Positions 1 to 64,000 of a DNA stretch of 64,000 bases are shown here, piece after piece; within the stretch, counting starts at the first letter, position 1, and the number at the start of each line of letters is the position of its first letter. The translations under genes were made by a program, and so were the position numbers. The DNA lies in NCBI GenBank assembly GCA_002841695.1, contig PHAN01000002.1, positions 90,807 through 154,806 of the forward strand, read 5' to 3'. Origin of the DNA: Elusimicrobia bacterium HGW-Elusimicrobia-1 (GTDB lineage Bacteria; Elusimicrobiota; Endomicrobiia; PHAN01). The notes under the pieces are model-generated. The model did not search any database and was not told the origin of the DNA. It saw nothing but the letters and a program-made list of their open reading frames with translations.

Positions 1-4
1 GGCG

Positions 5-3000
5 GTGATAAATTCAGTGACGGTTTCAGCCGGCGACGCCTTGTGGCGCGATGCGATTTCCGACCAGAGATCCGATAATCACAGCTCCACGCAACTTGAT
101 ATTTCTTCCGTCGGAATATCCTGTGACGAGTACAATTTATACATGTTTGTCGCTTTCGCGTCAACCGTGGCGGCGAATTTTGACGGCAGAAATTTTATCC
201 AGATAATGCTCGACAACGGCCTCACTTCCACGGAAAGAGTGTTCAGGGGAAGAGGCGTCGGCTCGGAGGACAGTTATGTCTCCGGCGATACCGCGTGGGA
301 GTATCTGTGCGAAATCGTAACGGACAACGATGTTTTCCGTGTCGAAGACAGCCAATTCTCAAACAGAAATTTCGGCGGATACTCGGAGCACAACGACAAT
401 TATTTTTATGAAGTGGCGATGCCTCTTTCAAATCTCGGCGGTAAAGAAAGATTTCTCGGCAAAACCGTTAATTTTACCGTCGCGACATTCTGGAATGATA
501 ACGGAGTAGTAGGCCAGTGGGGCGCAGGTAGTTCAAATATAGTTGATGTCGTCACATCTTCGGGAACCAACACCTGGAACGAGGTTTCCGACAGGGTAGT
601 GGATTATTACATGGCCATAACGCTCTCGACGTCAGGCGCCATAACCGCGGTAAGCGGCGCGACGGCGAACAGTGTTCCTCCGATGACGGAGCCGCAGCCG
701 GACGCCTCGGCCCCTCCGTCGGCGTTGGATTATATGCTTTACAATATTTTCGTTGATGCCTGGCGCGACGGCGACCCCGCGAACAATAATCCCACGGACA
801 CAAACAGTTACGGCGGCGACTTTCAGGGCGTAATGGACAGCGCGGACTACTTTAACGAGATGGGAATAAATATGCTGTGGTTTGCCCCCGTGCATCAGTT
901 CGGCGGAGGAATCTGGGGTTACAACCTTGACGACGCCTATCAGTTTATGAGCAGGTTCGGCGGGAGAGATAAATATATTGAGATGGCGAAGAAGGTTAAA
1001 AATCGCAACTTAAAAACGATGCTCGACTGGGTTCCGGGACAGGTTGGCGGCAAGGATTCTCCGACGGGCAAAAAATATCCTAATTATTTCCAGGACGAAA
1101 TCTTCGGCTACGGATTAAGGCAGGAGTTCGCCGAGCCGAGGGCGTATATGGTCAATAACGCGGTCTGGTGGTCGTCATTTACCGACGGATTCAGATTCGA
1201 TAATCCAAAATTCTGGGACAATGGCGACGGCCCCGGCAGATACGAATTCTGCCGCGTTCTGCGGTTTGCCGTAGACAGATGGAACCCCGAACTCTACATG
1301 ATGGGCGAGATACCTGGCACCGTCGGTAATTTCAACGAATACACCGGCTCTCTGGGACCGATGATTCACGGGGCTATTGATATGGCGAGCGGCGGTTATA
1401 AAGACGCGTGGGACCACCATATATGCGCGTGGGCAAGGCCGGGAGACGCCCAATCGCGAACGACCATCGGCGTGCGTTCGGGTCTCGACGAGCAGCAAGT
1501 GACATGGAAAAATGACCTCTCGATAAATCCGGTGATGATGGAAAACCACGACGAAACCCGGCTTATTTCAAGATACAGGCCCGGCGGAGCAAATGGCGAG
1601 TGGCAGCAGCGGGTGGCTTATATGACGGCTTTTCTCGTCGGCGGGCCCGCGAAGATTTTCTACGGCGGCGAAGTCGGGCTTGAAGGCCCTTACGGCGGCG
1701 GCTCGTCGGAGAAGATGGACAGAAACGGCAACGTCCGCCAGATGCTGTTCAACCGCGCCAATGAGTGGCCGTGGATAGCCGTCAGAGACAGCATAAGAAG
1801 AACACTTCAGGCGAAAGCGAACTTCCCCGAACTCAGGGGCGACCCCAAAAAAGGCGGCCGCGGCTGGTATACGGGCGGACAGTATGACGACAACGTTCTT
1901 GTCGTTGCCCGCACATGGGCCAACCCCGACAGAAAATCAATCGTTATGATAAACCGCTCGGCGGGGAACGTCCAGATGAGCAGTGTGGGCACAGGCGATA
2001 ACAATACTGTCTATAAAGATTGGTTGACCGATAAAAATTTTACTACAAATGCAAGCGGCATTCTTCAGGATAATGATAATACGGACGGAGATGGTAACCT
2101 TAATACTTTTAATGTGGATTCGCATAACGGCAGAATTTTAATCAGGGGCGGATACGACTGGGTGAATATAACCGGTTCCGTCAAAGACGGGGCGGGAAAT
2201 CCTGTCCCGGGCGCGGTCGTTGATATTGACAGAAAAAGTCACTGGACGACGACTACCGACGCCGGCGGTAACTACTCGCTGTCGGGGGATTTAAGAAAAG
2301 TCCTGACGGGCAATCGCACAATACGCGTATGGGCAAACGGTTTCGGCATCGTAGATATCTCGACCAACATTGTGATAGCGGGCGGTGTAAACAGGACGCA
2401 AAATTTCACTCTGACTGCCGACAACGCGCCGCCCCAGCCGCCTACGAACCTGAGCGGTCGGCCCAGAAAAAATGCCGCTATGATTTTCTGGCAGCCGAAC
2501 ACGGAGGGGGACATCCAGTCGTATATCGTTTATAGAAGCACGGTTTCCATTGCCGCCGGCTCATTCCCCGCGCCGTTAGTCGAGATTTTTTCTCCGTATT
2601 ATTATGACAACAATTTTGACGGTCGGATAAATTCCGACGGAAAACACGTGGATCTTCTTGAAAACGGCGCCACATACTATTACCGTGTCCGCGCTGTTGA
2701 CAGGAGCGGGAACAAATCCGCGCTTTCAAATCAAATAGCGATCGTTCCAAGACCGATAAAAGCCACCTTCTGGGTTGATACTAGAGATAGCGGGCAGTCG
2801 GTCGCATCCGTGGATGTGGAGGGAGACGCTCTGGCATTCGGCGATACCAAACCTGAAAGGAACGTCCGGGGATGGACACAATTGTTTTCCAACGGCGATG
2901 GGACATTCCAGAGAACTTTTGATATGGATGATTCCGACTTTATAGAATACAAATACGTGATTACGACCTCCGGCGGAGGAAGGATAGGGGAGGGCGACGC

Positions 3001-6000
3001 GGGGCATTTGTTCAATGACCCCGCAGGGACCAATGGGGCGGAAAATCGCGGCGAGATTTATCTTGACGCCATACCCAATGTGGAAATCAGGGACGAAGGC
3101 GACGGAACGATGCTTTTGCCGAACGTTTGGCGGTGGTATCAGGACAGAGCGCCGAGAGCGCCGTCGGGGGTTGGGATTTCAGCCGGTCCAAACATTTTAA
3201 CAACCGGCTGGACAAAAAACGCCGAGCCGGATTTACAATATTATACCGTTCAACGTTCGACATGGAATTCGGGATTTTCGGGCGCGGTCGCATCGGTTAA
3301 CATCGGCAAGGACCAGATTAGTTATGTCGACACGAATCTGCTCAATGGCAACACTTATTACTACAGGATCAGGGCGATAGACAGAAGGGCGAATATCGGC
3401 GATTGGTCTTCAACCATTTGGGCATATCCTCGGGCGGCGGATACAACCGCGCCTGTATCGCCATCGGGGTTGGCCGCGTATGGTTCGGGAACAAATGGGC
3501 TTGGATCGGTTGAAGTAAGATGGAATGCAAATTATGAAGGCGATTTGGCGGGATATAATATTCACCGCTCGACGGAAAGCGAGTTTGCGCCCGTCGCCGC
3601 CAATAAGTTAAACATCGTTTTGATTTCGCCGTCGCAGGAACCGCTTTACACCGACAAAAACACAACAACCGGCACGCAGTACTATTACAAGATTGTTGCA
3701 ATTGACGACAGCGGCAACACCTCAAACCCTTCCGTTCAACTTTCCGTAAAAATCATTCCGGTGACATTTAATGTCGATATGGGAAATATCAATCCTTCAA
3801 ACGTTCAAATACTCGGGAACACAAAACCGCTCGATTGGAGCGGAACAAATAGTTTGACGTGTCCGGCGGCCAGTACCTACACGATTACACTCGGCTTTGT
3901 TTCGGGAACTACGCTCTGGTATCGCTACGCCTATAACTCGGCTTCCGTCGAGGAACAGCCGTTTGCGACGTCTTCCTCGCAATACCGCGAGTATGTAATC
4001 GGGTATTCCACCGCCGTCGTCAGTAATGACTGGGAGCAAAACCCCGATATGGTTTCAGGCGTCAAGGTTTACGGCGGCGTCAACAAAGCATATCTTTACT
4101 GGGACGCGAACACGACCGCAGAGGATATCGCTGGATATAACATCTATCGCTCCGAGCCGCCCTCGACTACGCCCACACTTAAATTAAATGCGGGGCCCAC
4201 GAGTTATATTCAACCCTATACCGTCACAGGACTGGACACCGGCTCTACATATTACTTTTCGGTAAAAGCGGTTGATTCGGGGAGTCAGGTTTTGGAAAGC
4301 ACCGCCGCCTCGGTCGTTCCTGTTTTCATATCTTCGAGAGTTTACGTCCATTTCGGAATCCCGTTTTCAGTCGGACAATCAAGCGCGCCGTGGGGCGATG
4401 CCGACAAAATAAAGATGTATCTGGCCGTGCACAACTCGACGGATACGGATCTTTCCGTCTGGAACACTTCCGAAAGAGCAAATGTTACTGACGGAAAAAT
4501 GGTGATGACGGCCTCCGGCGACGGAACATATCGCGCTATGGTTCCTTTGGCTGTCGGAAATCGCTACAATTTTACATTCTTCGCGCAGACGACAAACAAT
4601 CCTCCGTCGGGCTTGAACGGCAACACCGAATATTACGATACAGTCCCGGATACGGGGAGTTTTATAGTTTCCAATTCATCAACGGGTATTTCTCCTCCGG
4701 CGGGCGTATCGGCTGTTTTTGCGCCGTTCGGGATAACCCGCGACGCCAGGCGTGTTCTGGTTTTGCCCTCTGATATTGCGGCCGGCTCCACGATGTACGT
4801 CTTTGCGAACTTCGGCTCCTCACCCACCGCGCCGACTTATATACAGGCCGTCGGCGGAAATAATAAAGTTACCCTTTACTGGTCGGCGCCGTACGGTTCG
4901 CCGTGGACGTATCCGTCTCCTGAAAAAACCGGCAATGTCCCTCTGGGCGGCGGCGAGTCGATGAAAGCGGCCGATGTCGTTGCCGGCGGAGTGTACCACA
5001 TTTTCGTCACCACATATAACCACGGCTCGTTTAATTCTTATACCGCAACAGTCACGCTTTCGGGCGGAACGATGAACTATACGTTTACGGGGCTTCAAAA
5101 TGGCGTAACTTATTACTATCTTATGCGTTCATCCGATACTTTCAAGGGACTTGTGGGAAATAATTTCAGCGTTTTGTCGGCGACCGTAAGCGCTCAGCCC
5201 ACGTCGGCGGCGGTTCCCGTAAGTGTCAGAGTAAACCGCGGGGCGCATCCATTGTGGAAAGCGGTGAGAAAAACAATCGCTTTTCAGGAAGGCACAAGCG
5301 TTCCCGCATGGGACGCCGACGGGAAGTCAAATATCACGCTGACAGGTAAAGCGGTAAATATGGTCGCCCCCGCCGATGATGCAACCGAGCAGGAATTCTC
5401 GGCGAACCTCATTCCGGGCACCTCGTATAATTTCATACTTTTCGCATACTCCACTTTTTCTATTGCGGGGCTTGAAACAAACACCACTTATTTTGATACC
5501 GTGCCGAACTTCGGCGCCGGCGGAATGATAACATCGACCTCGACCATTTCTATAACAGGGCACGGCAAAGCGCTTTGCGGGCCGGCGGGGCCGGCTTCCG
5601 ACGCAAGACGGATTTTGTATGTTCCGACCGATTTACCGTCGGGCTCCACACTTTACGTCTACTGCAACTTCGCCTCCAGCCCGAGCGCGGTTTATCTAAG
5701 TGCGTCCGTCGTGAGCACGTTTTCCGTCCAACTCGAATGGACGCCTTACGGCGCATGGGGAACGAGCGGCGAAAGTTTGAAAGCCGCCGACGTCATAGCC
5801 GGCGGACATTATTATGTATGGCGTTCAAGCGTCAGTTCGGCGGGGCCGTGGAATCTCTGGGTTTCGACGTCGGCGAGAAACTGGATTGACGCGGATCTCA
5901 ACGCGCCGGGCGACGGGCTGGGGCTTGAAGCAGGGCGGACTTATTTTTATGTCGTCGTGTCGTCGGACTCATATAGCGGAAACTTTATACCCAATATGTA

Positions 6001-6298
6001 CCGCGCCGGCGCGCCGGAGTTTTCCTCGTCGGACGCATCCGTCACGCCGCGCGAAAAAGCGCCGGTCTATTTCAAAGTCGAAAATAATTTCTTCGACGAA
6101 AGATACGTCCGCGCGATAGAAATCGCCATACTGCGCCCTCACCCCGCCCCTCTCCCATCGAGGGAGAGGGAGTTTTTGCCGCATAGTTTCCTCTCCCCTT
6201 ATCAAAAGGGGGATGGCTGCAAATACCCCGTCAAACCTTCGGTTTGCCACCCCTTTAATAAAGGGGAATACAGCCGGGGTATTATTCCCCTCTTTTAG
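5..6298 (+). CDS. Giant secreted GH13-family alpha-amylase-like protein with long FN3 domain array (5' end lies upstream of window; last ~60 codons run into palindromic repeats)
   Basis: Uninterrupted 2097-codon ORF from window edge. GH13-like motifs: GGDFQGV...MGINMLWFAPV, GFRFD (region II), GEIPG (region III), MMENHDETR (region IV). Repeated FN3-type signatures YYYRVRAVDRSGNKS, YYYRIRAIDRRANIG, YYYKIVAIDDSGNTS. Confidence 0.8.
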   Translation: MINSVTVSAGDALWRDAISDQRSDNHSSTQLDISSVGISCDEYNLYMFVAFASTVAANFDGRNFIQIMLDNGLTSTERVFRGRGVGSEDSYVSGDTAWEYLCEIVTDNDVFRVEDSQFSNRNFGGYSEHNDNYFYEVAMPLSNLGGKERFLGKTVNFTVATFWNDNGVVGQWGAGSSNIVDVVTSSGTNTWNEVSDRVVDYYMAITLSTSGAITAVSGATANSVPPMTEPQPDASAPPSALDYMLYNIFVDAWRDGDPANNNPTDTNSYGGDFQGVMDSADYFNEMGINMLWFAPVHQFGGGIWGYNLDDAYQFMSRFGGRDKYIEMAKKVKNRNLKTMLDWVPGQVGGKDSPTGKKYPNYFQDEIFGYGLRQEFAEPRAYMVNNAVWWSSFTDGFRFDNPKFWDNGDGPGRYEFCRVLRFAVDRWNPELYMMGEIPGTVGNFNEYTGSLGPMIHGAIDMASGGYKDAWDHHICAWARPGDAQSRTTIGVRSGLDEQQVTWKNDLSINPVMMENHDETRLISRYRPGGANGEWQQRVAYMTAFLVGGPAKIFYGGEVGLEGPYGGGSSEKMDRNGNVRQMLFNRANEWPWIAVRDSIRRTLQAKANFPELRGDPKKGGRGWYTGGQYDDNVLVVARTWANPDRKSIVMINRSAGNVQMSSVGTGDNNTVYKDWLTDKNFTTNASGILQDNDNTDGDGNLNTFNVDSHNGRILIRGGYDWVNITGSVKDGAGNPVPGAVVDIDRKSHWTTTTDAGGNYSLSGDLRKVLTGNRTIRVWANGFGIVDISTNIVIAGGVNRTQNFTLTADNAPPQPPTNLSGRPRKNAAMIFWQPNTEGDIQSYIVYRSTVSIAAGSFPAPLVEIFSPYYYDNNFDGRINSDGKHVDLLENGATYYYRVRAVDRSGNKSALSNQIAIVPRPIKATFWVDTRDSGQSVASVDVEGDALAFGDTKPERNVRGWTQLFSNGDGTFQRTFDMDDSDFIEYKYVITTSGGGRIGEGDAGHLFNDPAGTNGAENRGEIYLDAIPNVEIRDEGDGTMLLPNVWRWYQDRAPRAPSGVGISAGPNILTTGWTKNAEPDLQYYTVQRSTWNSGFSGAVASVNIGKDQISYVDTNLLNGNTYYYRIRAIDRRANIGDWSSTIWAYPRAADTTAPVSPSGLAAYGSGTNGLGSVEVRWNANYEGDLAGYNIHRSTESEFAPVAANKLNIVLISPSQEPLYTDKNTTTGTQYYYKIVAIDDSGNTSNPSVQLSVKIIPVTFNVDMGNINPSNVQILGNTKPLDWSGTNSLTCPAASTYTITLGFVSGTTLWYRYAYNSASVEEQPFATSSSQYREYVIGYSTAVVSNDWEQNPDMVSGVKVYGGVNKAYLYWDANTTAEDIAGYNIYRSEPPSTTPTLKLNAGPTSYIQPYTVTGLDTGSTYYFSVKAVDSGSQVLESTAASVVPVFISSRVYVHFGIPFSVGQSSAPWGDADKIKMYLAVHNSTDTDLSVWNTSERANVTDGKMVMTASGDGTYRAMVPLAVGNRYNFTFFAQTTNNPPSGLNGNTEYYDTVPDTGSFIVSNSSTGISPPAGVSAVFAPFGITRDARRVLVLPSDIAAGSTMYVFANFGSSPTAPTYIQAVGGNNKVTLYWSAPYGSPWTYPSPEKTGNVPLGGGESMKAADVVAGGVYHIFVTTYNHGSFNSYTATVTLSGGTMNYTFTGLQNGVTYYYLMRSSDTFKGLVGNNFSVLSATVSAQPTSAAVPVSVRVNRGAHPLWKAVRKTIAFQEGTSVPAWDADGKSNITLTGKAVNMVAPADDATEQEFSANLIPGTSYNFILFAYSTFSIAGLETNTTYFDTVPNFGAGGMITSTSTISITGHGKALCGPAGPASDARRILYVPTDLPSGSTLYVYCNFASSPSAVYLSASVVSTFSVQLEWTPYGAWGTSGESLKAADVIAGGHYYVWRSSVSSAGPWNLWVSTSARNWIDADLNAPGDGLGLEAGRTYFYVVVSSDSYSGNFIPNMYRAGAPEFSSSDASVTPREKAPVYFKVENNFFDERYVRAIEIAILRPHPAPLPSREREFLPHSFLSPYQKGDGCKYPVKPSVCHPFNKGEYSRGIIPLF

Positions 6299-6370
6299 AG
6301 GGGTGTCCGAAGGACGAGGTGTTATTCCCCTTTTACAAAAGGGGTGTCCCGAAGGGACGGGGTATTTGAG
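6137..6370. repeat. Cluster of short CCCCTTT-N-AAAGGGG type hairpins (P1-related) overlapping the 3' end of the giant gene
   Basis: Successive inverted repeats: ccctctcccatcgagggagaggg, cacccctttaataaaggggaa, ttcccctcttttagaggggtg, ttccccttttacaaaaggggtg. Confidence 0.6.
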
Positions 6371-6447
6371 GGGTAAAATGATGGCGCGATTTTAACAGGA
6401 TATGTGATAAAAAAAGTCAAGGGTAAACCCTTGACTGGGAGGTAGTT

Positions 6448-7584
6448 ATGATGTACAGATTGTTTAGGTTGTTGTTGTGCGCCGCAATGGCCGCGTTAGT
6501 GGGCGCTTCGGCGCTTTTTGCGGCATCGGCCAACGCCCCTTGGGGCGACGCAGCGCAGATACAGGTCGGGGTGGTGATTCATCCGGGTGTCAGCGTCCCG
6601 GCGTGGCCGGAAGTCAACAAAAACGATATAACCGGAGACGCCACATCGTTCATCGTTGCGGGGAAAAGCGCGATGGAAGCCGTCGGAGACGGCACTTACC
6701 AGTTCAGAACCGACCTGGTACCCGGTGGCGTCTATAACTATATCTTTGGCGCCAGGATAATGCAGGGCGCATGGGGGTTCGATGCCGAAAAAGATTACGC
6801 CGAACCTATCCCCGACGGTTCCCAGCAGGACGACTCGGGCAATTACGCGACGAGCGATCCCGGCACTTTCGTATCGCTATCCTCGACGGCGTACTCGTCG
6901 ACGGGCGATGGCGGGGTGTCGTACGTCAATATCGTCGTCGACAACAATGGAAATTCAAGAAGAAAGTTAGATATGCCCACGGTTGATCCGGGCACGACCA
7001 TTTACGTCTTCAACAACTTCGGCTCGCTTCCGCGCGGAGTCGCGAATTACTCTGTGAAGATATCGTCCGGACGGGTGGATCTCAACTGGCAAGGCGCGCT
7101 GGGAACGTGGGGGTCGGGTATGCCTTCCGTCGACGCCCTCGGCGGGAGAAATCTGCTCTACGTCAGCACGTCCAACTCCGCGGGGCCTTACTCGCTTCTG
7201 GCGGATCTCGCCGGAACGGCCACGCATTACGCTCACTCGGGACTTGCCAACGGTACGTCGTATTATTTCATATTCGTCTCATCCGATCCCTACGGAGGTG
7301 TAACGCTGTCCACATACACTGCGTCGAAATCGCTTTGGGCGAATCTTTCGCGCGGCATACCGCCGACCGGCACGATGTGGAACTCCGGCGAATACGCGCA
7401 TAATGATAAATACGGCAAGCCGTCGGGCCCCGTTCCGGTCTATTTCAAAGTCGAAAATATCGACGAGAACTACGTCAGGGAGCACGGCGATCTCGTTTAT
7501 CTGACTCCGTGGCACGAGGACGGCAGATTATACCGACACAAGATTCAGGGCGTGTTTCTTTCCGCTTATCTGCCGAAGGGATGA
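6448..7584 (+). CDS. Secreted protein, paralogous to the C-terminal modules of the giant GH13 protein (unknown function)
   Basis: SD GGGAGG upstream of ATG; signal-peptide-like N-terminus MMYRLFRLLLCAAMAALVGASALFAASA; shared motifs GDGTYQF..YNYIFGA, TIYVFNNFGS, PVYFKVEN with gene 5..6298. Confidence 0.7.
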   Translation: MMYRLFRLLLCAAMAALVGASALFAASANAPWGDAAQIQVGVVIHPGVSVPAWPEVNKNDITGDATSFIVAGKSAMEAVGDGTYQFRTDLVPGGVYNYIFGARIMQGAWGFDAEKDYAEPIPDGSQQDDSGNYATSDPGTFVSLSSTAYSSTGDGGVSYVNIVVDNNGNSRRKLDMPTVDPGTTIYVFNNFGSLPRGVANYSVKISSGRVDLNWQGALGTWGSGMPSVDALGGRNLLYVSTSNSAGPYSLLADLAGTATHYAHSGLANGTSYYFIFVSSDPYGGVTLSTYTASKSLWANLSRGIPPTGTMWNSGEYAHNDKYGKPSGPVPVYFKVENIDENYVREHGDLVYLTPWHEDGRLYRHKIQGVFLSAYLPKG

Positions 7585-7635
7585 GGATAAAATATAGAAT
7601 TAAGTAACCGATACAAACGCGTTGGCACATTACGT

Positions 7636-7720
7636 AAAATCTCCCCTAACCCCTCTTTTTCAAAGAGGGGGAATAAGGGAACAATCCCCCTTTATTAAAG
7701 GGGGATAAAGGGGGATTTTT
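7636..7720. repeat. P1 palindromic element (AAATCCCCCT...CCCCCTTTnAAAGGGGG...AGGGGGATTT)
   Basis: Terminal inverted repeat aaaatctcccct / agggggatttt enclosing two internal hairpins; same family at 39948, 40383, 50775, 58173. Confidence 0.7.
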
Positions 7721-7751
7721 GAAATCGTCTCGTTTGTATTAAATTGCTGAT

Positions 7752-8849
7752 ATGAAAAAATCGAAGACGTTTCTATCGGTGGCTCTTTTAGTCGTCGCGT
7801 TTGCGTCGGCGGGTAGGATTTGCGCCCAACTCCCCGCCGGCGCGGGCGCGTTCGCGCAGTGGGGGAATTTCCAGAAAAAAATAGCCCTCCAGCGCGGCGT
7901 CGGCGTAAGCGCATGGGAAGACCGAGGCGACATAAGCTACGAGCAGTACGGGATGTATGCCGCGACGATGTCTCCCGTCGGAGACGGCACGTATCAGATA
8001 AAATTTGATTTGTATCCGGGCGCGGAATATAATTTCGCGTTCTTCGCCGTTTCGACGACGCCTTTGGCCGGCGTCACGACAGGTCTCACTTATTTCGACG
8101 CCGTTCCGAATCACGGCTCGGACGCGGCTTTCATCGCCTCGACCTCGCCCGCGGCGCCGCTTGCTTCCGATACGCGCTCGGCGGAATACAGGTCCATAGG
8201 CGGCGACGCCCGTCGATACGTCGCAATACCGGATCTCGCGCAGGGCACGACGTTTTACGTTTTCAGCAATTGGGCTTCGACCCCATCCGCCCCGACGGAC
8301 CTTCGCGCCCGGCCCGGCGACTCCAAGGTTCATCTTACATGGGGCGCGCCCTACGGCTGGTGGGGCACGGGCTCCCAACAATACAAAGCCATTGATGTAA
8401 TCGCGGGGGGAGCGTATGTTATTTACCGCTCGTCGGTGGCGGCGGGCGGCCCATACGAAATAGTGGCCTCGACTCCCGGACATTGTTTCTCATGGACGGA
8501 TACGAACGTTCAGAACGGAGTGCGATATTATTACGCCGTCTCGTCGAGCGACGCTTACAAAGGCGACGCCGAGGGGGTTCTCGGCGATGTCAATTTATGC
8601 TCGGACGCGGCGTCGTCACAGACGCCGGGAGCATCTCCGGGTCAGGCGGTTCCGATAAGATTCAGAGTCGAAGGCATCGACTGGAAGGTGATAAAAGAGA
8701 AGGGTTATCTCGCGTGGCTCACGCCGAACGCGGCTTCGGATGGGGCGCCGCCGTGCCCGCCCGCAAGAATCCCCGCGCGGCTCGTCGAAGTAAAACTTTC
8801 GAAAACATTGAAAGACAGAATAAGTGATGCGATTAGATGGTTGTTGTAG
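7752..8849 (+). CDS. Secreted protein of the same module family (unknown function)
   Basis: Signal peptide MKKSKTFLSVALLVVAFASAGRICAQ; motifs GDGTYQIKFDLYPGAEYNFAFFA, TYFDAVPNHG, TTFYVFSNWAS, PIRFRVEG shared with 6448..7584 and C-terminus of 5..6298. Confidence 0.7.
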   Translation: MKKSKTFLSVALLVVAFASAGRICAQLPAGAGAFAQWGNFQKKIALQRGVGVSAWEDRGDISYEQYGMYAATMSPVGDGTYQIKFDLYPGAEYNFAFFAVSTTPLAGVTTGLTYFDAVPNHGSDAAFIASTSPAAPLASDTRSAEYRSIGGDARRYVAIPDLAQGTTFYVFSNWASTPSAPTDLRARPGDSKVHLTWGAPYGWWGTGSQQYKAIDVIAGGAYVIYRSSVAAGGPYEIVASTPGHCFSWTDTNVQNGVRYYYAVSSSDAYKGDAEGVLGDVNLCSDAASSQTPGASPGQAVPIRFRVEGIDWKVIKEKGYLAWLTPNAASDGAPPCPPARIPARLVEVKLSKTLKDRISDAIRWLL

Positions 8850-8906
8850 TGTAGGGGGCTTTATGTTCGTAACAAATTTACGTATTTACGCCCTGTAGTG
8901 TAGGGG

Positions 8907-9080
8907 CTTGTCCCCGTAGGCAAAAGGACTTGTCCCCGTAGGCAAAAGGACTTGTCTCCGTAGGCAAAAGGACTTGTCTCCGTAGGCAAAAGGGCTTGTC
9001 CCCGTAGGCAAAAGGGCTTGTCCCCGTAGGCAAAAGGACTTGTCTCCGTAGACAAAAGGGCTTGTCCCCGTAGACAAAAA
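8907..9080. repeat. Tandem repeat, 8 copies of a 22-bp unit (cttgtccccgtaggcaaaagga), ending at the RAYT start codon
   Basis: Eight head-to-tail units with few substitutions, no spacers; first unit overlaps REP-like gtagtgtaggggcttgtcccc. Confidence 0.85.
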
Positions 9081-9538
9081 TGGAACCACCAAAAAAAATC
9101 CGGCTGGAAAAAGAACTATATTCACAACCCGGAAGAATATATTTTGTTACTGTTAATACAAATTTTAAAAAAGGTTTTTTTATAGAGGACAACTTTAATC
9201 GCGAAATTATACAGTGTTTATTGACGGAGAGAAATAACAGATATAGTATTTTCGTATATTGTTTGATGCCTGACCATATTCATTTTTTAATTTCAACAAA
9301 TGCTGAAAATTATTCAATTACTGATTTTGTGAATAGATTTAAAGGATTGACAACAAGAATTGGTTGGAAATACGGTGTTGAAAAAGTTCTATGGCAAAGA
9401 AGATTTTACGATCATATATTAAGAAAGCAAGAAGATGCTAAAAAAATTGCGGAGTATATAGTTAGCAATCCTGTAAGAAAAGGTTTGGTTAAAAATTGGA
9501 AAGAATATCCATATTGTGGGTATATAGATGAATTTTAA
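9080..9538 (+). CDS. REP-associated tyrosine transposase (IS200/IS605 TnpA-like, HUH Y1 family)
   Basis: 152 aa; HUH motif in CLMPDHIHFLIS; conserved C-terminal tyrosine region AEYIVSNPVRKGLV; codon usage AT-rich relative to neighbours. Confidence 0.8.
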   Translation: MEPPKKIRLEKELYSQPGRIYFVTVNTNFKKGFFIEDNFNREIIQCLLTERNNRYSIFVYCLMPDHIHFLISTNAENYSITDFVNRFKGLTTRIGWKYGVEKVLWQRRFYDHILRKQEDAKKIAEYIVSNPVRKGLVKNWKEYPYCGYIDEF

Positions 9539-12215
9539 ATTACGCCCGTGTAGTGTAGGGATTTATGCCCGTAACAAATTTGCGTATTTACGCCCACAAG
9601 GGGCTACATTGCATACGTATTTACGCCCGCAAGGGGCTACACTACTGTTATTATTTATTTGCAATTTGCTTTATGCTCTTGAAATCGGAACTCCTGCGGG
9701 TGAGACGGGCGGCTTTGCGACGCAGCAGAAACATTTTTACGGCGACTATCTTTCGTCGGGCTCGCCTTCGGACTCCGTTTGGAGTTCGTCGGCGGCGATG
9801 ACACGCGAGGCGCTCGCCGACGGCACGACGATATACTTCGCGGACATTCCGGTAACGGCGGGCAACACCTTTTACTACTATTTTAAAACTCAATCGTCGG
9901 GCGAGCAAAAAACGCCGGTATACAGAACTATCTACGTCAGCAGTTCGAATCCCGGCGAAATTATCGTCGACGGAACGGCGTATCCGGCGGCGGGTCTCGT
10001 TGCGGCGGCTACGGTCTGGCACAACTTCTCGGACGCTCCGCCGCCTCCGGCCAATCTCACTTCTTTCTGGTCAGCCGCCAACGACTTCGTATCTCTTGAA
10101 TGGGACAACCCGCTTTTCGACGGAACCGCTGTTTTCGATCTTACGGGCGGAGGCGGTTATGAGATATGGCGCTCAAGCGTATCGTTTTCCGACGGTATGG
10201 CCGTGATATCTTCCGTCACGGCGATTTTAAGCCGCATGAGTTTTCCTGATTCGTCCGTCGAGGCGGGCGCGACTTATTATTACCGCGTCCGCGCCTACGA
10301 CGCGTATCTTCCGCCAATGCTTTCGTCTCCCGCGCAAACTTCGCCCGCATCGAAAAGAAATTACGTCACGGTTGCCCTCGAGGTCGACGTATTCGCGCTA
10401 TCGGGAGTAACCGGGGTTTCCGTTATCGGAGATTTCACCTCGCCGCCGTTTTACAAAGGCCGTCTGAGTATGGATTACGCCGGCGGCGGCAAATGGCGGC
10501 TCGAACACGCCGACGCTTCGCTTTACTCCGGAGCGCTCATCAAATACAAATATCTCGTCAACGGCGAACTTTATGAACCCGATCTGCCGCCTGCGCTCGG
10601 AGGGCCGTACAGAAATGTCGCGATAAAGGATGAGGGTTCGCGCAGAATGACTATTAAAGACGTCTGGTCGGTCTGGACTCCGACGGGAACGCCGTCGAAC
10701 CTGCCGCGGTTTATGACGGCTTTTTCCGCCGAGCCGTCCGCCGGCGCCGTCAAAATCACATGGGACTGCGACCCCTTTTCGACGGGCACTCTTCTGGGTT
10801 ACGCACTTGAGCGCTCGTCGTTCGCCGCCGGCGGTTATTCCGTAATATCTTCGCCGGATATCCTGGGCCCCGCGACATTCTACTACTCGGACGTCCTCGC
10901 CGACGGCTCGACGGCTTTCTACAGGATCGCCGCCGTATCCTCGTCGGGACAATGGTCGGAGTTCTCCGATGCCGTAAAGGCCAATCCTCCGTCCGTCGGG
11001 GAATCTCTGCCGCGATACAATCCCGCCGCCCAAGAGGTTTTCGCGGCGGGCGATTTTATTTGCGATATCGGTAATCTGACGGGTGAAGTCATACTTGCGT
11101 GGAATGCCGCGTCTCATGACGCGGCCTACGGCGCGGCGAGCGCATACATTGTCAAATACGCGACATTCCCGATAATCGGCGCCGATTCTTTTCATCGCGC
11201 AAAGACCGCCGGCGCGGCGCGCGGTTTGCCGTTGGGCGCGACGGGGCGTCTGACGACTTTGAACCTCGGCGGGGACTGCCCGGGTTTTTACTTTGCGGTC
11301 TGCGCGGTCTACGGCTCGTGGCACGTCGTGGGATTTTCAACTTCCGTCGTGGCGGTAGCCCCCAAGGCCTTCGACGCCAAGGATGGCGGCCTCGTCGTCA
11401 AAACGTTGCGTTTCGCGGGATCCTCGCCGGAGGCGCCGAGCGTGGCGGCGATGGAGTTTCCGCCGGGTGCGCTTCAACAGGGCGAATATCTCGGAGTCAT
11501 AAAAAATCTCGGGGAATTACGGCTCGACGGATCGGTCGCGGCCAAGATAGACGCGGCCAATTCACTCGCCTCGCGTGATGCCAGATTCGGCTATGTCGCG
11601 GATAACGAGAACCTTGCGTCGTCGAGCGTTTTCGCTTTCGATCTTTACGATTCGGCGAAAAACGATTACTTTAATCCCGTCGCCGGCAGAAGAGCGCGCA
11701 AAGACATAGTCGTCTCGCTGTCTTACGCAGGGCTGTCCATTGTGCCGGAGGAGTTGAAAGTCGCGCGCCTCAACGAAAAAAACGATTTCTGGCGGATACT
11801 GAAAGATATCAAACCCGATATAGACCGCGACGCCAAGCTCATAAAGTTCAAAACTAAGGAACTCTCGGTCTACGCACTCTTTCGCGCGCCGGCTCCCGCC
11901 GCCGATCTTTCGAACGTAGCGGTTTATCCGAACCCCTTCAAGCCGCACGACGGCTTACGCGAAACGGGCGACTATTCGACGGGAATCAGATTCACCAACC
12001 TCACACGGAACGCGGATATCAGGATTTATAATATAGCCGGCGAATTGGTCAGATACAAAGGGCTTGAAGCCGACGAGATCGGAGAGTGCCGCTGGGACGC
12101 CATGAACGACGACGGTGAACGCGTCGCAAGCGGCGTTTACATTTTCATTGCGAAAGATGAAAGCGTCAAGGTCGGCAAAAACCATTTCACAGGAAAAGTG
12201 GGAATTGTAAGATAA
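9528..12215 (+). CDS. Large FN3-containing surface protein with C-terminal FlgD-Ig/T9SS-like sorting domain (start codon uncertain; N-terminus encoded by REP sequence)
   Basis: 895-aa ORF; FN3 signature ATYYYRVRAYD; C-terminus AVYPNPFKP...IRIYNIAGELVRY...WDAMNDDGERVASGVYIFIAKD...GKVGIVR. Confidence 0.7.
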   Translation: MNFKLRPCSVGIYARNKFAYLRPQGATLHTYLRPQGATLLLLFICNLLYALEIGTPAGETGGFATQQKHFYGDYLSSGSPSDSVWSSSAAMTREALADGTTIYFADIPVTAGNTFYYYFKTQSSGEQKTPVYRTIYVSSSNPGEIIVDGTAYPAAGLVAAATVWHNFSDAPPPPANLTSFWSAANDFVSLEWDNPLFDGTAVFDLTGGGGYEIWRSSVSFSDGMAVISSVTAILSRMSFPDSSVEAGATYYYRVRAYDAYLPPMLSSPAQTSPASKRNYVTVALEVDVFALSGVTGVSVIGDFTSPPFYKGRLSMDYAGGGKWRLEHADASLYSGALIKYKYLVNGELYEPDLPPALGGPYRNVAIKDEGSRRMTIKDVWSVWTPTGTPSNLPRFMTAFSAEPSAGAVKITWDCDPFSTGTLLGYALERSSFAAGGYSVISSPDILGPATFYYSDVLADGSTAFYRIAAVSSSGQWSEFSDAVKANPPSVGESLPRYNPAAQEVFAAGDFICDIGNLTGEVILAWNAASHDAAYGAASAYIVKYATFPIIGADSFHRAKTAGAARGLPLGATGRLTTLNLGGDCPGFYFAVCAVYGSWHVVGFSTSVVAVAPKAFDAKDGGLVVKTLRFAGSSPEAPSVAAMEFPPGALQQGEYLGVIKNLGELRLDGSVAAKIDAANSLASRDARFGYVADNENLASSSVFAFDLYDSAKNDYFNPVAGRRARKDIVVSLSYAGLSIVPEELKVARLNEKNDFWRILKDIKPDIDRDAKLIKFKTKELSVYALFRAPAPAADLSNVAVYPNPFKPHDGLRETGDYSTGIRFTNLTRNADIRIYNIAGELVRYKGLEADEIGECRWDAMNDDGERVASGVYIFIAKDESVKVGKNHFTGKVGIVR

Positions 12216-12257
12216 AGTGGTCAGTGGATAGTGGTTAGTAAATAAAACGGATAATAT

Positions 12258-13250
12258 ATGAGAAAATTGTGTCTTTCGACTAGTGTTTCGACGGCAACTC
12301 GCGGACGAGGACGGCCCCTGCGACGGATTGCCCTTGTCCTTGCCTTTACTATCCACTATACACTGACCACTAACCACTCTCTACACGCCGCCGGCACGAC
12401 ATCCGCGACTTTTCTTAAACTCGGTGTCGGGGCGAGACCGGTGGGGATGGCCTCGGCGTTCGCAGGCGTGGCCGACGACGTCAACTCCGTCGCATGGAAC
12501 CCTGCGGGGCTCGCCTCAGTCGACGCGAAAGAATTTTCGTTTATGCATCTTGAACATTTTCAGGACGTGCGCTACGATTCGCTGTGCTATGCTCATCCTA
12601 TGAAAAAAACGGTCGTCGCATTCGGCTTTGGCTATCTGTATACCGACGAGATAACAAGGACTTTCATAGACGACGATGTTTATGCGGGTTTTCGCGCGCA
12701 GGGAGATTACCGGCTCCAGGATAGGACGTTTTTTGTTGCGGCGGCAAGACGAATCTCCGATGATAAGGCCGTCGGAGCGCTCGTCAGGTGGCTTTCGGAG
12801 AGGATAGAAGATAATGAAGCGACGGGGCTCGCCGCCGACGTCGGATATCTTCATCTCGTGACGGACCGTCTCGCGTTCGGTTTGTCCGTCCAGAATATCG
12901 GCGGGACGATAAGATTCATCGCGGCCGACGAAATGCTGCCGCTGACTTTTCGCGCGGGCTTCGGATATGACGTTGTCGCCGGAAAACTCAAACTCGCGCT
13001 CGACTTCGTCAAGCCCGTCGACTATCAACTTTCGATCAATCTCGGCGCCGAGTACAGGGCGTTTGACGCGCTCGCCGTCAGAGGCGGATGGAGCTTCAAA
13101 GATTTGTTCTACGACGACCGGCTTAACGGAACATCCGGCGCGGCTCTGGGGATGGGGTTTTCTTTTCACAATTATTCTCTTGACTACGCTTTCGCGCCTT
13201 ATGGAGAGCTCGGTTATTCTCACAGAATATCGTTCGGGGGAAAGTTTTGA
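12258..13250 (+). CDS. Beta-barrel outer-membrane protein, PorV/PorQ- or PorP/SprF-like
   Basis: N-terminal motif LKLGVGARPVGMASAFAGVADDVNSVAWNPAGLA; alternating beta-strand-like pattern; C-terminal ...ISFGGKF (terminal Phe). Confidence 0.6.
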   Translation: MRKLCLSTSVSTATRGRGRPLRRIALVLAFTIHYTLTTNHSLHAAGTTSATFLKLGVGARPVGMASAFAGVADDVNSVAWNPAGLASVDAKEFSFMHLEHFQDVRYDSLCYAHPMKKTVVAFGFGYLYTDEITRTFIDDDVYAGFRAQGDYRLQDRTFFVAAARRISDDKAVGALVRWLSERIEDNEATGLAADVGYLHLVTDRLAFGLSVQNIGGTIRFIAADEMLPLTFRAGFGYDVVAGKLKLALDFVKPVDYQLSINLGAEYRAFDALAVRGGWSFKDLFYDDRLNGTSGAALGMGFSFHNYSLDYAFAPYGELGYSHRISFGGKF

Positions 13251-13254
13251 AAAA

Positions 13255-13425
13255 GCAGGGTTTAGAAAGACAGGGTTTAGGGCATAGGGTCTAGGGTTTA
13301 GTAAAATGAATAAAAAACAGAGTATAAAAAAGACAGGGTTTAGGGTTCAGGGTTTAGGGGTTAGGTTTTTTTTCTTTTTTCTTTTTTCTATTTTCTATCC
13401 CCTAACCCATAGACCCTATACCCTG
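13255..13425. repeat. Leader palindrome P3 built from GGGTTTAGGG-type units; contains start codon and signal-peptide coding region of 13306..15414
   Basis: cagggtttagggcatagggtctagggtttag ... cagggtttagggttcagggtttaggggttagg ... ctatcccctaacccatagaccctataccctg; near-identical copy at 22629-22772. Confidence 0.75.
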
Positions 13426-15414
13426 CTTTATGCTACAACCCCCCACACAATTGCTATCGACGGCAACATCGCCGAATGGCGCAAAGACGAGTTGATTTAC
13501 GACGACTCCTGGAACGACTCTCCGTGGGGCGCGCAAAATGAAATCCACCGATTGTACGCCACATGGGACGACTCGGCTTTGTACCTTGGAGTATCGGGCG
13601 TTCAGAAGGACGGCAACAACCTTATCGTCTACATAGACACATCCCCGCTCGACGGAATCGCGGACGCCTCCCTTCTGAAAGATCCGGGTAATCCCTCGGG
13701 GATGTGGTGGTGGCGCAGAGGGAATAAATTCGCCCACGGCTTCAGACCGGATTTTCAGTGGCATCTTTACGAGATGAAACTGGATCCCGCGGATGGCCAC
13801 GGATTTTTCCGGCTCTATCCCGACGATACGACCGCGAATCTCAACGGCTCCGTCGCGCAGAAGGCCTCCGGCGGGGGCGCGGGCAATATCGGTTACGCCG
13901 AGATAAAGATACCGTGGCAGATTTTATTCGGCGCGGCATCTTTCCCGTCGGGAGAGGAAATCAGAATCGCGGCGGCTGTCACGGGCGGTATGGATACGCG
14001 AGGCACGCTCGATTCTTCCGACGATCTTTTCGGCTCGGCGCGCGACACGATACCCGACCAAAAGGCGGTTTTCCCCGAAGTATGGCACGATTCTTCTACG
14101 ATAGACACGTGGCTCGCTCTGAATCTTTCGGGAACCTCCGGCGACCGGTCGCCGGTGCCGCGCTCGCTCGTCTTAACTCCGCAAAGTCCGTTCGATGCGA
14201 AGGTTTCCTGGCAGACGCGCGGGATCATCGAAAGCAATCTCGACGAATACCGGCTGTATTACGCCCAAGACGGAACCGACGGGCGTTACGTCCGCGCGGC
14301 ATCGACGGAGACGTCCGCCGCGATAGAAGGCCTCGTCGCGGGTGCGACCTATCATTTTTTTCTGAGGGCGGTATATTCGGGCGAGGGGGAAGGCGGTTGT
14401 TCTGAAACGTTGGTTTCGCGGCTGCTGCGCCCTTCGCTCGCGCATTCGGCGCAAAGTGTATTTTGCTTTCCCGGTAAAATCCTCGATATTGAAGTCGAAT
14501 CCTCCGCCGCGCCGTCGGCGGTTGCGTTGCGCTATTTGTTTGACTCTGAAAATGTCTGGCGCACGTCGGCGATGAACATCGCCGGATCCAAGGCCTCATA
14601 CGCTCTTTGGCTGCCTTCAATCCCGGCCACACTGAAATATTATTTCGAAATAACGGACTCGGCCGGCACTCATCTTCTGCCCGCCTCGGCGCCGGCCTTC
14701 TCGTATGCCGTAAAGATAGAGTCGCGCGGTTCGGCGTACGCGCCGCTCTCGACGCAAACTTCGACGCTCGATTTCGGGGGAGGAGTCCTGATGGAAATAC
14801 CGCCGGACGGGCTCTCGACCGCGACGACCATCTATTTCGAATATTCATCGTCGAACGGCGATCTTTACGGCGACGGCGGACTCAGAGCGCTCGCGTATTA
14901 CGATTTTTACGCGCTTGATAGAAGCGGCAGCCGCGTCGGAGTGGTTTTCGAAAAGCCCGCGTTGATTAAGCTCAGATATTTCGACGACGACATCGCCGGC
15001 GTATCCGAATATGAGCTTTCCGTCGGGCGCATAGCCGGCGCAAGAAACGTGGCGCTCAAAGGAACGGTTTCCGCGGCCGAAAATAAAATATCTTTCGAGA
15101 CGTCCCATTTTTCCCGCTTTGCGATTTTTTCAGGAGAGACGGCCGTCTCGCCGATTGCCGGGCCGCTTAAAAAAGTCGTGCGGCCCACATTTAATCCGTC
15201 TCTGGGCGAAGTCGTGGAGTTCGACTGCGAGACGCCGTCGAAGATAGAAATATTCGATATGCGCGGTCGCCTAATCCGGACTTTTGACGGGAACTTCTGG
15301 GACGGCCGCGATTCGCTCGGCTCCAAAACTGCGCCCGGCGTATATCTTTATCGTCTCAGTACGCCCGAGCCGGGAAGAAAGAATATTTACGGCAGTTGTG
15401 TGGTAATCAGGTAA
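13306..15414 (+). CDS. Secreted surface protein with N-terminal CBM9/DOMON-like domain and C-terminal FlgD-Ig/T9SS-like domain
   Basis: 702 aa; N-terminal TIAIDGNIAEW...LYATWDDSALYLGVSGV; C-terminus RPTFNPSLGEVVEF...IEIFDMRGRLIRTF...WDGRDSLGSKTAPGVYLYRL...CVVIR. Confidence 0.7.
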   Translation: MNKKQSIKKTGFRVQGLGVRFFFFFLFSIFYPLTHRPYTLLYATTPHTIAIDGNIAEWRKDELIYDDSWNDSPWGAQNEIHRLYATWDDSALYLGVSGVQKDGNNLIVYIDTSPLDGIADASLLKDPGNPSGMWWWRRGNKFAHGFRPDFQWHLYEMKLDPADGHGFFRLYPDDTTANLNGSVAQKASGGGAGNIGYAEIKIPWQILFGAASFPSGEEIRIAAAVTGGMDTRGTLDSSDDLFGSARDTIPDQKAVFPEVWHDSSTIDTWLALNLSGTSGDRSPVPRSLVLTPQSPFDAKVSWQTRGIIESNLDEYRLYYAQDGTDGRYVRAASTETSAAIEGLVAGATYHFFLRAVYSGEGEGGCSETLVSRLLRPSLAHSAQSVFCFPGKILDIEVESSAAPSAVALRYLFDSENVWRTSAMNIAGSKASYALWLPSIPATLKYYFEITDSAGTHLLPASAPAFSYAVKIESRGSAYAPLSTQTSTLDFGGGVLMEIPPDGLSTATTIYFEYSSSNGDLYGDGGLRALAYYDFYALDRSGSRVGVVFEKPALIKLRYFDDDIAGVSEYELSVGRIAGARNVALKGTVSAAENKISFETSHFSRFAIFSGETAVSPIAGPLKKVVRPTFNPSLGEVVEFDCETPSKIEIFDMRGRLIRTFDGNFWDGRDSLGSKTAPGVYLYRLSTPEPGRKNIYGSCVVIR

Positions 15415-15437
15415 CCGTGTGTTAATCGGATAACAAA

Positions 15438-15620
15438 TTGAGTCAATTGAAAAACCCTTATCACGTCATTCCCGCGAAAGCGGGAATCCAGAGTTTCAGT
15501 CGTAGTATGGATTCGTCCCCGAATGTCTTTATCGGGGATAACAACATTCGGGAATGACCCCCGATAAAAACGTTCGAGGGCAGGCATACGGGAAAAAGGT
15601 TGGTTTTTCAATTGACTCAA
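15438..15620. mobile_element. MITE-like element with terminal inverted repeats and nested internal palindrome
   Basis: TIRs ttgagtcaattgaaaaacc / ggtttttcaattgactcaa; internal gtcattcccgcgaaagcgggaatcc ... cgggaatgac. Confidence 0.7.
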
Positions 15621-15660
15621 ATTAAAAGGTGAAAATATTTACGGTGGCTGGCTCGATAAA

Positions 15661-16623
15661 ATGATGATGACGAAACATTCGTTTGCGCGTCTTCGCGCGG
15701 CGGCATTGGCGGCAGCGGTGCTATGTGTTTGCGCCGCGGCGTCGAGATCCTACGAGCCGGGCGCAAACGCGGCTATTTTATCGTCGGCGGGAGGCGGCGC
15801 CGCCGCGATGTCGGCGCATTATGTCTGGCTCAATCCCGCCGCCGCGGCCTTCGCCGCCGACGGATTTGCGTCGAGCGTCGGCTATAAAAAGTTTTTCGCC
15901 GGGGTTGACACTTCCGCCGCAGAAGGAGTGCCGGGATATATCAGGCCGGACATCTCCGAGACGACGCTCGAAGTTCTCTGTCCGTTCGGCGACGGTCTGA
16001 CGGCCGGCGCGGGATTCTATTCGCTCGGGCTCAAGGATTATTTTTCGCGTCAGAACCTGGTTCTTTACGCCGCATATCCGGTCGGGGGCTCGACCTATTC
16101 CTCGCAGGGCGATCATCTGTCGTCGGATGACCGTATCGTCATAGGCGCCGCGCTCAAACAGGTTTCGATTTCTTATGTCGCGGACGAATATACCTCCGAT
16201 TTTTTCTCCGTGTACTCAGGGCGTAAAAGCGCGCTGACTCTGGACGTCGGGGCGATATATACCGCCGGTCGTCTGCGATTGGGAGTCGTCGGGCGCAATC
16301 TCATTCCAGCGAATCTCGGCATCTATGAAAACGCGCCTGAGGATGTCTCCTTCCTCATCGGCGCGGCGGCGGTCTTCCGGCCATACGAGTTGCGGCTCGA
16401 CTTCGCCGCATCAGGATACAAGGGTTTCACCGAAGCGATACCTTCGGTCGAGATAAAAGCCGGCGCGGCGGATTTTCGTCTGGGCGTCAATTCGTCGCAG
16501 GCGGCCGCCGGCGCGACCCTGCGTTCCGGCGATATTGCCCTGACGGCGGCTTTCATATATCCCTACGTGATATCCGGCGGCTTCGGCGATTTCGCGGCCG
16601 AGTTTTCTTACAGGATAAAATAA
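15661..16623 (+). CDS. Outer-membrane beta-barrel-like protein (divergent member of the same partner family)
   Basis: Signal peptide MMMTKHSFARLRAAALAAAVLCVCAAA; motif MSAHYVWLNPAAAAFAADG; stop overlaps start of next gene. Confidence 0.5.
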   Translation: MMMTKHSFARLRAAALAAAVLCVCAAASRSYEPGANAAILSSAGGGAAAMSAHYVWLNPAAAAFAADGFASSVGYKKFFAGVDTSAAEGVPGYIRPDISETTLEVLCPFGDGLTAGAGFYSLGLKDYFSRQNLVLYAAYPVGGSTYSSQGDHLSSDDRIVIGAALKQVSISYVADEYTSDFFSVYSGRKSALTLDVGAIYTAGRLRLGVVGRNLIPANLGIYENAPEDVSFLIGAAAVFRPYELRLDFAASGYKGFTEAIPSVEIKAGAADFRLGVNSSQAAAGATLRSGDIALTAAFIYPYVISGGFGDFAAEFSYRIK

Positions 16624-18014
16624 TGACAATTTCGGCGAAGGACAAAACCCCGCACACCTTTCTCTTCGGCGCGGAACTCGCCGCCCAGACGGCGGTGTTG
16701 CTGTGGATCGCTCTGGCGCTCGCAGTAGTTTTCGTTTCTCTAAGGGCGCCGCAGCACATAATTCTTGTGTATCCGGCTTCCGTCCTCGTAATTTTTTTGA
16801 GTCACATTTTTTCGGGAACGTCCGTCGCGGCGTCATTGCTGGCTTTTTTTACCATAATCTCTCTCGTCGGCGCGATAGCCGCTTCATCGGTGACGAACAG
16901 GGCGACTTTCATCTCGTCTCTGGCGCTCTCATGGGCGGTGTTTTTCGCGGCGCTGAAATACGCGGCTATAATGGATTCCCGTCGGGCGGCATTCGCGGAA
17001 AAATCGGAAGAGTTTGAGATAGCTCTTAACGAGACGCGGCGGTTTGCGGCGGAGCATTCAGAGACCGCCGCTGCCTGTGAACGCAGGATAGAAAACTATT
17101 CTAAAATGGCCGCGTTTCTGCGCGCGGTGTGCGGCCTTCTTGACGCGGAGGATTTTTTTGCGGCATTGAGCGGCAGGTTCGCCGGCTATCTCGGCGAAGG
17201 CGCGATGCTTTCCTTCCGCTCCGCTCCGCCGGATTTTGTGGCGGCCGCCGGCGGAAGCGCGGGCGCGTTCCATGCGACCGGAGCATTTTTCGTCTCCGCC
17301 GATTCGAGGCGCATAGCCGCGACTTTTCTCGACGAAGTCCCCGGGCGCGAATGGGTTTTGGTCGAAAAAACTTCCCGGGCTCTGACCGACGACGATAAGC
17401 GTTTTCTTTCTTTGGCTCTTGATTTTTCAAGGACGGCGGCGGCAAATGCGATGCTTTACGAAAAAACTCAGAAACTATCCATACTCGATGAACTCACGGG
17501 AGCGTATCTGAGGGGTTACCTTATGGAGCGCTTTGATGAGGAATTTACGCTCGCGCGCGGACACGGCGCTCCCCTTTCGGCGCTTATGTTCGACATCGAT
17601 CATTTCAAGAGCATTAACGACGAACACGGACACACCGTCGGAGATGAAGTGCTAAAAGCCATTGCTCATTCGCTCAGGAGGCGACTGCGCGAGACCGACA
17701 TCCTCGGAAGATACGGGGGGGAAGAGTTTGTCGCCGTAATGCCGCATACGGACTGCGCCGCCGCCCTGGCCGTCGCCCAAGAAGTCCGATCGATGATAGA
17801 ACACGAAAGATTCTTCGCCGGACCGGCGTCCGCGGCTCTCCGTGTGACGGTAAGCGTGGGCGCGGCTTCGATGGAATCGTCCGACGAATCCTGGCAACAA
17901 ATTCTCTCTCGCGCCGACAAGATGCTTTATGCGGCCAAAATATCCGGTCGAAATCGCGTGATGCCGTCGCCGGATAGCGGATCGGGAGCAAAACCCGGCC
18001 CTGATAAAAATTAA
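16623..18014 (+). CDS. Membrane-anchored GGDEF diguanylate cyclase
   Basis: N-terminal hydrophobic segments; GGDEF domain LTGAYLRGYL...FDIDHFKSINDEHGHTVGDEVL...RYGGEEFVAV. Confidence 0.85.
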   Translation: MTISAKDKTPHTFLFGAELAAQTAVLLWIALALAVVFVSLRAPQHIILVYPASVLVIFLSHIFSGTSVAASLLAFFTIISLVGAIAASSVTNRATFISSLALSWAVFFAALKYAAIMDSRRAAFAEKSEEFEIALNETRRFAAEHSETAAACERRIENYSKMAAFLRAVCGLLDAEDFFAALSGRFAGYLGEGAMLSFRSAPPDFVAAAGGSAGAFHATGAFFVSADSRRIAATFLDEVPGREWVLVEKTSRALTDDDKRFLSLALDFSRTAAANAMLYEKTQKLSILDELTGAYLRGYLMERFDEEFTLARGHGAPLSALMFDIDHFKSINDEHGHTVGDEVLKAIAHSLRRRLRETDILGRYGGEEFVAVMPHTDCAAALAVAQEVRSMIEHERFFAGPASAALRVTVSVGAASMESSDESWQQILSRADKMLYAAKISGRNRVMPSPDSGSGAKPGPDKN

Positions 18015-18018
18015 GGAT

Positions 18019-19296
18019 ATGAACTTTATCGGATACGTCTACCCTCACATCGGTTACTTCCTGTCGGCGGCTTTTCTGTGGTCACTGACGATGACAGCCG
18101 CCAAACCCCGGGCGATTGCGGCGGCTGTCTCGACCGCAGCGGTTCTGATATGGGTGTTTCCGATACTGTGGCCGACAATCGGGATGGAGTCGCGCGCGAT
18201 CGTCGGGCCGCTTACATTTTTTGCGATATCGGCGATATTCGCCTCGGATTTCTATAAATCACTCGGCCGCGCGGCGAGGGGTTGCGCCGCGAAAATAGAT
18301 GAGATGGGATGCCGGCTCGCCGTCGAAAAAGAGCGACTCGCCGCCGCGACTGCCGGGGCTATTAAGCTTCAGCGAGATCTCGACAAAACGACCGCCGACT
18401 TCGTCGCGGCTAAAGAAACGCTCTCGCAAATGAATAAAGAGGAACTCTGCGAAAATATAACCCGCCTCGTTTCATCGGTCGAGGGAGTGTCGGGCGTCCG
18501 TGTTTTCGACCACAAGGGATCGTGCCTTTCCGCCTTTCCTCGCCTTCCGTCGGAAAGCCACTCGGCCGACGTGCGTGTCTTTTTTGAGAACGGTCCAATG
18601 CCGTCGAACGGAAATTATTTTTTCGGCGCGATATCGGACGGGAACAGGCGGCTCGGCGCGATATTGGCGGAGTTTGTGTCGGCCCCTGCGAGCGACCGCC
18701 TTAGCGCCGTTGAAAATCTATTTTCCGTATTTGCTCTCGGCTATCGCCGCGCGGCGCTCTTTGAAGAGTACGAATCGAAATCGCGCCACGACGCGCTCAC
18801 CGGACTTTTTAACCGGCGTTATTTTTTTCGGAAACTCGACATCGAGATTAAGCGAGCGCACAGATACGGAAGCGGTTTCGCTCTGCTTATGCTCGACGCG
18901 GATAACTTCAAAAAAGTCAACGACACTTACGGACATCCGGCCGGCGATGCGGTGCTCGTCAAAATATCGTCCGTGCTTGCGGCGTTTGAATATCCGGGCG
19001 CTTTCGTCGGAAGGTACGGCGGCGAGGAGTTTGTCGTCTGCCTGCCTTACTGCGATTCCTCAACGGCGCTCGAACAAGCCGAACGCGTGCGACGTTCGAT
19101 AGAGGCCGCGGATTTTTCGGATAATCTTCGGGGAATGATACAATTCCACGTAACGGCGAGCGTCGGCGCGGCCGTATATCCGGATTCAGGCGTTACGGGA
19201 GCGGCTCTATGCGCCGCCGCCGATAATGCTCTCTACGCGGCTAAAGAAAGCGGCAGAAACCGCTCGGTACTCTCAAGTCGCCCGTCCGCGCCATAA
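18019..19296 (+). CDS. Membrane-anchored GGDEF diguanylate cyclase
   Basis: LTGLFNRRYF...MLDADNFKKVNDTYGHPAGDAVL...RYGGEEFVVCLP; N-terminal TM segments. Confidence 0.85.
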   Translation: MNFIGYVYPHIGYFLSAAFLWSLTMTAAKPRAIAAAVSTAAVLIWVFPILWPTIGMESRAIVGPLTFFAISAIFASDFYKSLGRAARGCAAKIDEMGCRLAVEKERLAAATAGAIKLQRDLDKTTADFVAAKETLSQMNKEELCENITRLVSSVEGVSGVRVFDHKGSCLSAFPRLPSESHSADVRVFFENGPMPSNGNYFFGAISDGNRRLGAILAEFVSAPASDRLSAVENLFSVFALGYRRAALFEEYESKSRHDALTGLFNRRYFFRKLDIEIKRAHRYGSGFALLMLDADNFKKVNDTYGHPAGDAVLVKISSVLAAFEYPGAFVGRYGGEEFVVCLPYCDSSTALEQAERVRRSIEAADFSDNLRGMIQFHVTASVGAAVYPDSGVTGAALCAAADNALYAAKESGRNRSVLSSRPSAP

Positions 19297-19325
19297 GCGG
19301 CAAGAATGACTTAACGGAGGAAATT

Positions 19326-20267
19326 ATGCTGGAAAAACTCGTTTCAAGGATGACCCCGAAATGGCGCGACACGACGGTGGCTCTCGTTTTTCTTTCGCCG
19401 TTTCTGGCCGTTTACGCCGTTTTTCTCGTCTATCCGATTTTTTACTCGATGTATCTGAGTTTCAGGACGGTGAGCGTCGATACCGACATGTTCAACGTTT
19501 TTTCAGATATGAGATTTACCGGCCTGAAAAACTATATTGAACTTGCGAAAGATTATCACTTCTGGTGGTCGCTCGCCGTAACTTTTTACTACGCTATCCT
19601 CTATATACCGCTTCTGATTTTCTCCTCGCTCGTTCTGGCAGTGCTTCTTAACAATCATCTCAAAGGGCACTCGTTTTTCCGCAGCGCCTATTTCATGCCG
19701 AATGTCCTGGATATGTTTGTCGTCGGAACCATATGGATGTTCCTCTACGCCCCGCAGGGAGGCGTCATCTCGCAGATTATGAACGCTCTCGGCATAGATT
19801 TTTTTTCGCGCGAGGGAATACTCGGCAGCCCCCGCACCGCAATGCTCGGAGTCGTCGTGGCTTTGGTTCTCAAAAACACCGGTTTCGGAATGATTCTTTT
19901 TCTTGCGGCGATACAAAACATATCACGCTCGGTCTACGAAGCCGCCGACATCGACGGAGCCAGTAACTGGCAGAAGTTCACGAAAATCACGATACCTCTC
20001 GTGAGACCCATAATCCTTTTTATGGTTGTGACGGGTATGATAGGAGCGCTCAACTCCTTCACCGAAATTTACGCGATGACTTCCGGCAAGCCCAACGTCG
20101 TCGTTTTCGGTAAGACGATGGAGGCGACGCGCGTGGCGGGATATTATCTTTTCCGTCAGTGGGACAGGATGAATTACGGTTACGCCGCCGCCATGAGCTA
20201 CGCCCTTCTTTTTATTACGCTGGCGGTCTCTTACGTCAACGCGAAGATTCTTAAGTCGTCGCATTAG
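19326..20267 (+). CDS. ABC sugar transporter permease (MalF/UgpA-like)
   Basis: SD ACGGAGG; multi-TM; EAA-loop-type motif YEAADIDGASNWQKFTKITIPLVRP. Confidence 0.85.
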   Translation: MLEKLVSRMTPKWRDTTVALVFLSPFLAVYAVFLVYPIFYSMYLSFRTVSVDTDMFNVFSDMRFTGLKNYIELAKDYHFWWSLAVTFYYAILYIPLLIFSSLVLAVLLNNHLKGHSFFRSAYFMPNVLDMFVVGTIWMFLYAPQGGVISQIMNALGIDFFSREGILGSPRTAMLGVVVALVLKNTGFGMILFLAAIQNISRSVYEAADIDGASNWQKFTKITIPLVRPIILFMVVTGMIGALNSFTEIYAMTSGKPNVVVFGKTMEATRVAGYYLFRQWDRMNYGYAAAMSYALLFITLAVSYVNAKILKSSH

Positions 20268-20274
20268 AAAAAGG

Positions 20275-20332
20275 ATGTAGCGGTGGGATTGCCATCCCAC
20301 AAATTCGGCGAATAGCAATTCGCCCGCTACAT
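20275..20332. repeat. Palindromic intergenic element P6 (TGTAGCGG...CCGCTACA enclosing two hairpins)
   Basis: gatgtagcggtgggattgccatcccac...ggcgaatagcaattcgcccgctacat; related copies at 21196-21253 and 39231-39288. Confidence 0.7.
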
Positions 20333-20352
20333 TATTTCAACGGAGGAAAAAA

Positions 20353-21195
20353 ATGACATTGATAACAAAAACGCCGGAACTGGCAAAAAAAACATTTCTC
20401 TACGTCGCGCTGGCCGTAGGCGCGGTCTTCGTGCTTTTCCCGTTTTTCTGGATGATACTCGTTGCGCTGAAACCCGACGAACAGGTTTTCGCGCTGAATT
20501 TTATCCTGCAAAAACCGCTTCTTAAAAATTTCGTCGACATCTGGACGAATCCCTCGTATCCTTTCGGAAGATTCTTCGTCAACAGTTTGATAGTGGCGAC
20601 GAGCGGCGGTTTTTTCACGGCGCTGTTCTGCTCGCTGGGCGGTTACGTTTTCGCGAAGAAAGATTTTTATTTCAAAGAGCAGATATTCTGGATTCTTCTG
20701 GCTACGATGATGATACCGGGGATGATGTTTTTGGTGCCGCAGTTCGCCATCGTCACGAAACTCGGGTGGATAAACACCTACTCGGGAATGGTTGTTCCGC
20801 ATCTGGCCAATGTCTTCGGGATATTCCTGATGAGGCAGTACATGGAGACGATTCCGACGAGCATCATAGAATCCGCCAAGATAGACGGCGCGGGCGAATG
20901 GCAGATATTCTGGCGGCTGATAGTGCCGCTTTCCATGACAATAATAACGATGGTTTTTCTTTTGAGCTTTCTTTTTCACTGGTCGAACTTTCTCTGGCAT
21001 CTCGTCGTAAACACGCCCGAGTCGGACAAACTTACTCTGCCCATAGGCCTCGCGCTTTTTAAGGGGCAGTACACCTCCGACTGGGCAAAGATGATGGCGG
21101 CGTCGTGTTTCAGTATAATCCCGATAGCGTTGATATTCGTTGTCGCCCAGAAGTTTTTTATCGAGGGACTGACGTCGGGAGCCGTAAAAGAGTAA
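20353..21195 (+). CDS. ABC sugar transporter permease (MalG/UgpE-like)
   Basis: SD ACGGAGG; multi-TM; EAA motif IESAKIDGAGEWQIFWRLIVPLS. Confidence 0.85.
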   Translation: MTLITKTPELAKKTFLYVALAVGAVFVLFPFFWMILVALKPDEQVFALNFILQKPLLKNFVDIWTNPSYPFGRFFVNSLIVATSGGFFTALFCSLGGYVFAKKDFYFKEQIFWILLATMMIPGMMFLVPQFAIVTKLGWINTYSGMVVPHLANVFGIFLMRQYMETIPTSIIESAKIDGAGEWQIFWRLIVPLSMTIITMVFLLSFLFHWSNFLWHLVVNTPESDKLTLPIGLALFKGQYTSDWAKMMAASCFSIIPIALIFVVAQKFFIEGLTSGAVKE

Positions 21196-21253
21196 ATGTA
21201 GCGCGAGGATTTATCCTCGCTAATAAAAAAGCGAACTTAAAAGTTCGCGCTAC
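21196..21253. repeat. Palindromic intergenic element P6-related
   Basis: atgtagcgcgaggatttatcctcgc...gcgaacttaaaagttcgcgctaca. Confidence 0.6.
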
Positions 21254-21277
21254 AAATCGTAAAAGACCGGAGGGAAA

Positions 21278-22627
21278 ATGAAAAAAATAAGATTAATGCG
21301 ACCGTTAGGGCGAATAGCAATCCCTCGTTTCACTCGGGACAAGTTTCGCCTGCTACTTGTTTCCTTACTTTTTGCTGTCTTTGTCGGTGGTTGCGTCCGG
21401 AAGGCAAAAGAGCCGATTGCCGATGGCGTCAAATTTCTCACCATCTGGCAGACGTACAATAACGAGGAACACGATGTGTTTCTCAAGGTCGTCTCCGAAT
21501 ACGAAAAGAATAATCAGGGCGTGAAGATAAAAGTTCAGCGCATACCGTGGGATCAGCACGTCACGAAAATAAAAGTAGCGATGATAACGCATACGGTGCC
21601 CGACATCGCGCGGGTTGACCCTGCTTTCCTGCCGCGGCTCGTGAGGTCGCGCTCGGTCATCGACTTGAGTGATTACGGCGCGGACAGAATCATCGGAGAT
21701 CTCGTACCCGCTGCGGCGCAGGCGAACGTCTTCCCCGAGTCGTTCTTCGTCCACGGCTCGACGTCGTCGCGCAAAAGGATATTCGGCCTTCCCGATCAGA
21801 CGACCGGCGTGGCGCTTTTTTATAACAAAAAACTCTTCGCCGATGCCGGGTTCGCGCGCGGGCCTGCGACGTGGGAAGAATTCGTCAAATACGCCAAAGC
21901 CCTCACGCGCGACCTCGACGGCGACGGTCGCGCCGACCAGTTCGGCTTTGCGGCGGACCTTTCGCTGTGGTTCACATTTCCGTTTTTTAACACATACGGT
22001 GTGAAATTCATCAGCGACGACGGAAAAACCTGTCTGCTGGACTCTTTGGCGGCGCGCGAGGCGCTTCAACTTAAAGTGGATCTCTACGCCAGGCACAAGG
22101 TCGAGGCGGGCGCCTGGCAGGCGGGCGCGATAAGCCCCGACACCGGATTCATTAACCGCAAATACGCGATGATATTTACCGGCCCGTGGAACCTCAAAAG
22201 ATTCAAGGACGCGGGCATTCCGTTCGGCGTTTCGCTGATACCGCGCGGACCCGCCGGTTCGTCGACAAACGTCGGCGGATCGAGTATGGTGGTATTCAGA
22301 ACATCCCGCCATCCCGACGAAGCGTATAAGTTTCTCATGTATCTTGTCTCGCCGGCGACGCAGAAAAAGTGGGCGGAGGCGCTGAGTCAGATTCCCGTCA
22401 ATATCAAGGCATATCCGATGGTGAACGTTTCCGCGCTGCCGGAACTGAAAATATTCATGGAGCAGATGAAGACGGCCGTGCCGCGCCCGAAGGTTCTCGA
22501 CTATGACGAACTCGAAAGCATAATGAATGCCGAGATGTACACCGCGCTTTCGGGACAGAAAACCGTCGAGCGGTCGCTCAAGGACGCCGTCGAGGAAATC
22601 AACAAGAGGGTGTTGAATCTGGAATAA
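21278..22627 (+). CDS. Extracellular solute-binding lipoprotein of sugar ABC transporter (family 1, MalE-like)
   Basis: SD CCGGAGGG; lipobox-like LLFAVFVGGC; 449 aa, typical size and composition of SBP_bac_1. Confidence 0.75.
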   Translation: MKKIRLMRPLGRIAIPRFTRDKFRLLLVSLLFAVFVGGCVRKAKEPIADGVKFLTIWQTYNNEEHDVFLKVVSEYEKNNQGVKIKVQRIPWDQHVTKIKVAMITHTVPDIARVDPAFLPRLVRSRSVIDLSDYGADRIIGDLVPAAAQANVFPESFFVHGSTSSRKRIFGLPDQTTGVALFYNKKLFADAGFARGPATWEEFVKYAKALTRDLDGDGRADQFGFAADLSLWFTFPFFNTYGVKFISDDGKTCLLDSLAAREALQLKVDLYARHKVEAGAWQAGAISPDTGFINRKYAMIFTGPWNLKRFKDAGIPFGVSLIPRGPAGSSTNVGGSSMVVFRTSRHPDEAYKFLMYLVSPATQKKWAEALSQIPVNIKAYPMVNVSALPELKIFMEQMKTAVPRPKVLDYDELESIMNAEMYTALSGQKTVERSLKDAVEEINKRVLNLE

Positions 22628-22628
22628 G

Positions 22629-22772
22629 TTAGGGTCTAGGGTTTAGTAAAATGAATAAAAATATAGAAAAGACAGGGTTTAGAAAGGCAGGGTTTAGGGT
22701 TCAGGGTTTAGGGGTTAGGATTTTTGTTTTAATTTTTTTCTATACCCTAACCCCTAAACCCCATGCCCTGCT
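22629..22772. repeat. Leader palindrome P3 (second copy), overlapping start of 22651..23760
   Basis: gttagggtctagggtttagtaaaATG...cagggtttagggttcagggtttaggggttagg...ctataccctaacccctaaaccccatgccctg. Confidence 0.75.
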
Positions 22773-23760
22773 TTTCTCCGCGCCGCGTCACACCATTACC
22801 GTCGACGGCGATTTATCCGAGTGGGCGTCCGACGAAACAAGAGTCGCCGATTCCGCCGACTCCGTATGGGACCCGGGCGCCGGCAAAAACGAGATAAAAA
22901 ATCTCCGCGTCACGTGGGATGCCGAGGCGCTTTACGTGGGCGTCGAGGGAATGGCGACGGACAAAGGTATCCTGTTATATCTCGACAGCGGGCGCGGAGC
23001 GGGTTATTCCGATTTGCGCGAAATAAAAACGTGGAACCGCCGCGTGAGCTTCGAAAACTTTGCGCCCGATTTCTTCTACGGCGCGTGGGACGGCTCCGAC
23101 GGCAATTTTTACAGGTTGAGTTCTTCGTGGAGCGCCGAGAACGTAAGTTCAAAGTGTTCGCTGAAAAACTCTAAAACTTCGGCCGCGGCGGGGTGGGAGA
23201 TGAAGATTCCTTTCGACCTTCTTTATTCGCGCGGGAACGCCGTCGATACCGGGGCGCGCATAAAGATATTCGCCTCCCTTGCCACCGGCGACATAGGTTC
23301 GGCCGCGTCCGGAGATTACGGCTATCTCGGCGGTGACTGCGCGCCGGACAACGAATTGACCGGACTCGGCGACGCCCTGATATCAAATTACGCGCAAGTC
23401 GTCGTCGATTCCGACGGCGACGGCCTGCCCGACGACGCTTTTGCGCGCGCTGCGCTTTCCTTCAGAGAGGTGTCTCTTTCGGAGGTTAAGTTTGCGCCCG
23501 CGCTTCACTCCTTGACGATTTTGCGCGTCGAGGTCACAAAAGAATCTTCGGTCTCGGCGGAAATCTACGGCCTCGACGGAAAAAAAATCAGGACGCTTTC
23601 GGCACAGACCTCCGCCCAAAATTTTGTCCTGAGTTTTTCGTGGGACGGCCGGGACGATTCGGGCGCCGATGTCGCCGGCGGCGTTTACATAATCAATCTG
23701 CGCGCGTCTTCGCTCGACGAAAGCGCGCGTCTTAATAAGGCCGTCGTTGTCATAAGGTGA
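22651..23760 (+). CDS. Secreted protein with CBM9/DOMON-like N-terminal domain and C-terminal FlgD-Ig/T9SS-like domain
   Basis: N-terminal HTITVDGDLSEW...LRVTWDAEALYVGVEG (homologous to 13306 and 40565 N-termini); C-terminus SAEIYGLDGKKIRTL...WDGRDDSGADVAGGVYIINL...VVVIR. Confidence 0.7.
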   Translation: MNKNIEKTGFRKAGFRVQGLGVRIFVLIFFYTLTPKPHALLFSAPRHTITVDGDLSEWASDETRVADSADSVWDPGAGKNEIKNLRVTWDAEALYVGVEGMATDKGILLYLDSGRGAGYSDLREIKTWNRRVSFENFAPDFFYGAWDGSDGNFYRLSSSWSAENVSSKCSLKNSKTSAAAGWEMKIPFDLLYSRGNAVDTGARIKIFASLATGDIGSAASGDYGYLGGDCAPDNELTGLGDALISNYAQVVVDSDGDGLPDDAFARAALSFREVSLSEVKFAPALHSLTILRVEVTKESSVSAEIYGLDGKKIRTLSAQTSAQNFVLSFSWDGRDDSGADVAGGVYIINLRASSLDESARLNKAVVVIR

Positions 23761-23784
23761 TTAAAGGCAGAGGACAGAAACCAG

Positions 23785-23870
23785 AAGGCAGAGATTAAGA
23801 GATTGGGAAATTAGGGAACTACTTTTTAGCGCAATAATCCTCTAATCTCACAATCACCTAATCTCATCTT
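23785..23870. repeat. Hairpin with 7-nt periodic arms (gattaag/agattgg family)
   Basis: gagattaagagattgggaaattaggg ... cctctaatctcacaatcacctaatctc; related arm at 28797-28825. Confidence 0.6.
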
Positions 23871-23876
23871 TTCCGC

Positions 23877-24752
23877 TTGCCGAACTGTGAACTTTTAACT
23901 ATGGACTTTTTCTCTCTTTTCTCGTCGGTGCAGAAATTCCCTGTCTTTGTCTGTGCCGCAATATTCCTCGTTTTATGCCCGACGGACGCGCTGGCCGCTT
24001 TCATCCGTTTCCCGTCCTCAGCGAGGGTGTTGTCGCTGGGCGGCGCCTCGGCGGCGCTTGCCGACGACGCATCGGCCGTGCGCTCCAATCCCGCGGGGAT
24101 GGTTCAATCGGATGGAATCGCTCTCGCCTGCGGCTACGCCGATATCTATGCCGCCGATGGATTGTACCGCGCCGAGACGGCTGCGGTTTATGCGCGCGGC
24201 GCCTCGGCGTGGGGCATCTCGTGGGAGAAACTCGGACTTCAGGGGACTTATGACGAGGACGTCGCGGCTATCGCCTTCGCAAGGCAAATCTCCGACAGTA
24301 CGAGCGTCGGGGCGGCGGTTTCTTCTTACAAAAGTGAAGTCAAGAATTTTACGACGCCGTTTTATAAAGGCCCACGCTCGGCCGCGGGCTTCGCCCTCGG
24401 CGTTTTATGGCAGATTTCCGACGACATACTTGCCGCCGCCGTCGCCGACAACATCAACGAACCGCAGCTTGCCGACGGCGAAAAACTAGCTCAATCGGCG
24501 CGGCTGGGCTTAAGATACCATCCATTTGCGAGCGGTCTTGTAACAGCGGAACACGAAACGGCCGGCAATGTTTTGCGCTGCGGATTTGAGGTCGTCATCG
24601 GCGGAATGCTGCCGGTGCGCGTCGGCGTCGAGCGTGGCCGCCCGACCTTCGGATTCGGCATAGAAACAGGTTTTATCTCGATTGATTTCGCCCTGCTTTC
24701 CGACCATAATCTGGGTCAACTCTACCAGACGGGTGTCAGGATGAAATTATGA
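23877..24752 (+). CDS. Beta-barrel outer-membrane protein, PorV/PorQ- or PorP/SprF-like (start may be ATG 23901)
   Basis: Motif SLGGASAALADDASAVRSNPAGMV near N-terminus, same family signature as 12258..13250. Confidence 0.6.
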   Translation: MPNCELLTMDFFSLFSSVQKFPVFVCAAIFLVLCPTDALAAFIRFPSSARVLSLGGASAALADDASAVRSNPAGMVQSDGIALACGYADIYAADGLYRAETAAVYARGASAWGISWEKLGLQGTYDEDVAAIAFARQISDSTSVGAAVSSYKSEVKNFTTPFYKGPRSAAGFALGVLWQISDDILAAAVADNINEPQLADGEKLAQSARLGLRYHPFASGLVTAEHETAGNVLRCGFEVVIGGMLPVRVGVERGRPTFGFGIETGFISIDFALLSDHNLGQLYQTGVRMKL

Positions 24753-26314
24753 AAAAACCGCTTGCGCGCCTCATTCTGGCGGTTATGGCGCTCGGCTTTG
24801 TCGATGCCGCGGCTTGGGCTTCGTCTGTCGGAATCGGCGGTTATTACGAAACCGAATTTTCTTGGCGTAAGGAATCGGATTTCGAATGGAATCTCGCCTC
24901 GCCAAAGCATTACCTGCAGACAAAGTTTTGGGCGAATCCGCGACAAGGTGTGGAAGTATATTCGCAGTTTTCGGCGCGCACGAACGAAAGTTGGAACGAA
25001 AAATATTTTTTCGAACTTGAGCGCGGGTGGGGAAAATGGCGGTTTGGTTCGGGCGAGACATTTTTTCTGCTTAAAGAAGAAAGACACTGGATCGACTCGC
25101 CGCTCTTACGAATATCCGAACAATCGAAGGCCTCATACTTCAACGACGGCTCCGGCGCGCGGATCAACTTTTTCGGCGCGGGGACACCCTTGAGGGCAAG
25201 CGTTGTTTTAACAAAGTCCCTGCCTAAAGCGCGGCAGGAGTGGTACGGCTCTTATTTTGACGAAAACGCGCATAATTTCGTCGCACGCCTTGGCGCGGAT
25301 TTCAGGACACCTATCGAGGCGCTCGACAGAATATCCGTCGGAGGATCTTATCTGAATTCGGCGCTGATACAGCAAAAGTACGATTCCGCCGGCAATTTTC
25401 TCAATGAGCACGCGATGATAAACGACGTCATTTCGCTCGACGCCAAACTTTCGGTTTTCGACGCGACATTGACGGGCGAATGGTCGGGTTCCCAAAAAAA
25501 AGGATCGGCGAACGACCCGCTTCCGTCGGAAAATCAGACGGCGTTCGCCGCCGAGTTGCGCGACTTAAACTTAAGGCCGCTGCGCCTGCAAACGCGTTTC
25601 TACGACTATGGGCCGGGCTATCGTTCGGAGCTGTCGCGCGCCTTCGGGCGGCTCTCCCGCGACGGAAACGACGCCGACAAAGAGTTCGGCCGCCGGGGAT
25701 ATTACTTTGAAACCGGCTATCTGTGGCCGAAAAAAATGATAACCTTCACGTACAAACGAAAATATAGAATGTCTGACTTCGATTACCTGACCAACAATCA
25801 GAATATCCGCGAGGATTATATTATTTACCGGGCCACAGAGACGTATACCGGTTCCTACGACGCTATCGAATCGCGGATAGATTTCGCCAACGGCATAAAA
25901 AACATCTCCGCCGTCGAGCTTTCCGGCGATAGACAAGGATCGTGGCCGGGGTTTCTCTTTGAAATTTCGGGCGATACGCGCGATGTTTATTCGCGCGTCC
26001 AGTTCAGGGTAAAGGACGCCGGCTCCGAAACGGGTCTTGGCGAAAGACACATCATCGGCGCCGAAGTCAGATACAACCTTTCCGATCATCTGCAGCTTTA
26101 TGCGCGCACGGTCTCGGTGAACGCGGCTAAACGCGGCAGAAACTGGTCGAGCGCTTTCTATCAACTTAGATATTTTATGGGATGGGACATCGAGGGTTAT
26201 GTTGAATACGGCGACGGCTGGCACACCGATTCGCTGTCGCACGACTCCGACATAACCGATTACGATCGCTCGCTCGTCGACGTGGTCAGGATACTTTTCA
26301 AGATTAACTTTTGA
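24749..26314 (+). CDS. Outer-membrane beta-barrel protein (unknown family; candidate glycan channel)
   Basis: ATGA start/stop overlap with upstream gene; signal peptide MKKPLARLILAVMALGFVDAAAWA; C-terminal ...RILFKINF. Confidence 0.55.
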   Translation: MKKPLARLILAVMALGFVDAAAWASSVGIGGYYETEFSWRKESDFEWNLASPKHYLQTKFWANPRQGVEVYSQFSARTNESWNEKYFFELERGWGKWRFGSGETFFLLKEERHWIDSPLLRISEQSKASYFNDGSGARINFFGAGTPLRASVVLTKSLPKARQEWYGSYFDENAHNFVARLGADFRTPIEALDRISVGGSYLNSALIQQKYDSAGNFLNEHAMINDVISLDAKLSVFDATLTGEWSGSQKKGSANDPLPSENQTAFAAELRDLNLRPLRLQTRFYDYGPGYRSELSRAFGRLSRDGNDADKEFGRRGYYFETGYLWPKKMITFTYKRKYRMSDFDYLTNNQNIREDYIIYRATETYTGSYDAIESRIDFANGIKNISAVELSGDRQGSWPGFLFEISGDTRDVYSRVQFRVKDAGSETGLGERHIIGAEVRYNLSDHLQLYARTVSVNAAKRGRNWSSAFYQLRYFMGWDIEGYVEYGDGWHTDSLSHDSDITDYDRSLVDVVRILFKINF

Positions 26315-26338
26315 TTTTGTCGTCGAACGGAGACAAAT

Positions 26339-28363
26339 ATGAAAAAGAAAAAAAATATCGCGTTCGCGAACAAGAATCATATGATCATCGCCTCGGCGGT
26401 TTTTGTAGCGCTTCTTGCGGTTTCTTCCGCCGCCGGTCCTTTGGCGCCGAAAGCCGTTCAGGGCGGCGTGGAATTCGCTTACGAAGCCGCCCGCGACGCC
26501 AAAAAGATTGCCGTGGCCGGTGAGTTTAATTCATGGAACCATGAAAAAAAATTTCTAAAGTACGACCCCGTCCGCGGACTCTGGACGACGGTTGTTGAGC
26601 TTGGCGAGGGAAGACACGAATATAAATTTGTCGTCGACGGAACGTGGCAGGAGGGCGCCAATCTCGTCGCCGAAGTGAAAAAGAAAGACGGACGGCTTGT
26701 TGTTGAGGAGCCCGCCTCCGCGCCCAATACGCCCTACTCGGCAAAGATAAATTTCTCGGGCAAGTTCGTCGCCGAACTCGGAGCGCAGTCCCGCCAACAG
26801 CGGGACGACTTCTCTTCCATGCCGCCCGTCAATCACGCGGACTTCGACTGGAATATAACCGCCTCGAAAGACGCCTCGGGCTTCGCGCGGCTTGAATATG
26901 ACGGCGACAAAACCTCGGGCAAACTCCTATTTAAACAGGGCCGGATAAGTTTCGCGCCGACGGGTTTCGAGACGTCGATGTATTACAAGCAGAAAGCGAT
27001 TCAGTTCGACGACCCTCTGCGCGCGACAGACAGGGCCGTGACGCTGAAATACGACGCCGTCGAGTTCTTCGATGAAACCAATCCGCATAAGGCGTTCGGT
27101 CTCTGGGAGCAGGCCGTCGCCGTAAAAACGGATTTTCTCGGCGGGGCCTTTTCCGCGTTTTATTCGGACATGCTCCGTCCGGCGACGTACTTTCACACTC
27201 TTGAAGACAACAGCGGACTTCGTTATGCGCGGAGTTTCAAATCCATCCCGTTGAAAATCGCTTTTACGACGAGGCGCACTCGCGGCGGATGGTGGCCGTG
27301 GGCGAACAGCGACAACAACTGGTTTCCCGATCCCGAAAAGCCGAACGGCTACTCATGGGACGCCGCGGCCAGAGGAAGCGTTGCGACCTGGTATAACGGA
27401 TATCTCAACGAAGATTTCATAGGCGTTGACGGAAAATTCGACTTTCTGCCCGGTGTCGCCCTGTTCGGTGAAACGGCGTCGGTAAAGAAAGAATTGAAAT
27501 CGCAAAAGATATCGGGGGGCAGCGCGCACGAAAAGACGTGGACCATCGAAAACGGCGCCGAGAGTATTTACGGCGTAAAATACTCGCGCGGAAAGATACT
27601 CTCGCTTCAGGCCTCGGCGTCAAGCCGGAACACAACTTTCACCCCGCCGCTTTATGCGGGCGAAACCTTCGCCGCCACCGGCTCCGGTTTTTCTTTGGCC
27701 GCGCGTCTGCGCGCCGGATCTTTCACTTTAGCGGCGGCGGGCTCGTCGCGAAAAAACTCGCGGATAGAAAAAATACTCCCGCTCGACATACATCCCTACG
27801 CGCGGCCTCTCGTCTATCAAGGTCTATTTCCGATGGAAGCCGCGTCCGTCGGATTTCTCGTCCATGCCGTCGAAGAGGAAAATGCCGTTATAAGCGCCGC
27901 GGAATATTCCGCTCCCGCGTTTTCCGTCGGAGCGAAAAGCAGAATATCTTCGCTTAAACTCTTGCCGCGATCCTACGCCGGCGGAATCTGGAATGTCAAT
28001 CCGTTCATCGCCGCGCCCGACGAAATCACGCTTTCCGAGTCGGCGCTCGATGCCGCCGTCAAAATTTGGCCGGATATTACGGTCGAGTCCGCGCTCAGAT
28101 TGTTCGCGTGGGACGATAAAAACGAAGGCGGCTTGAAAGCATACTCGGCGCTTTTTCTGGCGCTCAAATACGACTTCTCGAAAAATTCATACGTGCGGCT
28201 CGGTTGGGGGCTCGACCCCGAGGACACCGACGACGATATTCTCGCGGGATTTGACGCGCGGGAAAGCTTTTTATATAATCTGCGCGAAGCGTCGATTCTT
28301 GAAGCCGCGCGGACGCTTGAGTCGCTTCGGAGAATTTCCGTGCGTATGTTCGTGAGATTTTAA
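26339..28363 (+). CDS. Fusion of N-terminal CBM48 (AMPK-beta glycogen-binding type) domain to a predicted outer-membrane beta-barrel
   Basis: SD ACGGAG; signal peptide; CBM48 motif KKIAVAGEFNSWNHE...GRHEYKFVVDGTWQEGANLVA; 500-aa C-terminal region ending ...RMFVRF. Confidence 0.6.
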   Translation: MKKKKNIAFANKNHMIIASAVFVALLAVSSAAGPLAPKAVQGGVEFAYEAARDAKKIAVAGEFNSWNHEKKFLKYDPVRGLWTTVVELGEGRHEYKFVVDGTWQEGANLVAEVKKKDGRLVVEEPASAPNTPYSAKINFSGKFVAELGAQSRQQRDDFSSMPPVNHADFDWNITASKDASGFARLEYDGDKTSGKLLFKQGRISFAPTGFETSMYYKQKAIQFDDPLRATDRAVTLKYDAVEFFDETNPHKAFGLWEQAVAVKTDFLGGAFSAFYSDMLRPATYFHTLEDNSGLRYARSFKSIPLKIAFTTRRTRGGWWPWANSDNNWFPDPEKPNGYSWDAAARGSVATWYNGYLNEDFIGVDGKFDFLPGVALFGETASVKKELKSQKISGGSAHEKTWTIENGAESIYGVKYSRGKILSLQASASSRNTTFTPPLYAGETFAATGSGFSLAARLRAGSFTLAAAGSSRKNSRIEKILPLDIHPYARPLVYQGLFPMEAASVGFLVHAVEEENAVISAAEYSAPAFSVGAKSRISSLKLLPRSYAGGIWNVNPFIAAPDEITLSESALDAAVKIWPDITVESALRLFAWDDKNEGGLKAYSALFLALKYDFSKNSYVRLGWGLDPEDTDDDILAGFDARESFLYNLREASILEAARTLESLRRISVRMFVRF

Positions 28364-28367
28364 CGAT

Positions 28368-28796
28368 ATGGAAAAATATTCTGCGACAGACCGGATACAA
28401 TCGCGTCGGGCCGGCATAATTCCGGTCGCGGCGACGTTCTTCCTTGCACTCGCCGTATTTTCCGGCTGCGCCACGTTCAACATTATCCGCGACCGTATAG
28501 AGTCGCCCGTAATTGACGGCGCTAAGGTTGTTTTTTATTACGACTCCGATTCCGCTAAGAGCGTCTCGGTGGCCGGTGAGTTCAATGGATGGGAATATCG
28601 TCCCGAACAGCCGCGCGCGATAGTGATGAAAAGAAACGAAAAGGGGGGCGTCTGGCAGGCGTCGTCCGAGATATCTCCGGGCCGATATCAATATAAAATA
28701 GTGATAGATTATCAAACGTGGATTACCGATCCATATAACACCAACACAGTCGATGACGGAACCGGCAATCTCAACTCGCTTCTCGTCGTAAAATAG
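28368..28796 (+). CDS. Small lipoprotein with single CBM48-like domain
   Basis: Lipobox-like LALAVFSGC; SVSVAGEFNGWEY...GRYQYKIVIDYQTWITDPYNTNTVDDGTGNLNS. Confidence 0.65.
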   Translation: MEKYSATDRIQSRRAGIIPVAATFFLALAVFSGCATFNIIRDRIESPVIDGAKVVFYYDSDSAKSVSVAGEFNGWEYRPEQPRAIVMKRNEKGGVWQASSEISPGRYQYKIVIDYQTWITDPYNTNTVDDGTGNLNSLLVVK

Positions 28797-28842
28797 GAAA
28801 TTAGGAGATTGGGAGATTAGGGGGGATAACGGAGGTATTAAG

Positions 28843-29859
28843 ATGAAACGCAGATTTGTGGTTGCGCTGGTTTGCGCTCTGACGGCGGCATTCGCCGTTT
28901 CTTCAGCCGGAGCGAAACTGAGGAAAGTCGGTTCGGCCGAGAGCGGCAAATCCGTCGAATGCGCTACGCGCGTTACCGGCGCGGGCGTCGAGTTCGTTTA
29001 CGAAAACCCCTCGGCGAAAAACGTCTTCGTGGCCGGTTCTTTCAACGACTGGAACTCTTCGCGCGACGCTCTTTCGAAAGATAAAAAGGGTGTTTGGCGC
29101 GCGACGCTGCCGTTGAAAACGGGAACGCATCAGTACAAGTTCGTCGTCGACGGCAACTGGATGGCAGATCCTTCCAATCCTCAAACCTCCGACGACGGCT
29201 TAGGCGGGAAAAACTCGGCTGTGGAAATAAAATCTGCGGCAGATGGAAAACCCGCCCCCGCAACCGCGGCGCCCGGCGCAGGCGGGCCGAAAGTTACGGG
29301 CGAGGGCGTTAGATTTGTCTATAAAAACCCCGCGGCGAAAAACGTCTTCGCGGCGGGCGAGTTCAACGCATGGAACGCGCAGGCCGATCCGCTCATAAGG
29401 CAGAAAGACGGAACGTGGCTGCTCGTCAAGAAAATCCCCCCCGGAAGATACAATTATAAGTTCATCGTCGACGGACAGTGGCTCAATGATCCCGTCAATA
29501 CCGCAACCTCCGACGACGGTTACGGCGGAAAGAACTCGGTTCTGGAAGTAGTCGCAGCCGCCGCGCCGTCGCACAAACTGTCGGCCGCGACGAGACAGAC
29601 CAAGACGGGGATAGAGTTCGTTTACGAAAATGCATCCGCCAAAAGCGTCGCAGTTGCGGGCAGTTTCAATAACTGGAGCGCCTCGTCGCACCGTCTCGAA
29701 AAGGATAAGTCGGGCATCTGGAAGACATCGGTTCCTCTGGGTAAAGGCAAATATCAGTATAAGTTTGTCGTCGACGGCGAATGGAAAGAGGATCCGTCGA
29801 ACTCCCAAAACTCCGAAGACGGCCTCGGCGGGAAAAACTCAGTCATCGAGGTTCGCTGA
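28843..29859 (+). CDS. Secreted protein consisting of three tandem CBM48-like glycogen/starch-binding domains
   Basis: Three internal repeats of VEFVYENPSAKNVFVAGSFNDWN...HQYKFVVDGNWMADPSNPQTSDDGLGGKNSAVEI (second and third copies at ~aa 150 and ~aa 250). Confidence 0.75.
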   Translation: MKRRFVVALVCALTAAFAVSSAGAKLRKVGSAESGKSVECATRVTGAGVEFVYENPSAKNVFVAGSFNDWNSSRDALSKDKKGVWRATLPLKTGTHQYKFVVDGNWMADPSNPQTSDDGLGGKNSAVEIKSAADGKPAPATAAPGAGGPKVTGEGVRFVYKNPAAKNVFAAGEFNAWNAQADPLIRQKDGTWLLVKKIPPGRYNYKFIVDGQWLNDPVNTATSDDGYGGKNSVLEVVAAAAPSHKLSAATRQTKTGIEFVYENASAKSVAVAGSFNNWSASSHRLEKDKSGIWKTSVPLGKGKYQYKFVVDGEWKEDPSNSQNSEDGLGGKNSVIEVR

Positions 29860-29901
29860 TATAAAAGAAGGGAGAAGTTTAAGAAGTAAGAGGCAAGAAG
29901 T

Positions 29902-30253
29902 GAGACCGTTGAAAAAGTTCACCGGATGTCACCCTGAACGAAGTGAAGGGTCTCGTTGTCCGTAGGAAGGCGAGATTCTTCCCAAGTTTTCAACTTGGTC
30001 AGAATGACAAAATAGAGGTTTTTCAACGGTCTCAAGTAAGAAACAAGAATTGTCTTTATCTTGTCTCTTACTTCTCGCCTCTTGCTTCTTATTATGAGAC
30101 CGTTAAAAAAGTCCCCTTGGTCGTCATTACGAGGAGGTCGCCGTGGCGACCGACGAAGCAATCTCGTTTTTCAATCAAAATGTGAGATTGCCGCGCCCCG
30201 CCACACAACGGCGGGGCTCGCAATGACAAATTACGGAGTTTTTCAACAATCTC
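29902..30253. mobile_element. Two adjacent MITE-like elements (gagaccgttgaaaaag ... tttttcaacggtctc TIR family)
   Basis: Element A 29902-30033 and element B 30096-30253, each bounded by inverted repeats; flanking agaagtaagaggcaagaag arms also inverted (29881 vs 30058). Confidence 0.65.
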
Positions 30254-30301
30254 GGTATCTTGCTTTTTTTCTCTTTTTTTGGGGGCAAGGGTGGGGAATT
30301 T

Positions 30302-32470
30302 TCAGAAAATGACTTCGACGGAAATTTCGTCGCCGGGCGCGACACGCTCGGCGTTTACCCGCGCGAAGTTAAAGCGGCTTTCAAGCGTTTCGCCGAATAT
30401 CTTGTTTGTCGTCGAGAACTCGGTTTTCTTCCCTTCGACGAGAACTTTCCTGGCTTTGCGCTTCCCTCCAAAAACCAGAAAACTGATTTCCTGCGTTTCA
30501 GGCGCCCCGTCATAAGAGCCGCCCTCCGCCGCCGATAACTTTATCAAGACCCTGCCGCCGCGCGAGCGCGCAATAACGCGTCTTTTAAGATACGCGCCGT
30601 TGTCGCAGGCGTTTGTGACGCCGTCGTCTTCGTAGTAGTCAAAAAACGTTTCGCCGCGCGACGGAAAAACGAGAAATTCAATATTTTTCGGCACGCCGAG
30701 CCGCCCGGCCGGCGCGGTCGACGGAATTATCGAGCCCTCCCGGGCGAAGAGCGCGATTTTGTCGATGGCGACGTCGATATGGCGCGAGCGTTTTCCTTTT
30801 ATTATCTCGCCGTCCTCAAGTGGTATCCACGTGCCTTCGGGGAAATATGTCATTCTCGTGGAAACCCTGCCCGGCGAGTAAGCGGGCGCGGCCATAAGCG
30901 AAGCGCCGATGAGGTACTGCTCCCTGTAATCGTAGCAGTTTGCGTCCCGCGGATACTCGACGTAAAGCCCGCGGAAAGGCGGCACTCCCGTTTCGTGGCA
31001 TTCGCGCGCCAAAGAGTAAAGATAAGGATTCAGCGCGTATCTCGCGCGGACGTATTTTTTGAAGATAGAAACCGCCTCTTCGGAATAATTCCAGGCGTCG
31101 CGGGACGCGCCCGACGAATGTGTGCGCAAAACAGGAGAAAAACATCCGAACTCTACCCATCTGATAAAAAGTTCCTCGTCTATATTTTTTCCCAGAAACC
31201 CGCCGATATCGTGCGACCAGTAAGCCGCGCCTATGTTCCCGCCCTGATGCGTGAATGCAATCTGGCGCTTTATCGTCTCAAAAGTCGAATATGTATCGCC
31301 GGAGAATTGTACCGGATATTTGTGGGAGCCGATACCGCCCCATCGTGAAAGTATCATCGCTCTGCGGCCGTCGCGGGCATTGGCGGCGGCTTCGTAGTAA
31401 AACCTGTTGAGCCACATCTGAGAGTGCAAGTCCATTATCCCGCCTGAAGCGCCCCAGCCGTCCACCCACCAGAAGTCGATTCCTTCGTCGAGAATTTTCG
31501 TGAATATCTTTTCCGACCACGCGCGCACATAGCGGTCGTCGTTCCACTGAACGCGGAAATCGCTTATATCGGGCAGGACTTTTTTTATTTGGGCGCGGCA
31601 GGGGTCGTCAGGGGGAAGCTCGTCCGAAACGCCGTAGCCGGGGTGGTCGTTGAGGCAGCATTTCACTCCGAGTTTTTTTAGATCCGAGATGAACCGCGCG
31701 GGATCGGGAAAGAACTCGGAGTTCCACTCGTAGCCGTTCCATCCGCATTTTCGCCAGTCGGTGTCTATGACGAAGACGTCCAGAGGTATGCCGAGTTCGC
31801 GGAATTTGTCGACGACGCCGAGGATATCATCGTGGCGGAACTTGTGCCAGCGCGAGTACCAGTAGCCGAGCGCCCATCGGGGTATCATCGGGATTTTCCC
31901 GAATAGTCCGATAAAATCGGCGAAGGCCTTTTTGTAGTCGGTTCCGCAGGCGAAGAAATACCAATCCTGAAAGTCGCTCGACGAGCGCTTTTTTATCCAT
32001 CCGGTTTTTTCGTCGCGCAGAAAATCGCAGTGGTTGCGGTAGACGAAGTAGCCGTTTTTCGAGACGAGGCCCGGCGTGAAGCTCTCGTAAATCTTGCCCG
32101 ACGGATATTTGTAAAGGTCGATGTGCGCGCCGCCGAGGTTTTCGGTGTCTTCGCCCCCCGGTTCGAATACACTCTCGCCCGAGAGCGCGCCGAAGACGCG
32201 GATTTTGAGGTTGCCTATGTCGAAGCATTTTCCGTCGGGAAGGAGTTCCAGCGCGAAGCGGCGGGTTTTGAGGGCGAACAGGCCGTTGGTTACAACCGAG
32301 TGGGGGACTTCCCCGCTGAAATTCGGTTCGAGTATCAGCGGATTTTCGTCGTCGAAAACTCCCTCCGCGGTGTATTCAAGCCGCAGCAGCGAGTCGGAGT
32401 AAACTGTGACGCGGTAGTTTTTGTCGACGAGATAAACCACCGGCGCCGAAGATATTTTGTGTATTTTCAT
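30302..32470 (-). CDS. GH31-family alpha-glucosidase-like enzyme, cytoplasmic (no signal peptide)
   Basis: 722 aa; motifs PRWALGYWYSRW, FWWVDGWG, SHDIGGF resembling GH31 signatures. Confidence 0.7.
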   Translation of the reverse strand: MKIHKISSAPVVYLVDKNYRVTVYSDSLLRLEYTAEGVFDDENPLILEPNFSGEVPHSVVTNGLFALKTRRFALELLPDGKCFDIGNLKIRVFGALSGESVFEPGGEDTENLGGAHIDLYKYPSGKIYESFTPGLVSKNGYFVYRNHCDFLRDEKTGWIKKRSSSDFQDWYFFACGTDYKKAFADFIGLFGKIPMIPRWALGYWYSRWHKFRHDDILGVVDKFRELGIPLDVFVIDTDWRKCGWNGYEWNSEFFPDPARFISDLKKLGVKCCLNDHPGYGVSDELPPDDPCRAQIKKVLPDISDFRVQWNDDRYVRAWSEKIFTKILDEGIDFWWVDGWGASGGIMDLHSQMWLNRFYYEAAANARDGRRAMILSRWGGIGSHKYPVQFSGDTYSTFETIKRQIAFTHQGGNIGAAYWSHDIGGFLGKNIDEELFIRWVEFGCFSPVLRTHSSGASRDAWNYSEEAVSIFKKYVRARYALNPYLYSLARECHETGVPPFRGLYVEYPRDANCYDYREQYLIGASLMAAPAYSPGRVSTRMTYFPEGTWIPLEDGEIIKGKRSRHIDVAIDKIALFAREGSIIPSTAPAGRLGVPKNIEFLVFPSRGETFFDYYEDDGVTNACDNGAYLKRRVIARSRGGRVLIKLSAAEGGSYDGAPETQEISFLVFGGKRKARKVLVEGKKTEFSTTNKIFGETLESRFNFARVNAERVAPGDEISVEVIF

Positions 32471-32487
32471 GTGTGTGCCCTTATAAC

Positions 32488-32618
32488 GAGACCGTTGAAA
32501 AAGTATTTTTTACTATTTTGTCATTCCCGAACGTTTTAATCGGGAATCCATTACTGACGGAAACTCTGGATTCCCGCTTTCGCGGGAATGACATAATTAA
32601 GGGTTTTTCAACAATCTC
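32488..32618. mobile_element. MITE-like element, same TIR family, with internal gtcattcccg...cgggaatgac palindrome
   Basis: gagaccgttgaaaaag ... tgtcattcccgaacg...cgcgggaatgacat ... tttttcaacaatctc. Confidence 0.65.
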
Positions 32619-32644
32619 ATTATGCGAATCTCAATAAGTATTTT

Positions 32645-35083
32645 TCAGCGCGCAACGAGTATCATCGCCGATCCTGCCGGGATGTCCACGGACAACTTCG
32701 ATTTTTTTACTTTCATTAAGCGTGAGGGCTTTGCGACCCTGATTTTTTTTACGACGCGTCCGCCGTCGGCGCCGGGGGCGTCGAAGAGTTCGTAGCGCTT
32801 CTCGCCGAGGATGTCGAAGTACTCCGTTCCGTCGGGCGCGCCCGCGTCGAACGTGACGGCGCGGGAGGCGGCGGAATTGTTGACCGCGACAAAAATCCTG
32901 TCCGCGCCTCTTCTCCTGGCAAAGACGATAATTTCATTTTCGTCGTCGGCGAGCACACTCTCGTAAACGCCGGTATGGAGTTCCTCGCGCGTGTTATGTA
33001 TCGCGGAGAGTTTCCTGTAGTGCTCGTAAATATCGCGCATAAATATTTTATCTTTATCGTCGAACGCAAGGTCTTTCCATACCATAGGCTCGCGGCAGAA
33101 CGGGTCGTCCGAACTCCACATCCCGGCTTCGGAGCCGTACCATATCATCGGCGCACCGGGCAGCGCAAACTGCACAGCCGTCACTTTTTTGAGTTTTTCG
33201 TAGACGTCTTTCGACGGCCGCCCCTGCTTGTACGACGGGTTATAGTCGCCGGTGTCCGACGGATTGAGGCGGTTACCCTTGTCGTAGTGGCGCCCCGGAT
33301 TAGAAAGCATCGAGACGGCGCGGTCGGTGTCGTGGCTGTCGAAGAGATTCTGCTGGACGAAGTTGACCTGATAAGGATAAAGCGCCAAAAGCCGTTTTAT
33401 CTCCGAATCAAACTTCGAGGGCTTTATCCAGCCGTTGGAGAGCCAGTTGAGCGTCGTCTTGATAAAAGGATAGTTCATCTGCGCGTGAAAAAGTTCGGGT
33501 TTCAGCCATTCGGGGGATTCGTCCCATAATTCGCCCGAGATATAGGCGTCGGGGTTGATGGACTTGACAAGCCGCGACCACTCGACCCAGAAAGGCATCT
33601 TGACATTCTCGGGAACGTCTAATCGCCAGCCGTCTATACCGTCGGAAGGATCGCCGTCGCCGTTGGGATCCATCCAGCGGCGGGTGATGTCGAAGATGTG
33701 TTTTTTTGGGCCGGCGACGAGACCGTTTTCGTCTTCCCTGAATTCCGGCAGCCCGCCGAATCCCGCCCAACCCTCGTAGCCGCGGCCAGTGTGCGCTTCG
33801 CGCATGAATAATTCCCAGTCGGTGACACTGAACCAGTCGGCGTATTTCGATTTCCTGCCTTTTTTCTTGACGTCGTTAAATGCCCAGAAGTTATCGCCCG
33901 AGTGATTGAATACTCCGTCGATGATGACGCGAAAGCCCATCGCCTTGGCTTTTTTAAGAAAATCCAGAAAGAGCATGTCGGTCTTTGTCCATTTCCACGT
34001 GGCGGGATCATCCGTCTCGCCCCTGAGTTCGGCGATGTCGCCCTTGAATCCGAGATTGTCGTCTATGTGGCGATAATCCGAGGTGTTGTATTTGTGGTGC
34101 GATTCGGCTTTGAATACCGGCGTAAGATACAGCGCGGTCACGCCCATTTCTTTGAGATAATCAAGTTTTTCGACGAGTCCCTGAATGTCTCCGCCGAAGC
34201 GCCGTCCCCAGACGAAATCGTAGAAGCCGCCCTGCTCCGAGGGATGTTTCCTGGAAAAATCCCATGTCCACGGAAGCGAGCCGTCGGGATTGTTCGCGGG
34301 GTCGCCATCGCGGAAGCGCTCGGGCATTACCTGATACCAGACCGCGCCTTTCGCCCAATCGGGCGTCGCGAACTTTATTTTTGTCGAGGCAGTGAAAACC
34401 GTCCCGGCGGAGGGGTAAATTATCTTGGTGTTTCCGTCGGCCAGGGCAAACGAATATTTGAGATTTTGCGCGTCGCGGGGAATCTCGGCGAAAGCGCTCC
34501 AGTAGTCGAAGCCGAGATAGGTCTTTGTTTTTTCCATCGCAAAACGTTTGCCGCCGCCCGAGACGACTTCGGCGTTTTCGACGTCTCCGGCGAGCGCGCG
34601 AAGTTTTATCTCGGCAAGACCCTTCGTTATTACGTTAAAATATTCTATCTTGCGAGGATCGTGGCGCAGCGCCGCCACCGCGATGTTGTTGAGAATAGGC
34701 GCCCCGTATGACGTTCCCGTCTCACCGACGGCAATGCCCGAATTGAAACCTCCGAAGCCGTCTTCCTTTTTTAGGGCCGCGTCGGCCTTGGGGTCCTCCA
34801 TCCAGCGGTCGCCGTTGACGACGAGTTTGTATAAGTGGAGGCCTTCTTTGAGTTCGAGCTTCGCCTCGAATTTCCCGTCGGGCCGCCGGCGCATCAGGTC
34901 TTTTGAGGAATTCCATTGGTTAAACGATCCGACTACCGCCACGGAATTTACCGCCTCTCCGGGCCGGGGTTCATATAGAAAAGAGATTTTCTGCGTCGGC
35001 GCAATCACCGCCGACAGAGCCGTCGTCATCAACAGCGCGACGGAGAAAACCGCCGCGAAGAAACATTTTTTCGATGAAAACAT
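32645..35083 (-). CDS. Secreted GH13 alpha-amylase/neopullulanase-like enzyme with N-terminal CBM48-like domain
   Basis: Signal peptide MFSSKKCFFAAVFSVALLMTTALSA; CBM48 VAVVGSFNQWNSS...LHLYKLVVNGDRW; GH13 regions VIIDGVFNHSGD, GWRLDVPENV, YISGELWD, FDSHDTDR. Confidence 0.85.
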   Translation of the reverse strand: MFSSKKCFFAAVFSVALLMTTALSAVIAPTQKISFLYEPRPGEAVNSVAVVGSFNQWNSSKDLMRRRPDGKFEAKLELKEGLHLYKLVVNGDRWMEDPKADAALKKEDGFGGFNSGIAVGETGTSYGAPILNNIAVAALRHDPRKIEYFNVITKGLAEIKLRALAGDVENAEVVSGGGKRFAMEKTKTYLGFDYWSAFAEIPRDAQNLKYSFALADGNTKIIYPSAGTVFTASTKIKFATPDWAKGAVWYQVMPERFRDGDPANNPDGSLPWTWDFSRKHPSEQGGFYDFVWGRRFGGDIQGLVEKLDYLKEMGVTALYLTPVFKAESHHKYNTSDYRHIDDNLGFKGDIAELRGETDDPATWKWTKTDMLFLDFLKKAKAMGFRVIIDGVFNHSGDNFWAFNDVKKKGRKSKYADWFSVTDWELFMREAHTGRGYEGWAGFGGLPEFREDENGLVAGPKKHIFDITRRWMDPNGDGDPSDGIDGWRLDVPENVKMPFWVEWSRLVKSINPDAYISGELWDESPEWLKPELFHAQMNYPFIKTTLNWLSNGWIKPSKFDSEIKRLLALYPYQVNFVQQNLFDSHDTDRAVSMLSNPGRHYDKGNRLNPSDTGDYNPSYKQGRPSKDVYEKLKKVTAVQFALPGAPMIWYGSEAGMWSSDDPFCREPMVWKDLAFDDKDKIFMRDIYEHYRKLSAIHNTREELHTGVYESVLADDENEIIVFARRRGADRIFVAVNNSAASRAVTFDAGAPDGTEYFDILGEKRYELFDAPGADGGRVVKKIRVAKPSRLMKVKKSKLSVDIPAGSAMILVAR

Positions 35084-35226
35084 TGTGCCTCCATTACGTC
35101 ACAGAGAGATGGATGAAAAGGCGGCATCGTTCAATTCCGCCGCGAAGCCATTATACAAAAATGACCCTCGCAGGCAAAAATCGGTAAAACGTTTTAACAC
35201 AGGCGGTATCCGCCGTCCGCGCAATT

Positions 35227-35255
35227 TTTGGAAAGCGCCTTTTCATTATGTATAA
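35227..35255 (+). promoter_or_regulatory. Near-consensus sigma70-type promoter (TTGGAA-N17-TATAAT) upstream of the ABC ATPase gene
   Basis: ttggaa at 35227-35232, tataat at 35250-35255, 17-nt spacer, ~34 nt upstream of ATG 35289. Confidence 0.45.
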
Positions 35256-35288
35256 TTCGGCTGACAACCTTGGATAACCGGAGGAAAT

Positions 35289-36392
35289 ATGGCTCAAGTC
35301 ATCATCAAAAATGTCTGGAAAAAATACGGGGACGCCGAAATCGTAAAAAATTTCAATCTTACGATAGCGGACAAGGAATTCTGCATTCTCGTGGGCCCGT
35401 CGGGCTGCGGCAAAACGACCACGCTTCGCATGATAGCCGGACTCGAAGATATTTCATCCGGAGAGATCCTCATCGGGGACGTTGTCGTCAACGGTGTGCC
35501 TCCGAAGGACAGAGACATCGCCATGGTCTTCCAGAACTACGCGCTCTATCCGCATATGAATGTGCGCGACAACATGGCCTTCGGACTGAAGCTGCGGGGT
35601 TATTCAAAAAAACTCATCGACGAGCGTGTCAACGAAGCCGCCGACATTCTCAACATAAAACATCTCCTGGCCAGAAAACCCAAGGATCTCTCGGGCGGTC
35701 AGCGTCAGCGCGTTGCAGTGGGACGGGCCATCGTCAGAAAACCTAAGGTCTTTCTTTTCGACGAACCGCTCTCCAACCTTGACGCCAAACTCCGCGCCCA
35801 GATGCGCGCGGAACTCAAAAAACTCCACCAGCGACTTCAGGCGACGATGATATACGTCACGCACGACCAGATCGAGGCCATGACGATGGGCGATAAAATC
35901 TGCGTGATGAAAGACGGCGTGATACTGCAGGTCGACGAGCCGATTAAACTTTATTCGGATCCGGTCGACAAGTTCGTGGCCGGCTTTATCGGCTCCCCGC
36001 CGATGAACTTTTTCGATTGCAAGGTGGCCGCGAAGGATGACGCGGTGTGGATATCCGAGGGTAGTTTCGATATTAAACTCTCCGCTAAATTCACCGCCGC
36101 GCTTAAAAATCTCGACGGTAAAATGGTTACGGCCGGCATCCGCCCCGAAGATATTCACGACAAACTCTTCTATCGCATAGGCCCCATGGACGGCAATATC
36201 TTCACCGCTACGGTGGACGTCATAGAGCCGCTCGGCGCCGAGATTTATCTGCATATGAACACCGGGAAAAACTCTTTCGTCGCAAAGGTTGATTCGCACA
36301 ACACCGCTAAGCCCAACCAGATTCTCGAACTCGTCGTCAATGTCGATAAAATAAAGATTTTCGACAAGGAAACCGAAACGGCGCTGGCTTGA
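35289..36392 (+). CDS. Sugar ABC transporter ATP-binding protein (MalK/MsmX/UgpC type with C-terminal regulatory domain)
   Basis: Walker A GPSGCGKTT, ABC signature LSGGQRQRVAVGRA, Walker B VFLFDEPLSNLD, H-loop YVTHDQ. Confidence 0.9.
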   Translation: MAQVIIKNVWKKYGDAEIVKNFNLTIADKEFCILVGPSGCGKTTTLRMIAGLEDISSGEILIGDVVVNGVPPKDRDIAMVFQNYALYPHMNVRDNMAFGLKLRGYSKKLIDERVNEAADILNIKHLLARKPKDLSGGQRQRVAVGRAIVRKPKVFLFDEPLSNLDAKLRAQMRAELKKLHQRLQATMIYVTHDQIEAMTMGDKICVMKDGVILQVDEPIKLYSDPVDKFVAGFIGSPPMNFFDCKVAAKDDAVWISEGSFDIKLSAKFTAALKNLDGKMVTAGIRPEDIHDKLFYRIGPMDGNIFTATVDVIEPLGAEIYLHMNTGKNSFVAKVDSHNTAKPNQILELVVNVDKIKIFDKETETALA

Positions 36393-36465
36393 AAGCGGAG
36401 GTAAATGATAAATGGTGAATGGTGAAAAGGATAATGTCTCACTAAATAATGTGCGCTCCGTAAAG

Positions 36466-36545
36466 GTAGTGTAGCCCTTTATGGGCGTTTCTTTATGGGC
36501 GTTTCTTTATGGGCGTTTATTGACGGGGACAAGCCCCTACACTAC
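36466..36545. repeat. REP-family palindrome plus 3 tandem copies of ctttatgggcgttt
   Basis: gtagtgtagccctttatgggcgtttctttatgggcgtttctttatgggcgtttattgacggggacaagcccctacactac. Confidence 0.7.
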
Positions 36546-36572
36546 ACCAAAATAGGAAGTAAGAGGCAAAAT

Positions 36573-38960
36573 ATGAACCCAAAAACAAAAACATTTTTGG
36601 CGGCTGCTTTTTTTTGTGTATCGACGATATCCGGTTTATTCCCGCCGCCCGCGCACGCGCGAGGGCTTGAAACGCCCGTCATCGACGTCGAGGCGGGTTC
36701 CGTCGTCGAGATGCCGCTTGATTTGTTCGTCGGCGCGCCCGTCGCGTCGGGGCCGGCGGTTACCAATATATCCGGCGCGAAGTCCGTCCGCGTTTCCGTC
36801 GCGCCAAAAAGATCCGCCCTCGTCATTTCGGCGCCGGCGGGTTTTTCGGGCTTCGACGCTTTCGTCGTCTCGGCTTCCTCCGACGGCAAAACGACTTTTT
36901 CGCGCGCCGTGGCGGTGAGGGTGACAGCGCCGCGCCGGACTGTTTTGCGCTATAAACCGGCAAAATCCGTCAAATCCGTCGCCGCGGCGGGGGACTTTAA
37001 TTCGTGGAATCCTTCCGCCTCGCCCATGACGGGGCCCGACAAGAAAGGTTTCTACTCCATTGAGCTTAAACTCGCCGCCGGAGAGTACAATTATAAGTTC
37101 GTCGTCGACGGACAATGGCTCGCCGACACGGCCAACCCCGCATCCGTCCCCGACGGCTTCGGCGGAACGAACTCCGTTGTTTTCGTAGGCGCGCCGCCTA
37201 AGTCCGGCCGATGGCACAGCGTTGTCGTCGACGATACAACCGCGCGCGTCGCGTATATCGCCGGCAAAGCCGCGCCGTCTTTCGACGCCGCATCGCTGTT
37301 GCTCGTCTCCGGCGATAAAATCCTCGCCCGCGGAGGCGACTATTCCGTTGATGAAACGCGCGGCGAAATAGCGATTAAACTCGCATCCCTCGGTTCGCCG
37401 CCCGCCGACGTCATGATATTGGCCCGCGATAAATCGGGTGCGATACTGAGCGGCTTCGTCGCCCGCTTTCCGTCGGACGACGGATGGAACGGGCGGCTGA
37501 TGTACTTCGCCTTCACCGACAGATTTCACAGCGGCTCGGCCGCCAATGACCGGCCATCCGGCGACCCTGACGTTGCGCCGGCGGCGGATTTTCGCGGTGG
37601 CGATTTTGCCGGCATCACAGAAAAACTCCGCGACGGCTATTTTGAGCGGCTCGGCGTGGGAGCGCTGTGGATATCGCCTCACTTTAAGAATCCCGACCGG
37701 CCATATATCGACGCTCTTCCTCCGCATAGAAAGTTTACCGGCTATCACGGCTACTGGCCGGTTTCTTTCGACGAGACCGACCCGAGATTCGGGACTATTG
37801 AAGAACTCCGCGAACTCGTGGCCGCGGCCCATAAGCGCGGCATCAAAGTCATTCTCGATATGGTGTTAAACCACGCCCACGAGGAAAATCCCGTCTACAA
37901 GAAAAATCCCGGATGGTTTTCAAAAATTACTCTGGCCGACGGCCGCAAAAATATCCGTCTTTTCGACGAGCGTCCGCTCGACACGTGGTTCGACGACTTC
38001 CTGCCCGACTTTGCCTACGAAGGTAATCCCGCCGCCGTCGAATATATGGTCTCAAACTGCCTCGATTGGATCAAGAAAACAAACTGCGACGGCTTCCGCC
38101 TCGACGCCGTCAAGCACGTGCCTATGGTATTCTGGACGGAACTCCGCCGCCGCATCCGCCGCGACATCGAAATCCCGCGCGGAGAAATGTTTTACCTCGT
38201 AGGAGAAACCATCTCCGGACGCGAAAAAATAATGGAATACGTCGGCTTTGATAAACTCGACGGACAGTTTGATTTTCCGATATACTGGGCGATAAAAGAC
38301 GTCTTCGCCTGGCAAACTAAAGGTCTCGACTATCTCGAACGCGAGAGCGGGAAATCAGCTTTGCAGTACGTCGGATCCATTCCGAGCCCGCTTTTGGGCA
38401 ATCACGACTTTGCCCGTTTCAGCGCTTTCGCCGACGGCGCGATACCTCCCGGTTCCAACGAAAAAGCGCGCTCGTGGGACAATCGCCCCGAAGTCAAAAA
38501 CCGCTCTACCTATCAAAAACTCCGTATGGCTTTCGCTTTTCTTCTCTCTGAGCCGGGCGTTCCCATGATTTATTACGGCGACGAAATAGGCCTCTCGGGC
38601 GCGGGCGACCCCGACAACCGCCGAATGATGAAGTTCGACAAACTCTCAGGCGACGAGCGCGAAACCCTCCAATATGTCGGCGCGCTGGCCGCGTTCCGCC
38701 GTGCCTCCAAGGCGCTCCGTTTTGGCGAGCGCCACACGCTTGTGTCGTCGGAAAACACCCTCGTTTACCTCAAAAATTATTTCGGCGAAACTGCCGTCGT
38801 TGCAATCAACCGTTCGCCCCGCCCCGCCGAAGTCAGCGTTGAACTTCCGCCGTTTTTCAAAAACCCCGCGTCCTTTGAAGACGTAGTAAGCGGCAAAAAA
38901 ATCCAACTCAAAAAGTTGCGCATCCCCCCGATGAGCGCCGTCGTCCTTCGCGGCATCTGA
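36573..38960 (+). CDS. Secreted GH13 alpha-amylase-family enzyme with CBM48-like domain
   Basis: Start at ATG 36573 (after SD aggaagtaagagg) preferred over track start 36495; signal peptide MNPKTKTFLAAAFFCVSTISG; CBM48 AAAGDFNSWNP...GEYNYKFVVDGQW; GH13 regions VILDMVLNHAHE, GFRLDAVKHVP, FYLVGETISG, LGNHDFARF. Confidence 0.85.
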   Translation: MNPKTKTFLAAAFFCVSTISGLFPPPAHARGLETPVIDVEAGSVVEMPLDLFVGAPVASGPAVTNISGAKSVRVSVAPKRSALVISAPAGFSGFDAFVVSASSDGKTTFSRAVAVRVTAPRRTVLRYKPAKSVKSVAAAGDFNSWNPSASPMTGPDKKGFYSIELKLAAGEYNYKFVVDGQWLADTANPASVPDGFGGTNSVVFVGAPPKSGRWHSVVVDDTTARVAYIAGKAAPSFDAASLLLVSGDKILARGGDYSVDETRGEIAIKLASLGSPPADVMILARDKSGAILSGFVARFPSDDGWNGRLMYFAFTDRFHSGSAANDRPSGDPDVAPAADFRGGDFAGITEKLRDGYFERLGVGALWISPHFKNPDRPYIDALPPHRKFTGYHGYWPVSFDETDPRFGTIEELRELVAAAHKRGIKVILDMVLNHAHEENPVYKKNPGWFSKITLADGRKNIRLFDERPLDTWFDDFLPDFAYEGNPAAVEYMVSNCLDWIKKTNCDGFRLDAVKHVPMVFWTELRRRIRRDIEIPRGEMFYLVGETISGREKIMEYVGFDKLDGQFDFPIYWAIKDVFAWQTKGLDYLERESGKSALQYVGSIPSPLLGNHDFARFSAFADGAIPPGSNEKARSWDNRPEVKNRSTYQKLRMAFAFLLSEPGVPMIYYGDEIGLSGAGDPDNRRMMKFDKLSGDERETLQYVGALAAFRRASKALRFGERHTLVSSENTLVYLKNYFGETAVVAINRSPRPAEVSVELPPFFKNPASFEDVVSGKKIQLKKLRIPPMSAVVLRGI

Positions 38961-38984
38961 AACCTCGCGCATCCAATCTCACCC

Positions 38985-39092
38985 ATTGTTATTGCGAGCC
39001 CCGAAGGGGCGTGGCAATCTCCCTATACGCGAGATTGTTTTGTCAGTAGGGACAGGTCGCGACCTGTCCCTACAAAATCCTCGCAATGACAA
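38985..39092. terminator. Nested palindromic structure downstream of GH13 gene, including a perfect 28-bp palindrome
   Basis: cattgttattgcgag ... gtagggacaggtcgcgacctgtccctac ... ctcgcaatgacaacaatg. Confidence 0.45.
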
Positions 39093-39230
39093 CAATGCTC
39101 TCGCCCGCCGTTTTTCGTCGCCCCCTATCCCACAAAAACCTTGACTTTTCGCCGCGAATCTGCTATAAATACCGTATTAAACGCGAAGTGTGATGTTCGA
39201 TTGATGTTTTGCTGCGATATGTGTAGCGGC

Positions 39231-39288
39231 GGGATTGCTATCCCGCAATTATGGCGCATAGCAATGCGCCCGCTACATAATCATACAT
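39231..39288. repeat. Palindromic intergenic element P6
   Basis: tgtagcggcgggattgctatcccgcaa...ggcgcatagcaatgcgcccgctaca. Confidence 0.7.
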
Positions 39289-39321
39289 GAAAGCAATCTC
39301 ATATAAAGCGAGGATATGTAA

Positions 39322-39924
39322 ATGTCAAGAAAACTCCTTAAAATTTCCGAAGCCGCCAAACTTGTAGGCGTCCTTCCATCCACAATCCGTTACTACACCG
39401 ATATCGGACTTTTGAAGTCAAGCGACGAAACCAAAGGGGGGCACCGCCTCTACGACCCCGACGACGTCGCCGCGATCGTAAACAAGATAAAGTTTCTCTC
39501 GGCCCGCGGACTCACTATGGATGCCATAAAAAAAGAACTCGCCGCCGGCAGAAAATCCAAAAAAATACTGGTGATAGACGACGAACCGGAGGTGGGAAAT
39601 CTCGTCAGGGATGTCGCCGCCGAGAAGTTCCCCGACGCCGAAGTCAAAATCGTCTACGACGGGTTCACCGCCGGCCGCGCGCTGTCGGATTATCTGCCGG
39701 ATTTAATAGTGCTCGACTTGATGCTTCCGGGGATAAACGGTTTTGAGGTCTGCAAGCAGATTCGCGCAAGCAAGTTTATGAACGGCGTAAAGATTCTGGC
39801 CGTAACGGGTTATGATACGACGGAAAACAAAGAACGCATAATGAAATCGGGCGCCGACGATTATCTGGCCAAACCTCTTGAGGTGGCGGCTCTGGCGGCC
39901 AAGATTAAGAAGATGATATTGTGA
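39322..39924 (+). CDS. Response regulator with N-terminal MerR-type HTH domain fused to a CheY-like receiver domain
   Basis: LLKISEAAKLVGVLPSTIRYYTDIGLL (MerR HTH); receiver KILVIDDEPEV...DLIVLDLMLPGINGFEV...KILAVTGYD...GADDYLAKP. Confidence 0.8.
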   Translation: MSRKLLKISEAAKLVGVLPSTIRYYTDIGLLKSSDETKGGHRLYDPDDVAAIVNKIKFLSARGLTMDAIKKELAAGRKSKKILVIDDEPEVGNLVRDVAAEKFPDAEVKIVYDGFTAGRALSDYLPDLIVLDLMLPGINGFEVCKQIRASKFMNGVKILAVTGYDTTENKERIMKSGADDYLAKPLEVAALAAKIKKMIL

Positions 39925-39947
39925 TTTTTTTAAGACGTATCCGTAAG

Positions 39948-40027
39948 AAATACCTCCCCCTTTGGAAAAGGAGGATTGAGGGGGAAATCGGCCTCCCCCT
40001 TTTTAAAGGGGGAAAGAGGGGGATTTT
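39948..40027. repeat. P1 palindromic element
   Basis: aaatacctcccccttttggaaaaggaggattgagggggaaatcggcctccccctttttaaagggggaaagagggggatttt. Confidence 0.7.
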
Positions 40028-40033
40028 AATTTT

Positions 40034-40383
40034 ATGATTTTGCCATACAGTCCCAAGTTAAAATCATATTCAAGAGAATTAAGAAAGAATATGACGGATG
40101 CCGAGAAAAAAATATGGGGAAAACTCCGACGGAAGCAATTAAAGAAATGTCAATTTTACAGACAAAGAGTGATAGGTGAATATATAGTGGATTTTTTTGT
40201 TCCTCCGCCAAATTGGTCATCGAAATCGATGGCGGCCAACACTATACGAAAGATGGTATGGGCAGAGATAAGATCCGTGATGATTACATTAAAAATCTCG
40301 GTGTCAAGATATTAAGATTTACGGACAGAGAAGTTTTACAAAATATTGATTTAGTGGTTGGGCAAATATATGAAAATTTGTAA
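40034..40383 (+). pseudogene. DUF559-family endonuclease-like gene disrupted by a frameshift in a T7 homopolymer (or a homopolymer sequencing error)
   Basis: N-terminal LRKNMTDAEKKIWGKLRRKQL...FYRQRVIGEYIVDFF in frame 1; shifting +1 after the T run gives CSSAKLVIEIDGGQHY...GVKILRFTDREVLQNIDLVVGQIYENL ending at 40383; AT-rich. Confidence 0.7.
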
Positions 40384-40462
40384 AAATCCCCCTGTGTCCC
40401 CCTTTAAAAAAGGGGGATTAAGACATTTCGTCGAGCTCCCCTTTTAAAAAGGGGGAATAGAA
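40383..40462. repeat. P1 palindromic element
   Basis: aaaaatccccctgtgtccccctttaaaaaagggggattaag...gctccccttttaaaaagggggaat. Confidence 0.7.
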
Positions 40463-40564
40463 AGCCGCACCCCAAAGATTCTTGTGATTAACGACGAGAC
40501 GGAAGCACGGAAGATTAAGAAGATATTATTCTGATAGGAACGAACAGTCGGTAACTTTGGGTTA

Positions 40565-43500
40565 ATGATGGTTAAACGGATTTTTGCCGCTATCGGAGTT
40601 TGGTTTTTTTTGACGCTTTGCGTTCTGCGCCCCGCCTTTGCCACAACCAATAATACGATAACCATAGACGCCGCCCTCGCCGACTGGCAAAGCAATGAGG
40701 CGCTCGGCACTTCTTTCGGGCAATTTTATTTCACATGGGATGCGAGCAATTTTTATTTTGCTTATAATCGCGGCGGAACTTTTACCGCTGACCCGGATGT
40801 TGTCTGGATTTATATCAGCACAGTAGCGCCAACATCTACCGCCGGAACTTTTACTTCGGTTGATTGGACTGGCACCCATACACTTCCCTTCCGTGCAGGA
40901 TACGTCTATTTATTCAGGCCCAATGCCGAGTATAAAACCTACAGAAATTGGACCGGCTCGGCTTGGTCGGGAGATTGGGCGGGGAGCGCAACTACAAGCC
41001 AGAATTATGGCAGTGGTATAGTAGAGATAAAAATACCCAGAGCAGATATCGGCAACCCTTCTTCAATCAGGGTTACCATGTATATCACTAACGGGTCAAA
41101 TAACTATGTTTTTGGAACTACCCCGAGGGAAAATCCCAATGGCGCGACGGGAAGGTTGATGGGTTTGTCTTGGTATTATCCTAATTGCTCATCCACGGGA
41201 GTGTTCCCGAATTTAATTAGGTACAGATATCCGGGGGTTGTTATTGCTGATGTGTCGCCAAATGCAGGCGCGGCCGGGAATGATTATGTCACACTGTATA
41301 ATCCAAATGACGAGGCATTATATTTAAGTAACCTGCAATCGCATCATGGTTTGCCGACCGGATTAGTGTTGCGCTTTAGAACATATAACGGAGCAACGGG
41401 AACAAATAAAACACTGACTGTGGTTTCTACAAATACGATCTCCTCGCGAGGATTTTCGTTACTCGCATCCGGGACACCGCCGAAAACCGCCGATATAACT
41501 TTTGCTGCTGGGCTGGATACCTCAGATGACGGGGTGGTGATAGCGTATTCCAATACGACAACATTTGGCACCGACACATGGACATTGACCGATCTTTTTG
41601 GATGGGGGGGGCAAACAGTCGCCCTTGAAGGTAGCGCTCCCGCCAATCCTGGCACCGCCGATAGTTTTCAAAGAAAAGCATGGTCAACAACCGCAAGTTC
41701 CGCATCCATGCGTCTTGATGGCGAGGACACATACGCGGGGCATTTCATGGATACACACAACAACTCAAGCGATTTTGTGACCCTGATAAGTTCGTACATT
41801 TCAAATAATAGTTCGGATCCCCGCGAAGGATTCCTCGGCCAGTGCTGGCACATACCGGACAACACCTCCGATTTGGGCGGCATATCAATGCGCAACCCCC
41901 TGACGTATATTTATTTAAACACGCCCACAACTTTTTATGTAGGCAATTATTTTCAAGGAACCGGAAACCCGGGCGATATGTCGGGCGGGACGCTTTATTA
42001 TAAGGCAAAAACGGAACCATCATGGAGTTCCGTTTCTTTTGCCTATGATTCAACATCCGGCAACAATAAATACTGGCGTGCTCTCCTGAATAATTCTTAT
42101 ACAGCGGGGACAACCGTTCAATATTATATCAGCGTAGCATACGCGGACAGCCACGACACCACTCTTCTGTATTACAGCGGCGGACAAAGCAGAAGATGTT
42201 ACGAAACATACATTGCCACGAATACGCCTTCCGAGTTTATTGTTCAGGCGGACGCCGCGCCGGATCCCATAACGCCTACGCTGTCGCGGGCAGATGAGAT
42301 GGGAGCGAAAATTTACGTTACATGGGCAGCCCAGGGCGGGATGGACGGCTACAAAATCTATCGCTCATCCGTATCCGCGATAACGAACGGCAATAGGGGC
42401 GACGCAAGCCACCCCCTCGACGGAACGGCTACGCCGAGCGCCGCGGAATCGTACACTACGTCCGCCCTATTGCCCAATACCACTTACTGGTTCGCCGTAT
42501 GCGCCTATAAAGACGCCGTCGAGGGCGACGTCGGTTCGGCGGTTGCCATACGCACCGCCAGAATCTCGATAGACGGTTCCGCCTCCGACTGGGCGACCTC
42601 CGTGGAGTCGCCGTGGGTCAATGAATCAACGACCACGCTTGCATCCGGCTCCGGCACAGTTCCTTATTACGAATGGTCGTGGCGCGACAAGGCGTGGGAG
42701 CAAAGAACCGATTCCGCTCAGGACGACCGCAATTTCGACCTCAGGAATTTCCGCGTAGCCGCCGACGAGGAATACATTTATTTTTATACGAAATACGACA
42801 ACATCACCGATAAGGATTTTTATCATTTTGCGGTCGCCATAGACACGGGCGGCGCGACGGGATTAAATTGGCTCGGCGACGATTCCAACTCCGACACGAA
42901 CGGCGGCACCGCTATGGGCCTCGGCGGCGAATACGTCGGGGCGCTCAAAGCGGCGGCCATACTGGCTTTCCGCTACATTTCCACAGCCGGCACGGATTTC
43001 AGGATACATATGTACAAAAACGGCGGTTCCGGATGGGACACGCCCGCGCTCACCGGAGCCGGAAACACTGCCTGCTGGCTTACCACCGGCGACGGCGGAT
43101 GGATGGAAGCCAAAGTCCGCCGCTCCGACATAGGCGCCGCCGGAATCAAAACCCTGAAATTCTCCGCCGCGGTTTTCGAGAATCTGTTGGGACTCATAGG
43201 CGACGTGGACTCGACCAAATACTACGCCCCCGACGCACTCGACGCGATGTCCATAGCGCGTATTTCCGCCGCTTCGACCTACAACGATTCGCAGTGGGGT
43301 ATGAACTCCTGGGACGAGGACATATCCGATTCCGACGCGGATTTCTGGGCGCAGGCGCAGATAGACGCCTCGGGCCTCAAAATTAACCAACCTCCATCCG
43401 CGCCGTCTCTTTCGCTTCCCGCCGATGGCGCGGGTGTCGATATATCCACGCCGGCTTTTTCGTGGAGCGACAACGGCGACCCCGATTCTGGCGACGCAGT

Positions 43501-46500
43501 GACTTCGTATATGATAGAGATTTCCACCTCGGCGAATTTTCCGACGCTGGTGCAATGTCGGGTCAACGTCGCGGGGACTTCGTGGACGGTGCCGCAGGGG
43601 GTTTTGGATCAGGGGCAGTACTACTGGCGCGTCAAAGCGCGCGACCGTGGCGGGGCGGCTTCCGTGTCGTCGGCGTCGCGCTCTTTCATCGTGGACACCT
43701 CTCCGCCGGACAAAATCACGAATCTCTCCGCGCTGCCGGGCGATTCCTCCAGTCGGATAAACCTTTCATGGACCGCGCCAGGCGACGACGGCTCCGTCGG
43801 CAATATCACCGGCGGCAAATACCGCGTCAAATGGTCTACATCCGCGGTTTCCGACTGGGACTCGGGGACTTGGACGGACTACGTCAACAAATATTCTCTT
43901 GAGTTCTCCACCGACGCGACTCCGTCGCACACCCACGGGCTGACAATTACCGGCCTGACGGCGGGCGCGTCGTGCCTGCCGTCAGGCGCGACGTATTATT
44001 TCAGAATGTGGACGCGTGACGAAAACGCCAACAACTGGTCGGATATTTCCGTCGGCGCGACGCAGTACTCTCCCGGGTCCCCCGTCGGGCACGCCCACGG
44101 CGACAGAGAAACATTCACGGCGCTGACTTCCGGAGGCGCATACGGCTCGGGAACAAATATCGTCTATGCCAAGACGACCGCCTGCGGCAGATTGTTTTTG
44201 ATACGCGGCGCGTCAAATTTATTTTATGAATACGACATACCCAACGACTTATGGAATTCCAAGGCGACACTTCCTGCCGCGGCCGGCACCGGTTCGGCTA
44301 TGGTCTGGGTCTCCACGGGCACGGAGGCCGGACAGTCGTGGCTTTACGCCATTCGCGGCGGCGCTCAAGACCATTTTTACCGTTATAACATAGCGGAGGA
44401 TTATTGGCAGACGATGGCCAATTTGCCCGATGCCGTCGCGGGCGGCGCGGCGATGGTGTGGACCGGCGGCGCCGATATATTCGTGTCCAGTCCCGCAGCC
44501 GGCGGGCCGTTCTGGCGATACAACATACCCAACAACAGGTGGAACAACGTTGCCGACGGAGGCGACCCCGCCGATTACGGCGTGGCCTTCGGATTGGGCG
44601 GCGGGCTTACATGGGACGGAACATACGTTTACGGCCTGCGCGGCGGCACTCTGAAGACGTTCAAAAGATATTCTCCGTCGGGAGACGCCTGGACCGACCT
44701 GACCGGCGCTCCGGAGAACGTCGGCGCGGGCGGCTCGCTGCTTTACACCGGCGGCAACTCTATTTACGCCATAAGAGGCGGAGGTAACACCGACCTTTGG
44801 CATTACGACATCGAGACGAGTTCTTGGGTAGTCCTTCCCAATCTTCCCTCCCCGGTAGGCACTAATACCGGCAATCGTCTGGCGTATCATTCCGACAACG
44901 GCGCTCTGGACCATCTTTATATCTGGCGCGGTGCGACGGCCAATGACTTGTGGTGTTTTCGGCGGGACATAACCGCCCCGTCGGCGATAGGCGATCTTAC
45001 GGCTTCCGTGGTGGACGGCTCCTGTGTCGCAATTCGTCTTGAATGGACGGCACCCTACGGCGACGGCACCGAAAACGGCCTCACGGAGACGTCGCAGTTC
45101 TGGATACAGTATTCGGATATGGACGTCGGCTGGAGCCGCGCAAACGCCCAGGTAAAAGTAACGGCCGGCCCAGTCGCCGCCGGCGCGCCCTGCGTTTACG
45201 ATATTAGCGTGCCGCATTGGGGGGTAAGTTACTATTTCAAAATATGGACGGGCGACAAGGTCAAAAACTGGTCTTCGTCATCAAACTCCGGCGGTCCCAT
45301 ATCGGTCACAACTACAAAAACGCTCTCCGGAAAAATCACTAACTCCGAAACAGGACAGCCCATTCAGGGAGTGGGCGTGGGACTGTCCGGTTTCAGGAAC
45401 GGCCGTACGTTTACCGACGCGGGGGGAAATTACTCGTTCACCGTGCCGGTCTGCCGACAGTACATCGTGATGCCGTCGAGCGCGGCTCTGCATTTTACCA
45501 CGGCCACGGCAAGCGGCATAGACTCTTCCTATCCCGACCGCTACGAGTTTTCCTCGTTCCCCAACGACCGCAGCGACCTCGACTTCGTGGGGCATCCGAC
45601 TTACGGCAACCTTTATTATTCCACGGACACCCTTACGACCACCGACATCGTCGGAACCACAAAGAAAATGTCGATAAGATTCACCGCGAACGACACCCGC
45701 CCGTACAACCGCGTCTACACCTATAATTCGACCGCCGCCGGCAATGATTCTTACGTGTTCGAGTTGCGCGGCGACGATGGCGATGGCTATCCCGGCATTC
45801 TTTTGTCTTCATCCACCGCGAATATATACAAAAACGACGGCTGGCATTACGCCACCGGCGCGTGGTCTCTCACAAAAGGAACCACATATCATATGGTGAT
45901 ATACTCCACTTACACCGCGGCAACCAACTATAGAATAAGAAAATCCGCGCCGCTTTCGTTCAACCGCCCCACAGACGCCGAGCCCGACTTCGCGGCAAAT
46001 GTTCTGGATTACGGCTTTGACGACAACCCTGATTTCTGGATGGTCAGGAACTTCACGCCCATCTACTACTTCCACTACGCCGCTCCGCCTTATTACCAGG
46101 AAGGCAATCCCTTCGGCGTAATCTCGTCGGGCGCGTACTATCAGGTGAAGGGTTCGACATGCATAGGCCAGATATTCACCATGGAAAAGTCGTCGGTATC
46201 GGCCAAGGCATTCCACTTCTGGGTAAAACGTTCCGCGGTACAGCCGGAAGACGGCCTTTACTGGTTTCTTCTGGGCCCGAATGACTCGTCCAATGTTTTG
46301 TCATCGGGACTTCTGGCCTCTCCTGAGGCCGTCGCCACCGAATTCAACTGGCACATTTCGGAGCAGATGGTGGAATGCCCGGCGCCGCTTTTGAAAGGAA
46401 GCACATACTGGATAATTCTTAAATCCACCGGCTCAACGTCGGGCTACTACGAGTTCGCCACCCTCAATCATGGAGCCACCGAAACTTACAGGGACGCCAT

Positions 46501-47803
46501 TACCTATCGCGGGGCTGACAGTACCCTTGTCGTCAACTACGGAACGACGTTTGACCCGCGTACCTCCCGCGATGCCATATTCCGCGTGCGTCACTCCACG
46601 GTGGTGACCGGCGGACCAAAAACAATTACGGATTTGGCCGCCGCGACTTCACAGGACGCCGAAGGCGCGGTAGACCTTGACTGGACGTACCCCGGAATTT
46701 GCGGTCACGTGGATTTGCCCATAGGCAGCCGCTACTACATACAGCATTCCACGCATCTGGACGCGCCGTTTAACTGGAATGTGGACAATGCTCAGACGGT
46801 AATCTCCACCGGACCGGTTCTTGTGGGGGAACATCAGTTCTACACCAAGATGTCCTTGGACGAAGGCAACACTTATTATTTCACCGTCTGGTACTGGCAT
46901 TCTGATTTTAACGTCACATCTCTTGCCTCCAACGTCGCGACGTCGTGGGCGTCTCTTATAGCGCCCGCGGCCGTAACGAACCTCACCGCGCTTCCCGCTT
47001 TGCGCGGACGTTCCATCGATCTGGCCTGGACGGCTCCCGGCGACAACGTAATGACCGGCGACATAACAGGCGGCGCGTACCGTCTGAAATATTCCACTTA
47101 TGTCGACGGAGGCGATTCGTTCTGGAACGGCGGCGACTGGACCGACCGCACTTATAAGTATGAGATGATATGGTCGACGGATACCTCGCCCGGTCAGGAT
47201 GAGGCGCTCAACATAACCGCGCTTTCGCCCGGCACGACTTATTATTTCCGGCTTTGGACCCGCGACCGCTTCGAAGACAACTGGTCGAACATTTCAAACG
47301 GGGCCACATCGTGGGCGCAGGTGGTAAATCTTTCCGTCTACGTTCTTGATTCGTCCACTTACAATTTCGGAGCCGTGCCCACTCAAATATCGACCGTGTC
47401 GCTGAACGGAATAATCGTCCGCAACGACGGCAACGTAAATGCGTCCTATTTGTTGCGCATCGCCACCGGCACAGTGCCTCCGGCCAACACTATCTGGGAT
47501 ACATCCACGACTATCGGCGCCAACAGATTCGTGTTAAAAACAATGTTCAAAAACGCCCAGCCGCTCGACGGAGATTTCGGCGCGGCCGCGGGAGACGACG
47601 TGCTCACGCTTGAAGATATTTACGCCACCGGTGTCAACTTTTCCGACGGCACTCACGAAGGCCGCTACATAGAGCCGTTTTTGGCGGCTCCGCTTTTGTC
47701 CGACACGACTTTATGGTTCCGTCTCTCCACGCCGCTTTCCACATCGACCACCGAATATCAGACCATACCGGTGGTAATTACAAGCGAGGAGACGTACCCG
47801 TAA
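40565..47803 (+). CDS. Giant (2412 aa) secreted multidomain surface protein: CBM9/DOMON-like N-terminal domain, FN3 domains, probable beta-propeller repeats
   Basis: Signal peptide MMVKRIFAAIGVWFFLTLCVLRPAFA; N-terminal TITIDAALADWQSNE...FYFTWDASNFYFAY; FN3 signatures TTYWFAVCAYKD, GQYYWRVKARDRGG, TYYFRMWTRDEN, TYYFRLWTRDRF; repeated LYAIRGG / YAIRGGG segments. Confidence 0.8.
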   Translation: MMVKRIFAAIGVWFFLTLCVLRPAFATTNNTITIDAALADWQSNEALGTSFGQFYFTWDASNFYFAYNRGGTFTADPDVVWIYISTVAPTSTAGTFTSVDWTGTHTLPFRAGYVYLFRPNAEYKTYRNWTGSAWSGDWAGSATTSQNYGSGIVEIKIPRADIGNPSSIRVTMYITNGSNNYVFGTTPRENPNGATGRLMGLSWYYPNCSSTGVFPNLIRYRYPGVVIADVSPNAGAAGNDYVTLYNPNDEALYLSNLQSHHGLPTGLVLRFRTYNGATGTNKTLTVVSTNTISSRGFSLLASGTPPKTADITFAAGLDTSDDGVVIAYSNTTTFGTDTWTLTDLFGWGGQTVALEGSAPANPGTADSFQRKAWSTTASSASMRLDGEDTYAGHFMDTHNNSSDFVTLISSYISNNSSDPREGFLGQCWHIPDNTSDLGGISMRNPLTYIYLNTPTTFYVGNYFQGTGNPGDMSGGTLYYKAKTEPSWSSVSFAYDSTSGNNKYWRALLNNSYTAGTTVQYYISVAYADSHDTTLLYYSGGQSRRCYETYIATNTPSEFIVQADAAPDPITPTLSRADEMGAKIYVTWAAQGGMDGYKIYRSSVSAITNGNRGDASHPLDGTATPSAAESYTTSALLPNTTYWFAVCAYKDAVEGDVGSAVAIRTARISIDGSASDWATSVESPWVNESTTTLASGSGTVPYYEWSWRDKAWEQRTDSAQDDRNFDLRNFRVAADEEYIYFYTKYDNITDKDFYHFAVAIDTGGATGLNWLGDDSNSDTNGGTAMGLGGEYVGALKAAAILAFRYISTAGTDFRIHMYKNGGSGWDTPALTGAGNTACWLTTGDGGWMEAKVRRSDIGAAGIKTLKFSAAVFENLLGLIGDVDSTKYYAPDALDAMSIARISAASTYNDSQWGMNSWDEDISDSDADFWAQAQIDASGLKINQPPSAPSLSLPADGAGVDISTPAFSWSDNGDPDSGDAVTSYMIEISTSANFPTLVQCRVNVAGTSWTVPQGVLDQGQYYWRVKARDRGGAASVSSASRSFIVDTSPPDKITNLSALPGDSSSRINLSWTAPGDDGSVGNITGGKYRVKWSTSAVSDWDSGTWTDYVNKYSLEFSTDATPSHTHGLTITGLTAGASCLPSGATYYFRMWTRDENANNWSDISVGATQYSPGSPVGHAHGDRETFTALTSGGAYGSGTNIVYAKTTACGRLFLIRGASNLFYEYDIPNDLWNSKATLPAAAGTGSAMVWVSTGTEAGQSWLYAIRGGAQDHFYRYNIAEDYWQTMANLPDAVAGGAAMVWTGGADIFVSSPAAGGPFWRYNIPNNRWNNVADGGDPADYGVAFGLGGGLTWDGTYVYGLRGGTLKTFKRYSPSGDAWTDLTGAPENVGAGGSLLYTGGNSIYAIRGGGNTDLWHYDIETSSWVVLPNLPSPVGTNTGNRLAYHSDNGALDHLYIWRGATANDLWCFRRDITAPSAIGDLTASVVDGSCVAIRLEWTAPYGDGTENGLTETSQFWIQYSDMDVGWSRANAQVKVTAGPVAAGAPCVYDISVPHWGVSYYFKIWTGDKVKNWSSSSNSGGPISVTTTKTLSGKITNSETGQPIQGVGVGLSGFRNGRTFTDAGGNYSFTVPVCRQYIVMPSSAALHFTTATASGIDSSYPDRYEFSSFPNDRSDLDFVGHPTYGNLYYSTDTLTTTDIVGTTKKMSIRFTANDTRPYNRVYTYNSTAAGNDSYVFELRGDDGDGYPGILLSSSTANIYKNDGWHYATGAWSLTKGTTYHMVIYSTYTAATNYRIRKSAPLSFNRPTDAEPDFAANVLDYGFDDNPDFWMVRNFTPIYYFHYAAPPYYQEGNPFGVISSGAYYQVKGSTCIGQIFTMEKSSVSAKAFHFWVKRSAVQPEDGLYWFLLGPNDSSNVLSSGLLASPEAVATEFNWHISEQMVECPAPLLKGSTYWIILKSTGSTSGYYEFATLNHGATETYRDAITYRGADSTLVVNYGTTFDPRTSRDAIFRVRHSTVVTGGPKTITDLAAATSQDAEGAVDLDWTYPGICGHVDLPIGSRYYIQHSTHLDAPFNWNVDNAQTVISTGPVLVGEHQFYTKMSLDEGNTYYFTVWYWHSDFNVTSLASNVATSWASLIAPAAVTNLTALPALRGRSIDLAWTAPGDNVMTGDITGGAYRLKYSTYVDGGDSFWNGGDWTDRTYKYEMIWSTDTSPGQDEALNITALSPGTTYYFRLWTRDRFEDNWSNISNGATSWAQVVNLSVYVLDSSTYNFGAVPTQISTVSLNGIIVRNDGNVNASYLLRIATGTVPPANTIWDTSTTIGANRFVLKTMFKNAQPLDGDFGAAAGDDVLTLEDIYATGVNFSDGTHEGRYIEPFLAAPLLSDTTLWFRLSTPLSTSTTEYQTIPVVITSEETYP

Positions 47804-47912
47804 AGGGCAGTGGTTAGTGGCGAGTGGTTAGTGGATAGAAAGGGCAGTGGTTAGTTTTTTGTTTTTACTATCCACTATTCACTAACCACTCGCCACTATA
47901 CACTAGCCACTT
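47804..47912. repeat. P2 hairpin (agtggttagtggatag arms around T-rich loop), terminator-like, downstream of giant gene
   Basis: gggcagtggttagtggcgagtggttagtggatagaaagggcagtggttagttttttgtttttactatccactattcactaaccactcgccactata. Confidence 0.7.
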
Positions 47913-47932
47913 ACTTTTGATTGGAGGAAAAA

Positions 47933-48883
47933 ATGAAAAAATTCTCATCGACAGGGTCATTGTTTATTCTCTTGTTTATCGTTTTTACTATCCACTACCC
48001 ACTAACCACTAACCACTGTCTTTACGCCGCCGGTCTCTCGTCTCCCAACGCCTCGATGTATCTGGGTAACCTTAAAATCGGCCAGACGTATTCACTCAGA
48101 CAACTGCTGGGCTACCCATTCAAAGCCACCTACAAAGGACGCTCAATGGCCGACCTGTCCATAAGCGTGATCGCGCTGTCCACCGCGACATCCGACGGAT
48201 ACGAACCCATCCCGTCCAACGACTGGATAGAAATCGAACGCTCGCATTTCTCTCTCGATCCGGGCCAGACCGCCGAAACCGACATCCTCATAAAAATCCC
48301 CGACGACACCGCGCATCTTGACAAAAAATATATCGTCATAATACAGCCACAGTCGGGCGCGCCGCGCGCCAGCGGAGCGGGCATTGTTTTCGGCACGGCG
48401 CTCAGGTGCCAGTTGCGCCTCGACATAGCCGCGCTTCCTCCCACGCCGGACGAAATCCGGCAGTTACGGCGCCTTCGGCACGGACAGTCGGTCGGTGTGG
48501 TTGTGTCTCCGGAAAGAATTTTCGTAAACGAAATCGAGGCGGGAAAAAAGATAGACGTCAAAAAAACTTTCGGCGATGTTATAAAAATAGTGAACTCGTC
48601 GGATTTCGACGTAGAGGCCGTCATAGAGTCCGCCGACCCCGCCAAGTTCGGGATGTTCGCCCCGTCGGGTTATGAAACCGCCCCCGATCACAAATGGCTT
48701 GTGCCCGCAAAAAGAAAAATCAAGATTCAGAAAAACCGCATAGCCGAGGCGCCGGTTACCATAAACATTCCTTCCGGCCCGGAACACGAGGGGAAAAGCT
48801 ACTATTTCGCCATTGCCGTAACCGTCAAATCGCCCATAAGAGAAGTCAATCATCTGGTCAGATTCTTTGTGGATATGAAGTAG
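47933..48883 (+). CDS. Secreted protein A1 of duplicated two-gene cassette (unknown function)
   Basis: ATG 47933 with GGAGGA 5 nt upstream (track start 47921 is TTG); leader SLFILLFIVFTIHYPLTTNHCLYAA; paralogous to 51140..52039 (NLKIG, GYEPxP, HLxKKY, ISAPSGY shared). Confidence 0.7.
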   Translation: MKKFSSTGSLFILLFIVFTIHYPLTTNHCLYAAGLSSPNASMYLGNLKIGQTYSLRQLLGYPFKATYKGRSMADLSISVIALSTATSDGYEPIPSNDWIEIERSHFSLDPGQTAETDILIKIPDDTAHLDKKYIVIIQPQSGAPRASGAGIVFGTALRCQLRLDIAALPPTPDEIRQLRRLRHGQSVGVVVSPERIFVNEIEAGKKIDVKKTFGDVIKIVNSSDFDVEAVIESADPAKFGMFAPSGYETAPDHKWLVPAKRKIKIQKNRIAEAPVTINIPSGPEHEGKSYYFAIAVTVKSPIREVNHLVRFFVDMK

Positions 48884-48925
48884 CAGTGGTTAGTGAAATA
48901 AAAAAAAGTGGTTAGTGGATAGTAA
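48884..48925. repeat. P2 arm copy
   Basis: gcagtggttagtgaaataaaaaaaagtggttagtggatagt. Confidence 0.6.
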
Positions 48926-48948
48926 AAATGAAAAAGGGGGGGAATAGT

Positions 48949-49326
48949 ATGATAGGAGTTAGGAGTTATAAAGATTTAATAATCTGGCGAAAAAGTATGG
49001 AACTTGTAAAAATTGTGTACAAAGCGACCAGTAGTTTCCCGCAAAAAGAATTATTCGGATTGACAAATCAGATGAGAAGGGCAGCCGTATCGATACCTTC
49101 AAATATAGCGGAAGGGCAGGCCAGAAACCATACGAAAGAATTTGTGCAGTTTCTGTATCAGGCGTTGGGCTCCCTGGCGGAACTTGATACACAGGCAATA
49201 ATAGCCAAGGAACTGGGTTATCTAAAAGCAGTGGATAGTGGTGAGTGGATAGAAAGACAAACTGCCGAACTTCAAAAGATGACACACGGCCTACTCAAAA
49301 AACTAACCGCTATAGACAGTGGATAG
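48949..49326 (+). CDS. Four-helix-bundle protein (family formerly called 23S rRNA intervening-sequence protein)
   Basis: SYKDLIIWRKSMELVKIVYK...FGLTNQMRRAAVSIPSNIAEGQAR...ELDTQAIIAKELGYL; AT-rich; start at ATG 48949 after GGGGGG SD preferred over 48928. Confidence 0.8.
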   Translation: MIGVRSYKDLIIWRKSMELVKIVYKATSSFPQKELFGLTNQMRRAAVSIPSNIAEGQARNHTKEFVQFLYQALGSLAELDTQAIIAKELGYLKAVDSGEWIERQTAELQKMTHGLLKKLTAIDSG

Positions 49327-49410
49327 TGGCGAGTGGTTAGTGGATAGAAAGGGCAGTGGTTAGTTTTTTGTTTTTACTATCCACTATTCACTAACCACTA
49401 ACCACTGCCC
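49318..49410. repeat. P2 hairpin, terminator-like
   Basis: gggcagtggttagttttttgtttttactatccactattcactaaccactaaccactgccc (13-bp perfect outer stem). Confidence 0.7.
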
Positions 49411-49668
49411 CTAAAAAACCCTTGACTTTATATAATTATTTTGCTATATACTGTATATCAAACAGGAAGCATACTTCTTAATTTAACATCTTGAATAAAA
49501 TGAGACGTGGGTTGGCCCGCCGAAGAAGGGCAGGAGGTGAAAAAAGGTCGTATGATTCAATCTTTAAAAAGCAATAGAGAAAAAGAGCTCGCGGCGTCGG
49601 TGGTGACGGAGTGCGCACCGTCATCCGTGACAGGCGCGGGCAAAAATCAAAAGGAAGAGGGAGGATTT

Positions 49669-50349
49669 ATGAAGAAGCTATTTTTTATGCTTCTGGCCGC
49701 CTCCGTCGTGGGGCTTTTTGCCTCGACGGTAAAGGCAGCCGACTGGGACAACGCCTACGTCGTAGTGCGTTGCACGGTTAACGTGTCGGTTGATGTCGCC
49801 CCCACAGGCACAGACAACGCCTGGGTGCCATACATCAACGACGCGCCGGGTACCGGACCGTACAACGGCGGTGTCAATCAGATATATGTGTCGACGGGTG
49901 TGGCCGTGAGGAACACAAGTTCTGGTGCCATAACCAACTGGACGCTCCATTTGGTATCGACGCAGACCTATTCGGCTACGCCTGATATAGCCGATTTCGC
50001 CAACACGACGACCGCATATCCGGACTGGACGTACGGCAACAATCTTACGGCCAATGGCCCAAACAAGATTGTAATCGCCGCTGTTTTCAAGAGTAATCCC
50101 GCCGTCTTGGGCGATTACAACGACCTGGACGTGCTCTTCTCCACGGGCACGGTCTATAAGACAGGTTCGGCAGATTTAGGCCCCGCTGCCGACGAATATT
50201 TCGGCGCTGTAGCCAGCGGTAACAACCTGAATATGGTCGCGCCGACAGACACAAGGAACCTGTACTTCAGGGTTCTGACGCCCTCGGCCGTTACGGACAG
50301 TATGTATCGTAAGTTCGAGGTATTGGTCAAGGCCGGTTTAGGTCTATAA
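49669..50349 (+). CDS. Secreted protein B1 of duplicated cassette (beta-sandwich-like, unknown function)
   Basis: ATG 49669 after aaggaagagggagg; signal peptide MKKLFFMLLAASVVGLFASTVKA; paralog of 52272..52955 (AYVVVRCTVNV vs AYITLRCTATV; VRNTSSGAITNWTL vs VRNSGVGSIANWTL). Confidence 0.7.
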   Translation: MKKLFFMLLAASVVGLFASTVKAADWDNAYVVVRCTVNVSVDVAPTGTDNAWVPYINDAPGTGPYNGGVNQIYVSTGVAVRNTSSGAITNWTLHLVSTQTYSATPDIADFANTTTAYPDWTYGNNLTANGPNKIVIAAVFKSNPAVLGDYNDLDVLFSTGTVYKTGSADLGPAADEYFGAVASGNNLNMVAPTDTRNLYFRVLTPSAVTDSMYRKFEVLVKAGLGL

Positions 50350-50630
50350 AGATTAGTCACAGCAGTTTAAGGTCAGCGTAAGTTGGTCTTTGGTATCCCG
50401 CCGTAGTCCGGCGGGACTCCATAGGTTAACAAAATTACTCCCCGTAGAGGTAGACTTCCGTGTCCGCCATCATGGACGCGAATGTTTTCGGGTGTCATTT
50501 TCCCGAGACGTTTGCGACCCCGGAATTATCGGTGGCGCCGATGAAGTCGGCGCCCCATCTGTTTAAAGATTATTTTGCCGTCGCGGCTATGCGCCCGACG
50601 GCTTTTGTTTTTTATAGCCGAATAAACGAT

Positions 50631-51000
50631 TTTGCCGGCGGATGCGGTTGTCTATTCTCTACGGGGAGAAAAAACATCACCCATTCGCCGGCCTTCTTTT
50701 TTGCGGAGCGGAGGTCTATCTCTACGGGGAGAAACGCCTGCCGCTCCGCTTACTATTTTGCAGAAACGCGTCGGGAAAATCCCCCTGTATCCCCCTTTAA
50801 AAAGGGGGAATATCGCACCTCCCCCTTTGGAAAAGGGGGACTGAGGGGGATTTCAAAAAACCATTTTGCCGGCGGACCGGAAGTTTGCCTCTACGGGGAG
50901 TGCATCACTACCGGTCCCGCCGGCTTACTTTTTTTTGCGGACGGACACGAACGTCGAACCTCTACGGGGAGGCAGTACGCATCGCCCGTCCGCATCTTTT
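50631..51000 (+). repeat. Array of four ~70-bp hairpin units with conserved loop motif CTCTACGGGGAG and covarying stems, interrupted by a P1 element (50775-50853)
   Basis: Loops at 50657, 50721, 50890, 50961; stems gccggcg/cgccggc, gcggagcgg/ccgctccgc, gccggcggaccgg/ccggtcccgccggc, gcggacgg/ccgtccgc; each unit followed by a T run; reverse-complement motif ctccccgtagag at 50438. Confidence 0.7.
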
Positions 51001-51056
51001 TCGGGGGGCGTACGAGCCGCCCCTTCAACTATCGGGGGCGGACACGGTTGTCTATT

Positions 51057-51090
51057 ATCGGAGTTTATCCCCGCGAAGGCGGGGAGGGAG
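51057..51090 (+). promoter_or_regulatory. Conserved leader motif TCGGAGTTTATCC-hairpin-GGGAGGGAG, ~50 nt upstream of start codon
   Basis: tcggagtttatccccgcgaaggcggggagggag; copies at 56353-56384 and 58101-58136 with compensatory stem changes. Confidence 0.5.
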
Positions 51091-51139
51091 AAAAACACCG
51101 CCGCGTACCGCCCCCATATTTTCTTATCGGAGAAATATT

Positions 51140-52039
51140 ATGACTAAAAATGTTTTCACCCCGCTTGCTCTGCTGATTTTATCGGCATTTATTGCGCCGC
51201 GCGGTTTGGCGGCGGCCTCGATTGCCACCAATTACTCCGACGTTTACGTGGACAATCTTAAAATCGGCGGCTCCTACAATCTTACGGCCACCGCCAATTA
51301 TCCTATGTGGATATTGTGGAAAGGCGGCGACAGGGCGCTGATAAAAGTGACGCCGAAACTGCCTTTCAAGGAAGTTATGCGCGCGGGATACGAACCCGTG
51401 CCCGATATTTCGTGGATAACGGTTTCAAAAAAAGAGTTTGAACTGATGAGCGACGAAACGGCCAATATCGACGTAACGGTAAACGTGCCAAACGACCCGA
51501 AACATCTGGGCAAAAAATATCAGGCGCTCGTCGAGGTTTCGGCAAATCCGCCCAAGGGTTCGCCCGGCGTCTCGATTGCCCTTGCCGTAAACGGGAAGAT
51601 ACTTATGAGCGTGGCCGGCAAGCCGCCGACCGAAGAGGAATTGTCCGAATTAAGGCGCGAACGAATACGCGCAAGGCGGGGGGTGATCATTGAGCCGGAG
51701 CGGCTTGAGGCATCGGTAAAAGCGGGGGGCATCAACGCCGAATTAACGGCCGACGAACCGCTTAAAATTATCAATTCGTCGAGGGAAAAAGTGTCCGTGA
51801 CGATAGAATCCGTCGCGCCCGAAGTCGCCGGGATATCGGCGCCGTCGGGATATGCCAAGGGCGCGGCCAAGGACATAAGTTTTTCAAAGACGTCGGCGTC
51901 TCTTGAGCCGGACAAGATTGAAAATATCGGAGTGTTTCTCAGGAAAGTGCCGTCGGACAAGTCGTTTTATATTGTCAGAATAACCATAAAGTCGCAGACG
52001 CTTGAAGTCGCAAAATTCGTGAGGGTTTATGTCAACTGA
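51140..52039 (+). CDS. Secreted protein A2 of duplicated cassette (paralog of 47933..48883)
   Basis: ATG 51140 preferred over track start 50885, which lies in the repeat array; signal peptide MTKNVFTPLALLILSAFIAPRGLAAA. Confidence 0.7.
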   Translation: MTKNVFTPLALLILSAFIAPRGLAAASIATNYSDVYVDNLKIGGSYNLTATANYPMWILWKGGDRALIKVTPKLPFKEVMRAGYEPVPDISWITVSKKEFELMSDETANIDVTVNVPNDPKHLGKKYQALVEVSANPPKGSPGVSIALAVNGKILMSVAGKPPTEEELSELRRERIRARRGVIIEPERLEASVKAGGINAELTADEPLKIINSSREKVSVTIESVAPEVAGISAPSGYAKGAAKDISFSKTSASLEPDKIENIGVFLRKVPSDKSFYIVRITIKSQTLEVAKFVRVYVN

Positions 52040-52042
52040 GAA

Positions 52043-52162
52043 AAAGTGGGTAGTGGATAGTGACGAGTGGTTATGGGTAGTGGATAGTGGCGAGTGGTTA
52101 GTGGATAGAAAGGGCAGTGGTTAGTTTTTTGTTTTTACTATCCACTAATCACTATCCACTCT
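52043..52162. repeat. P2 hairpin cluster, terminator-like
   Basis: agtgggtagtggatagtgacgagtggttatgggtagtggatagtggcgagtggttagtggatagaaagggcagtggttagttttttgtttttactatccactaatcactatccact. Confidence 0.7.
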
Positions 52163-52271
52163 CTTTAAAGGAGGCAGTATGAACGGTTTAAGTCGTTTCA
52201 AAGATGTCCCGCAAACGGTGCGGGAAACAAAATCAAGTCCCCCGACGGAAACGCGGGGACAGGGAGGCAGT

Positions 52272-52955
52272 ATGTTTTACAAAGTGAAATCCCGCATAGC
52301 GGGATTCGGAAAGTTGTTGTTGTTATCGGCGGCAGCCGTTGGTCTGGGCGCCATTTCGGCGTCTCAGGCGCAAGCGGCCACGACCGCATCGGCGTATATC
52401 ACGCTGAGATGCACGGCCACCGTCGCCATAGAATTGTTCAGCGGCGGGTCACTTCCGACCTCCGCGACCTTCTATGATTTCGGCGAAGTCGGGGCCGCGG
52501 GCGTTTACGTCTCGGCTAATCCCGTGGGCGTAAGAAACAGCGGAGTGGGTTCCATAGCCAATTGGACGCTCGACATCACGGAAATTACGCAGGACGGCGG
52601 AGCCAGCGCGTGGGTCATAGGAAACACGCCGGGGCTTAACAGAATGACGCTTCACGCAAAGTTCTCGACGAACACGCTTACGTCAGGCGACTTTGATGTG
52701 GCGCTGGATACTGTTTCCACGACGGCTCAGGGCGCCAAGGCCTATCGCCTCGACGTGGTGAACGGCAGCCATTTCTATGACCAGATAGCATCTTATGTCG
52801 AGTCGTCATTCAGTCCCAACGCGTCCAAGGTGCTTCCGGCCAGCTATAGCGCGACGAAGTCCGAGCGTCATATGTGGCTCAAGCTCCAGACGCCTACGGC
52901 ATTTGAAAACGCCAACGCCCTTACAGCCATAACGCTGAGGGTCAGCGCTTACTAA
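52272..52955 (+). CDS. Secreted protein B2 of duplicated cassette (paralog of 49669..50349); alternative start ATG 52179
   Basis: GGGAGG before ATG 52272; signal peptide MFYKVKSRIAGFGKLLLLSAAAVGLGAISASQAQA. Confidence 0.65.
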   Translation: MFYKVKSRIAGFGKLLLLSAAAVGLGAISASQAQAATTASAYITLRCTATVAIELFSGGSLPTSATFYDFGEVGAAGVYVSANPVGVRNSGVGSIANWTLDITEITQDGGASAWVIGNTPGLNRMTLHAKFSTNTLTSGDFDVALDTVSTTAQGAKAYRLDVVNGSHFYDQIASYVESSFSPNASKVLPASYSATKSERHMWLKLQTPTAFENANALTAITLRVSAY

Positions 52956-53077
52956 AAGAAGGCGGAGCGGCAAATCGTCCGCGCCGCGCGCAAAGTCCGT
53001 TTTATCATATTGCGCGCCAAGCGAGACAGGATTTCCGTTTTCCGTCGATGTCTCCTTTGTAACAGGGAGTCGCATCG

Positions 53078-56000
53078 GTGAAAAGGAATAAATCTCTTTC
53101 CACTATCTTCTTAAGAGCGCTGCTGACAGGGATTATAGCGGCTCACGGGGCTCCTATGCCCTCGATGCTGTACGCCGCCCCCGTTACGCTTCGCGGCTCA
53201 CCGCCTTACGCGGGACCGCCGAACAGAGTCACGTCCATCATCGCCGCTCCCGATTTTTCAGCGCCGGAAGCGGAGGGGAAAATAAAGTTGAACTGGACGG
53301 CTCCGTCGGACGCCGGAGGTCTGGACGTTTTCTCCTACATAGTCAAGTACGCGACTTTTTCCGTCGCGGATATGGGAGGGGACAAAGACGCCTGGTGGGA
53401 TCATCCGCAATGTATAACCGCCTTTGATCCGGAACTAAACGTTCGCTGGGGCAAAAAATCTCTCGTGTCGTCGCAAGGAAACGAAATAATATCGGTATCC
53501 GGCCTTGAATCCGGAACGTATTATTATTTCGCGGTCAAGTCCGTCGACAGATACCACAGATTCTCCGTCTGGGACATACCTTACGACGGTGTATCCTCGC
53601 AAAGCAACGCTTACGCCACCACTCCGCCGTGGCAGCCCTACATAGTCACAACGCTTGCGGCAGAACCTATGGCGGCAATAAGAGCGGCGGCAATGCTTGA
53701 ATGGTTCGCGCCTTTGTTTGTGGAGAATAATCCGCCTTACGAAATTCTTCCCGGTCACATAAAACAACTCGGACAGTACTGCATCCAGTATTCTACGGCG
53801 CCTCCGCCCGAGCCCGTCAACAGACCCAACCAGCCGAACAACTGGGCGGCTTCTCAAAGAATCATAGTATCCACACGCAACGTCCAATCGGGCGACCTGC
53901 AAAACTACGTCCTTACGGGACTCTCGCACAATACCACCTATTACGTCCATCTTTTCACCAAAAACGAATGGCCTAACAAGTGGTCTTATGCGTCATACCC
54001 AGTCACTACGGTGCGGCCTTACATAGACCTCTCGCCCGTGGACGATCTCGTCGCTACCGCGTCGGCGTCCGCCGACAACGATATAGCCAGTTTCGTCACG
54101 CTTTCGTGGGAAAATCCCGAAAACGAGCAGTTCTTCGCCGGCGCGCGCGTGGGATATTCCACGTCGTCGTATCCGTCATCGCCCGATTCCGGAAATTATT
54201 TTGATGTAGAACCTCTTGCGTCCGGCACATCCACCGACTACGCGCATATCCGTTTGCTGCCGCGGCATAATTATTATTACTCCGTTTGGGCGTACGACTC
54301 CAACCACTTCTACTCCTCGCCGCGCAATGCGCAAACGTTCACATCGTTCGATATAAATCCGCCCGCCGGCGTCAAAAATATAACGTCCTTCGTCGATGTT
54401 TCTACCGACGGAGACGAAGACGCCTATGCCATACGCCTGGCGTGGAGCGCGCCGGACGCATCGGCCGCTATGCTTTACAGGAATATCGACTTTGACAGAG
54501 TCAGGGTCTATGTCAGCACGACCTCGGCCGACCCCGCCGACCACGTGTATCTCTCGACGGCCTCCGCCTCCGAGACGGCGTTTATTCATTCAGGCGCGGC
54601 GCCCTACACGACATACTATTACTCGTTTGCGAGTGTAGACGCAATCTCAAACGAGCAGACGGCCGTAGAGCGCTCGACTCACTCGGTCTATATCTGCGAA
54701 GATCACGTGCCGCCGTCGGCTCCGACTATTGTAACCCATCTCTATACCGCTTCGCGCGAATACGCCGACGGCTGCAAAGTCGCGCTCACGTGGCGAGCTC
54801 CGCCGGAATCGCATTTTGCGCGTATAGTCGCCAGAATATCGCTCGACGGCTTCCCGCTGTCCGTTTCCGACGGCGACGCGCTTACGGAATGGACCGGACT
54901 GCCCGACGCGACCGGCTCCGCGGAATTTAAGCGGCTTGTATCGCTTACCACCAATTACATATCGCTGTTTGCCGTCGCCGAGCGCGGCGCGGCGTCGCGG
55001 CCGGCTAAGGTCGCGGTCTACACTGATATTCCGTGGACGGATACCGTCTCGCCGCACGTGCCGCGCGACGTCAGGATTTCGTCATCGCGCAGGGTTACGT
55101 GGAGCCCCGTGAAATACGACGCTAACCTGGCGGCCATACCCAACTATGCGACGCCGCGCACTGACCAGATTTACTTCTACGAAATCCTCAAATCTACGTC
55201 GATGAAAGGCCCCTGGATCGTCGGAGACAGAATGAATCCGTCGCTGACTTTCTGCGACATCGCCGCGGCGGCGACCGGATATTACAAGATACGGGCCGTC
55301 GACGCGGGACGCAACTGCGCCGACTCATACGCCTTCGACCTCGACGGCAACATATACGTCGCCGCGGGCGATTCAAGCTACGTGAAAGTGCCGGCGGACA
55401 TCGTTTCGTCCTTGCGCACGCCGTCGAATCCGGCCAAGGATTCGCATCTGCTTTCGCTTTCGCGCGTTCCCGCCGACGAGAAAGGCATAATCTATAAGTC
55501 CGTGGAGTTCCGCTCGTCGGCCATATCCGAGACGTCCGACGCTATGCGGCTCCAAGACGTCCCCGGGTTCTCTCTGGGCGCGCCCGGAGCGAAACTGGCG
55601 TTCAGCTATGATACGGACAGAGATTCCGTCGCCGTCGCCGCGCCCTCGCGCAAAGCGCCGTCGCGCCCGGAGATACAGTCGCAGCTCGGAGTGTTCTATT
55701 ACAACGGGGTCGAGTGGCAGAGGATAAATCTCTCGGCTGCCGCGCCCGACGGCTATGTTATCTCGTCCGTGCGGTTCGCGGGCAAATATCAACTCCGCCG
55801 CGCCGCCTCTACGGGCGAGTTCGCTTTCTACGATGCCGTCCCGCGAATCATCACGCCCAATAACGACGGTATCAACGACAGGGCGATGTTCCGCTTTGCC
55901 AATCCGCAGGGACGCTCGATTACGCTTAAAATTTACGACATCAATTCCGTTCTTGTAAGAGACATAGGCGAGACAACGGCCGCGTCGGACACGCCCGGCG

Positions 56001-56119
56001 AGCATATATTCTGGGACGGTCTCGACGACAACAATCGCATCGTCGCGCCCGGCGTCTATGTTTATCAGTTGGAACTTGAAGAAAAAATTATCAACGGCAC
56101 CATAGTGGTGGCCAGGTAA
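53078..56119 (+). CDS. Large FN3-containing surface protein with C-terminal FlgD-Ig/T9SS type-B-like domain (GTG start)
   Basis: 1013 aa; FN3 signatures GTYYYFAVKSVDRYHRFS, TTYYVHLFTKNEW; C-terminus RIITPNNDGINDRAMFRF...ITLKIYDINSVLVRDI...WDGLDDNNRIVAPGVYVYQL...TIVVAR. Confidence 0.75.
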   Translation: MKRNKSLSTIFLRALLTGIIAAHGAPMPSMLYAAPVTLRGSPPYAGPPNRVTSIIAAPDFSAPEAEGKIKLNWTAPSDAGGLDVFSYIVKYATFSVADMGGDKDAWWDHPQCITAFDPELNVRWGKKSLVSSQGNEIISVSGLESGTYYYFAVKSVDRYHRFSVWDIPYDGVSSQSNAYATTPPWQPYIVTTLAAEPMAAIRAAAMLEWFAPLFVENNPPYEILPGHIKQLGQYCIQYSTAPPPEPVNRPNQPNNWAASQRIIVSTRNVQSGDLQNYVLTGLSHNTTYYVHLFTKNEWPNKWSYASYPVTTVRPYIDLSPVDDLVATASASADNDIASFVTLSWENPENEQFFAGARVGYSTSSYPSSPDSGNYFDVEPLASGTSTDYAHIRLLPRHNYYYSVWAYDSNHFYSSPRNAQTFTSFDINPPAGVKNITSFVDVSTDGDEDAYAIRLAWSAPDASAAMLYRNIDFDRVRVYVSTTSADPADHVYLSTASASETAFIHSGAAPYTTYYYSFASVDAISNEQTAVERSTHSVYICEDHVPPSAPTIVTHLYTASREYADGCKVALTWRAPPESHFARIVARISLDGFPLSVSDGDALTEWTGLPDATGSAEFKRLVSLTTNYISLFAVAERGAASRPAKVAVYTDIPWTDTVSPHVPRDVRISSSRRVTWSPVKYDANLAAIPNYATPRTDQIYFYEILKSTSMKGPWIVGDRMNPSLTFCDIAAAATGYYKIRAVDAGRNCADSYAFDLDGNIYVAAGDSSYVKVPADIVSSLRTPSNPAKDSHLLSLSRVPADEKGIIYKSVEFRSSAISETSDAMRLQDVPGFSLGAPGAKLAFSYDTDRDSVAVAAPSRKAPSRPEIQSQLGVFYYNGVEWQRINLSAAAPDGYVISSVRFAGKYQLRRAASTGEFAFYDAVPRIITPNNDGINDRAMFRFANPQGRSITLKIYDINSVLVRDIGETTAASDTPGEHIFWDGLDDNNRIVAPGVYVYQLELEEKIINGTIVVAR

Positions 56120-56162
56120 AGATAAAGAAGTGAATAGTGATTAGTGGATAGTAAAAGAAAAA

Positions 56163-56274
56163 ACAAGAAGCAAGATAAACCGTCATTCTGAGCGAAGCGA
56201 AGAATCCTCGTCATCTTCCGGCGAAGAATCCTCGCCATACTCTAACAAGATCCTTCGCTTCGCTCAGGATGACA
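56163..56274. repeat. Palindromic element (gtcattctgagcgaagcgaag ... cttcgcttcgctcaggatgac)
   Basis: Near-identical copy at 58838-58957. Confidence 0.7.
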
Positions 56275-56352
56275 GATAACAAGAATTTTATGGACAATAA
56301 CAAATATATTTATCGGCGCGTCGCTTCATCGGCGGGCAAACCCAAGTCAATC

Positions 56353-56384
56353 TCGGAGTTTATCCCGCCACAGGCGGGAGGGAG
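56353..56384 (+). promoter_or_regulatory. Conserved leader motif (second copy)
   Basis: tcggagtttatcccgccacaggcgggagggag, 53 nt upstream of ATG 56437. Confidence 0.5.
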
Positions 56385-56436
56385 ATTCTCTGTTTTGTCC
56401 GCCGACGAGGCGATGCCGTCTTCAAAGGAGCATTTT

Positions 56437-58074
56437 ATGAATACACTTATTAAAATCATCAAAAAATTTCCGCCGCCGTCGTCATTGTTTATTCTCTTGT
56501 TTATCGTTTTTACTATTCACTATTCACTATCCACTATTCACCCTCTTTACGCCGCATTCGAGGATATTTCCGTCGGCGGACGTCCCGCGGCTTTTTCCGG
56601 CGCGTATACAGCGGTCGAAGGCGACGCGTATTCCATCTACTACAATCCCGCGGCGCTTGCGGGTATGGCAAGGGCCGAGTTCGGCGCGCAATATTCCAAA
56701 CTTCATACGGGGCTTACGGACGGTTCGGAACTCTCCAACGCTTTTTTCGGCGTGGCGCAGCCGCTTAAATTCGGCTCGGCCGATTACGGCACAATCGGCG
56801 CGGGATGGATAAGATTCGACCTTGCGGAACTTTATCAGGAAAATACTATAATCTTGTCCTGGGCGCGTGACATTGTAAAGAACAAACTTTCCTTCGGATT
56901 CGGCGCCAAAATGCTCTCTATTACCTACGGCGAAAACGACTACACCAAAAACGCCTTCGACAACGAGGGCAACACGACCGGCGCGGCGGACCCGCTTTTC
57001 AACTATGGCTATATCAAATCCGCCGCCGACTTCGACGCCGGAATAAGATACGCTTTCGCCAAAAATTACGCCGTGGCCGCCGTCGCGCAGAATCTGGCGG
57101 GCGCAAATATATCGCTCGTCAACGACCCCAATGTCGCGCTGCCGCGTCGTTACCGTTTCGGCCTTGCTCACACCGGCAAGGCCTACGCGCTTTCGGCCGA
57201 TGTCGCGGGCGCTTCGGACTCTTCGGTAGTGCGCGGAATGGTCGGCGTCGAAAAAAGTTTCGACTTCGGTGGCGCCCTGAGGGCCGGGCTGGGAATGGGC
57301 ACCGACGGATGGGCCAATATCGCCGGCGGTTTCGGATTCAAAGCCGACGCCCTCAGCTTCGATTACGGCCTCGCATGGCCGTTGTCGGGCATAAAGAACA
57401 CTTCAGGCAGTCACAGGGTCTCGGTGAATTTCAAATTCGGGCCCGTTATGCGCCACCCCGAATCCGACTCGGAAACGCAGGTGCGCCTGGCGCAGGAAAT
57501 TACCGCCCGCAAAGAGTACGAGCAGAAATACAGGGTGTCCGAGATAGAACTCGCCCGCGCTAGAGAAGAGATAAGACAGCTCAAAAATCAGATAGAGGAA
57601 TTGCTCAAGCGTCCGTCGGCTCCCATACCGGCGCCAAGAGAAATCGCGTCGCCCAAGCCGACGGTTACGGAGACGCCCGCGGCCGTCAAACCCGGCGTAA
57701 CGCCGGCCGCGCCCGCTATGCCCACCGATATCGACGCTTTGAGAGCCGCTTATGCCAAAGAATTCAACCAGTATCAGCGCGACGCTTCCAAAATGGATAT
57801 TAAGCAGCGCATCGCGGCGGTTGACGTCATAGTCGCGCGTTATCAGGGCAAGATAAAGATAACCGAAGCCGTCGACGAACAGATGATACTCAGGAATGAA
57901 TTCGCCGCGCAGACCAAGTTCTATAACGACGCGCTTACTTACTACAAACGTCTCGTACGGCAGGGTATATCCGTCGAGGAGCGCAAGGACATACTCAATC
58001 GCATGATAACCAAGTACCAGGTGCTCGGCGTCGATGTAACTGTCGCCAAAGAGGAGCTTAAGACGGTAAAATAA
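56437..58074 (+). CDS. Beta-barrel OMP (PorV/PorQ- or PorP/SprF-like) with C-terminal coiled-coil/Pro-rich extension
   Basis: ATG 56437 after aaaggag (track start 56269 lies in repeat); leader SLFILLFIVFTIHYSLSTIHPLYAA; motif GRPAAFSGAYTAVEGDAYSIYYNPAALAG; C-terminal EIELARAREEIRQLKNQIEELLKRPSAPIPAP. Confidence 0.6.
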   Translation: MNTLIKIIKKFPPPSSLFILLFIVFTIHYSLSTIHPLYAAFEDISVGGRPAAFSGAYTAVEGDAYSIYYNPAALAGMARAEFGAQYSKLHTGLTDGSELSNAFFGVAQPLKFGSADYGTIGAGWIRFDLAELYQENTIILSWARDIVKNKLSFGFGAKMLSITYGENDYTKNAFDNEGNTTGAADPLFNYGYIKSAADFDAGIRYAFAKNYAVAAVAQNLAGANISLVNDPNVALPRRYRFGLAHTGKAYALSADVAGASDSSVVRGMVGVEKSFDFGGALRAGLGMGTDGWANIAGGFGFKADALSFDYGLAWPLSGIKNTSGSHRVSVNFKFGPVMRHPESDSETQVRLAQEITARKEYEQKYRVSEIELARAREEIRQLKNQIEELLKRPSAPIPAPREIASPKPTVTETPAAVKPGVTPAAPAMPTDIDALRAAYAKEFNQYQRDASKMDIKQRIAAVDVIVARYQGKIKITEAVDEQMILRNEFAAQTKFYNDALTYYKRLVRQGISVEERKDILNRMITKYQVLGVDVTVAKEELKTVK

Positions 58075-58100
58075 TATATCGGCGGGACACGGGGTCTACA

Positions 58101-58136
58101 TCGGAGTTTATCCCGCCATAGGCGGGTGGGGGGAGG
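58101..58136 (+). promoter_or_regulatory. Conserved leader motif (third copy, diverged)
   Basis: tcggagtttatcccgccataggcgggtggggggagg. Confidence 0.4.
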
Positions 58137-58172
58137 AAAGAACACCCGCTGTCCCGCCGGAAAAGCAAATTA

Positions 58173-58268
58173 GAAATCCCCCTGTATCCCCCTTTTAAAA
58201 GGGGGGTTGAAAGAGATTGTCGGGTGAAGTTCATCCCCCTTTGAAAAAGGGGGAAAGAGGGGGATTTA
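58173..58268. repeat. P1 palindromic element
   Basis: gaaatccccctgtatcccccttttaaaaggggggttgaaag...catccccctttgaaaaagggggaaagagggggattt. Confidence 0.7.
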
Positions 58269-58336
58269 ATGTTGGCGGCTATATTCCGGATTTTTGTCAG
58301 GCGAATAAAGGTAATTTTATGATATGAGGCACAATT

Positions 58337-58702
58337 ATGAAAATAAATAAAACATTCTCAGCCGTAATGGCCGCGCTTGTCGCCTGCGCTTGTCTTGCCG
58401 CGCCGGCGCCGGCCGAGTTCCGTCTCGTCGATGTAAAGCCGCGCGTGCTTACGCCCGGCGGCTCGTCGGGTTTCAACGACCGCGTAATATTTTCTTTCGT
58501 CGAGCCGGACGAAAAGCTCACTTTAAGAATATTCACTCTCGACGGCAGAAAGATAGAGGAAATTGATTACGGCGCGGCCGGAACGGAACGTCTCGTCTGG
58601 AACGCCTGCGCCGCGGGGTCAATGGTGTCGCCCGGCGTTTATATTTATCAGCTTGAAGCCGACGGAAAAGTTTTTTCGGGGACATTGGTGGTGGCAAGAT
58701 AA
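58337..58702 (+). CDS. Small secreted protein consisting essentially of a FlgD-Ig/T9SS-like C-terminal domain
   Basis: Signal peptide MKINKTFSAVMAALVACACLAAPAPA; LTLRIFTLDGRKIEEI...WNACAAGSMVSPGVYIYQLEADGKVFSGTLVVAR. Confidence 0.65.
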   Translation: MKINKTFSAVMAALVACACLAAPAPAEFRLVDVKPRVLTPGGSSGFNDRVIFSFVEPDEKLTLRIFTLDGRKIEEIDYGAAGTERLVWNACAAGSMVSPGVYIYQLEADGKVFSGTLVVAR

Positions 58703-58705
58703 AAT

Positions 58706-58957
58706 AAAGTGATTAGTGGCGAGTGGTTAGTGGTTAGTAAAAGAAAAAGCAAAATGTCATTCCCGCGCCGCGCCGTAGGCGATGCTCCGCAAATGCGGGG
58801 CTGTGGGAACGCGGAAATCCAGAGCAATTAAATAGAGTCAAGAAGCGAGAGTCAAGATAAATCGTCATTCTGAGCGCAGCGAAGAATCCCCGTCATATTC
58901 CGGCGGGGAATCCTCGCCATACTCTAAGAGGATCCTTCGCTTCGCTCAGGATGACAG
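58706..58957. repeat. Composite repeat: P2 arm, gtcattcccgcg palindrome, and gtcattctgagcg...cgctcaggatgaca palindrome
   Basis: agtgattagtggcgagtggttagtggttagt; gtcattcccgcgccg...ggaacgcggaaatccagag; gtcattctgagcgcagcgaagaatcc...ggatccttcgcttcgctcaggatgacag. Confidence 0.7.
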
Positions 58958-59013
58958 CTAAGGTGTTTATGGTTTGTTATTCTCAATGAGAAGCAAGAGG
59001 CGGGAATGATATT

Positions 59014-60459
59014 ATGAGAATACGCACACGACTTACTATTTCATTCGGGTTGTTCGTTGCGCTGGTGTGCTCTATCGCCGCCTTGAATCTTTATATGAGC
59101 GCGATTTTAAGAGACAAGCTGGACTCGAGCATTTCCTACGCCCAGGTACTGTCCTTCTGGCGCGAGACGGATTTTGCTTTTGCAAGGCAGCGCCGGACCA
59201 TAGATTATTACTTGATGTTCGCCACGCCCGCCGAGAAGGAATCGTTCAATACCCAGGGGTTGCTCATCGTAAGGAAAATCGATGAGTTTATAAATCTTAT
59301 AAGATTGTCGTCGGAGGCAAAAGACATAGCCGTCTGGCGCGACGCCTACCGTGATTATGCCGCCGCCGTGAACAGGATGTTCTCATCGCACACTCCGGAG
59401 GAAACTCCGATGAGATACTTTGAACAGCGCGTGGAACCGGCTATGAAAGCGCTCACCGATGATATAACCGGGCGCATAGACGACTACGCCATCCGCATAG
59501 ATTCAATAGAAAAGGATATCGCGGCGCGCACTCGCAAAAGTTTCATATTTTCCGTCATGGGAGGGCTCGCGGCGCTTTTTCTTGCCGCCTATCTGAGTGT
59601 CTCTCTATTCCGCTCGATTTCCGTGCCCATAAAAACTCTGGAAGACGGCGCCCGCTTGATAGGTTCCGGAGACCTTACGCACACCATTATTCTTAAGCGC
59701 GCCCCGCCGGAACTCAAAACCCTCGCGGATAATTTTAATTCTATGGTCTCGAACCTCGCCAAACTTCAGCTGCAAGTAGTGCAAATGGACAGGATGTCGT
59801 CGATAGGTCAATTATCCGGAGGCGTTGCGCACGAAATAAATAACCCGCTTACAGGTGTGCTGGGGCAGGCGCAGCTTTTGCTTGAAAAACTGCCCGAGGA
59901 CTCGCTCTACCGCAGTCACATCGTTAAAATAGAATCGGCGGCGCAGCGGTGCCGCAAGATAGTCCGCTCTCTTCTGGATTTCTCGCGCGACAAGGACTAC
60001 AACTTCGCCCCGACGGACATCAATCAGATAATCGAAGAAACGTTGGACCTTTTGTCCAGCGAATTGCAGTCAAAGAGCATAATCGTCAAAAAAGACCTTA
60101 AGCCGGTGCCCAAAGTCATGGCTTCGCCGTCGCATATGCATCAGGTGGCGCTCAACATAATGACCAACGCCACTCAGGCCATGAAAACCGGAAACGGTAC
60201 GCTTTTCGTATCGACCTATCGCAGCGGACAGGAAGTCGCGATATCGATAAAAGACACGGGAATCGGCATCAAAAAGGAACATATCAATCATATATTCGAC
60301 CCGTTTTTTACGACTAAAGACATAGGCCAGGGAACCGGCCTCGGTCTTACGATTTGTTACGGCATAATTCAAAAGCACAGTGGCTCAATTACGGCGTCAA
60401 GCCCGGGAGAGGGAAAGGGAACGGAGATAATTATTCGTTTGCCGATCGCCAAAATATGA
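59014..60459 (+). CDS. Sensor histidine kinase (TM sensor region, HAMP-like linker, HisKA, HATPase_c)
   Basis: H-box SGGVAHEINNPLTGVLGQAQLL; ATPase motifs NIMTNATQAM, DTGIGI, GTGLGLTICYGII. Confidence 0.85.
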   Translation: MRIRTRLTISFGLFVALVCSIAALNLYMSAILRDKLDSSISYAQVLSFWRETDFAFARQRRTIDYYLMFATPAEKESFNTQGLLIVRKIDEFINLIRLSSEAKDIAVWRDAYRDYAAAVNRMFSSHTPEETPMRYFEQRVEPAMKALTDDITGRIDDYAIRIDSIEKDIAARTRKSFIFSVMGGLAALFLAAYLSVSLFRSISVPIKTLEDGARLIGSGDLTHTIILKRAPPELKTLADNFNSMVSNLAKLQLQVVQMDRMSSIGQLSGGVAHEINNPLTGVLGQAQLLLEKLPEDSLYRSHIVKIESAAQRCRKIVRSLLDFSRDKDYNFAPTDINQIIEETLDLLSSELQSKSIIVKKDLKPVPKVMASPSHMHQVALNIMTNATQAMKTGNGTLFVSTYRSGQEVAISIKDTGIGIKKEHINHIFDPFFTTKDIGQGTGLGLTICYGIIQKHSGSITASSPGEGKGTEIIIRLPIAKI

Positions 60460-60824
60460 AAAGAATAGTGATAGTCGAGGACGATGCCGACGTCGCCGAG
60501 GTTGTAAAAGTCATAGCCGAAAAACTCGGCTTTGAGTACGCGCTTTTCGGCGAGCCCGTTCCGGCCGTGGAGTTCATAAAAAAAACGCTTCCGGATCTCG
60601 TGCTTCTCGACATTATGATGCCCGGAGAAATAAACGGATTTGAAGTGGCCAGAACGCTTCGCGCCGGAGCCCTTACCCGCAAGATTCCCATACTTGCCAT
60701 GTCCGGCTATGATTCCCAGCAAACGCAGTCGCGCATATTTTCCGCCGGCGCCGACGATTATATAGCCAAACCTTTCGACTTGAAGGATTTGGAAAAACGC
60801 ATAAAGTCGCTGACGGGCGCCTGA
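60456..60824 (+). CDS. Single-domain CheY-like response regulator, translationally coupled to the kinase (ATGA overlap)
   Basis: MKRIVIVEDDADVAEV...DLVLLDIMMPGEINGFEV...ILAMSGYD...GADDYIAKPF; track start 60354 rejected in favour of ATG 60456. Confidence 0.8.
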   Translation: MKRIVIVEDDADVAEVVKVIAEKLGFEYALFGEPVPAVEFIKKTLPDLVLLDIMMPGEINGFEVARTLRAGALTRKIPILAMSGYDSQQTQSRIFSAGADDYIAKPFDLKDLEKRIKSLTGA

Positions 60825-60892
60825 TCCGCCGCGAAGACGGATAAAATTATTTTTTGACGCCGAAAAAAATGTATAATTTACGTTCGATAAAA

Positions 60893-63800
60893 ATGCCCTT
60901 GACAAGACCTCAATTATCGAGGTGGGTATTCGCCTCGGCCGCCGTATTTCTGGCGGCCCTCGCGCTCGCCATTCCGTCATATGCCGATTTCTGGACGGAA
61001 AACTCCGCTTCCGATTTCTCCAACGGATATTTCTCCCGCACCACTTCCACCGTAGCGTCGCCGCCGATACGGATCCAAAACGTCGCCGACTGGTACACAG
61101 TTCCCGGCAACACGTGGCAGGAAAGACAGCCCGTTAAAATAACCAACTCCGCCGGAGTACTCACCGAATATCAGCTTCAATTGACGCTGAACACCAAGGG
61201 TTACGTGGATTCGGCCAAATTGCGTTCCGACGGCGCGGATTTAAGAGTAACGGATTCCGACGGCGTAACGCTGTTGCCCTATTGGGTGGACACAAGCACT
61301 CCGATCAACGCCAACACCGCCGCGCCGATATGGGTCAGGATTCCGTCCGTCCCCGTAGGCGAGAAGACCATATATGTTTATTACAATAATTCCAGCACGG
61401 CCTCATCGCTTTCCAACCGTCATAATGTAGACGATTTCTACGAGGACTGGTCGAGCGCGGCCATAGACCCGGGCAAGTGGTCTATGGGCGGGCAGGCGCC
61501 TTTTCAGATTACGACATCATCGAAATACGCCGGCGCTTATTCGGTGCGGTCGGGCACCATAACGCACGGACAGGAATCCTACATACAATTCACGGTGAAT
61601 CCCGCCATGGCTGCCCGCGTCACTTTCTGGTGGGCCACTTCCTGCCAGCCCGAAATAAATTCCGACCGTCTGCGTTTCTATGTGAATAATATGGACTCGC
61701 ATATTTCACTCATAGGCGGTGAAATACCGTGGACGCAAACCACGCAGAACCTTGCCGCGGCGCCGAATACCATCCGGTGGAAATACAACAAGAACACCGA
61801 CGGAATAAGCACAGGGCTTGACCGCGGATGGGTCGATTTCATTTCCGTGCGCAAATATACCGCTTCGCCGCCCACACTCGACTACTCTCAGTCGCCGGAA
61901 ATCGTGGGCTACGAGTATTACTTCGACGGATATTATCTTTCCGAAGTAAAAGATCTCGGCGGCGAGAATACCCACATCAACAGCGCCTCATGGACGGTCA
62001 CGACCCCCGCCGGGACGTCGGCCAATATTCAGTACAGGCGATCCAATTATTCGTTCAGTTTGCAGAGTTCAACGCCCACGCCGTGGACGGCTTTAAGTAA
62101 CGGCGCGCCGCTTACAAATATTCAGGGACGCTACCTTCAATATCGCGCCGACCTCTCGGGACCGGGCACGACTTCGCCGGCTCTTGTGGAAATATCCGTG
62201 GATCACAGCCCTGTGCCGCAGAGGCCTTCGGGCTTCCGCGGGACGGCGGTTTCCTCGACGGTAATTCACTGGGAATGGTCGGATAATTCAAGCAACGAAA
62301 CGGGTTACAGAATATACTCGGGAACGGTTTCCGTGCCCGCCGAGGGTTATGTGTCTTCGCTTACGGGAATGCTCTGCGAACTTGGGGCAGACGCCACTTT
62401 CTACACGGAGCATAACCTGTCGCCCAATATACTCTATAACAGGTACGCAGTGGCATATAGCGCCAACGGCGGCAACGCGTCGAGCCGCTCGTCGGACTCT
62501 CGGCTGCTTCCGGCGGGCGTAACGACCTATTCGCACGCGCCGGTTCCCGTGGCCGAGGAATTCGCTTTTCTGCCGGGTGCGGGCGTTCAGTATAACACTG
62601 TTCCGACGGAAACGGCGATTTATCAGTCGACGTTTATGTTCACGTCGGATATGTCGACTACATCCGTGGAGTACTACCGTTTTGTGTTCAGCACACAGCC
62701 CTCGCACTCGTGGGTTAATACCGAGACGGTGTGGATTCCGAATGTTTCCACGGTAACCCATCCCGACTCCGGCGATCTCCACATTAAAAAGGCAATGATA
62801 ATTCCGCAGGCGGGTTTCAACTCCGAGTCGTGGTATTTCCACGCGCGGACATACAACAAGGGCAATATCCCGTCGGGCATAAGCACGCTCGGACCGTTTT
62901 ACTACCGCGGCTCGCCTTCCGCCATAACGGACCTGACGGCCGTGCCGTCGCCCACGGACGAAGGCCGTGTGGTGCTCTCCTGGACGGCTCCGTCGGACAA
63001 CGCCGGAACGGCGCAACTGACAAACGGCCGTTTTGTAATCAAGCGTCGCGCCGACTTCCTCATAAACACCACAACGCAATTCGACGCGGCGGTTACAGTC
63101 GCCAATATTTCGACCACCGCTGCGGCGGGGCAGCTGCAGACCTATGTGGTTACGGGTTTGACCCCGGGCAGTATATGGGGCTTCTCCATAAGATCCGTCG
63201 ACTATCAGGGAAATTACTCGGATGTTTCCACGCATATTCTGGATTCCGCAAACACCAGAACCGCCGCCGCCAAAGTGGCAAAACTCGTATATGTCACGCC
63301 CGCCCGAACCGGCGAAGTGGGCAGCCCGATAGGTCCTATTACCGTCGAGGCCCGCGACGCTTCGGACAGAGTTTTGCGTCTGGACACCGCTCAAAACATC
63401 TCGCTTGTGACCGACTCTCCCGACGGAGAATTCTCGCTGTCGGGCGACGAAGGCAGCTTCGGAATAACATTCGTAAATATCGCGGCAGGTTCTTCGCAAC
63501 AGTCGTTCTTCTACAGGGACTTGCAGTCCGGCAACCCCACTATTACCGCAGACGAGTCCCCGTCCGCCGATTGGGCTTCGGCTCAGCAGCAGCAGACCAT
63601 CCTTCCGGCCAAGGCCATAAGGTATATGGTAACGCACGACGGCGCCGGAACCATAGGTATCGACGAGAATCTGACGATATACGCCAACGACGGTTACAAC
63701 GCCGGCAACATATCGGTGGAATACGAAGGCGGAATGATATCCACAACCACCTTCTCCGGAATGCAGGTCATTCCGTCCACGCATATGTACGCCTCCGCCG

Positions 63801-64000
63801 ACGCCGGCACAAAAAATTACACATTAAGAAATCTCTTCTACGCCGGTCCCGGCGTCGTGAACGTTTATGAGGCGATAGCACAGAATTACGTCGATGTATG
63901 GGCAGGCGCCGGCGGCCGCGCGTGGGCCGCTGCCGACGAAGGCATCATAAAGAAAACGGCCAACTCCGGCGGCGACTGGTTCGCGCAGCGGTACGCGGTG
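60893..64000 (+). CDS. Large secreted protein with DUF2341-like N-terminal domain (3' end beyond window)
   Basis: Manual translation from ATG 60893 in the frame that continues to the window end; no stop met in the ~1.2 kb translated by hand, remainder unchecked. Signal peptide MPLTRPQLSRWVFASAAVFLAALALAIPSYA; DUF2341-like TEYQLQLTLNT...LRVTDSDGVTLLPYWVD...IWVRIPSVPVGEKTIYVYYNN. Not in ORF track because no stop codon is reached. Confidence 0.55.
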   Translation, partial: MPLTRPQLSRWVFASAAVFLAALALAIPSYADFWTENSASDFSNGYFSRTTSTVASPPIRIQNVADWYTVPGNTWQERQPVKITNSAGVLTEYQLQLTLNTKGYVDSAKLRSDGADLRVTDSDGVTLLPYWVDTSTPINANTAAPIWVRIPSVPVGEKTIYVYYNNSSTASSLSNRHNVDDFYEDWSSAAIDPGKWSMGGQAPFQITTSSKYAGAYSVRSGTITHGQESYIQFTVNPAMAARVTFWWATSCQPEINSDRLRFYVNNMDSHISLIGGEIPWTQTTQNLAAAPNTIRWKYNKNTDGISTGLDRGWVDFISVRKYTASPPTLDYSQSPEIVGYEYYFDGYYLSEVKDLGGENTHINSASWTVTTPAGTSANIQYRRSNYSFSLQSSTPTPWTALSNGAPLTNIQGRYLQYRADLSGPGTTSPALVEISVDHSPVPQRPSGFRGTAVSSTVIHWEWSDNSSNETGYRIYSGTVSVPAEGYVSSLTGMLCELGADATFYTEHNLSPNILYNRYAVAYSANGGNASSRSSDSRLLPAGVTTYSHAPVPVAEEFAFLPGAGVQYNTVPTETAIYQSTFMFTSDMSTTSVEYYRFVFSTQPSHSWVNTETVWIPNVSTVTHPDSGDLHIKKAMIIPQAGFNSESWYFHARTYNKGNIPSGISTLGPFYYRGSPSAITDLTAVPSPTDEGRVVLSWTAPSDNAGTAQLTNGRFVIKRRADFLINTTTQFDAAVTVANISTTAAAGQLQTYVVTGLTPGSIWGFSIRSVDYQGNYSDVSTHILDSANTRTAAAKVAKLVYVTPARTGEVGSPIGPITVEARDASDRVLRLDTAQNISLVTDSPDGEFSLSGDEGSFGITFVNIAAGSSQQSFFYRDLQSGNPTITADESPSADWASAQQQQTILPAKAIRYMVTHDGAGTIGIDENLTIYANDGYNAGNISVEYEGGMISTTTFSGMQVIPSTHMYASADAGTKNYTLRNLFYAGPGVVNVYEAIAQNYVDVWAGAGGRAWAAADEGIIKKTANSGGDWFAQRYAV

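Follow-up and report, generated by a model that had tools for sequence, protein, structure and literature searches.

The window, a stretch of 64,000 nucleotides from an uncultivated Elusimicrobiota bacterium (Endomicrobiia), begins inside a giant GH13 gene, which starts about 2.6 kb upstream of the window. The window holds the C-terminal 2098 aa of this multidomain protein of about 2700 aa, followed by two small paralogues:

Positions 2 to 6298, forward strand: giant GH13 multidomain open reading frame (ORF), truncated by the 5′ edge of the window (5 to 6298, 2097 aa, in the ORF listing).
Positions 674 to 2161, forward strand: GH13 catalytic region, aa 225-720, from PF00128, PDB phmmer/hmmsearch matches and profile A2.
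Positions 2168 to 2416, forward strand: CarboxypepD_reg-like beta-sandwich domain (Pfam).
Positions 4334 to 6082, forward strand: two tandem modules, each a beta-sandwich plus Fn3, aa 1445-1744 and 1745-2027 (BLASTP).
Positions 6415 to 6436, forward strand: hairpin AGTCAAGGG-TAAA-CCCTTGACT, directly upstream of the RBS of paralogue 1.
Positions 6448 to 7584, forward strand: paralogue 1, 378 aa, ending ...PVYFKVENIDENYVREHGDLVYLTPWHEDG...
Positions 7752 to 8849, forward strand: paralogue 2, 365 aa, with the architecture of paralogue 1, ending ...PIRFRVEGIDWKVIKEKGYLAWLTPN...

The initial annotation extended the giant gene to 6370. According to the ORF listing, the gene stops at 6298, and 6137-6370 is a cluster of hairpins. 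The Pfam search matched PF00128 with an E value of 1.4e-22 (81 bits; cutoff, 22), and 148-166 GH13 chains in the PDB matched the ORF at E<=1e-3 by phmmer/hmmsearch, with 5a2a/5a2b/4e2o and 8jnx as the top matches of the catalytic region. This region comprises the barrel with a short domain B and a C-terminal beta domain. After the CarboxypepD_reg-like domain, Fn3 and CBM-like modules alternate, with a weak CBM20 match at aa 920-999, and the tandem C-terminal modules are homologous to both downstream paralogues (BLASTP E values of 2e-22 and 9e-40). Paralogue 1 consists of a signal peptide, a beta-sandwich, an Fn3 domain, a disordered linker and a conserved C-terminal segment of about 50 aa, PVYFKVEN...VYLTPW; that both paralogues end in this segment was correctly described before. 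Farther downstream lie a gene of the PorV/PorQ family (149.5 bits; cutoff, 90) and one whose product has a T9SS-type C-terminal domain; together with the classical signal peptide of orthologue L001, which has retained its ATG and n-region, they provide a surface context.

The four conserved regions of the catalytic domain were read from the motifs and from orthologue alignments, with PDB alignments for regions I, II and IV:

Positions 1022 to 1042, forward strand: region I, LDWVPGQ, aa 341-347.
Positions 1187 to 1213, forward strand: region II, GFRFDNPKF, aa 396-404.
Positions 1298 to 1318, forward strand: region III, MMGEIPG, aa 433-439, acid/base Glu436 retained.
Positions 1535 to 1558, forward strand: region IV, MMENHDET, aa 512-519, His516 and transition-state Asp517 retained.

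In region I, Asp342 is retained, while the canonical Asn is replaced by Gly346 and the His by Gln347 (CAG, nt 1040-1042). Region II retains Arg398 and its nucleophile, Asp400 (nt 1199-1201), and has Phe404 in place of the terminal His. The catalytic triad and the region II Arg (R398, D400, E436 and D517) are thus all present, as is the region IV His before the catalytic Asp (ENHD, H516). In the phmmer alignments to PDB chains, LDWVPGQ pairs with LDFVVNH (5a2a/5a2b) and YDFVPNH (8jnx), and DGFRFDNPK pairs with DGYRLDTVK; the His-to-Gln and His-to-Phe readings are therefore correct and do not arise from an alignment shift. Both the intact Asp/Glu/Asp and the two lost histidines had been proposed in the initial annotation, and both proposals hold. 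The region I His of GH13 enzymes touches the sugar at subsite -1. It ranks with the best-conserved GH13 positions, yet it is not a strictly invariant catalytic residue (PMC11239784). Half of the aligned ordinary GH13 sequences (6 of 12) lack the region II His, so it is no general GH13 invariant. The AlphaFold2 model of the catalytic domain (11 sequences) had a pLDDT of 41.8, too low for use, and the placement of Gln347 at subsite -1 is accordingly a putative one read from sequence.

The substitutions are a clade signature under purifying selection and not a sign of decay, as follows from the invariance of the motifs together with the lowest dN/dS of the gene in the GH13 domain. Ten orthologues at 53-87% identity cover 83-97% of the query, and DWV[PC]GQ, R[FY]DNPKFW, EIP and E[NS]HDE occur in all of them. 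Slightly wider patterns (DW[VI][PC]GQ, R.DN[PT]KF[WY], GE.P and E[NS]HD) are kept in 11 orthologues and 11 more distant giants, and about 25 sequences, down to about 30% identity, all retain the triad together with the Arg of region II and the His of region IV. The GH13 region I signature D.V.NH is thus absent from the aligned clade: all of its 22 or more members keep the Asp but have Gly for Asn and Gln for His. An exhaustive search of representatives gave 5214 GH13-like matches, just 16 of them at E<=1e-30; the second-tier giants (P0012-P0020, P0022 and P0026) share the Gln motif, whereas ordinary GH13 matches have D.V.NH. The deeper Gln-motif clade consists of giant proteins of 1.6-4.4 kaa from Elusimicrobiota, Omnitrophota and Hydrogenedentota MAGs; it is a deep GH13 branch that has so far been annotated only generically. 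Against the 87% orthologue, dN/dS was 0.098 in the GH13 domain and 0.153 over the whole gene, pairwise values that are uninformative on the time elapsed since the repeat insertions.

These data bear on whether the domain could be a dead pseudo-enzyme that merely binds glucan and lost its histidines under relaxed constraint. Two transition-state-stabilising residues of classical amylases are indeed gone, and the NCBIfam and PDB profiles fit well just over the first third of the barrel. However, the invariant catalytic residues and the low dN/dS of the domain speak against such a state, as do the GH70 enzymes, which are fully active with Gln at the motif I position (PMC5388325), and the many active GH13 enzymes that lack the region II His. 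We regard a pseudo-enzyme as quite improbable, and the "reduced activity" suggested in the initial annotation is unsupported. Given the complete catalytic machinery and the purifying selection, the GH13 domain is most likely active, although it may deviate from classical amylases in substrate or product specificity.

By sequence, the nearest known enzymes are the Anoxybacillus/Geobacillus (ASKA/GTA/BaqA-type) alpha-amylases (PDB 5A2A, 5A2B and 4E2O), followed by cyclomaltodextrinase/neopullulanase-type enzymes (1EA9, 1SMA and 1J0H) and 8JNX. The giant protein shares with GH13 amylases the PF00128 barrel, regions I-II-III-IV in canonical order, Asp/Glu/Asp, the Arg, the region IV His and a GGDFQG motif. 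The window copy also carries a Trp-Trp pair (AVWWSSF) between regions V and II, as described for the BaqA group (PMC5347038). In contrast to these amylases, its region I closes with Gly-Gln where they have Asn-His, its region II closes with Lys-Phe-Trp, domain B is very short and the catalytic domain is embedded in a multidomain protein of 2.6-4.4 kaa. GH13 profiles fit it weakly past region I, the best PDB E value is about 1e-23, and all NCBIfam GH13 equivalogs scored far under their cutoffs (one reached 50.8 bits where 799 were required). In GlgB (GH13_9), the bacterial branching enzyme, region I is DWVPGH, from which that of the giant would differ just by His to Gln, and weak NCBIfam GlgB matches were found at aa 246-349 (E 5e-7 to 8e-6). 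However, these matches reach 25-29 bits against cutoffs of 464-741, the giant lacks the CBM48/GlgB architecture and the other regions differ.

Gln in place of the GH13 His in motif I is a hallmark of GH70, in which motif I reads ADWVPDQ, as in glucansucrases, or VD.VPNQ (PMC5388325). Q347 is GH70-like in this sense, DWVPGQ resembles the glucansucrase ADWVPDQ, and the domain order of the giant is non-permuted, as in GtfC/GtfD 4,6-alpha-glucanotransferases. We nevertheless rejected GH70 membership: the Pfam search gave no PF02324 (GH70) match at E<=0.01 in the giant ORF, no GH70 chain was among the best 60 PDB matches, and motifs II to IV are GH13-like, with a GH13-type ENHD in region IV, and unlike the GH70 motifs II (DAxDN/H), III (HLxxxE) and IV (HDQ/HDS).

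At the 3′ end, the giant gene runs into the hairpin cluster:

Positions 6062 to 6127, forward strand: native C-terminus, made up of the conserved PVYFKVE strand and NNFFDERYVRAIEI; collinearity with relatives ends with these codons.
Positions 6125 to 6298, forward strand: 57 non-homologous codons (A2042-F2098) derived from the hairpin cluster, by translation.
Positions 6126 to 6389, no strand assigned: lineage-specific segment of about 264 nt, missing in L001 and L002 (DNA alignments, hairpins).
Positions 6324 to 6366, no strand assigned: 43-nt double-hairpin unit TTATTCCCCTTTTACAAAAGGGGTGTCCCGAAGGGACGGGGTA, with a degenerate copy at 6283-6318.

The perfect stems of the cluster lie at 6148-6170, 6250-6266, 6287-6303 and 6327-6344. 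In two- and three-way DNA alignments with the close relatives L001 and L002, collinearity is lost at about 6125 and regained at about 6386, and the collinear flanks enclose unrelated DNA of 264 nt in this genome and about 45 and about 120 nt in the others. Compared with these two relatives, only this genome has the hairpin cluster at the junction, whereas the hairpin at 6415-6436 is kept in both, with a compensatory G-C to A-T change in L002. The giant ORF ends in ...PVYFKVENNFFDERYVRAIEI followed by AILRPHPAPLPSREREF...IIPLF*, and its stop codon (TAG, 6296-6298) sits in the loop/3′ arm of the hairpin 6287-6303. Judged by the native end of the closest relative (...YVLAIKMETGIK*), the gene lost about five codons and its stop to overwriting and gained 57 codons. 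The initial annotation had seen the cluster as replacing the native C-terminus; this was right in that the tail is hairpin-encoded and the original last codons and stop are lost, but no PVYFKVEN...YLTPW end was replaced, since the YLTPW segment occurs in no giant orthologue and is confined to the small paralogues.

Short palindromic repeats are a classic source of misassembly, and the junction at 6100-6400 could in principle be an assembly chimera or a collapsed repeat. Two assemblies of different origin (ENA ERZ27239240 k141_31467 and JGI 3300029821 Ga0246092_1000468) are, however, base-for-base identical throughout the region, the independent JGI contig matching window positions 3448-9862 with the junction included; an identical neighbouring gene is found on six contigs, and both flanks remain syntenic with L001 and L002. 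Because the independent JGI assembly has the same junction, the junction is no artefact, and we consider a chimera extremely unlikely.

The tail itself is a translation of CCCC/TTTT/AAAA/GGGG palindromes with PF.KG motifs. After PVYFKVE, 71 aa follow here, compared with 8-49 aa in orthologues, whose tails are mutually unrelated. In the comparison of 3′ ends with orthologues that had been suggested earlier, none shared the hairpin-encoded tail; at the P0005 locus, an unrelated 29-nt repeat at the same junction encodes the tail of that orthologue. Alternatively, the tail might have been recruited as an anchor or regulatory peptide, or the hairpins might stabilise this very long mRNA or slow its translation. 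Hairpins of the REP type are known both to be targeted by 3′ exonucleases and to block them (PMC12320835), the fold predicted for the RNA of 6120-6445 is very stable (-152.3 kcal/mol; z = -8.1 relative to shuffles), and a hairpin encloses the stop codon. Yet the tail is strain-unique and lacking in the closest relatives, and its sequence is plain palindrome translation whose PF.KG motifs recur where ORFs read through other hairpin copies, which makes recruitment very unlikely in our judgement. The appended peptide, which is a predicted one, is most likely a tolerated by-product and no functional replacement, as it sits past the last conserved strands in a naturally variable tail.

The hairpins belong to a family dispersed in the genome. 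The window has 12 distinct sites of the pattern CCCCYYTN{1,8}ARRGGGG where 0.02 would be expected, repeat clusters lie at 6137-6370, 7640-7715, 39960-40030, 40383-40460, 50780-50860 and 58175-58265, and the double-hairpin unit was found at 46 metagenome loci. Short dispersed palindromes far above chance and presence or absence at orthologous sites (the cluster is missing in L001 and L002) are both features of REP/MITE elements; no target-site duplication is evident at 6126/6389. Like REP/BIME, Rickettsia palindromic elements (RPEs) and MITEs, they are short imperfect palindromes in clusters of 2-7, with many scattered, mostly intergenic copies, lineage-specific presence and some copies read in ORFs; in R. 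felis, 85 of 728 RPEs lie within ORFs (PMC1166351). In contrast to REPs and RPEs, they form a sequence family of their own (a CCCCTTT..AAAGGGG hairpin plus a GTCCCG..CGGGAC hairpin), and the unit family tested is tied to DUF559 genes, all 5 of the 5 matches of DUF559 genes beside units lying within 385 nt, whereas the RAYT of the window (Y1_Tnp, E 6.6e-11, 9080-9538) is bordered by other repeats than the hairpin units. Moreover, the element here lengthens the end of an ORF instead of lying in frame within it.

The 43-nt unit recurs, inverted and with 100% identity, in the 3′ flank of an upstream DUF559 ORF 8 kb away (L010 1293-1335). This ORF reads in frame into the giant gene, which is thus called as 2968 aa in the source contig, and the DUF559 and hairpin insertion replaced the native ATG and signal-peptide n-region in this strain. 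Therefore, the gene may be heading to inactivation. It could even be a young pseudogene whose start and stop were clipped by repeats, with expression or export lost: L001 keeps the ATG and n-region taken here, the stop was replaced by the hairpin cluster, and an insertion of RAYT and tandem repeats disturbs the start of a neighbouring gene. Against this, the frame is open over 8.9 kb, about 2700 codons with neither frameshift nor stop, an in-frame GTG (L010 1479) would yield a plausible signal peptide (VSRFIGTGYFISLYFHISIFLLLPAGSLHA), and at least two independent samples carry the very same allele. We therefore hold a pseudogene to be unlikely.

Overall, we provide a putative explanation that we consider well supported and likely, namely an active Gln-type GH13 surface enzyme with a recent hairpin-repeat insertion on its 3′ junction. 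The giant gene encodes a very large enzyme for starch-like alpha-glucans that is probably secreted and associated with the cell surface. A REP/MITE-like double-hairpin cluster, from a repeat family that is dispersed in the genome and whose units also border DUF559 nuclease-like genes, would have recently landed on the hypervariable junction between the giant gene and the next. It would have overwritten the last five or so codons and the stop, after which the reading frame would run 57 codons through the repeats to a stop within a hairpin. The active-site change and the repeat-extended tail are both real; each is a variant of a known phenomenon and belongs to ordinary biology.

Beyond this preferred explanation, we entertain two independent readings, which are possible but doubtful: a mobile cassette of a DUF559 nuclease with hairpin ends, and an undescribed, GH70-like Gln-type GH13 subfamily. 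The layout at DUF559 is unit, DUF559 gene and inverted unit, and the double-hairpin units, rather than being passive REPs, could mark the two inverted termini of a small mobile cassette with DUF559 (Vsr-like, PD-(D/E)XK) cargo, a "REPtron-like" arrangement with a nuclease instead of a RAYT. If so, gene-less derivatives of the cassette would spread in the form of arrays and time and again alter where adjoining genes start and stop, and both termini of the giant GH13 gene would have been rewritten in this manner here. If the second reading is true, the Gln-type clade would represent surface transglycosylases with GH70-like chemistry at subsite -1.

The giant ORF is already open at the start of the window and ends with a TAG stop at 6296-6298. 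Near the start of its window part, Pfam matched the catalytic domain of alpha-amylases (PF00128, E 1.4e-22). Beyond it lie a domain resembling CarboxypepD_reg, a number of Fn3 domains and a weak match to CBM20; residues 1-226 had no family match in Pfam or NCBIfam. Ten orthologues (2494-2888 aa, 53-87% identity) emerged from a word-indexed search across 5.8 billion proteins. Two of them are annotated as 'MAG: alpha-amylase family glycosyl hydrolase [Elusimicrobiota bacterium]', and the nearest relative among genome collections was an Endomicrobiia MAG. The alignments span 83-97% of the query and leave its last ~60 residues alone uncovered. By these lengths and coverages, the protein has ~2700 aa, of which the window contains the C-terminal ~2100. 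Its GH13 motifs are listed below.

GH13 regions of the giant protein (residues of its window part, + strand)
aa 341-347, region I, LDWVPGQ
aa 396-404, region II, GFRFDNPKF
aa 433-439, region III, MMGEIPG
aa 512-519, region IV, MMENHDET

The initial annotation held that the histidines of regions I and II seem replaced, which would suggest altered specificity or reduced activity. Its residue assignments were right, because phmmer alignments to PDB chains place the motifs there: LDWVPGQ pairs with LDFVVNH of the Anoxybacillus amylase (5A2A/5A2B) and with YDFVPNH (8JNX), and DGFRFDNPK pairs with DGYRLDTVK. The region II substitution says little, because this histidine is also missing in six of the 12 ordinary GH13 sequences aligned. 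The region I histidine is among the most conserved GH13 positions (PMC11239784), and glutamine at this position is what sets GH70 apart from GH13, with ADWVPDQ in glucansucrases and VD.VPNQ in the non-permuted GtfC/GtfD (PMC5388325). The clade of the giant protein shares this glutamine with GH70. In the order of its regions (I-II-III-IV) and in the ENHD of region IV, the giant resembles GH13; it has no GH70 match in Pfam and no GH70 chain among its best PDB matches. The NCBIfam GH13 equivalogs all scored far under their cutoffs and covered only aa ~246-351. We infer the structural placement of Gln347 from the alignment, because the AlphaFold2 model of the catalytic domain, built on a shallow 11-sequence alignment (A2), had a pLDDT of 41.8 and was unusable.

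The motifs DWV[PC]GQ, R[FY]DNPKFW, EIP and E[NS]HDE are present in 11/11 orthologues. When the catalytic-domain profile was run exhaustively with HMMER against 1.84 billion cluster representatives, 5214 matches were obtained, just 16 of them at E<=1e-30. Below the orthologues ranks a second tier, made up of giants of 1657-4409 aa that match the full profile at 116-284 bits; 11 of these proteins carry DW[VI][PC]GQ (DLVPGQ in P0026), R.DN[PT]KF[WY], GE[IVQ]P and ENHD. Three others (P0021, P0023 and P0025) read DWPGTA[IV]G at region I, with neither histidine nor glutamine. All matches below ~100 bits are ordinary GH13 with D.V.NH. The MAGs that encode the second tier are labelled Hydrogenedentota or plain 'bacterium', and one member of the 90% cluster of the orthologue P0002 is labelled Omnitrophota. 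In the sister group of P0021, P0023 and P0025, region II reads R.DYAKF, and one cluster member bears the label Altiarchaeales, possibly through a binning artefact. Against the 87% orthologue, the whole gene has a dN/dS (Nei-Gojobori) of 0.153; of five segments compared, the GH13 domain has the smallest value, 0.098. The clade-wide conservation of the motifs and this low ratio therefore identify the substitutions as an old, selected clade signature and not as decay; they mark a conserved GH13 clade, not a damaged enzyme. We conclude that the giant's domain belongs to a GH13 clade that is divergent and has a single GH70-like residue in its active site, and that the domain is probably active.

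The 3′ end of the gene was the second point raised: the paralogues end with PVYFKVEN...YLTPW..., and here a palindromic cluster seemed to have invaded the end and replaced the native C-terminus. The C-termini of all orthologues share a strand, P[VTL]YF[KR]V, after which come 8-30 mutually unrelated residues in the orthologues, 49 in the Endomicrobiia relative L002 and 71 in the window. The window DNA is collinear with L001, the contig of the 87% orthologue, up to ~6125 (...GATAGAAATCG), and collinearity restarts at ~6386, extending over a conserved hairpin and the RBS into the beginning of the next gene. The stretch between measures ~264 nt in the window, ~45 nt in L001 and ~120 nt in L002, all unrelated. 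The L001 protein ends with ...YVLAIKMETGIK and a stop, and the window protein runs from ...YVRAIEI into AILRPHPAPL...IIPLF and a stop; therefore, about five codons and the stop were replaced and 57 codons were appended. The hairpin cluster (6137-6370) starts directly after the second strand, within the naturally hypervariable tail. It is a series of short G/C-capped hairpins, predicted to fold very stably (z = -8.1), and the new stop sits in the loop/3′ arm of the hairpin at 6287-6303. An assembly artefact was considered and ruled out, because independent contigs are identical across the segment: ENA k141_31467 is 100% identical to the window, and a JGI metagenome contig is identical over 3448-9862, with the same gene end called. 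Six contigs contain the identical downstream gene.

The last two modules of the giant have true paralogues in the two downstream ORFs.

Paralogues of the giant's last two modules
6448-7584, + strand, paralogue 1
7752-8849, + strand, paralogue 2

Neither has a family match in Pfam or NCBIfam. Their family (24 homologues; AlphaFold model pLDDT 78.6) comprises a signal peptide, a beta-sandwich, an Fn3 domain, a disordered linker and, at the end, ~50 conserved residues, PVYFKVEN-ID..YV....VYLTPW.EDGR.Y..K.PG. The giants retain only PVYFKVE and a short second strand, FFDERYV.AI.I in the window, L001, L002, P0004 and P0012. YLTPW is absent from every giant orthologue and was therefore not removed by this insertion. 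Thus, the invasion of the 3′ end stood and the proposed loss of YLTPW was rejected; the insertion is genuine, recent and strain-level, with only a few codons replaced and a tail appended.

A P-V-Y-F-K-V-type strand ends every module of the giant (aa 1445-2027) and both paralogues (6448-8849), and the mature paralogues start just past the position of that strand in the giant's internal modules. It could complete the beta-sandwich to which it belongs, or act as a donor strand joining the giant, paralogue 1 and paralogue 2. Just 5′ of the Shine-Dalgarno sequence of paralogue 1, a hairpin (6415-6436) is kept in three genomes (L001 ~9146-9167; L002 ~3755-3775, with a compensatory G-C to A-T change) and is not followed by a U-tract. 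Lying between the giant gene and the paralogues, this hairpin may act in processing, stability or translational control.

The same junction is occupied in P0005, a 57%-identical orthologue, by an unrelated 29-nt repeat, GTAGCGCGGGAGTTCATCTGGCGCAA, in three direct copies and one inverted copy (L058 8860-9010, GCA_900174565.1). This repeat encodes the orthologue's C-terminal tail and stop (CSAGVHLAQKNKKSSAGVYLAQ). The gene-end junction thus appears to be a hot spot.

Hairpins of the type seen in this cluster form five further intergenic clusters in the window, with 12 strict pattern matches versus 0.02 expected; a search against Rfam gave no family match along the whole window. On the source contig, the gene call is a 2968-aa read-through with an N-terminal DUF559 domain (PF04480). 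A DUF559 ORF of ~115 codons with hairpins, ~700 nt in all (within L010 895-1700, ~2.6 kb upstream of the window start), is absent from L001 and occupies the place of the ATG and signal-peptide n-region of L001, whose classical signal peptide is MKRFFFLSTLLPFCFSACLYA, followed by DIPV. No stop intervenes between this ORF and the giant frame, so the gene is called as a 'DUF559-GH13' fusion. A GTG at L010 1479 is a possible replacement start for the giant gene. The 43-nt double-hairpin unit at 6324-6366 is 100% identical, in inverted orientation, to the sequence directly 3′ of the upstream DUF559 ORF, and similar direct-orientation units lie directly 5′ of that ORF and 170 nt downstream. Hairpins of a sister subfamily stand on both sides of a second DUF559 copy (40034-40383). 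A poly-T run in this copy seems to contain a frameshift, and another giant ORF (40565-47803, 2412 aa, Fn3/Kelch-like) lies immediately downstream of it; the hairpins around it (39940-40480) read ...AGGGGGATTTT / AAAATCCCCCT....

A metagenome scan for the unit yielded 46 loci, five of them with a DUF559 homologue; all five homologues lie 0-385 nt from the unit, and none occurs elsewhere in 307 kb. Therefore, most units are solo and REP/MITE-like, and a minority flank DUF559 genes. The count of overlaps between long ORFs and units (24/46 loci) was uninformative, because most of them fall at ORF 5′ ends and are stop-to-stop artefacts.

Other repeats lie between the genes as well.

RAYT gene and dispersed hairpins of a second family
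9080-9538, IS200-like Y1 transposase/RAYT gene (Y1_Tnp, E 6.6e-11; low GC, 33%)
15468-15487, second hairpin family
32523-32589, second hairpin family
52288-52306, second hairpin family
39229-39246, second hairpin family

Ahead of the RAYT gene, a 22-nt repeat occurs ~8 times in tandem (8895-9075), and near-identical ttacgccc(t)gtagtgtagggg borders the gene. The whole segment (8850-9560) is absent from L001; it supplies the next ORF (9528-12215) with a false N-terminus encoded by repeats (YLRPQGATL twice). A role of this RAYT in mobilizing the hairpins is unsupported, its flanks being a different repeat. The second hairpin family follows the pattern ATTCCCGC-N3-9-GCGGGAAT and related ones. The genome harbours several REP-like families.

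Further downstream (within 9690-13250), an 868-aa protein carries a T9SS-type C-terminal domain, its last ~100 aa being PorZ/PorU-like (E 1e-14, below cutoff), and adjoins a PorV/PorQ-family outer-membrane protein (NF033709, 149.5 bits, cutoff 90). The genome, which is of Elusimicrobiota type, thus has a PorZ/PorQ-like pair. Also downstream lie an Fn3 protein, two GGDEF proteins and a sugar-type ABC transporter, and the whole set fits a putative surface-exposed polysaccharide-processing apparatus.

Both the histidine changes and the repeat-invaded end belong to known kinds of phenomena, and the invasion of coding sequence by palindromic elements is familiar, e.g., from the Rickettsia palindromic elements (PMC1166351). 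A DUF559-linked hairpin family that rewrites both ends of a giant gene is modestly new; a published link between DUF559 and palindromic repeats was not found in the literature searchable here. For genome annotation, the locus offers a clean example, reproduced independently, of how small palindromic repeats create chimeric gene ends: the C-terminus gained 57 aa, and the called protein carries a spurious N-terminal DUF559 'domain' of 250 aa. Gene callers and domain-architecture surveys would misread both. The GH70-like glutamine throughout the clade is likewise modestly new. The clade, about 16 clusters (50% identity) at E<=1e-30 with the catalytic-domain profile, is coherent, deep-branching and found only in uncultivated phyla, which makes it relevant to carbohydrate-enzyme classification. 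A highly conserved GH13 substrate-binding residue is systematically changed to the GH70 residue on a non-permuted GH13 scaffold, and the clade is thus a natural test case for what the region I position controls, be it hydrolysis versus transfer or linkage type.

Follow-up and report, generated by a model that had tools for sequence, protein, structure and literature searches.

Why does a module at the C-terminal end of a giant amylase recur in the two genes that follow it, and does the repetition bear on how the three proteins might be joined? The window, the whole stretch of 64,000 nucleotides that was analysed, carries the giant GH13 amylase gene G (2–6298), gene A (6448–7584, 378 aa) and gene B (CVU77_01345, 7752–8849, 365 aa); these and, apart from one rejected antisense ORF, all features located below lie on the forward strand. 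The first-pass annotation had described the module at least twice in G and once each in A and B, and an all-against-all BLASTP of the three proteins bears this out (E 1e-27 to 1e-47). A matched B with an E-value of 1.4e-38 and G with 2.4e-27 and 5.9e-27, and B matched G with 8.5e-47 and 1.5e-39, in alignments spanning about 300–350 residues at 27–34% identity. These E-values rule out chance or low complexity as the source of the repeat. The module is about 300 aa long, and both G copies (aa 1446–1745 and aa 1739–2027) are found at the C-terminal end of the protein. The positions first proposed for them, 4450–4700 and 5300–5520, cover the first domain of each copy, the true module being slightly wider.

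All listed motifs were located in frame where they had been placed, with one exception. GDGTY is present in G copy 1 (4517–4531), A (6685–6699) and B (7980–7994), but G copy 2 has DDATE in its place (5375–5389). YNFxFFA was found at 4565–4585 and 5426–5446 in G, 6733–6753 in A and 8028–8048 in B, followed by Y(Y/F)DxVP(D/N) at 4631–4651 and 5489–5509, 6796–6816 and 8091–8111, and YVFxNFxSxP at 4796–4825 and 5654–5683, 7003–7032 and 8256–8285, respectively. We read the module as a two-domain unit, in which a divergent CBM48/CBM20-type beta-sandwich, here called Ndom, precedes an FN3 spacer; taken together with the assembly proposed below, we hold this reading to be slightly more probable than its negation. 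In G, the first Ndom (aa 1461–1589; 4382–4768; local HMM iE 2e-28), which carries GDGTY, YNFTFFA, YYDTVPD and DARR, is followed by an FN3 domain at aa 1592–1716 (4775–5149), and the second (aa 1747–1875; 5240–5626) by one at aa 1879–1993 (5636–5980).

The idea of a distinct, lineage-specific domain family was partly supported. The second domain, already described as FN3-like, is an ordinary FN3 domain with the seven-stranded beta-sandwich of that fold. Pfam fn3 (PF00041) matched 7 of 29 family members (best E 3e-4; B scored 14 bits, below the cutoff of 25), and positions 171–264 of the module profile retrieved more than 13,000 FN3-repeat proteins. Compared with PF00041, it is unremarkable apart from a subfamily signature, 'GG.Y.IYRS..YYY.V.SSD.Y.G'.

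Ndom, a beta-sandwich of about 128 aa, belongs to no Pfam or NCBIfam family in scans of G, A, B and the 29 members, and neither does the C-terminal tail of A and B described below; PF02922, PF16561 and PF00686 matched none of the 29. X25_BaPul_like gave weak matches in two members (E 0.03), and the best hits of a PDB profile search were CBM48 domains of GH13 enzymes, again weak (E 0.14–0.78); true CBM48 domains within the same window score E 1e-50. A jackhmmer search started from the CBM20-like domains of the giants did not reach Ndom. A Foldseek search of a predicted structure against the PDB gave no significant match. Four convergent lines weakly link Ndom to the starch-binding CBM48 and CBM20 domains. 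Compared with the AMPK-beta GBD, SEX4, laforin, the isoamylase N-domain and the glucoamylase SBD, it differs in its own invariant residues (GDGT, YN, RR), in an insert between 'FFA' and 'YYD', and in having its first strand encoded on the preceding polypeptide. Its context in the window includes the GH13 giant, CBM48 proteins, a GH31 and an ABC sugar transporter; Ndom may bind an alpha-glucan of the starch or glycogen type.

That first strand, b1, changes the reading of the motif P(V/I)xFxVE, which is found at 5216–5236 and 6062–6082 in G, 7435–7455 in A and 8652–8672 in B. It had been taken for the closing segment of the module; instead, it is strand 1 of the next Ndom. By sequence comparison, b1 precedes every fused Ndom. 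In G, RVYVHFG (4337–4357), homologous to the C-terminal YVYVDFRN of the class II giants, stands before Ndom copy 1, and PVSVRVN, with a predicted strand at E4-10, before Ndom copy 2, where it is the covalent counterpart of a donor strand. Behind the second FN3 domain, a conserved linker (IPNMYRAGAPEFSSSDAS..) and an orphan b1, APVYFKVE, occupy 5981–6082, and no Ndom follows in cis. G closes with a variable C-terminal extension (6083–6298), whose last ~45 codons sit on palindromic repeat DNA. A homologue search with the C-terminus of G returned three proteins only.

Stand-alone proteins of the family, by comparison, always start with a signal peptide followed by an Ndom that lacks b1. In A, the signal peptide (6448–6531), Ndom (6529–6978) and FN3 domain (6982–7299) are followed by a linker and a C-terminal tail (7420–7581) containing b1 as PVYFKVE; in B, the corresponding features are found at 7752–7829, 7845–8231 and 8235–8564, followed by a linker, with PIRFRVE in the tail (8637–8798) and an amphipathic C-terminal helix of the B type behind it (8799–8846). 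The signal peptides are ordinary and have no lipobox; 'GRIC' in B is not one and is missing from most homologues. Since A and B each carry an N-terminal signal peptide and have orthologues in other MAGs (60–88% identity), we regard them as real genes, and these features together with synteny rule out pseudogenes. An antisense ORF at 7788–8483 was rejected as a gene.

Elusimicrobia, Omnitrophota, Lindowbacteria, Hydrogenedentota and spirochaete MAGs all share the conserved locus. In the Lindowbacteria- and Hydrogenedentota-type loci the giant halts directly after b1 ("..YVYVDFRN" and stop) and the remainder of the domain is encoded in the next gene, so that the split points between genes lie within a domain. 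The modules could nevertheless reflect plain tandem duplication of a CBM+FN3 unit, with motifs shared by common ancestry and no role between subunits. Such duplications are frequent in giant surface proteins, and G has further CBM+FN3 units at aa 918–1140 and aa 1251–1435. Split points inside a domain argue against this, as does a gene order that is strictly kept across phyla, with overlapping genes (at locus L001, giant and module gene are 20 nt apart, and in the next pair the stop-to-stop frames likewise abut, with a gap of -3). We consider duplication alone very improbable.

The next gene in the window after B, C895 (9528–12215), would provide a further acceptor. Its N-terminal region (9690–10307) holds a diverged Ndom (aa ~55–185) and an FN3 domain of the same type (aa 162–260); the Ndom was recognised by hhalign (Prob 84.5%, E 7e-6) in an alignment that begins past the b1 columns. 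C-type proteins have an Ndom without b1 and no tail of their own. Because C895 also begins with a b1-less Ndom and FN3, the donors (G, A and B) equal the acceptors (A, B and C895) in number, and an orphan b1 is found at the C-terminal end of every upstream protein in the series. At the level of sequence, an acceptor thus lacks one strand and the matching donor strand lies on another polypeptide.

From the orphan b1 of G, the b1-less Ndoms of A, B and C895 and the b1-bearing tails of A and B, we propose a donor-strand-complemented chain, G to A to B to C895, at the cell surface, and judge it a little likelier to be right than wrong. Each Ndom would receive its b1 from the C-terminus of the unit before it: covalently within G, in the order FN3, linker, b1 and Ndom, and non-covalently between genes, the orphan b1 of G going to A and the tail of B to C895. 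What the sequences show is the repeat, its domain make-up, the distribution of b1, the conserved gene order and the split points, whereas glucan binding, insertion in trans, the subunit order and the anchoring are inferred. C895, which carries a C-terminal FlgD_ig/CHU_C-type (T9SS-like) sorting domain at 11967–12152 (FlgD_ig 29.1 bits, above the cutoff of 27; CHU_C 18.7 bits), would act as chain terminator and anchor. A PorV/UPF0164/FadL-like outer-membrane beta-barrel (12258–13250) and a PorP/SprF-like (TraF_2-like) outer-membrane protein (15661–16623) are both kept in the locus. The chain may multiply starch- or glycogen-binding sites beside the GH13 catalytic domain and fasten the enzyme to an anchor in the outer membrane, formed by the CTD protein together with the PorV/PorP-like barrels, in a complex that would bind and degrade alpha-glucan on the outer surface.

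Alternatively, A and B could be monomeric, SusE/F-like surface glucan-binding proteins whose own tails provide b1 in cis, the terminal b1 of the giants being a relic of past gene fusions or fissions. AF2 models monomeric B as a compact protein (pTM 0.71) and predicts its tail strand with confidence, and the 22–40 residues that link FN3 to b1 could reach back. Type V pilins, too, are self-complemented prior to assembly (PMC13655056). This arrangement, however, leaves partnerless the orphan b1 of about 20 distinct giants and the b1-less Ndoms of the tail-less C-type proteins. A relic strand would also not be expected to stay conserved across phyla, as b1 does, while the residues directly downstream diverge freely. 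We regard self-complementation as rather unlikely.

The conserved C-terminal element, b1 with or without the rest of the tail, is invariably confined to the last 75 residues of its protein and is accompanied by outer-membrane proteins of the PorV/UPF0164- and PorP/SprF-like kinds and by T9SS-type CTD proteins. It could on these grounds be a sorting or attachment signal for an export or anchoring machine, such as the PorV/PorP-like barrels, with the internal copies in G as fusion remnants. A profile of Ndom and tail with FN3 removed, however, found neither part in any other architecture, which disfavours a general sorting signal: the element accompanies the Ndom/FN3 system and no other cargo. 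The recognisable sorting domains of this genome are of another kind, FlgD_ig/CHU_C, and a domain scan found no CTD of the Por_Secre_tail, CHU_C or FlgD_ig type at the C-termini of G, A or B. Conservation extends to the internal b1 copies, which align with strand 1 of CBM20-like domains, and a signal would not explain why the first domain of each next gene lacks exactly b1. We consider the sorting role quite improbable. Hhalign gave no significant match between the tail and b1+Ndom (E 0.2–0.7) and an E-value of only about 0.008 against the start of the CBM20-like domains, so we do not claim the tail as a truncated Ndom.

In the Sus system, the amylase SusG and the non-catalytic starch-binding proteins SusE/F are joined at the cell surface. 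The amylosome of Ruminococcus bromii is likewise a surface assembly in which amylase(s) and several starch-binding proteins without catalytic function come together (PMC4611034). The proposed complex would share this pairing; whereas those assemblies use cohesin–dockerin pairs or lipoprotein/TonB-dependent transporter association, the chain would rely on strand complementation and a T9SS-type CTD protein. In chaperone-usher pili and TasA fibres, a neighbouring subunit's strand completes an incomplete Ig-like fold (PMC9674648, PMC9046445). The proposed chain resembles them in this, but there an N-terminal extension acts as donor for a missing C-terminal strand, the reverse of the order here, and the locus showed neither chaperone nor usher genes.

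The type V pili of Bacteroidia (FimA/Mfa1) assemble by protease-mediated strand exchange between monomers that are first self-complemented (PMC13655056). As in these pili, C-terminal donor strand(s) of one subunit would fill in for the N-terminal strand that its neighbour lacks, monomers may first be self-complemented, and a terminator or anchor subunit would close the chain (PMC13655056). A, B and G nevertheless share neither sequence nor fold with type V pilins, being CBM-like plus FN3, and have neither a lipobox nor an Arg-gingipain cleavage site. Membership was rejected, as the lipoprotein signal, the Arg-gingipain-removed strand and the two-domain pilin fold were all missing; the resemblance is one of mechanism only. 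The acceptor here is without its strand genetically rather than through proteolysis, the product would be a defined hetero-oligomer at the end of a giant enzyme instead of a homopolymeric fibre, and the host phyla differ. Our literature searches turned up no relevant work on this family or on donor strands in amylase complexes.

Whether the locus represents an undescribed type of machine in several uncultivated phyla, combining a giant GH13 amylase, one to several CBM–FN3 subunits, a T9SS-type anchored base and pilus-like strand complementation of split CBM48-like domains, seems to us evenly balanced. If it does, donor-strand complementation would reach past pili and fibres to a defined hetero-oligomeric enzyme complex, and strand donation would take the place of cohesin–dockerin pairs in an 'amylosome'. 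The first strand that a gene's domain lacks would be encoded by the gene before it, giving a simple sequence rule (a C-terminal b1, then a signal peptide and a domain without b1) by which subunit order could be read from gene order in uncultivated bacteria. Ndom would be a new, very divergent CBM48/20-like family tied to giant amylases, and the split-strand CBM/FN3 pairs may be useful as orthogonal, self-assembling protein connectors. For the organisms themselves, such a chain would explain how surface amylases of 2,000–4,000 aa are tethered in phyla without cohesin–dockerin or Sus-type systems.

All-against-all BLASTP located a unit of ~300 residues twice at the end of the giant GH13 amylase G (aa ~1460–1757 and 1759–2037) and once each in the secreted proteins A (6448–7584, 378 aa) and B (CVU77_01345; 7752–8849, 365 aa), encoded in that order directly after G. 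The copies matched one another with E-values of 1e-27 to 1e-47, confirming the first-pass annotation, which had claimed the module at least twice in the giant and once in each following gene; the motifs it listed were all found in frame at the positions it gave. G (2–6298, + strand) comprises the C-terminal 2,098 aa of its protein, the N-terminal part being cut off by the window start. It contains a GH13 alpha-amylase catalytic domain from aa 249 onward (E 1.4e-22), a CarboxypepD_reg domain, several FN3 domains and two CBM20-like domains, both weak matches. An antisense ORF without support inside gene B (7788–8483, − strand, 231 aa) is probably spurious.

The module was split into three parts by local HMMs made from a 29-sequence family alignment. 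The first domain (Ndom, ~128 aa) follows the pattern W..(Q)K.I.(I)Q.G..SAW....M.PVGDGTY.....L.PG..YNF.FFA....G....TYYD.VP..G......GDARR..IP; the second is an FN3 domain of ~110 aa (YVF.NW.S.P ... GG.Y.IYRS ... YYY.V.SSD.Y.G). A low-complexity linker of 20–40 aa precedes the C-terminal tail (~52 aa), which in stand-alone proteins holds, additional to strand b1 (PVYFKVE), a short helix (IDWDYV..HG), b2 (VVYLTP) and b3 (KIPGRI.RVYLP), in that order.

Ndom matched no Pfam or NCBIfam family, and Foldseek returned no significant match. Weak resemblances include CBM20 of glucoamylase, laforin and STBD1, AMPK-beta CBM48, pullulanase and the beta-amylase starch-binding domain; two GH13 enzymes gave the best PDB sequence matches, which were non-significant and covered GDGW(F)...V.PG.EYNF in their CBM48 domains. 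Using hhalign, Ndom was aligned with the giants' own CBM20-like domains (Prob 63%, E 7e-5, 85–91 co-linear columns) and with the triple-CBM48 protein of the window (E 2.4e-4). These four lines, each weak, converge on the starch/glycogen-binding CBM48/CBM20 group, and the most fitting label for Ndom is a very divergent CBM48/20-like domain, one that has an invariant core (GDGT, YN, RR) of its own. The repeat is real and lineage-restricted; because it resolves into known fold types (CBM48/20-like and FN3), it is not a new fold.

Profile searches matched about 45 clusters (at 50% clustering) of ~330–400-aa proteins end to end, as well as C-terminal modules of giants, labelled Elusimicrobia and Endomicrobiia, Omnitrophota, Lindowbacteria, Hydrogenedentota, and Spirochaetes and Brevinema MAGs. 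These searches found neither Ndom nor tail in another architecture. The Ndom-FN3 family is small.

The third motif does not close its module; it forms strand 1 of the Ndom that follows. The sequence VPVSVRVNRGAHPLW at the end of G copy 1 is the beginning of copy 2, and a conserved alternating-hydrophobic strand (for example VYVHFG, V.VRVN or IAKIRVN) lies ahead of Ndom in all 16 distinct copies that are fused to giants, which were drawn from several genomes. AF2 predicts b1 as paired inside Ndom (E4-10), and hhalign places it on strand 1 of CBM20-like domains. In every stand-alone member no more than about 12 residues separate the signal peptide from the conserved Trp, and the b1 columns of a 'b1+Ndom' HMM take only the signal-peptide h-region. 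Judged from sequence, this spacing and alignment indicate that stand-alone Ndoms are without b1, yet b1 is present at their C-termini. When 439 ORF C-termini were scanned with a b1-HMM, only giants, module proteins and some C-type proteins (C895-like proteins downstream of module genes), those of class II loci, rose above background.

Synteny is strict, with the giant GH13 protein encoded directly upstream of the module gene. Among 25 loci whose upstream ORF was inspected (about 21 distinct after merging duplicate contigs), the giant was found in all except L018; one other ORF intervenes in L024, the upstream ORF of L015 is the tail of another module protein, and in L001 giant and module gene overlap by 20 nt. 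In class I loci (Elusimicrobia/Omnitrophota type, including the window), one or two Ndom-FN3 units are fused to the giant, followed by a conserved linker (IPNMYR.GAPEFSS.DAS), an orphan b1 (PVYFKV) and then residues that vary freely. Class II giants (Lindowbacteria, Hydrogenedentota and spirochaete type) have no fused module and end at b1 or a few residues beyond (..VTPGGYVYVDFRN, ..TPNSVVWVHFRN, ..TPNNSMYVIFKN, ..PIWVRFRVERPD..), co-linear with ..ISSRVYVHFG followed by IPFSVGQSSAPWGD in G; the following gene encodes a signal peptide, Ndom without b1, FN3 and tail. The same break occurs a second time, independently, in P0056, a stand-alone orthologue of G copy 2 (59% identity) beginning 'SP' then 'APKSPWSEVRK'.

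Several local features accompany these genes. G has 71 residues beyond b1 versus about 12–35 in other giants, and G+C-rich palindromes (6148–6170, 6250–6270, 6283–6303 and 6323–6343) make up its last ~45 codons and the start of the G–A spacer (6148–6343); the additional residues could thus stem from translation running on into REP-like intergenic DNA. B-type proteins (homologues P0002, P0007 and P0009–P0011) carry an extra amphipathic C-terminal helix beyond the tail (KTLKDRISDAIRWLL; window 8799–8846; AF2 pLDDT about 93), for which docking and membrane association are possible roles; the L004 giant closes with a similar ending (..IFELVWKRFFGL). A small 23S_rRNA_IVP/bAvd-like gene lies between giant and module gene in a Hydrogenedentota MAG (L007 6681–7046), and module protein P0033 apparently carries such a sequence as an in-frame N-terminal fusion, probably an insertion or gene-calling artefact.

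The next gene after B, C895 (9528–12215), encodes a signal peptide, a diverged b1-less Ndom (LEIGTPAGETGGFATQQKHFYG...AMTREALADGTTIYFADIPVTAGNTFYYYF) and an FN3 of the module type. A profile of 13 C-type N-termini matched the Ndom profile (Prob 84.5%, E 7e-6), the alignment starting immediately past the b1 columns, and the C-type N-terminus HMM matched B at 3e-7. C-type proteins end either in a FlgD_ig/CHU_C (T9SS-like) sorting domain (window, L004, L005, L010, L013, L015, L017, L025) or in a further FN3 and b1 (EVDVYFKVEK; IAVYFKVENREE..), as in L006 and L007, where one more acceptor-type gene follows. Donors, which end in b1 (G, A, B), and acceptors, which begin with a b1-less Ndom (A, B, C895), are equal in number in the window and, from their architectures, in L001, L005 and L013.

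B and C895 are separated by an inserted element (8856–9641) resembling a REP-array/RAYT-type unit. It contains an IS200-like Y1 transposase ORF (9080–9538; PF01797, E 6.6e-11) immediately preceded by about nine tandem 22-nt repeats (GGRCTTGTCYCCGTAGGCAAAA; 8904–9079), and 38-nt direct repeats (8856–8893 and 9558–9595, 89%) flank the insertion. Because the annotated C895 start runs through the right-hand repeat, with YLRPQGATL present twice, the true start probably lies further downstream. A Y1-transposase-like sequence occupies the equivalent position in an Endomicrobiia relative (L008 881–2407).

The conserved locus is completed by a downstream block (window 12258–19296; L004 13960–21050) encoding, in order, a PorV/UPF0164/FadL-like outer-membrane barrel, a ~700-aa FN3 protein with a T9SS-like C-terminus, a PorP/SprF-like outer-membrane barrel and two consecutive GGDEF diguanylate cyclases, which suggest c-di-GMP-linked control of the surface complex. 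In an unclassified MAG (L006 18627–19880), a UPF0164/PorV-like barrel is fused to CBM48/AMPK1_CBM domains, so that the outer-membrane component would itself carry the predicted glucan-binding function. An alpha-glucan utilisation island (19326–38960) includes ABC sugar permeases and a binding protein (19326–22627), a CBM48 protein (26339–28363), a protein with three tandem CBM48/AMPK1_CBM/X25 domains (28843–29859), a GH31 (30302–32470, minus strand) and two GH13 proteins with CBM48 (32645–35083, minus strand; 36495–38960). A second giant protein (40565–47803; 2,412 aa; FN3, Ig_Rha78A_N, Kelch-like, CarboxypepD_reg-like) has neither a GH13 domain nor a b1 ending. Inspected by eye, the N-terminal domain of this second giant (TITIDAALADWQSNE..FYFTWDASNFYFAY) is similar to the N-terminal end of a 702-aa protein encoded in the amylase locus (13306–15414; HTIAIDGNIAEWRKDE..LYATWDDSALYLGV).

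The simplest account treats every Ndom as a split domain that receives its first strand from the preceding polypeptide. AF2 models B as a compact monomer that may dock its own tail in cis, as self-complementation would have it. This explanation, like a sorting signal or plain duplication, is less able to account jointly for three observations: the giants conserve an orphan b1, C-type proteins without a tail have a b1-less Ndom, and splits always fall after b1. Under strand donation by the preceding polypeptide, the connection of b1 to Ndom would be covalent within the giant and non-covalent between genes, resulting in a chain G-A-B-C895; we infer b1 insertion in trans, the order of subunits, glucan binding and anchoring. 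The logic resembles that of type V pili, in which the N-terminal strand of a subunit is replaced by C-terminal donor strands of its neighbour (PMC13655056), but the G/A/B/C895 system has no pilin homology, lipobox or protease step. The fold types are known; what is unusual is the spread of the first strand of Ndom over successive genes, of which we found no description in the literature searched. Such a chain would add predicted glucan-binding modules to the amylase and tether it to a surface-anchored base.

Follow-up and report, generated by a model that had tools for sequence, protein, structure and literature searches.

A variable REP-derived tandem array directly upstream of a RAYT gene in an uncultured Elusimicrobia lineage

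Results

A RAYT gene bracketed by inverted REPs

The locus lies within a 64-kb stretch of the Elusimicrobia bacterium HGW-Elusimicrobia-1 assembly (hereafter the window) and combines a gene for a RAYT (REP-associated tyrosine transposase), a domesticated transposase, with a set of short palindromic REPs and a 22-bp tandem array, and there is one further REP locus in the same window:

8846–8872, forward strand: REP-a, GTAGTGTAG followed by the degenerate stem-loop GGGGCTTTATGTTC and GTAA
8886–8893, forward strand: TTACGCCC stub, the beginning of a reverse REP arm, truncated by the forward REP that follows
8895–8919, forward strand: REP-b, GTAGTGTAG-GGGCTTGTCCCC-GTAG, the sole complete REP on the left side
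8907–9079, forward strand: 22-bp tandem array, 7.9 copies (eight units at 8904–9079 in hairpin phase)
9080–9538, forward strand: RAYT gene, 152 aa, a TnpA_REP-like HUH/Y1 enzyme by profile, motif and structure-model matches
9550–9574, forward strand: REP-a', GTAGTGTAG-GGATTTATGCCC-GTAA, in a REPIN-like doublet with the REP at 9588–9612
9588–9612, reverse strand: REP with a degenerate core, TTAC-GCCCACAAGGGGC-TACATTGC
9621–9645, reverse strand: REP, TTAC-GCCCGCAAGGGGC-TACACTAC, the inverted partner of REP-b
36466–36545, no strand assigned: second REP locus, a REPIN-like inverted doublet, GTAGTGTAG-CCCTTTATGGGC ... GGGGACAAGCCCC-TACACTAC

The original prediction of a RAYT at this position holds against both profile searches and fold comparison, and by sequence and predicted structure the 152-aa ORF is a genuine member of the family. 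It scores 111.8 bits with the NCBIfam model NF047646 (REP_Tyr_transpos, cut-off 80) and 42.8 bits with Pfam Y1_Tnp (cut-off 23), and its top sequence match is TnpA_REP of E. coli (4ER8, E 2.5e-11). The HUH motif (H66-I-H68) and the catalytic tyrosine Y126 are invariant among the aligned homologues. An AlphaFold model (pLDDT 89.5) is closest to 4ER8 among PDB entries (E 1.4e-9, TM 0.71), followed by the IS200/IS608/ISDra2 transposases. With the IS200/IS605 elements (IS608, ISDra2) the locus shares the catalytic fold, the subterminal hairpins with a 5' guide tetranucleotide and, by prediction, the single-strand DNA chemistry. However, it reaches only 26.4 bits with the NCBIfam IS200 model (NF033573 transpos_IS200, cut-off 55), it has neither defined left and right ends nor TnpB, and its hairpins are inverted REPs which also occur elsewhere without the gene. 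As no whole unit is repeated in the window either, an IS200/IS605 insertion sequence was rejected.

With a GC content of 28.5%, the RAYT gene is the lowest in the window (53.7 +/- 4.8%), and its GC3 is 20%. The gene occurs once in the 64-kb window, the exact protein was matched in one genomic context only, and relatives in a collection of genome contigs are at most 46% identical among the matches listed.

Exact GTAGTGTAG cores occur in the window at 8846, 8895, 9550 and 36466 on the forward strand and at 9645 and 36545 on the reverse strand, together with a degenerate copy at 9604–9612. Full REP copies combine GTAGTGTAG with GGGGCTTGTCCCC, CCCCTTGCGGG or CCCTTTATGGG, and all of them carry GTAG at the 5' foot of the short palindrome. 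These GTAGTGTAG-plus-hairpin REPs bracket the ORF in inverted orientation, forward upstream (8846 and 8895) and reversed downstream (9612 and 9645), and the arms 8895–8910 and 9630–9645 are 81% complementary. Besides, 8856–8893 is a direct repeat (89%) of 9558–9595. Apart from the RAYT locus, the doublet at 36466–36545 is the only REP locus in the window. The reverse complement of the 21-mer palindrome of REP-b had been noted there and is indeed present once more, although at 36525–36545 rather than 36520–36542, an offset of 3–5 nt. The left arm of this doublet also bears a tandem array, a 14-mer (CTTTATGGGCGTTT) repeated three times at 36477–36518.

The REPs reach into the gene upstream and plausibly into the one downstream. 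The first TAG of REP-a (8847–8849) is the stop codon of the upstream gene (7752–8849). Downstream, the sole in-frame starts of the next gene are ATG 9528 and TTG 9609; the latter lies within the reverse REP at 9588–9612 and is preceded by AAGGGG, and the core of the reverse REP at 9621–9645 encodes the first residues of the hydrophobic segment of the signal peptide. It is thus plausible, on this reading of the sequence, that the downstream REPs form the 5' coding end of this gene.

The array runs up to the start codon and consists of REP-derived units

TRF reports the array at 8907–9079 with period 22, 7.9 copies, 94% matches, a score of 290 and the consensus CTTGTCCCCGTAGGCAAAAGGA; the 22-mer has seven matches at up to 3 mismatches compared to none in 100 shuffles. 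The last array base, 9079, directly precedes the RAYT ATG (9080–9082), which bears out the claim that the array extends to the start codon. The in-frame TAG at 9071–9073, inside the end of the array, rules out an upstream extension of the ORF. Such an N-terminal extension is also at odds with the TAG stops in all three forward frames of the array and with the homologues, which start at the same KKIRL motif. A coding repeat on the minus strand was rejected as well. The ORFs 8861–9055, 8878–9192 and 8886–9125 leave all three frames open because CTAC carries no stop, one of them overlaps the RAYT N-terminus, and an indel of 44 nt in a related assembly (L002, see below) is no multiple of three.

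Re-phased, the unit reads GG[G/A]CTTGTC[C/T]CC-GTAG[G/A]CAAAA and corresponds to the stem-loop of the REP, followed on its 3' side by the 10-nt tail that reaches the start codon. Its first copy overlaps with the complete REP GTAGTGTAGGGGCTTGTCCCCGTAG (8895–8919), in agreement with the REP-like palindrome noted there. This REP-b is identical to a widespread metagenomic REP arm and is the founder of the array. The data show that the unit originates from a REP and support its subsequent amplification. The term half-site, used for it originally, is loose: the unit consists of the proximal REP's stem-loop together with its tail. Each unit keeps three stem pairs and the tail GTAG[G/A]CAAAA. In units 2–8, however, GTAG stands 6 nt upstream of a stem cut to these 3 pairs, without the TA/TA lower stem; GTAG at the foot of an intact stem-loop is found only in the complete copy at 8895–8919. 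The internal units are degenerate REPs and are probably poor substrates of the RAYT, because GTAG is 6 nt away from a 3-pair stem without its lower part.

The array is real and differs in length between populations

An artefact of assembly, in the array itself or in its copy number, would explain why a k=31 Logan contig stops inside the array, and the copy numbers compared here come from short-read metagenome assemblies. Yet a break at k=31 is expected, and ordinary reads and k-mers above 36 resolve the array because the longest exact repeat inside it is merely 36 nt. A separate contig (JGI Ga0246092_1000468) contains the identical eight units in the same variant order, and analogous arrays are found in many independent assemblies. 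We therefore regard the array as real, as had been assumed, and an artefact as extremely improbable.

The length polymorphism that had been suspected is also present: GCA_017973855.1 (L002) has six units, compared to eight in the window and in the JGI contig. The two arrays differ by a 44-nt indel and 2 substitutions, and a collapse would not create substitutions. Over 1000 nt upstream and 900 nt downstream, the flanks do not show a single mismatch. The indel equals a whole number of units and uses existing unit variants. By these copy numbers, which derive from metagenome assemblies and not from reads, the array is hypervariable.

Searches for a function of the array

A variable repeat between populations with identical flanks could point to a function, either as a contingency-type repeat or through binding sites in the 5' leader that act as decoys or in autoregulation, tuning RAYT expression via leader length, removal of the Shine-Dalgarno motif or titration of the enzyme. 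In line with this, the array abuts an ATG without a preceding Shine-Dalgarno motif, while a sister RAYT (68% identical) has AAGGAG and GGAGG-type motifs precede many genes of the window. The unit varies at G/A and C/T positions, which co-vary from G-C to A-T, so that a possible stem pair is kept in seven of eight units. Selection on the hairpin is hinted at by this pattern, which is, however, not significant in a permutation (about 4/56, a hand count of units that are not independent) and is given no weight here. Selection on copy number could likewise act.

Further searches did not point in this direction. The stability of the array shows no excess over shuffled sequence (z +1.58 as DNA, z -0.11 as RNA) and an Rfam search of the array returned no match at E<=1, which led us to reject a structured RNA or DNA element. 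We also rejected a promoter within the array, as its lone sigma-70-like match (9071–9099) spans the start codon, and no such site is placed to drive the RAYT gene. Moreover, the closest relatives lack the array, having 1–2 units or none, and an array-specific 21-mer is absent elsewhere among the 198 loci fetched. In the systems studied, REP recognition requires that the stem be intact and have GTAG next to it (PMC8266576), and the internal units lack both features. Hence, a dedicated function is probably absent, and we consider a functional array very unlikely.

Tandem arrays are common beside RAYT genes

In the lineage of the sister RAYT, a 24-nt unit of hairpin plus tail is found at the same position, once at one locus (L070) and twice at another (L073). 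Judged by the sequences, this 24-bp duplication is an independent, parallel event. A vertically inherited syntenic position is unsupported, because the upstream proteins are unrelated and the downstream proteins share only a C-terminal FlgD_ig/CHU_C domain and the REP-encoded N-terminus. In three more RAYTs (50–55% identical), 2–3 REP or hairpin units stand in tandem immediately ahead of the ATG, and the inverted-REP layout is common to the homologous loci L070, L074, L097, L127 and L172. The same REP 19-mer occurs in at least 120 metagenome stretches, mostly as inverted doublets, and metagenomes from sediment and groundwater contain this REP family widely. The density of tandem repeats is 12.7 times higher within 60 nt of its cores (120 metagenome loci). 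Among 66 distant RAYT loci, 19 bear an array no more than 200 nt from the ORF, where 0.014 are expected per locus. Overall, arrays of this kind are a common feature of RAYT loci and no oddity.

Discussion

Our data describe a REPtron with a minisatellite derived from the start-codon-proximal REP. We consider it most likely, with a probability of roughly 70% for this reading as a whole, that the array is a by-product of the local REP multiplication that is typical around RAYT genes. The AT-rich cassette, whose composition departs clearly from that of the window, would probably have arrived horizontally before this multiplication, leaving a predicted TnpA_REP-type HUH/Y1 single-strand DNA enzyme nested among its cognate GTAG-tagged REPs. 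A 22-bp segment, comprising a REP stem-loop and the 10-nt tail that originally reached the ATG, would then have been duplicated in tandem, and later expansion and contraction would have occurred by slipped-strand mispairing or unequal recombination between units. We infer slippage as the driver of the array. About 154 nt would thereby have been inserted between the intact REP and a start codon without Shine-Dalgarno motif, with at most a modest dampening or variation of RAYT expression.

This reading is in line with the increase in REP copies described next to a newly gained rayt gene (PMC2817692, PMC8266576), with the tandem REPIN clusters beside each RAYT of P. fluorescens SBW25 (PMC3116915) and with the tandem reiteration of REPs together with flanking DNA, including head-to-tail GTAG REPs (PMC3733652). 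As in these clusters, ordered repeats of a REP with some flank lie beside the RAYT, and REPs that overlap or adjoin the ORF at its 5' or 3' end are on record (PMC3116915, PMC3733652). In contrast, the unit described here is less than a whole REP (22 bp, stem-loop plus tail, no full tag), the copy number is eight compared to up to 5.9 in 120 family loci, and the array runs exactly to the start codon. Compared to the REPtrons of E. coli (yafM TnpA_REP with REP/BIME; 4ER8), Stenotrophomonas and Marinomonas (PMC2817692, PMC8266576), the locus shares a small HUH/Y1 enzyme whose HUH and Tyr do not vary, inverted REPs that closely flank the ORF, extra REP copies concentrated beside the gene, and REPs made of a GTAG tag and a short GC-rich stem-loop, whose 3' side here contains a bulged G. 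It differs in its uncultured Elusimicrobia host, in the doubled tag GTAGTGTAG with a stem of just 4–6 pairs, in the strong low-GC island formed by the gene (28.5% versus 54%) and in the sparse REPs, with one other locus in the 64-kb window.

Promoter- or leader-proximal variable-number tandem repeats are known from the contingency loci of Neisseria and Haemophilus. The present array resembles them as a short non-coding tandem repeat directly 5' of a start codon whose copy number differs while the rest is identical. It differs in that the unit stems from a mobile-element hairpin, that no phase-variable surface phenotype is involved and that its copy number is not known to alter expression.

An alternative origin would assign the array to the RAYT itself, which by repeated cleavage and strand transfer would join the REP-proximal segment head to tail, cutting at fixed sites, beside the junction of GTAG and hairpin and at a distance of about 10 nt on the hairpin's 3' side, so that unit boundaries would be the genomic footprint of its cut sites. 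TnpA_REP enzymes do cleave and rejoin single-stranded REP DNA in vitro, at CT/CA 5' and 3' of the stem-loop (PMC8266576), and REP copies multiply preferentially beside rayt genes (PMC2817692). In the window, and likewise in the independent duplication of L073, the left unit boundary coincides with the junction of GTAG and stem. Moreover, the two cleanest young duplications of the family, the L073 24-mer and the L125 26-mer (2.00 copies each), have zero microhomology at their boundaries, and that of L125 spans exactly one REP from GTAG to GTAAT. Such boundaries would not normally result from simple slippage, and an enzyme-mediated first step is therefore conceivable. On the other hand, such clean cases number only two, and there is no common cut site, because the junction dinucleotides differ (A|G or A|A in the window, G|A in L073 and T|G in L125). 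The 14-mer array at 36477–36518 begins inside the stem and not at a REP boundary. From two copies onward, slippage explains all later changes, including an indel of whole units. We therefore consider manufacture by the RAYT unlikely. The further-reaching idea that the array is no passive debris of slippage but a record of the RAYT acting in cis, joining a truncated REP head to tail where it cleaves, with a leader product that throttles the enzyme's own amount, appears quite unlikely. If it were true, a hypervariable leader would set the RAYT level and the system would throttle itself via its own DNA product. Cut sites of a RAYT clade not yet characterised could then be predicted from where the units begin and end, with GT|AG or GTAG| as the left boundary and a right boundary about 10 nt beyond the stem.

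The locus offers a convenient substrate for separating enzyme-driven from slippage-driven REP multiplication, because six and eight units occur with identical flanks and a parallel event is found in the sister lineage. For annotation, it is relevant that such arrays break short-k assemblies, lead to spurious N-terminal extensions of RAYTs when translated (P0006, P0007) and make the start and stop codons of adjacent genes hard to place. Judged by titles and abstracts, none of the papers that a search on RAYT in Elusimicrobia retrieved appears to deal with REP-RAYT systems. The locus is a real and variable example of an already described kind of repeat cluster and leaves the current view of REP-RAYT biology unchanged. 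Nevertheless, it extends REP-RAYT systems to an uncultured Elusimicrobia lineage and provides a compact natural example of a REP amplified beside its own enzyme.

A RAYT gene bracketed by inverted REPs and probably acquired horizontally

The 152-aa ORF at 9080-9538 (+) encodes a REP-associated tyrosine transposase (RAYT), scoring 111.8 bits against the NCBIfam model NF047646 'REP-associated tyrosine transposase' (cut-off 80), 42.8 bits against Pfam Y1_Tnp and 26.4 bits, under the cut-off of 55, against the IS200 model. Among solved structures, E. coli TnpA_REP (4ER8) is closest in sequence (E 2.5e-11) and is also the best match of the AlphaFold model (pLDDT 89.5, pTM 0.83; TM 0.71), followed by the IS200, IS608 and ISDra2 transposases. 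The HUH residues H66/H68 and Tyr126 are invariant among ten homologues, so that the RAYT call of the original prediction failed neither by profile nor by fold. An in-frame TAG (9071-9073) ahead of the ATG excludes a longer ORF, and the homologues begin at the same conserved K-K-I-R-L motif. The exact protein, annotated at NCBI as hypothetical protein CVU77_01350 of Elusimicrobia bacterium HGW-Elusimicrobia-1, is present on five contigs.

The REP motif consists of GTAGTGTAG, a short GC stem-loop and GTAA/GTAG. Inverted REPs bracket the ORF, which is the defining layout of RAYT genes (PMC2817692):

REPs around the RAYT gene
8846-8872, forward, REP with degenerate stem
8895-8919, forward, complete REP, GTAGTGTAG-GGGCTTGTCCCC-GTAG
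9550-9574, forward, REP
9588-9612, reverse, REP with degenerate tag
9621-9645, reverse, REP

Only one other REP locus exists in the 64 kb. It is an inverted doublet (36466-36545) shortly ahead of a gene whose start is likely the ATG near 36574. In the right arm of the doublet, the REP at 8895 recurs as an exact reverse complement; such a copy had been noted, with coordinates that were off by 3-5 nt. The left arm contains a perfect tandem array of its own, CTTTATGGGCGTTT x3 (36477-36518).

No other 459-nt stretch of the window has as low a GC content as the RAYT ORF (28.5% vs a window mean of 53.7 +/- 4.8%, sd). The GC3 of the ORF is 20% compared to 66% in both neighbours, and the AT-rich island spans ~8846 to ~9690. 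The RAYTs of the related loci L075 and L198 also have a GC content below that of their hosts. Taken together, this suggests horizontal acquisition of this RAYT clade. REPs are described to multiply preferentially around the rayt gene, especially after horizontal acquisition (PMC2817692, PMC8266576), and both the low GC of the gene and the small number of REPs in the window would fit a recent arrival followed by local REP multiplication.

An unstable REP-derived array at the start codon

The sole strong array of the region, at 8907-9079, has a period of 22, 7.9 copies, 94% matches and a score of 290 (Tandem Repeats Finder); the 22-mer has 7 matches at up to 3 mismatches, compared to 0 in 100 shuffles. 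As originally claimed, the array ends exactly at the start codon, with its last base at 9079 and the ATG at 9080-9082. The eight units are tabulated in the phase that begins after the REP tag.

Units of the tandem array (start position, sequence)
Unit 1, 8904, GGGCTTGTCCCCGTAGGCAAAA
Unit 2, 8926, GGACTTGTCCCCGTAGGCAAAA
Unit 3, 8948, GGACTTGTCTCCGTAGGCAAAA
Unit 4, 8970, GGACTTGTCTCCGTAGGCAAAA
Unit 5, 8992, GGGCTTGTCCCCGTAGGCAAAA
Unit 6, 9014, GGGCTTGTCCCCGTAGGCAAAA
Unit 7, 9036, GGACTTGTCTCCGTAGACAAAA
Unit 8, 9058, GGGCTTGTCCCCGTAGACAAAA

Unit 1 is the stem-loop of the complete REP (8895-8919), and every unit combines a REP stem-loop with the 10-nt tail GTAG[G/A]CAAAA, the tail of the last copy directly joining the ATG. 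The proposal of an amplified, REP-derived unit is thereby supported. The internal units are incomplete REPs, in which GTAG stands 6 nt from a 3-pair stem and neither the lower TA/TA pairs nor the bulged G remain. In line with this, folding of the array is no more favourable than that of shuffled sequence (DNA z +1.58, RNA z -0.11).

Since the longest exact repeat within the array is 36 nt, reads and k-mers longer than that resolve it; a k=31 Logan contig breaks within the array. The identical eight units are found on a JGI contig; as this contig stops 1 kb past the gene, it cannot be the source contig of the window. In contrast, GCA_017973855.1 has six units and differs from the window by a 44-nt indel and two substitutions inside the array, with 0 mismatches in the flanks over 1000 nt upstream and 900 nt downstream. 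Hence, the array changes much faster than its surroundings, and the suspected length polymorphism is borne out by these assemblies. Among the 198 loci checked, the array-specific 21-mer occurs only in three assemblies of this population.

Tandem REPs beside other RAYT genes

Arrays beside RAYT genes are general. The closest relative, P0002 (68% identity), is preceded in the metagenome locus L070 by a single REP 22 nt ahead of the ATG, and a locus from a second metagenome, L073, has two identical copies of the 24-nt 'hairpin plus tail' unit AGGGCTTTATGCCCGTATCACAAG. Past the stop codon, the sister RAYT locus contains five reverse REPs arranged head to tail. REPs abut both ends of a RAYT relative with 63% identity, where no array is present. 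As close relatives do without an array, a dedicated array function is unlikely.

A metagenome scan with GTAGTGTAGGGRCTTGTCC matched at least 120 stretches, and the REP family in these loci is the widespread REPIN GTAGTGTAG-GGGCTTGTCCCC-GTAA...TTAC-GCCCATAAAGGGC-TACACTAC. Across 120 of these loci, the density of tandem repeats is 12.7-fold higher close to a REP core (up to 60 nt away) than elsewhere (1.80 vs 0.14 per kb), and the periods of head-to-tail REP arrays range over 25-42, with up to 5.9 copies. Three further RAYTs from the metagenome loci (50-55% identity) have 2-3 tandem REP or tag-less hairpin units right ahead of the ATG. At 19 of 66 distant RAYT loci in reference genomes, an array (period >=15, score >=100) lies no more than 200 nt from the ORF, compared to an expected 0.014 per locus. 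In the loci L196 (1501-1790) and L197 (1501-1760), NCBI MAG annotations add N-terminal extensions of ~90 residues to the RAYTs P0007 and P0006; these are translated REPIN clusters (repeats VGTGFIPVRN..GQPQGLSL), whose copy number is not the same in the two MAGs. Besides, 7-nt and 14-nt microsatellites (AATTTGA, TTTTTGA, GTAATTT) abut a REP or fill the doublet spacer in family members among L076-L195 (e.g. L099 13988-14014, L190 1633-1684, L101 1822-1856).

The exact 21-mer GTAGTGTAGGGGCTTGTCCCC is kept beside RAYTs of just 50-63% identity (L074, L097, L127, L172). The REP sequence is thus conserved unusually strongly across divergent RAYT enzymes. Hosts of the family with measured composition range from ~34% to 58% GC (L070, L075, L198).

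Slippage or enzymatic duplication

REP clusters often consist of tandemly reiterated copies, flanking DNA included, and lie beside RAYTs (PMC3733652, PMC3116915). We infer that the array arose as a minisatellite from the start-proximal REP and was subsequently driven by slippage or unequal recombination. In the simplest history, the ancestor would have been GTAGTGTAG-GGGCTTGTCCCC-GTAGACAAAA-ATG, and the 22 nt between tag and start codon would have been duplicated repeatedly.

In the main rival explanation, the RAYT itself made either the first duplication or every one of them. TnpA_REP enzymes use the GTAG tag to bind REP hairpins in single-stranded DNA, which they cut and rejoin at CT/CA sites flanking the stem-loop on both sides (PMC8266576). 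An enzymatic origin would agree with the zero microhomology at both clean two-copy duplications in the family and with the left unit boundary at the tag/stem junction in two lineages. However, the junction dinucleotides differ from case to case and the 14-mer array at 36477 begins inside a stem.

The array adds ~154 nt to the spacer that separates the RAYT from the upstream gene. The RAYT ATG is left without a Shine-Dalgarno motif, whereas the sister gene has AAGGAG and many window genes have GGAGG-type motifs. Since no promoter-like site placed to drive the RAYT was found, its transcription probably depends on read-through from the upstream gene, and its translation is probably poor.

Neighbouring genes and other repeats

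REPs overlap the coding ends of both neighbours (8846-8849; 9528-9681). The upstream gene (7752-8849) takes its stop codon, TAG, from the GTAG of the first REP. The downstream neighbour is an 895-aa FlgD_ig/CHU_C protein. Its hydrophobic signal segment (LLLLFICNLLYA, 9639-9678), the start of which falls within the last REP, aligns opposite that of its two upstream paralogues, which lack a counterpart of its 37 N-terminal residues. Upstream of the segment, the frame has just two possible starts, ATG 9528 within the RAYT 3' end and TTG 9609 with AAGGGG ahead. It is therefore plausible that this gene takes its 5' coding end from REPs, as originally claimed, with the RAYT 3' end and the REPs encoding its first 37 residues and the start of its signal segment. 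A like layout occurs in L070 with a different downstream protein, the two sharing only the C-terminal domain.

Other short GC-rich palindromes and repeats lie in spacers between paralogous surface-protein genes (6278-6366, 7640-7720), including a 40-nt unit x2.1, CCCCTCTTTTTCAAAGAGGGGG, and TAAAGGGGGA x2; these are probably terminators. Many intergenic regions of the window also contain arrays of 7-nt units:

Arrays of 7-nt units
12348-12378
47809-48017
49318-49406
52045-52160
56129-56152
56512-56541
58708-58738
also 13244-13396
also 22668-22761

Several form pairs of opposite orientation with a T-rich centre in between, (AGTGGTT/AGTGGAT)n ... (ACTAACC/ACTATCC)n or (AGGGTTT)n ... (CTAAACC)n, which would fold into long imperfect hairpins. 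By their sequence, the 7-nt arrays represent a second repeat family unrelated to the REPs.

Overall, the original observation is confirmed and its interpretation supported. The locus is a REPtron with a REP-derived minisatellite, which belongs to a kind already described rather than a new one, and it offers a clean natural substrate for testing REP multiplication beside its enzyme.
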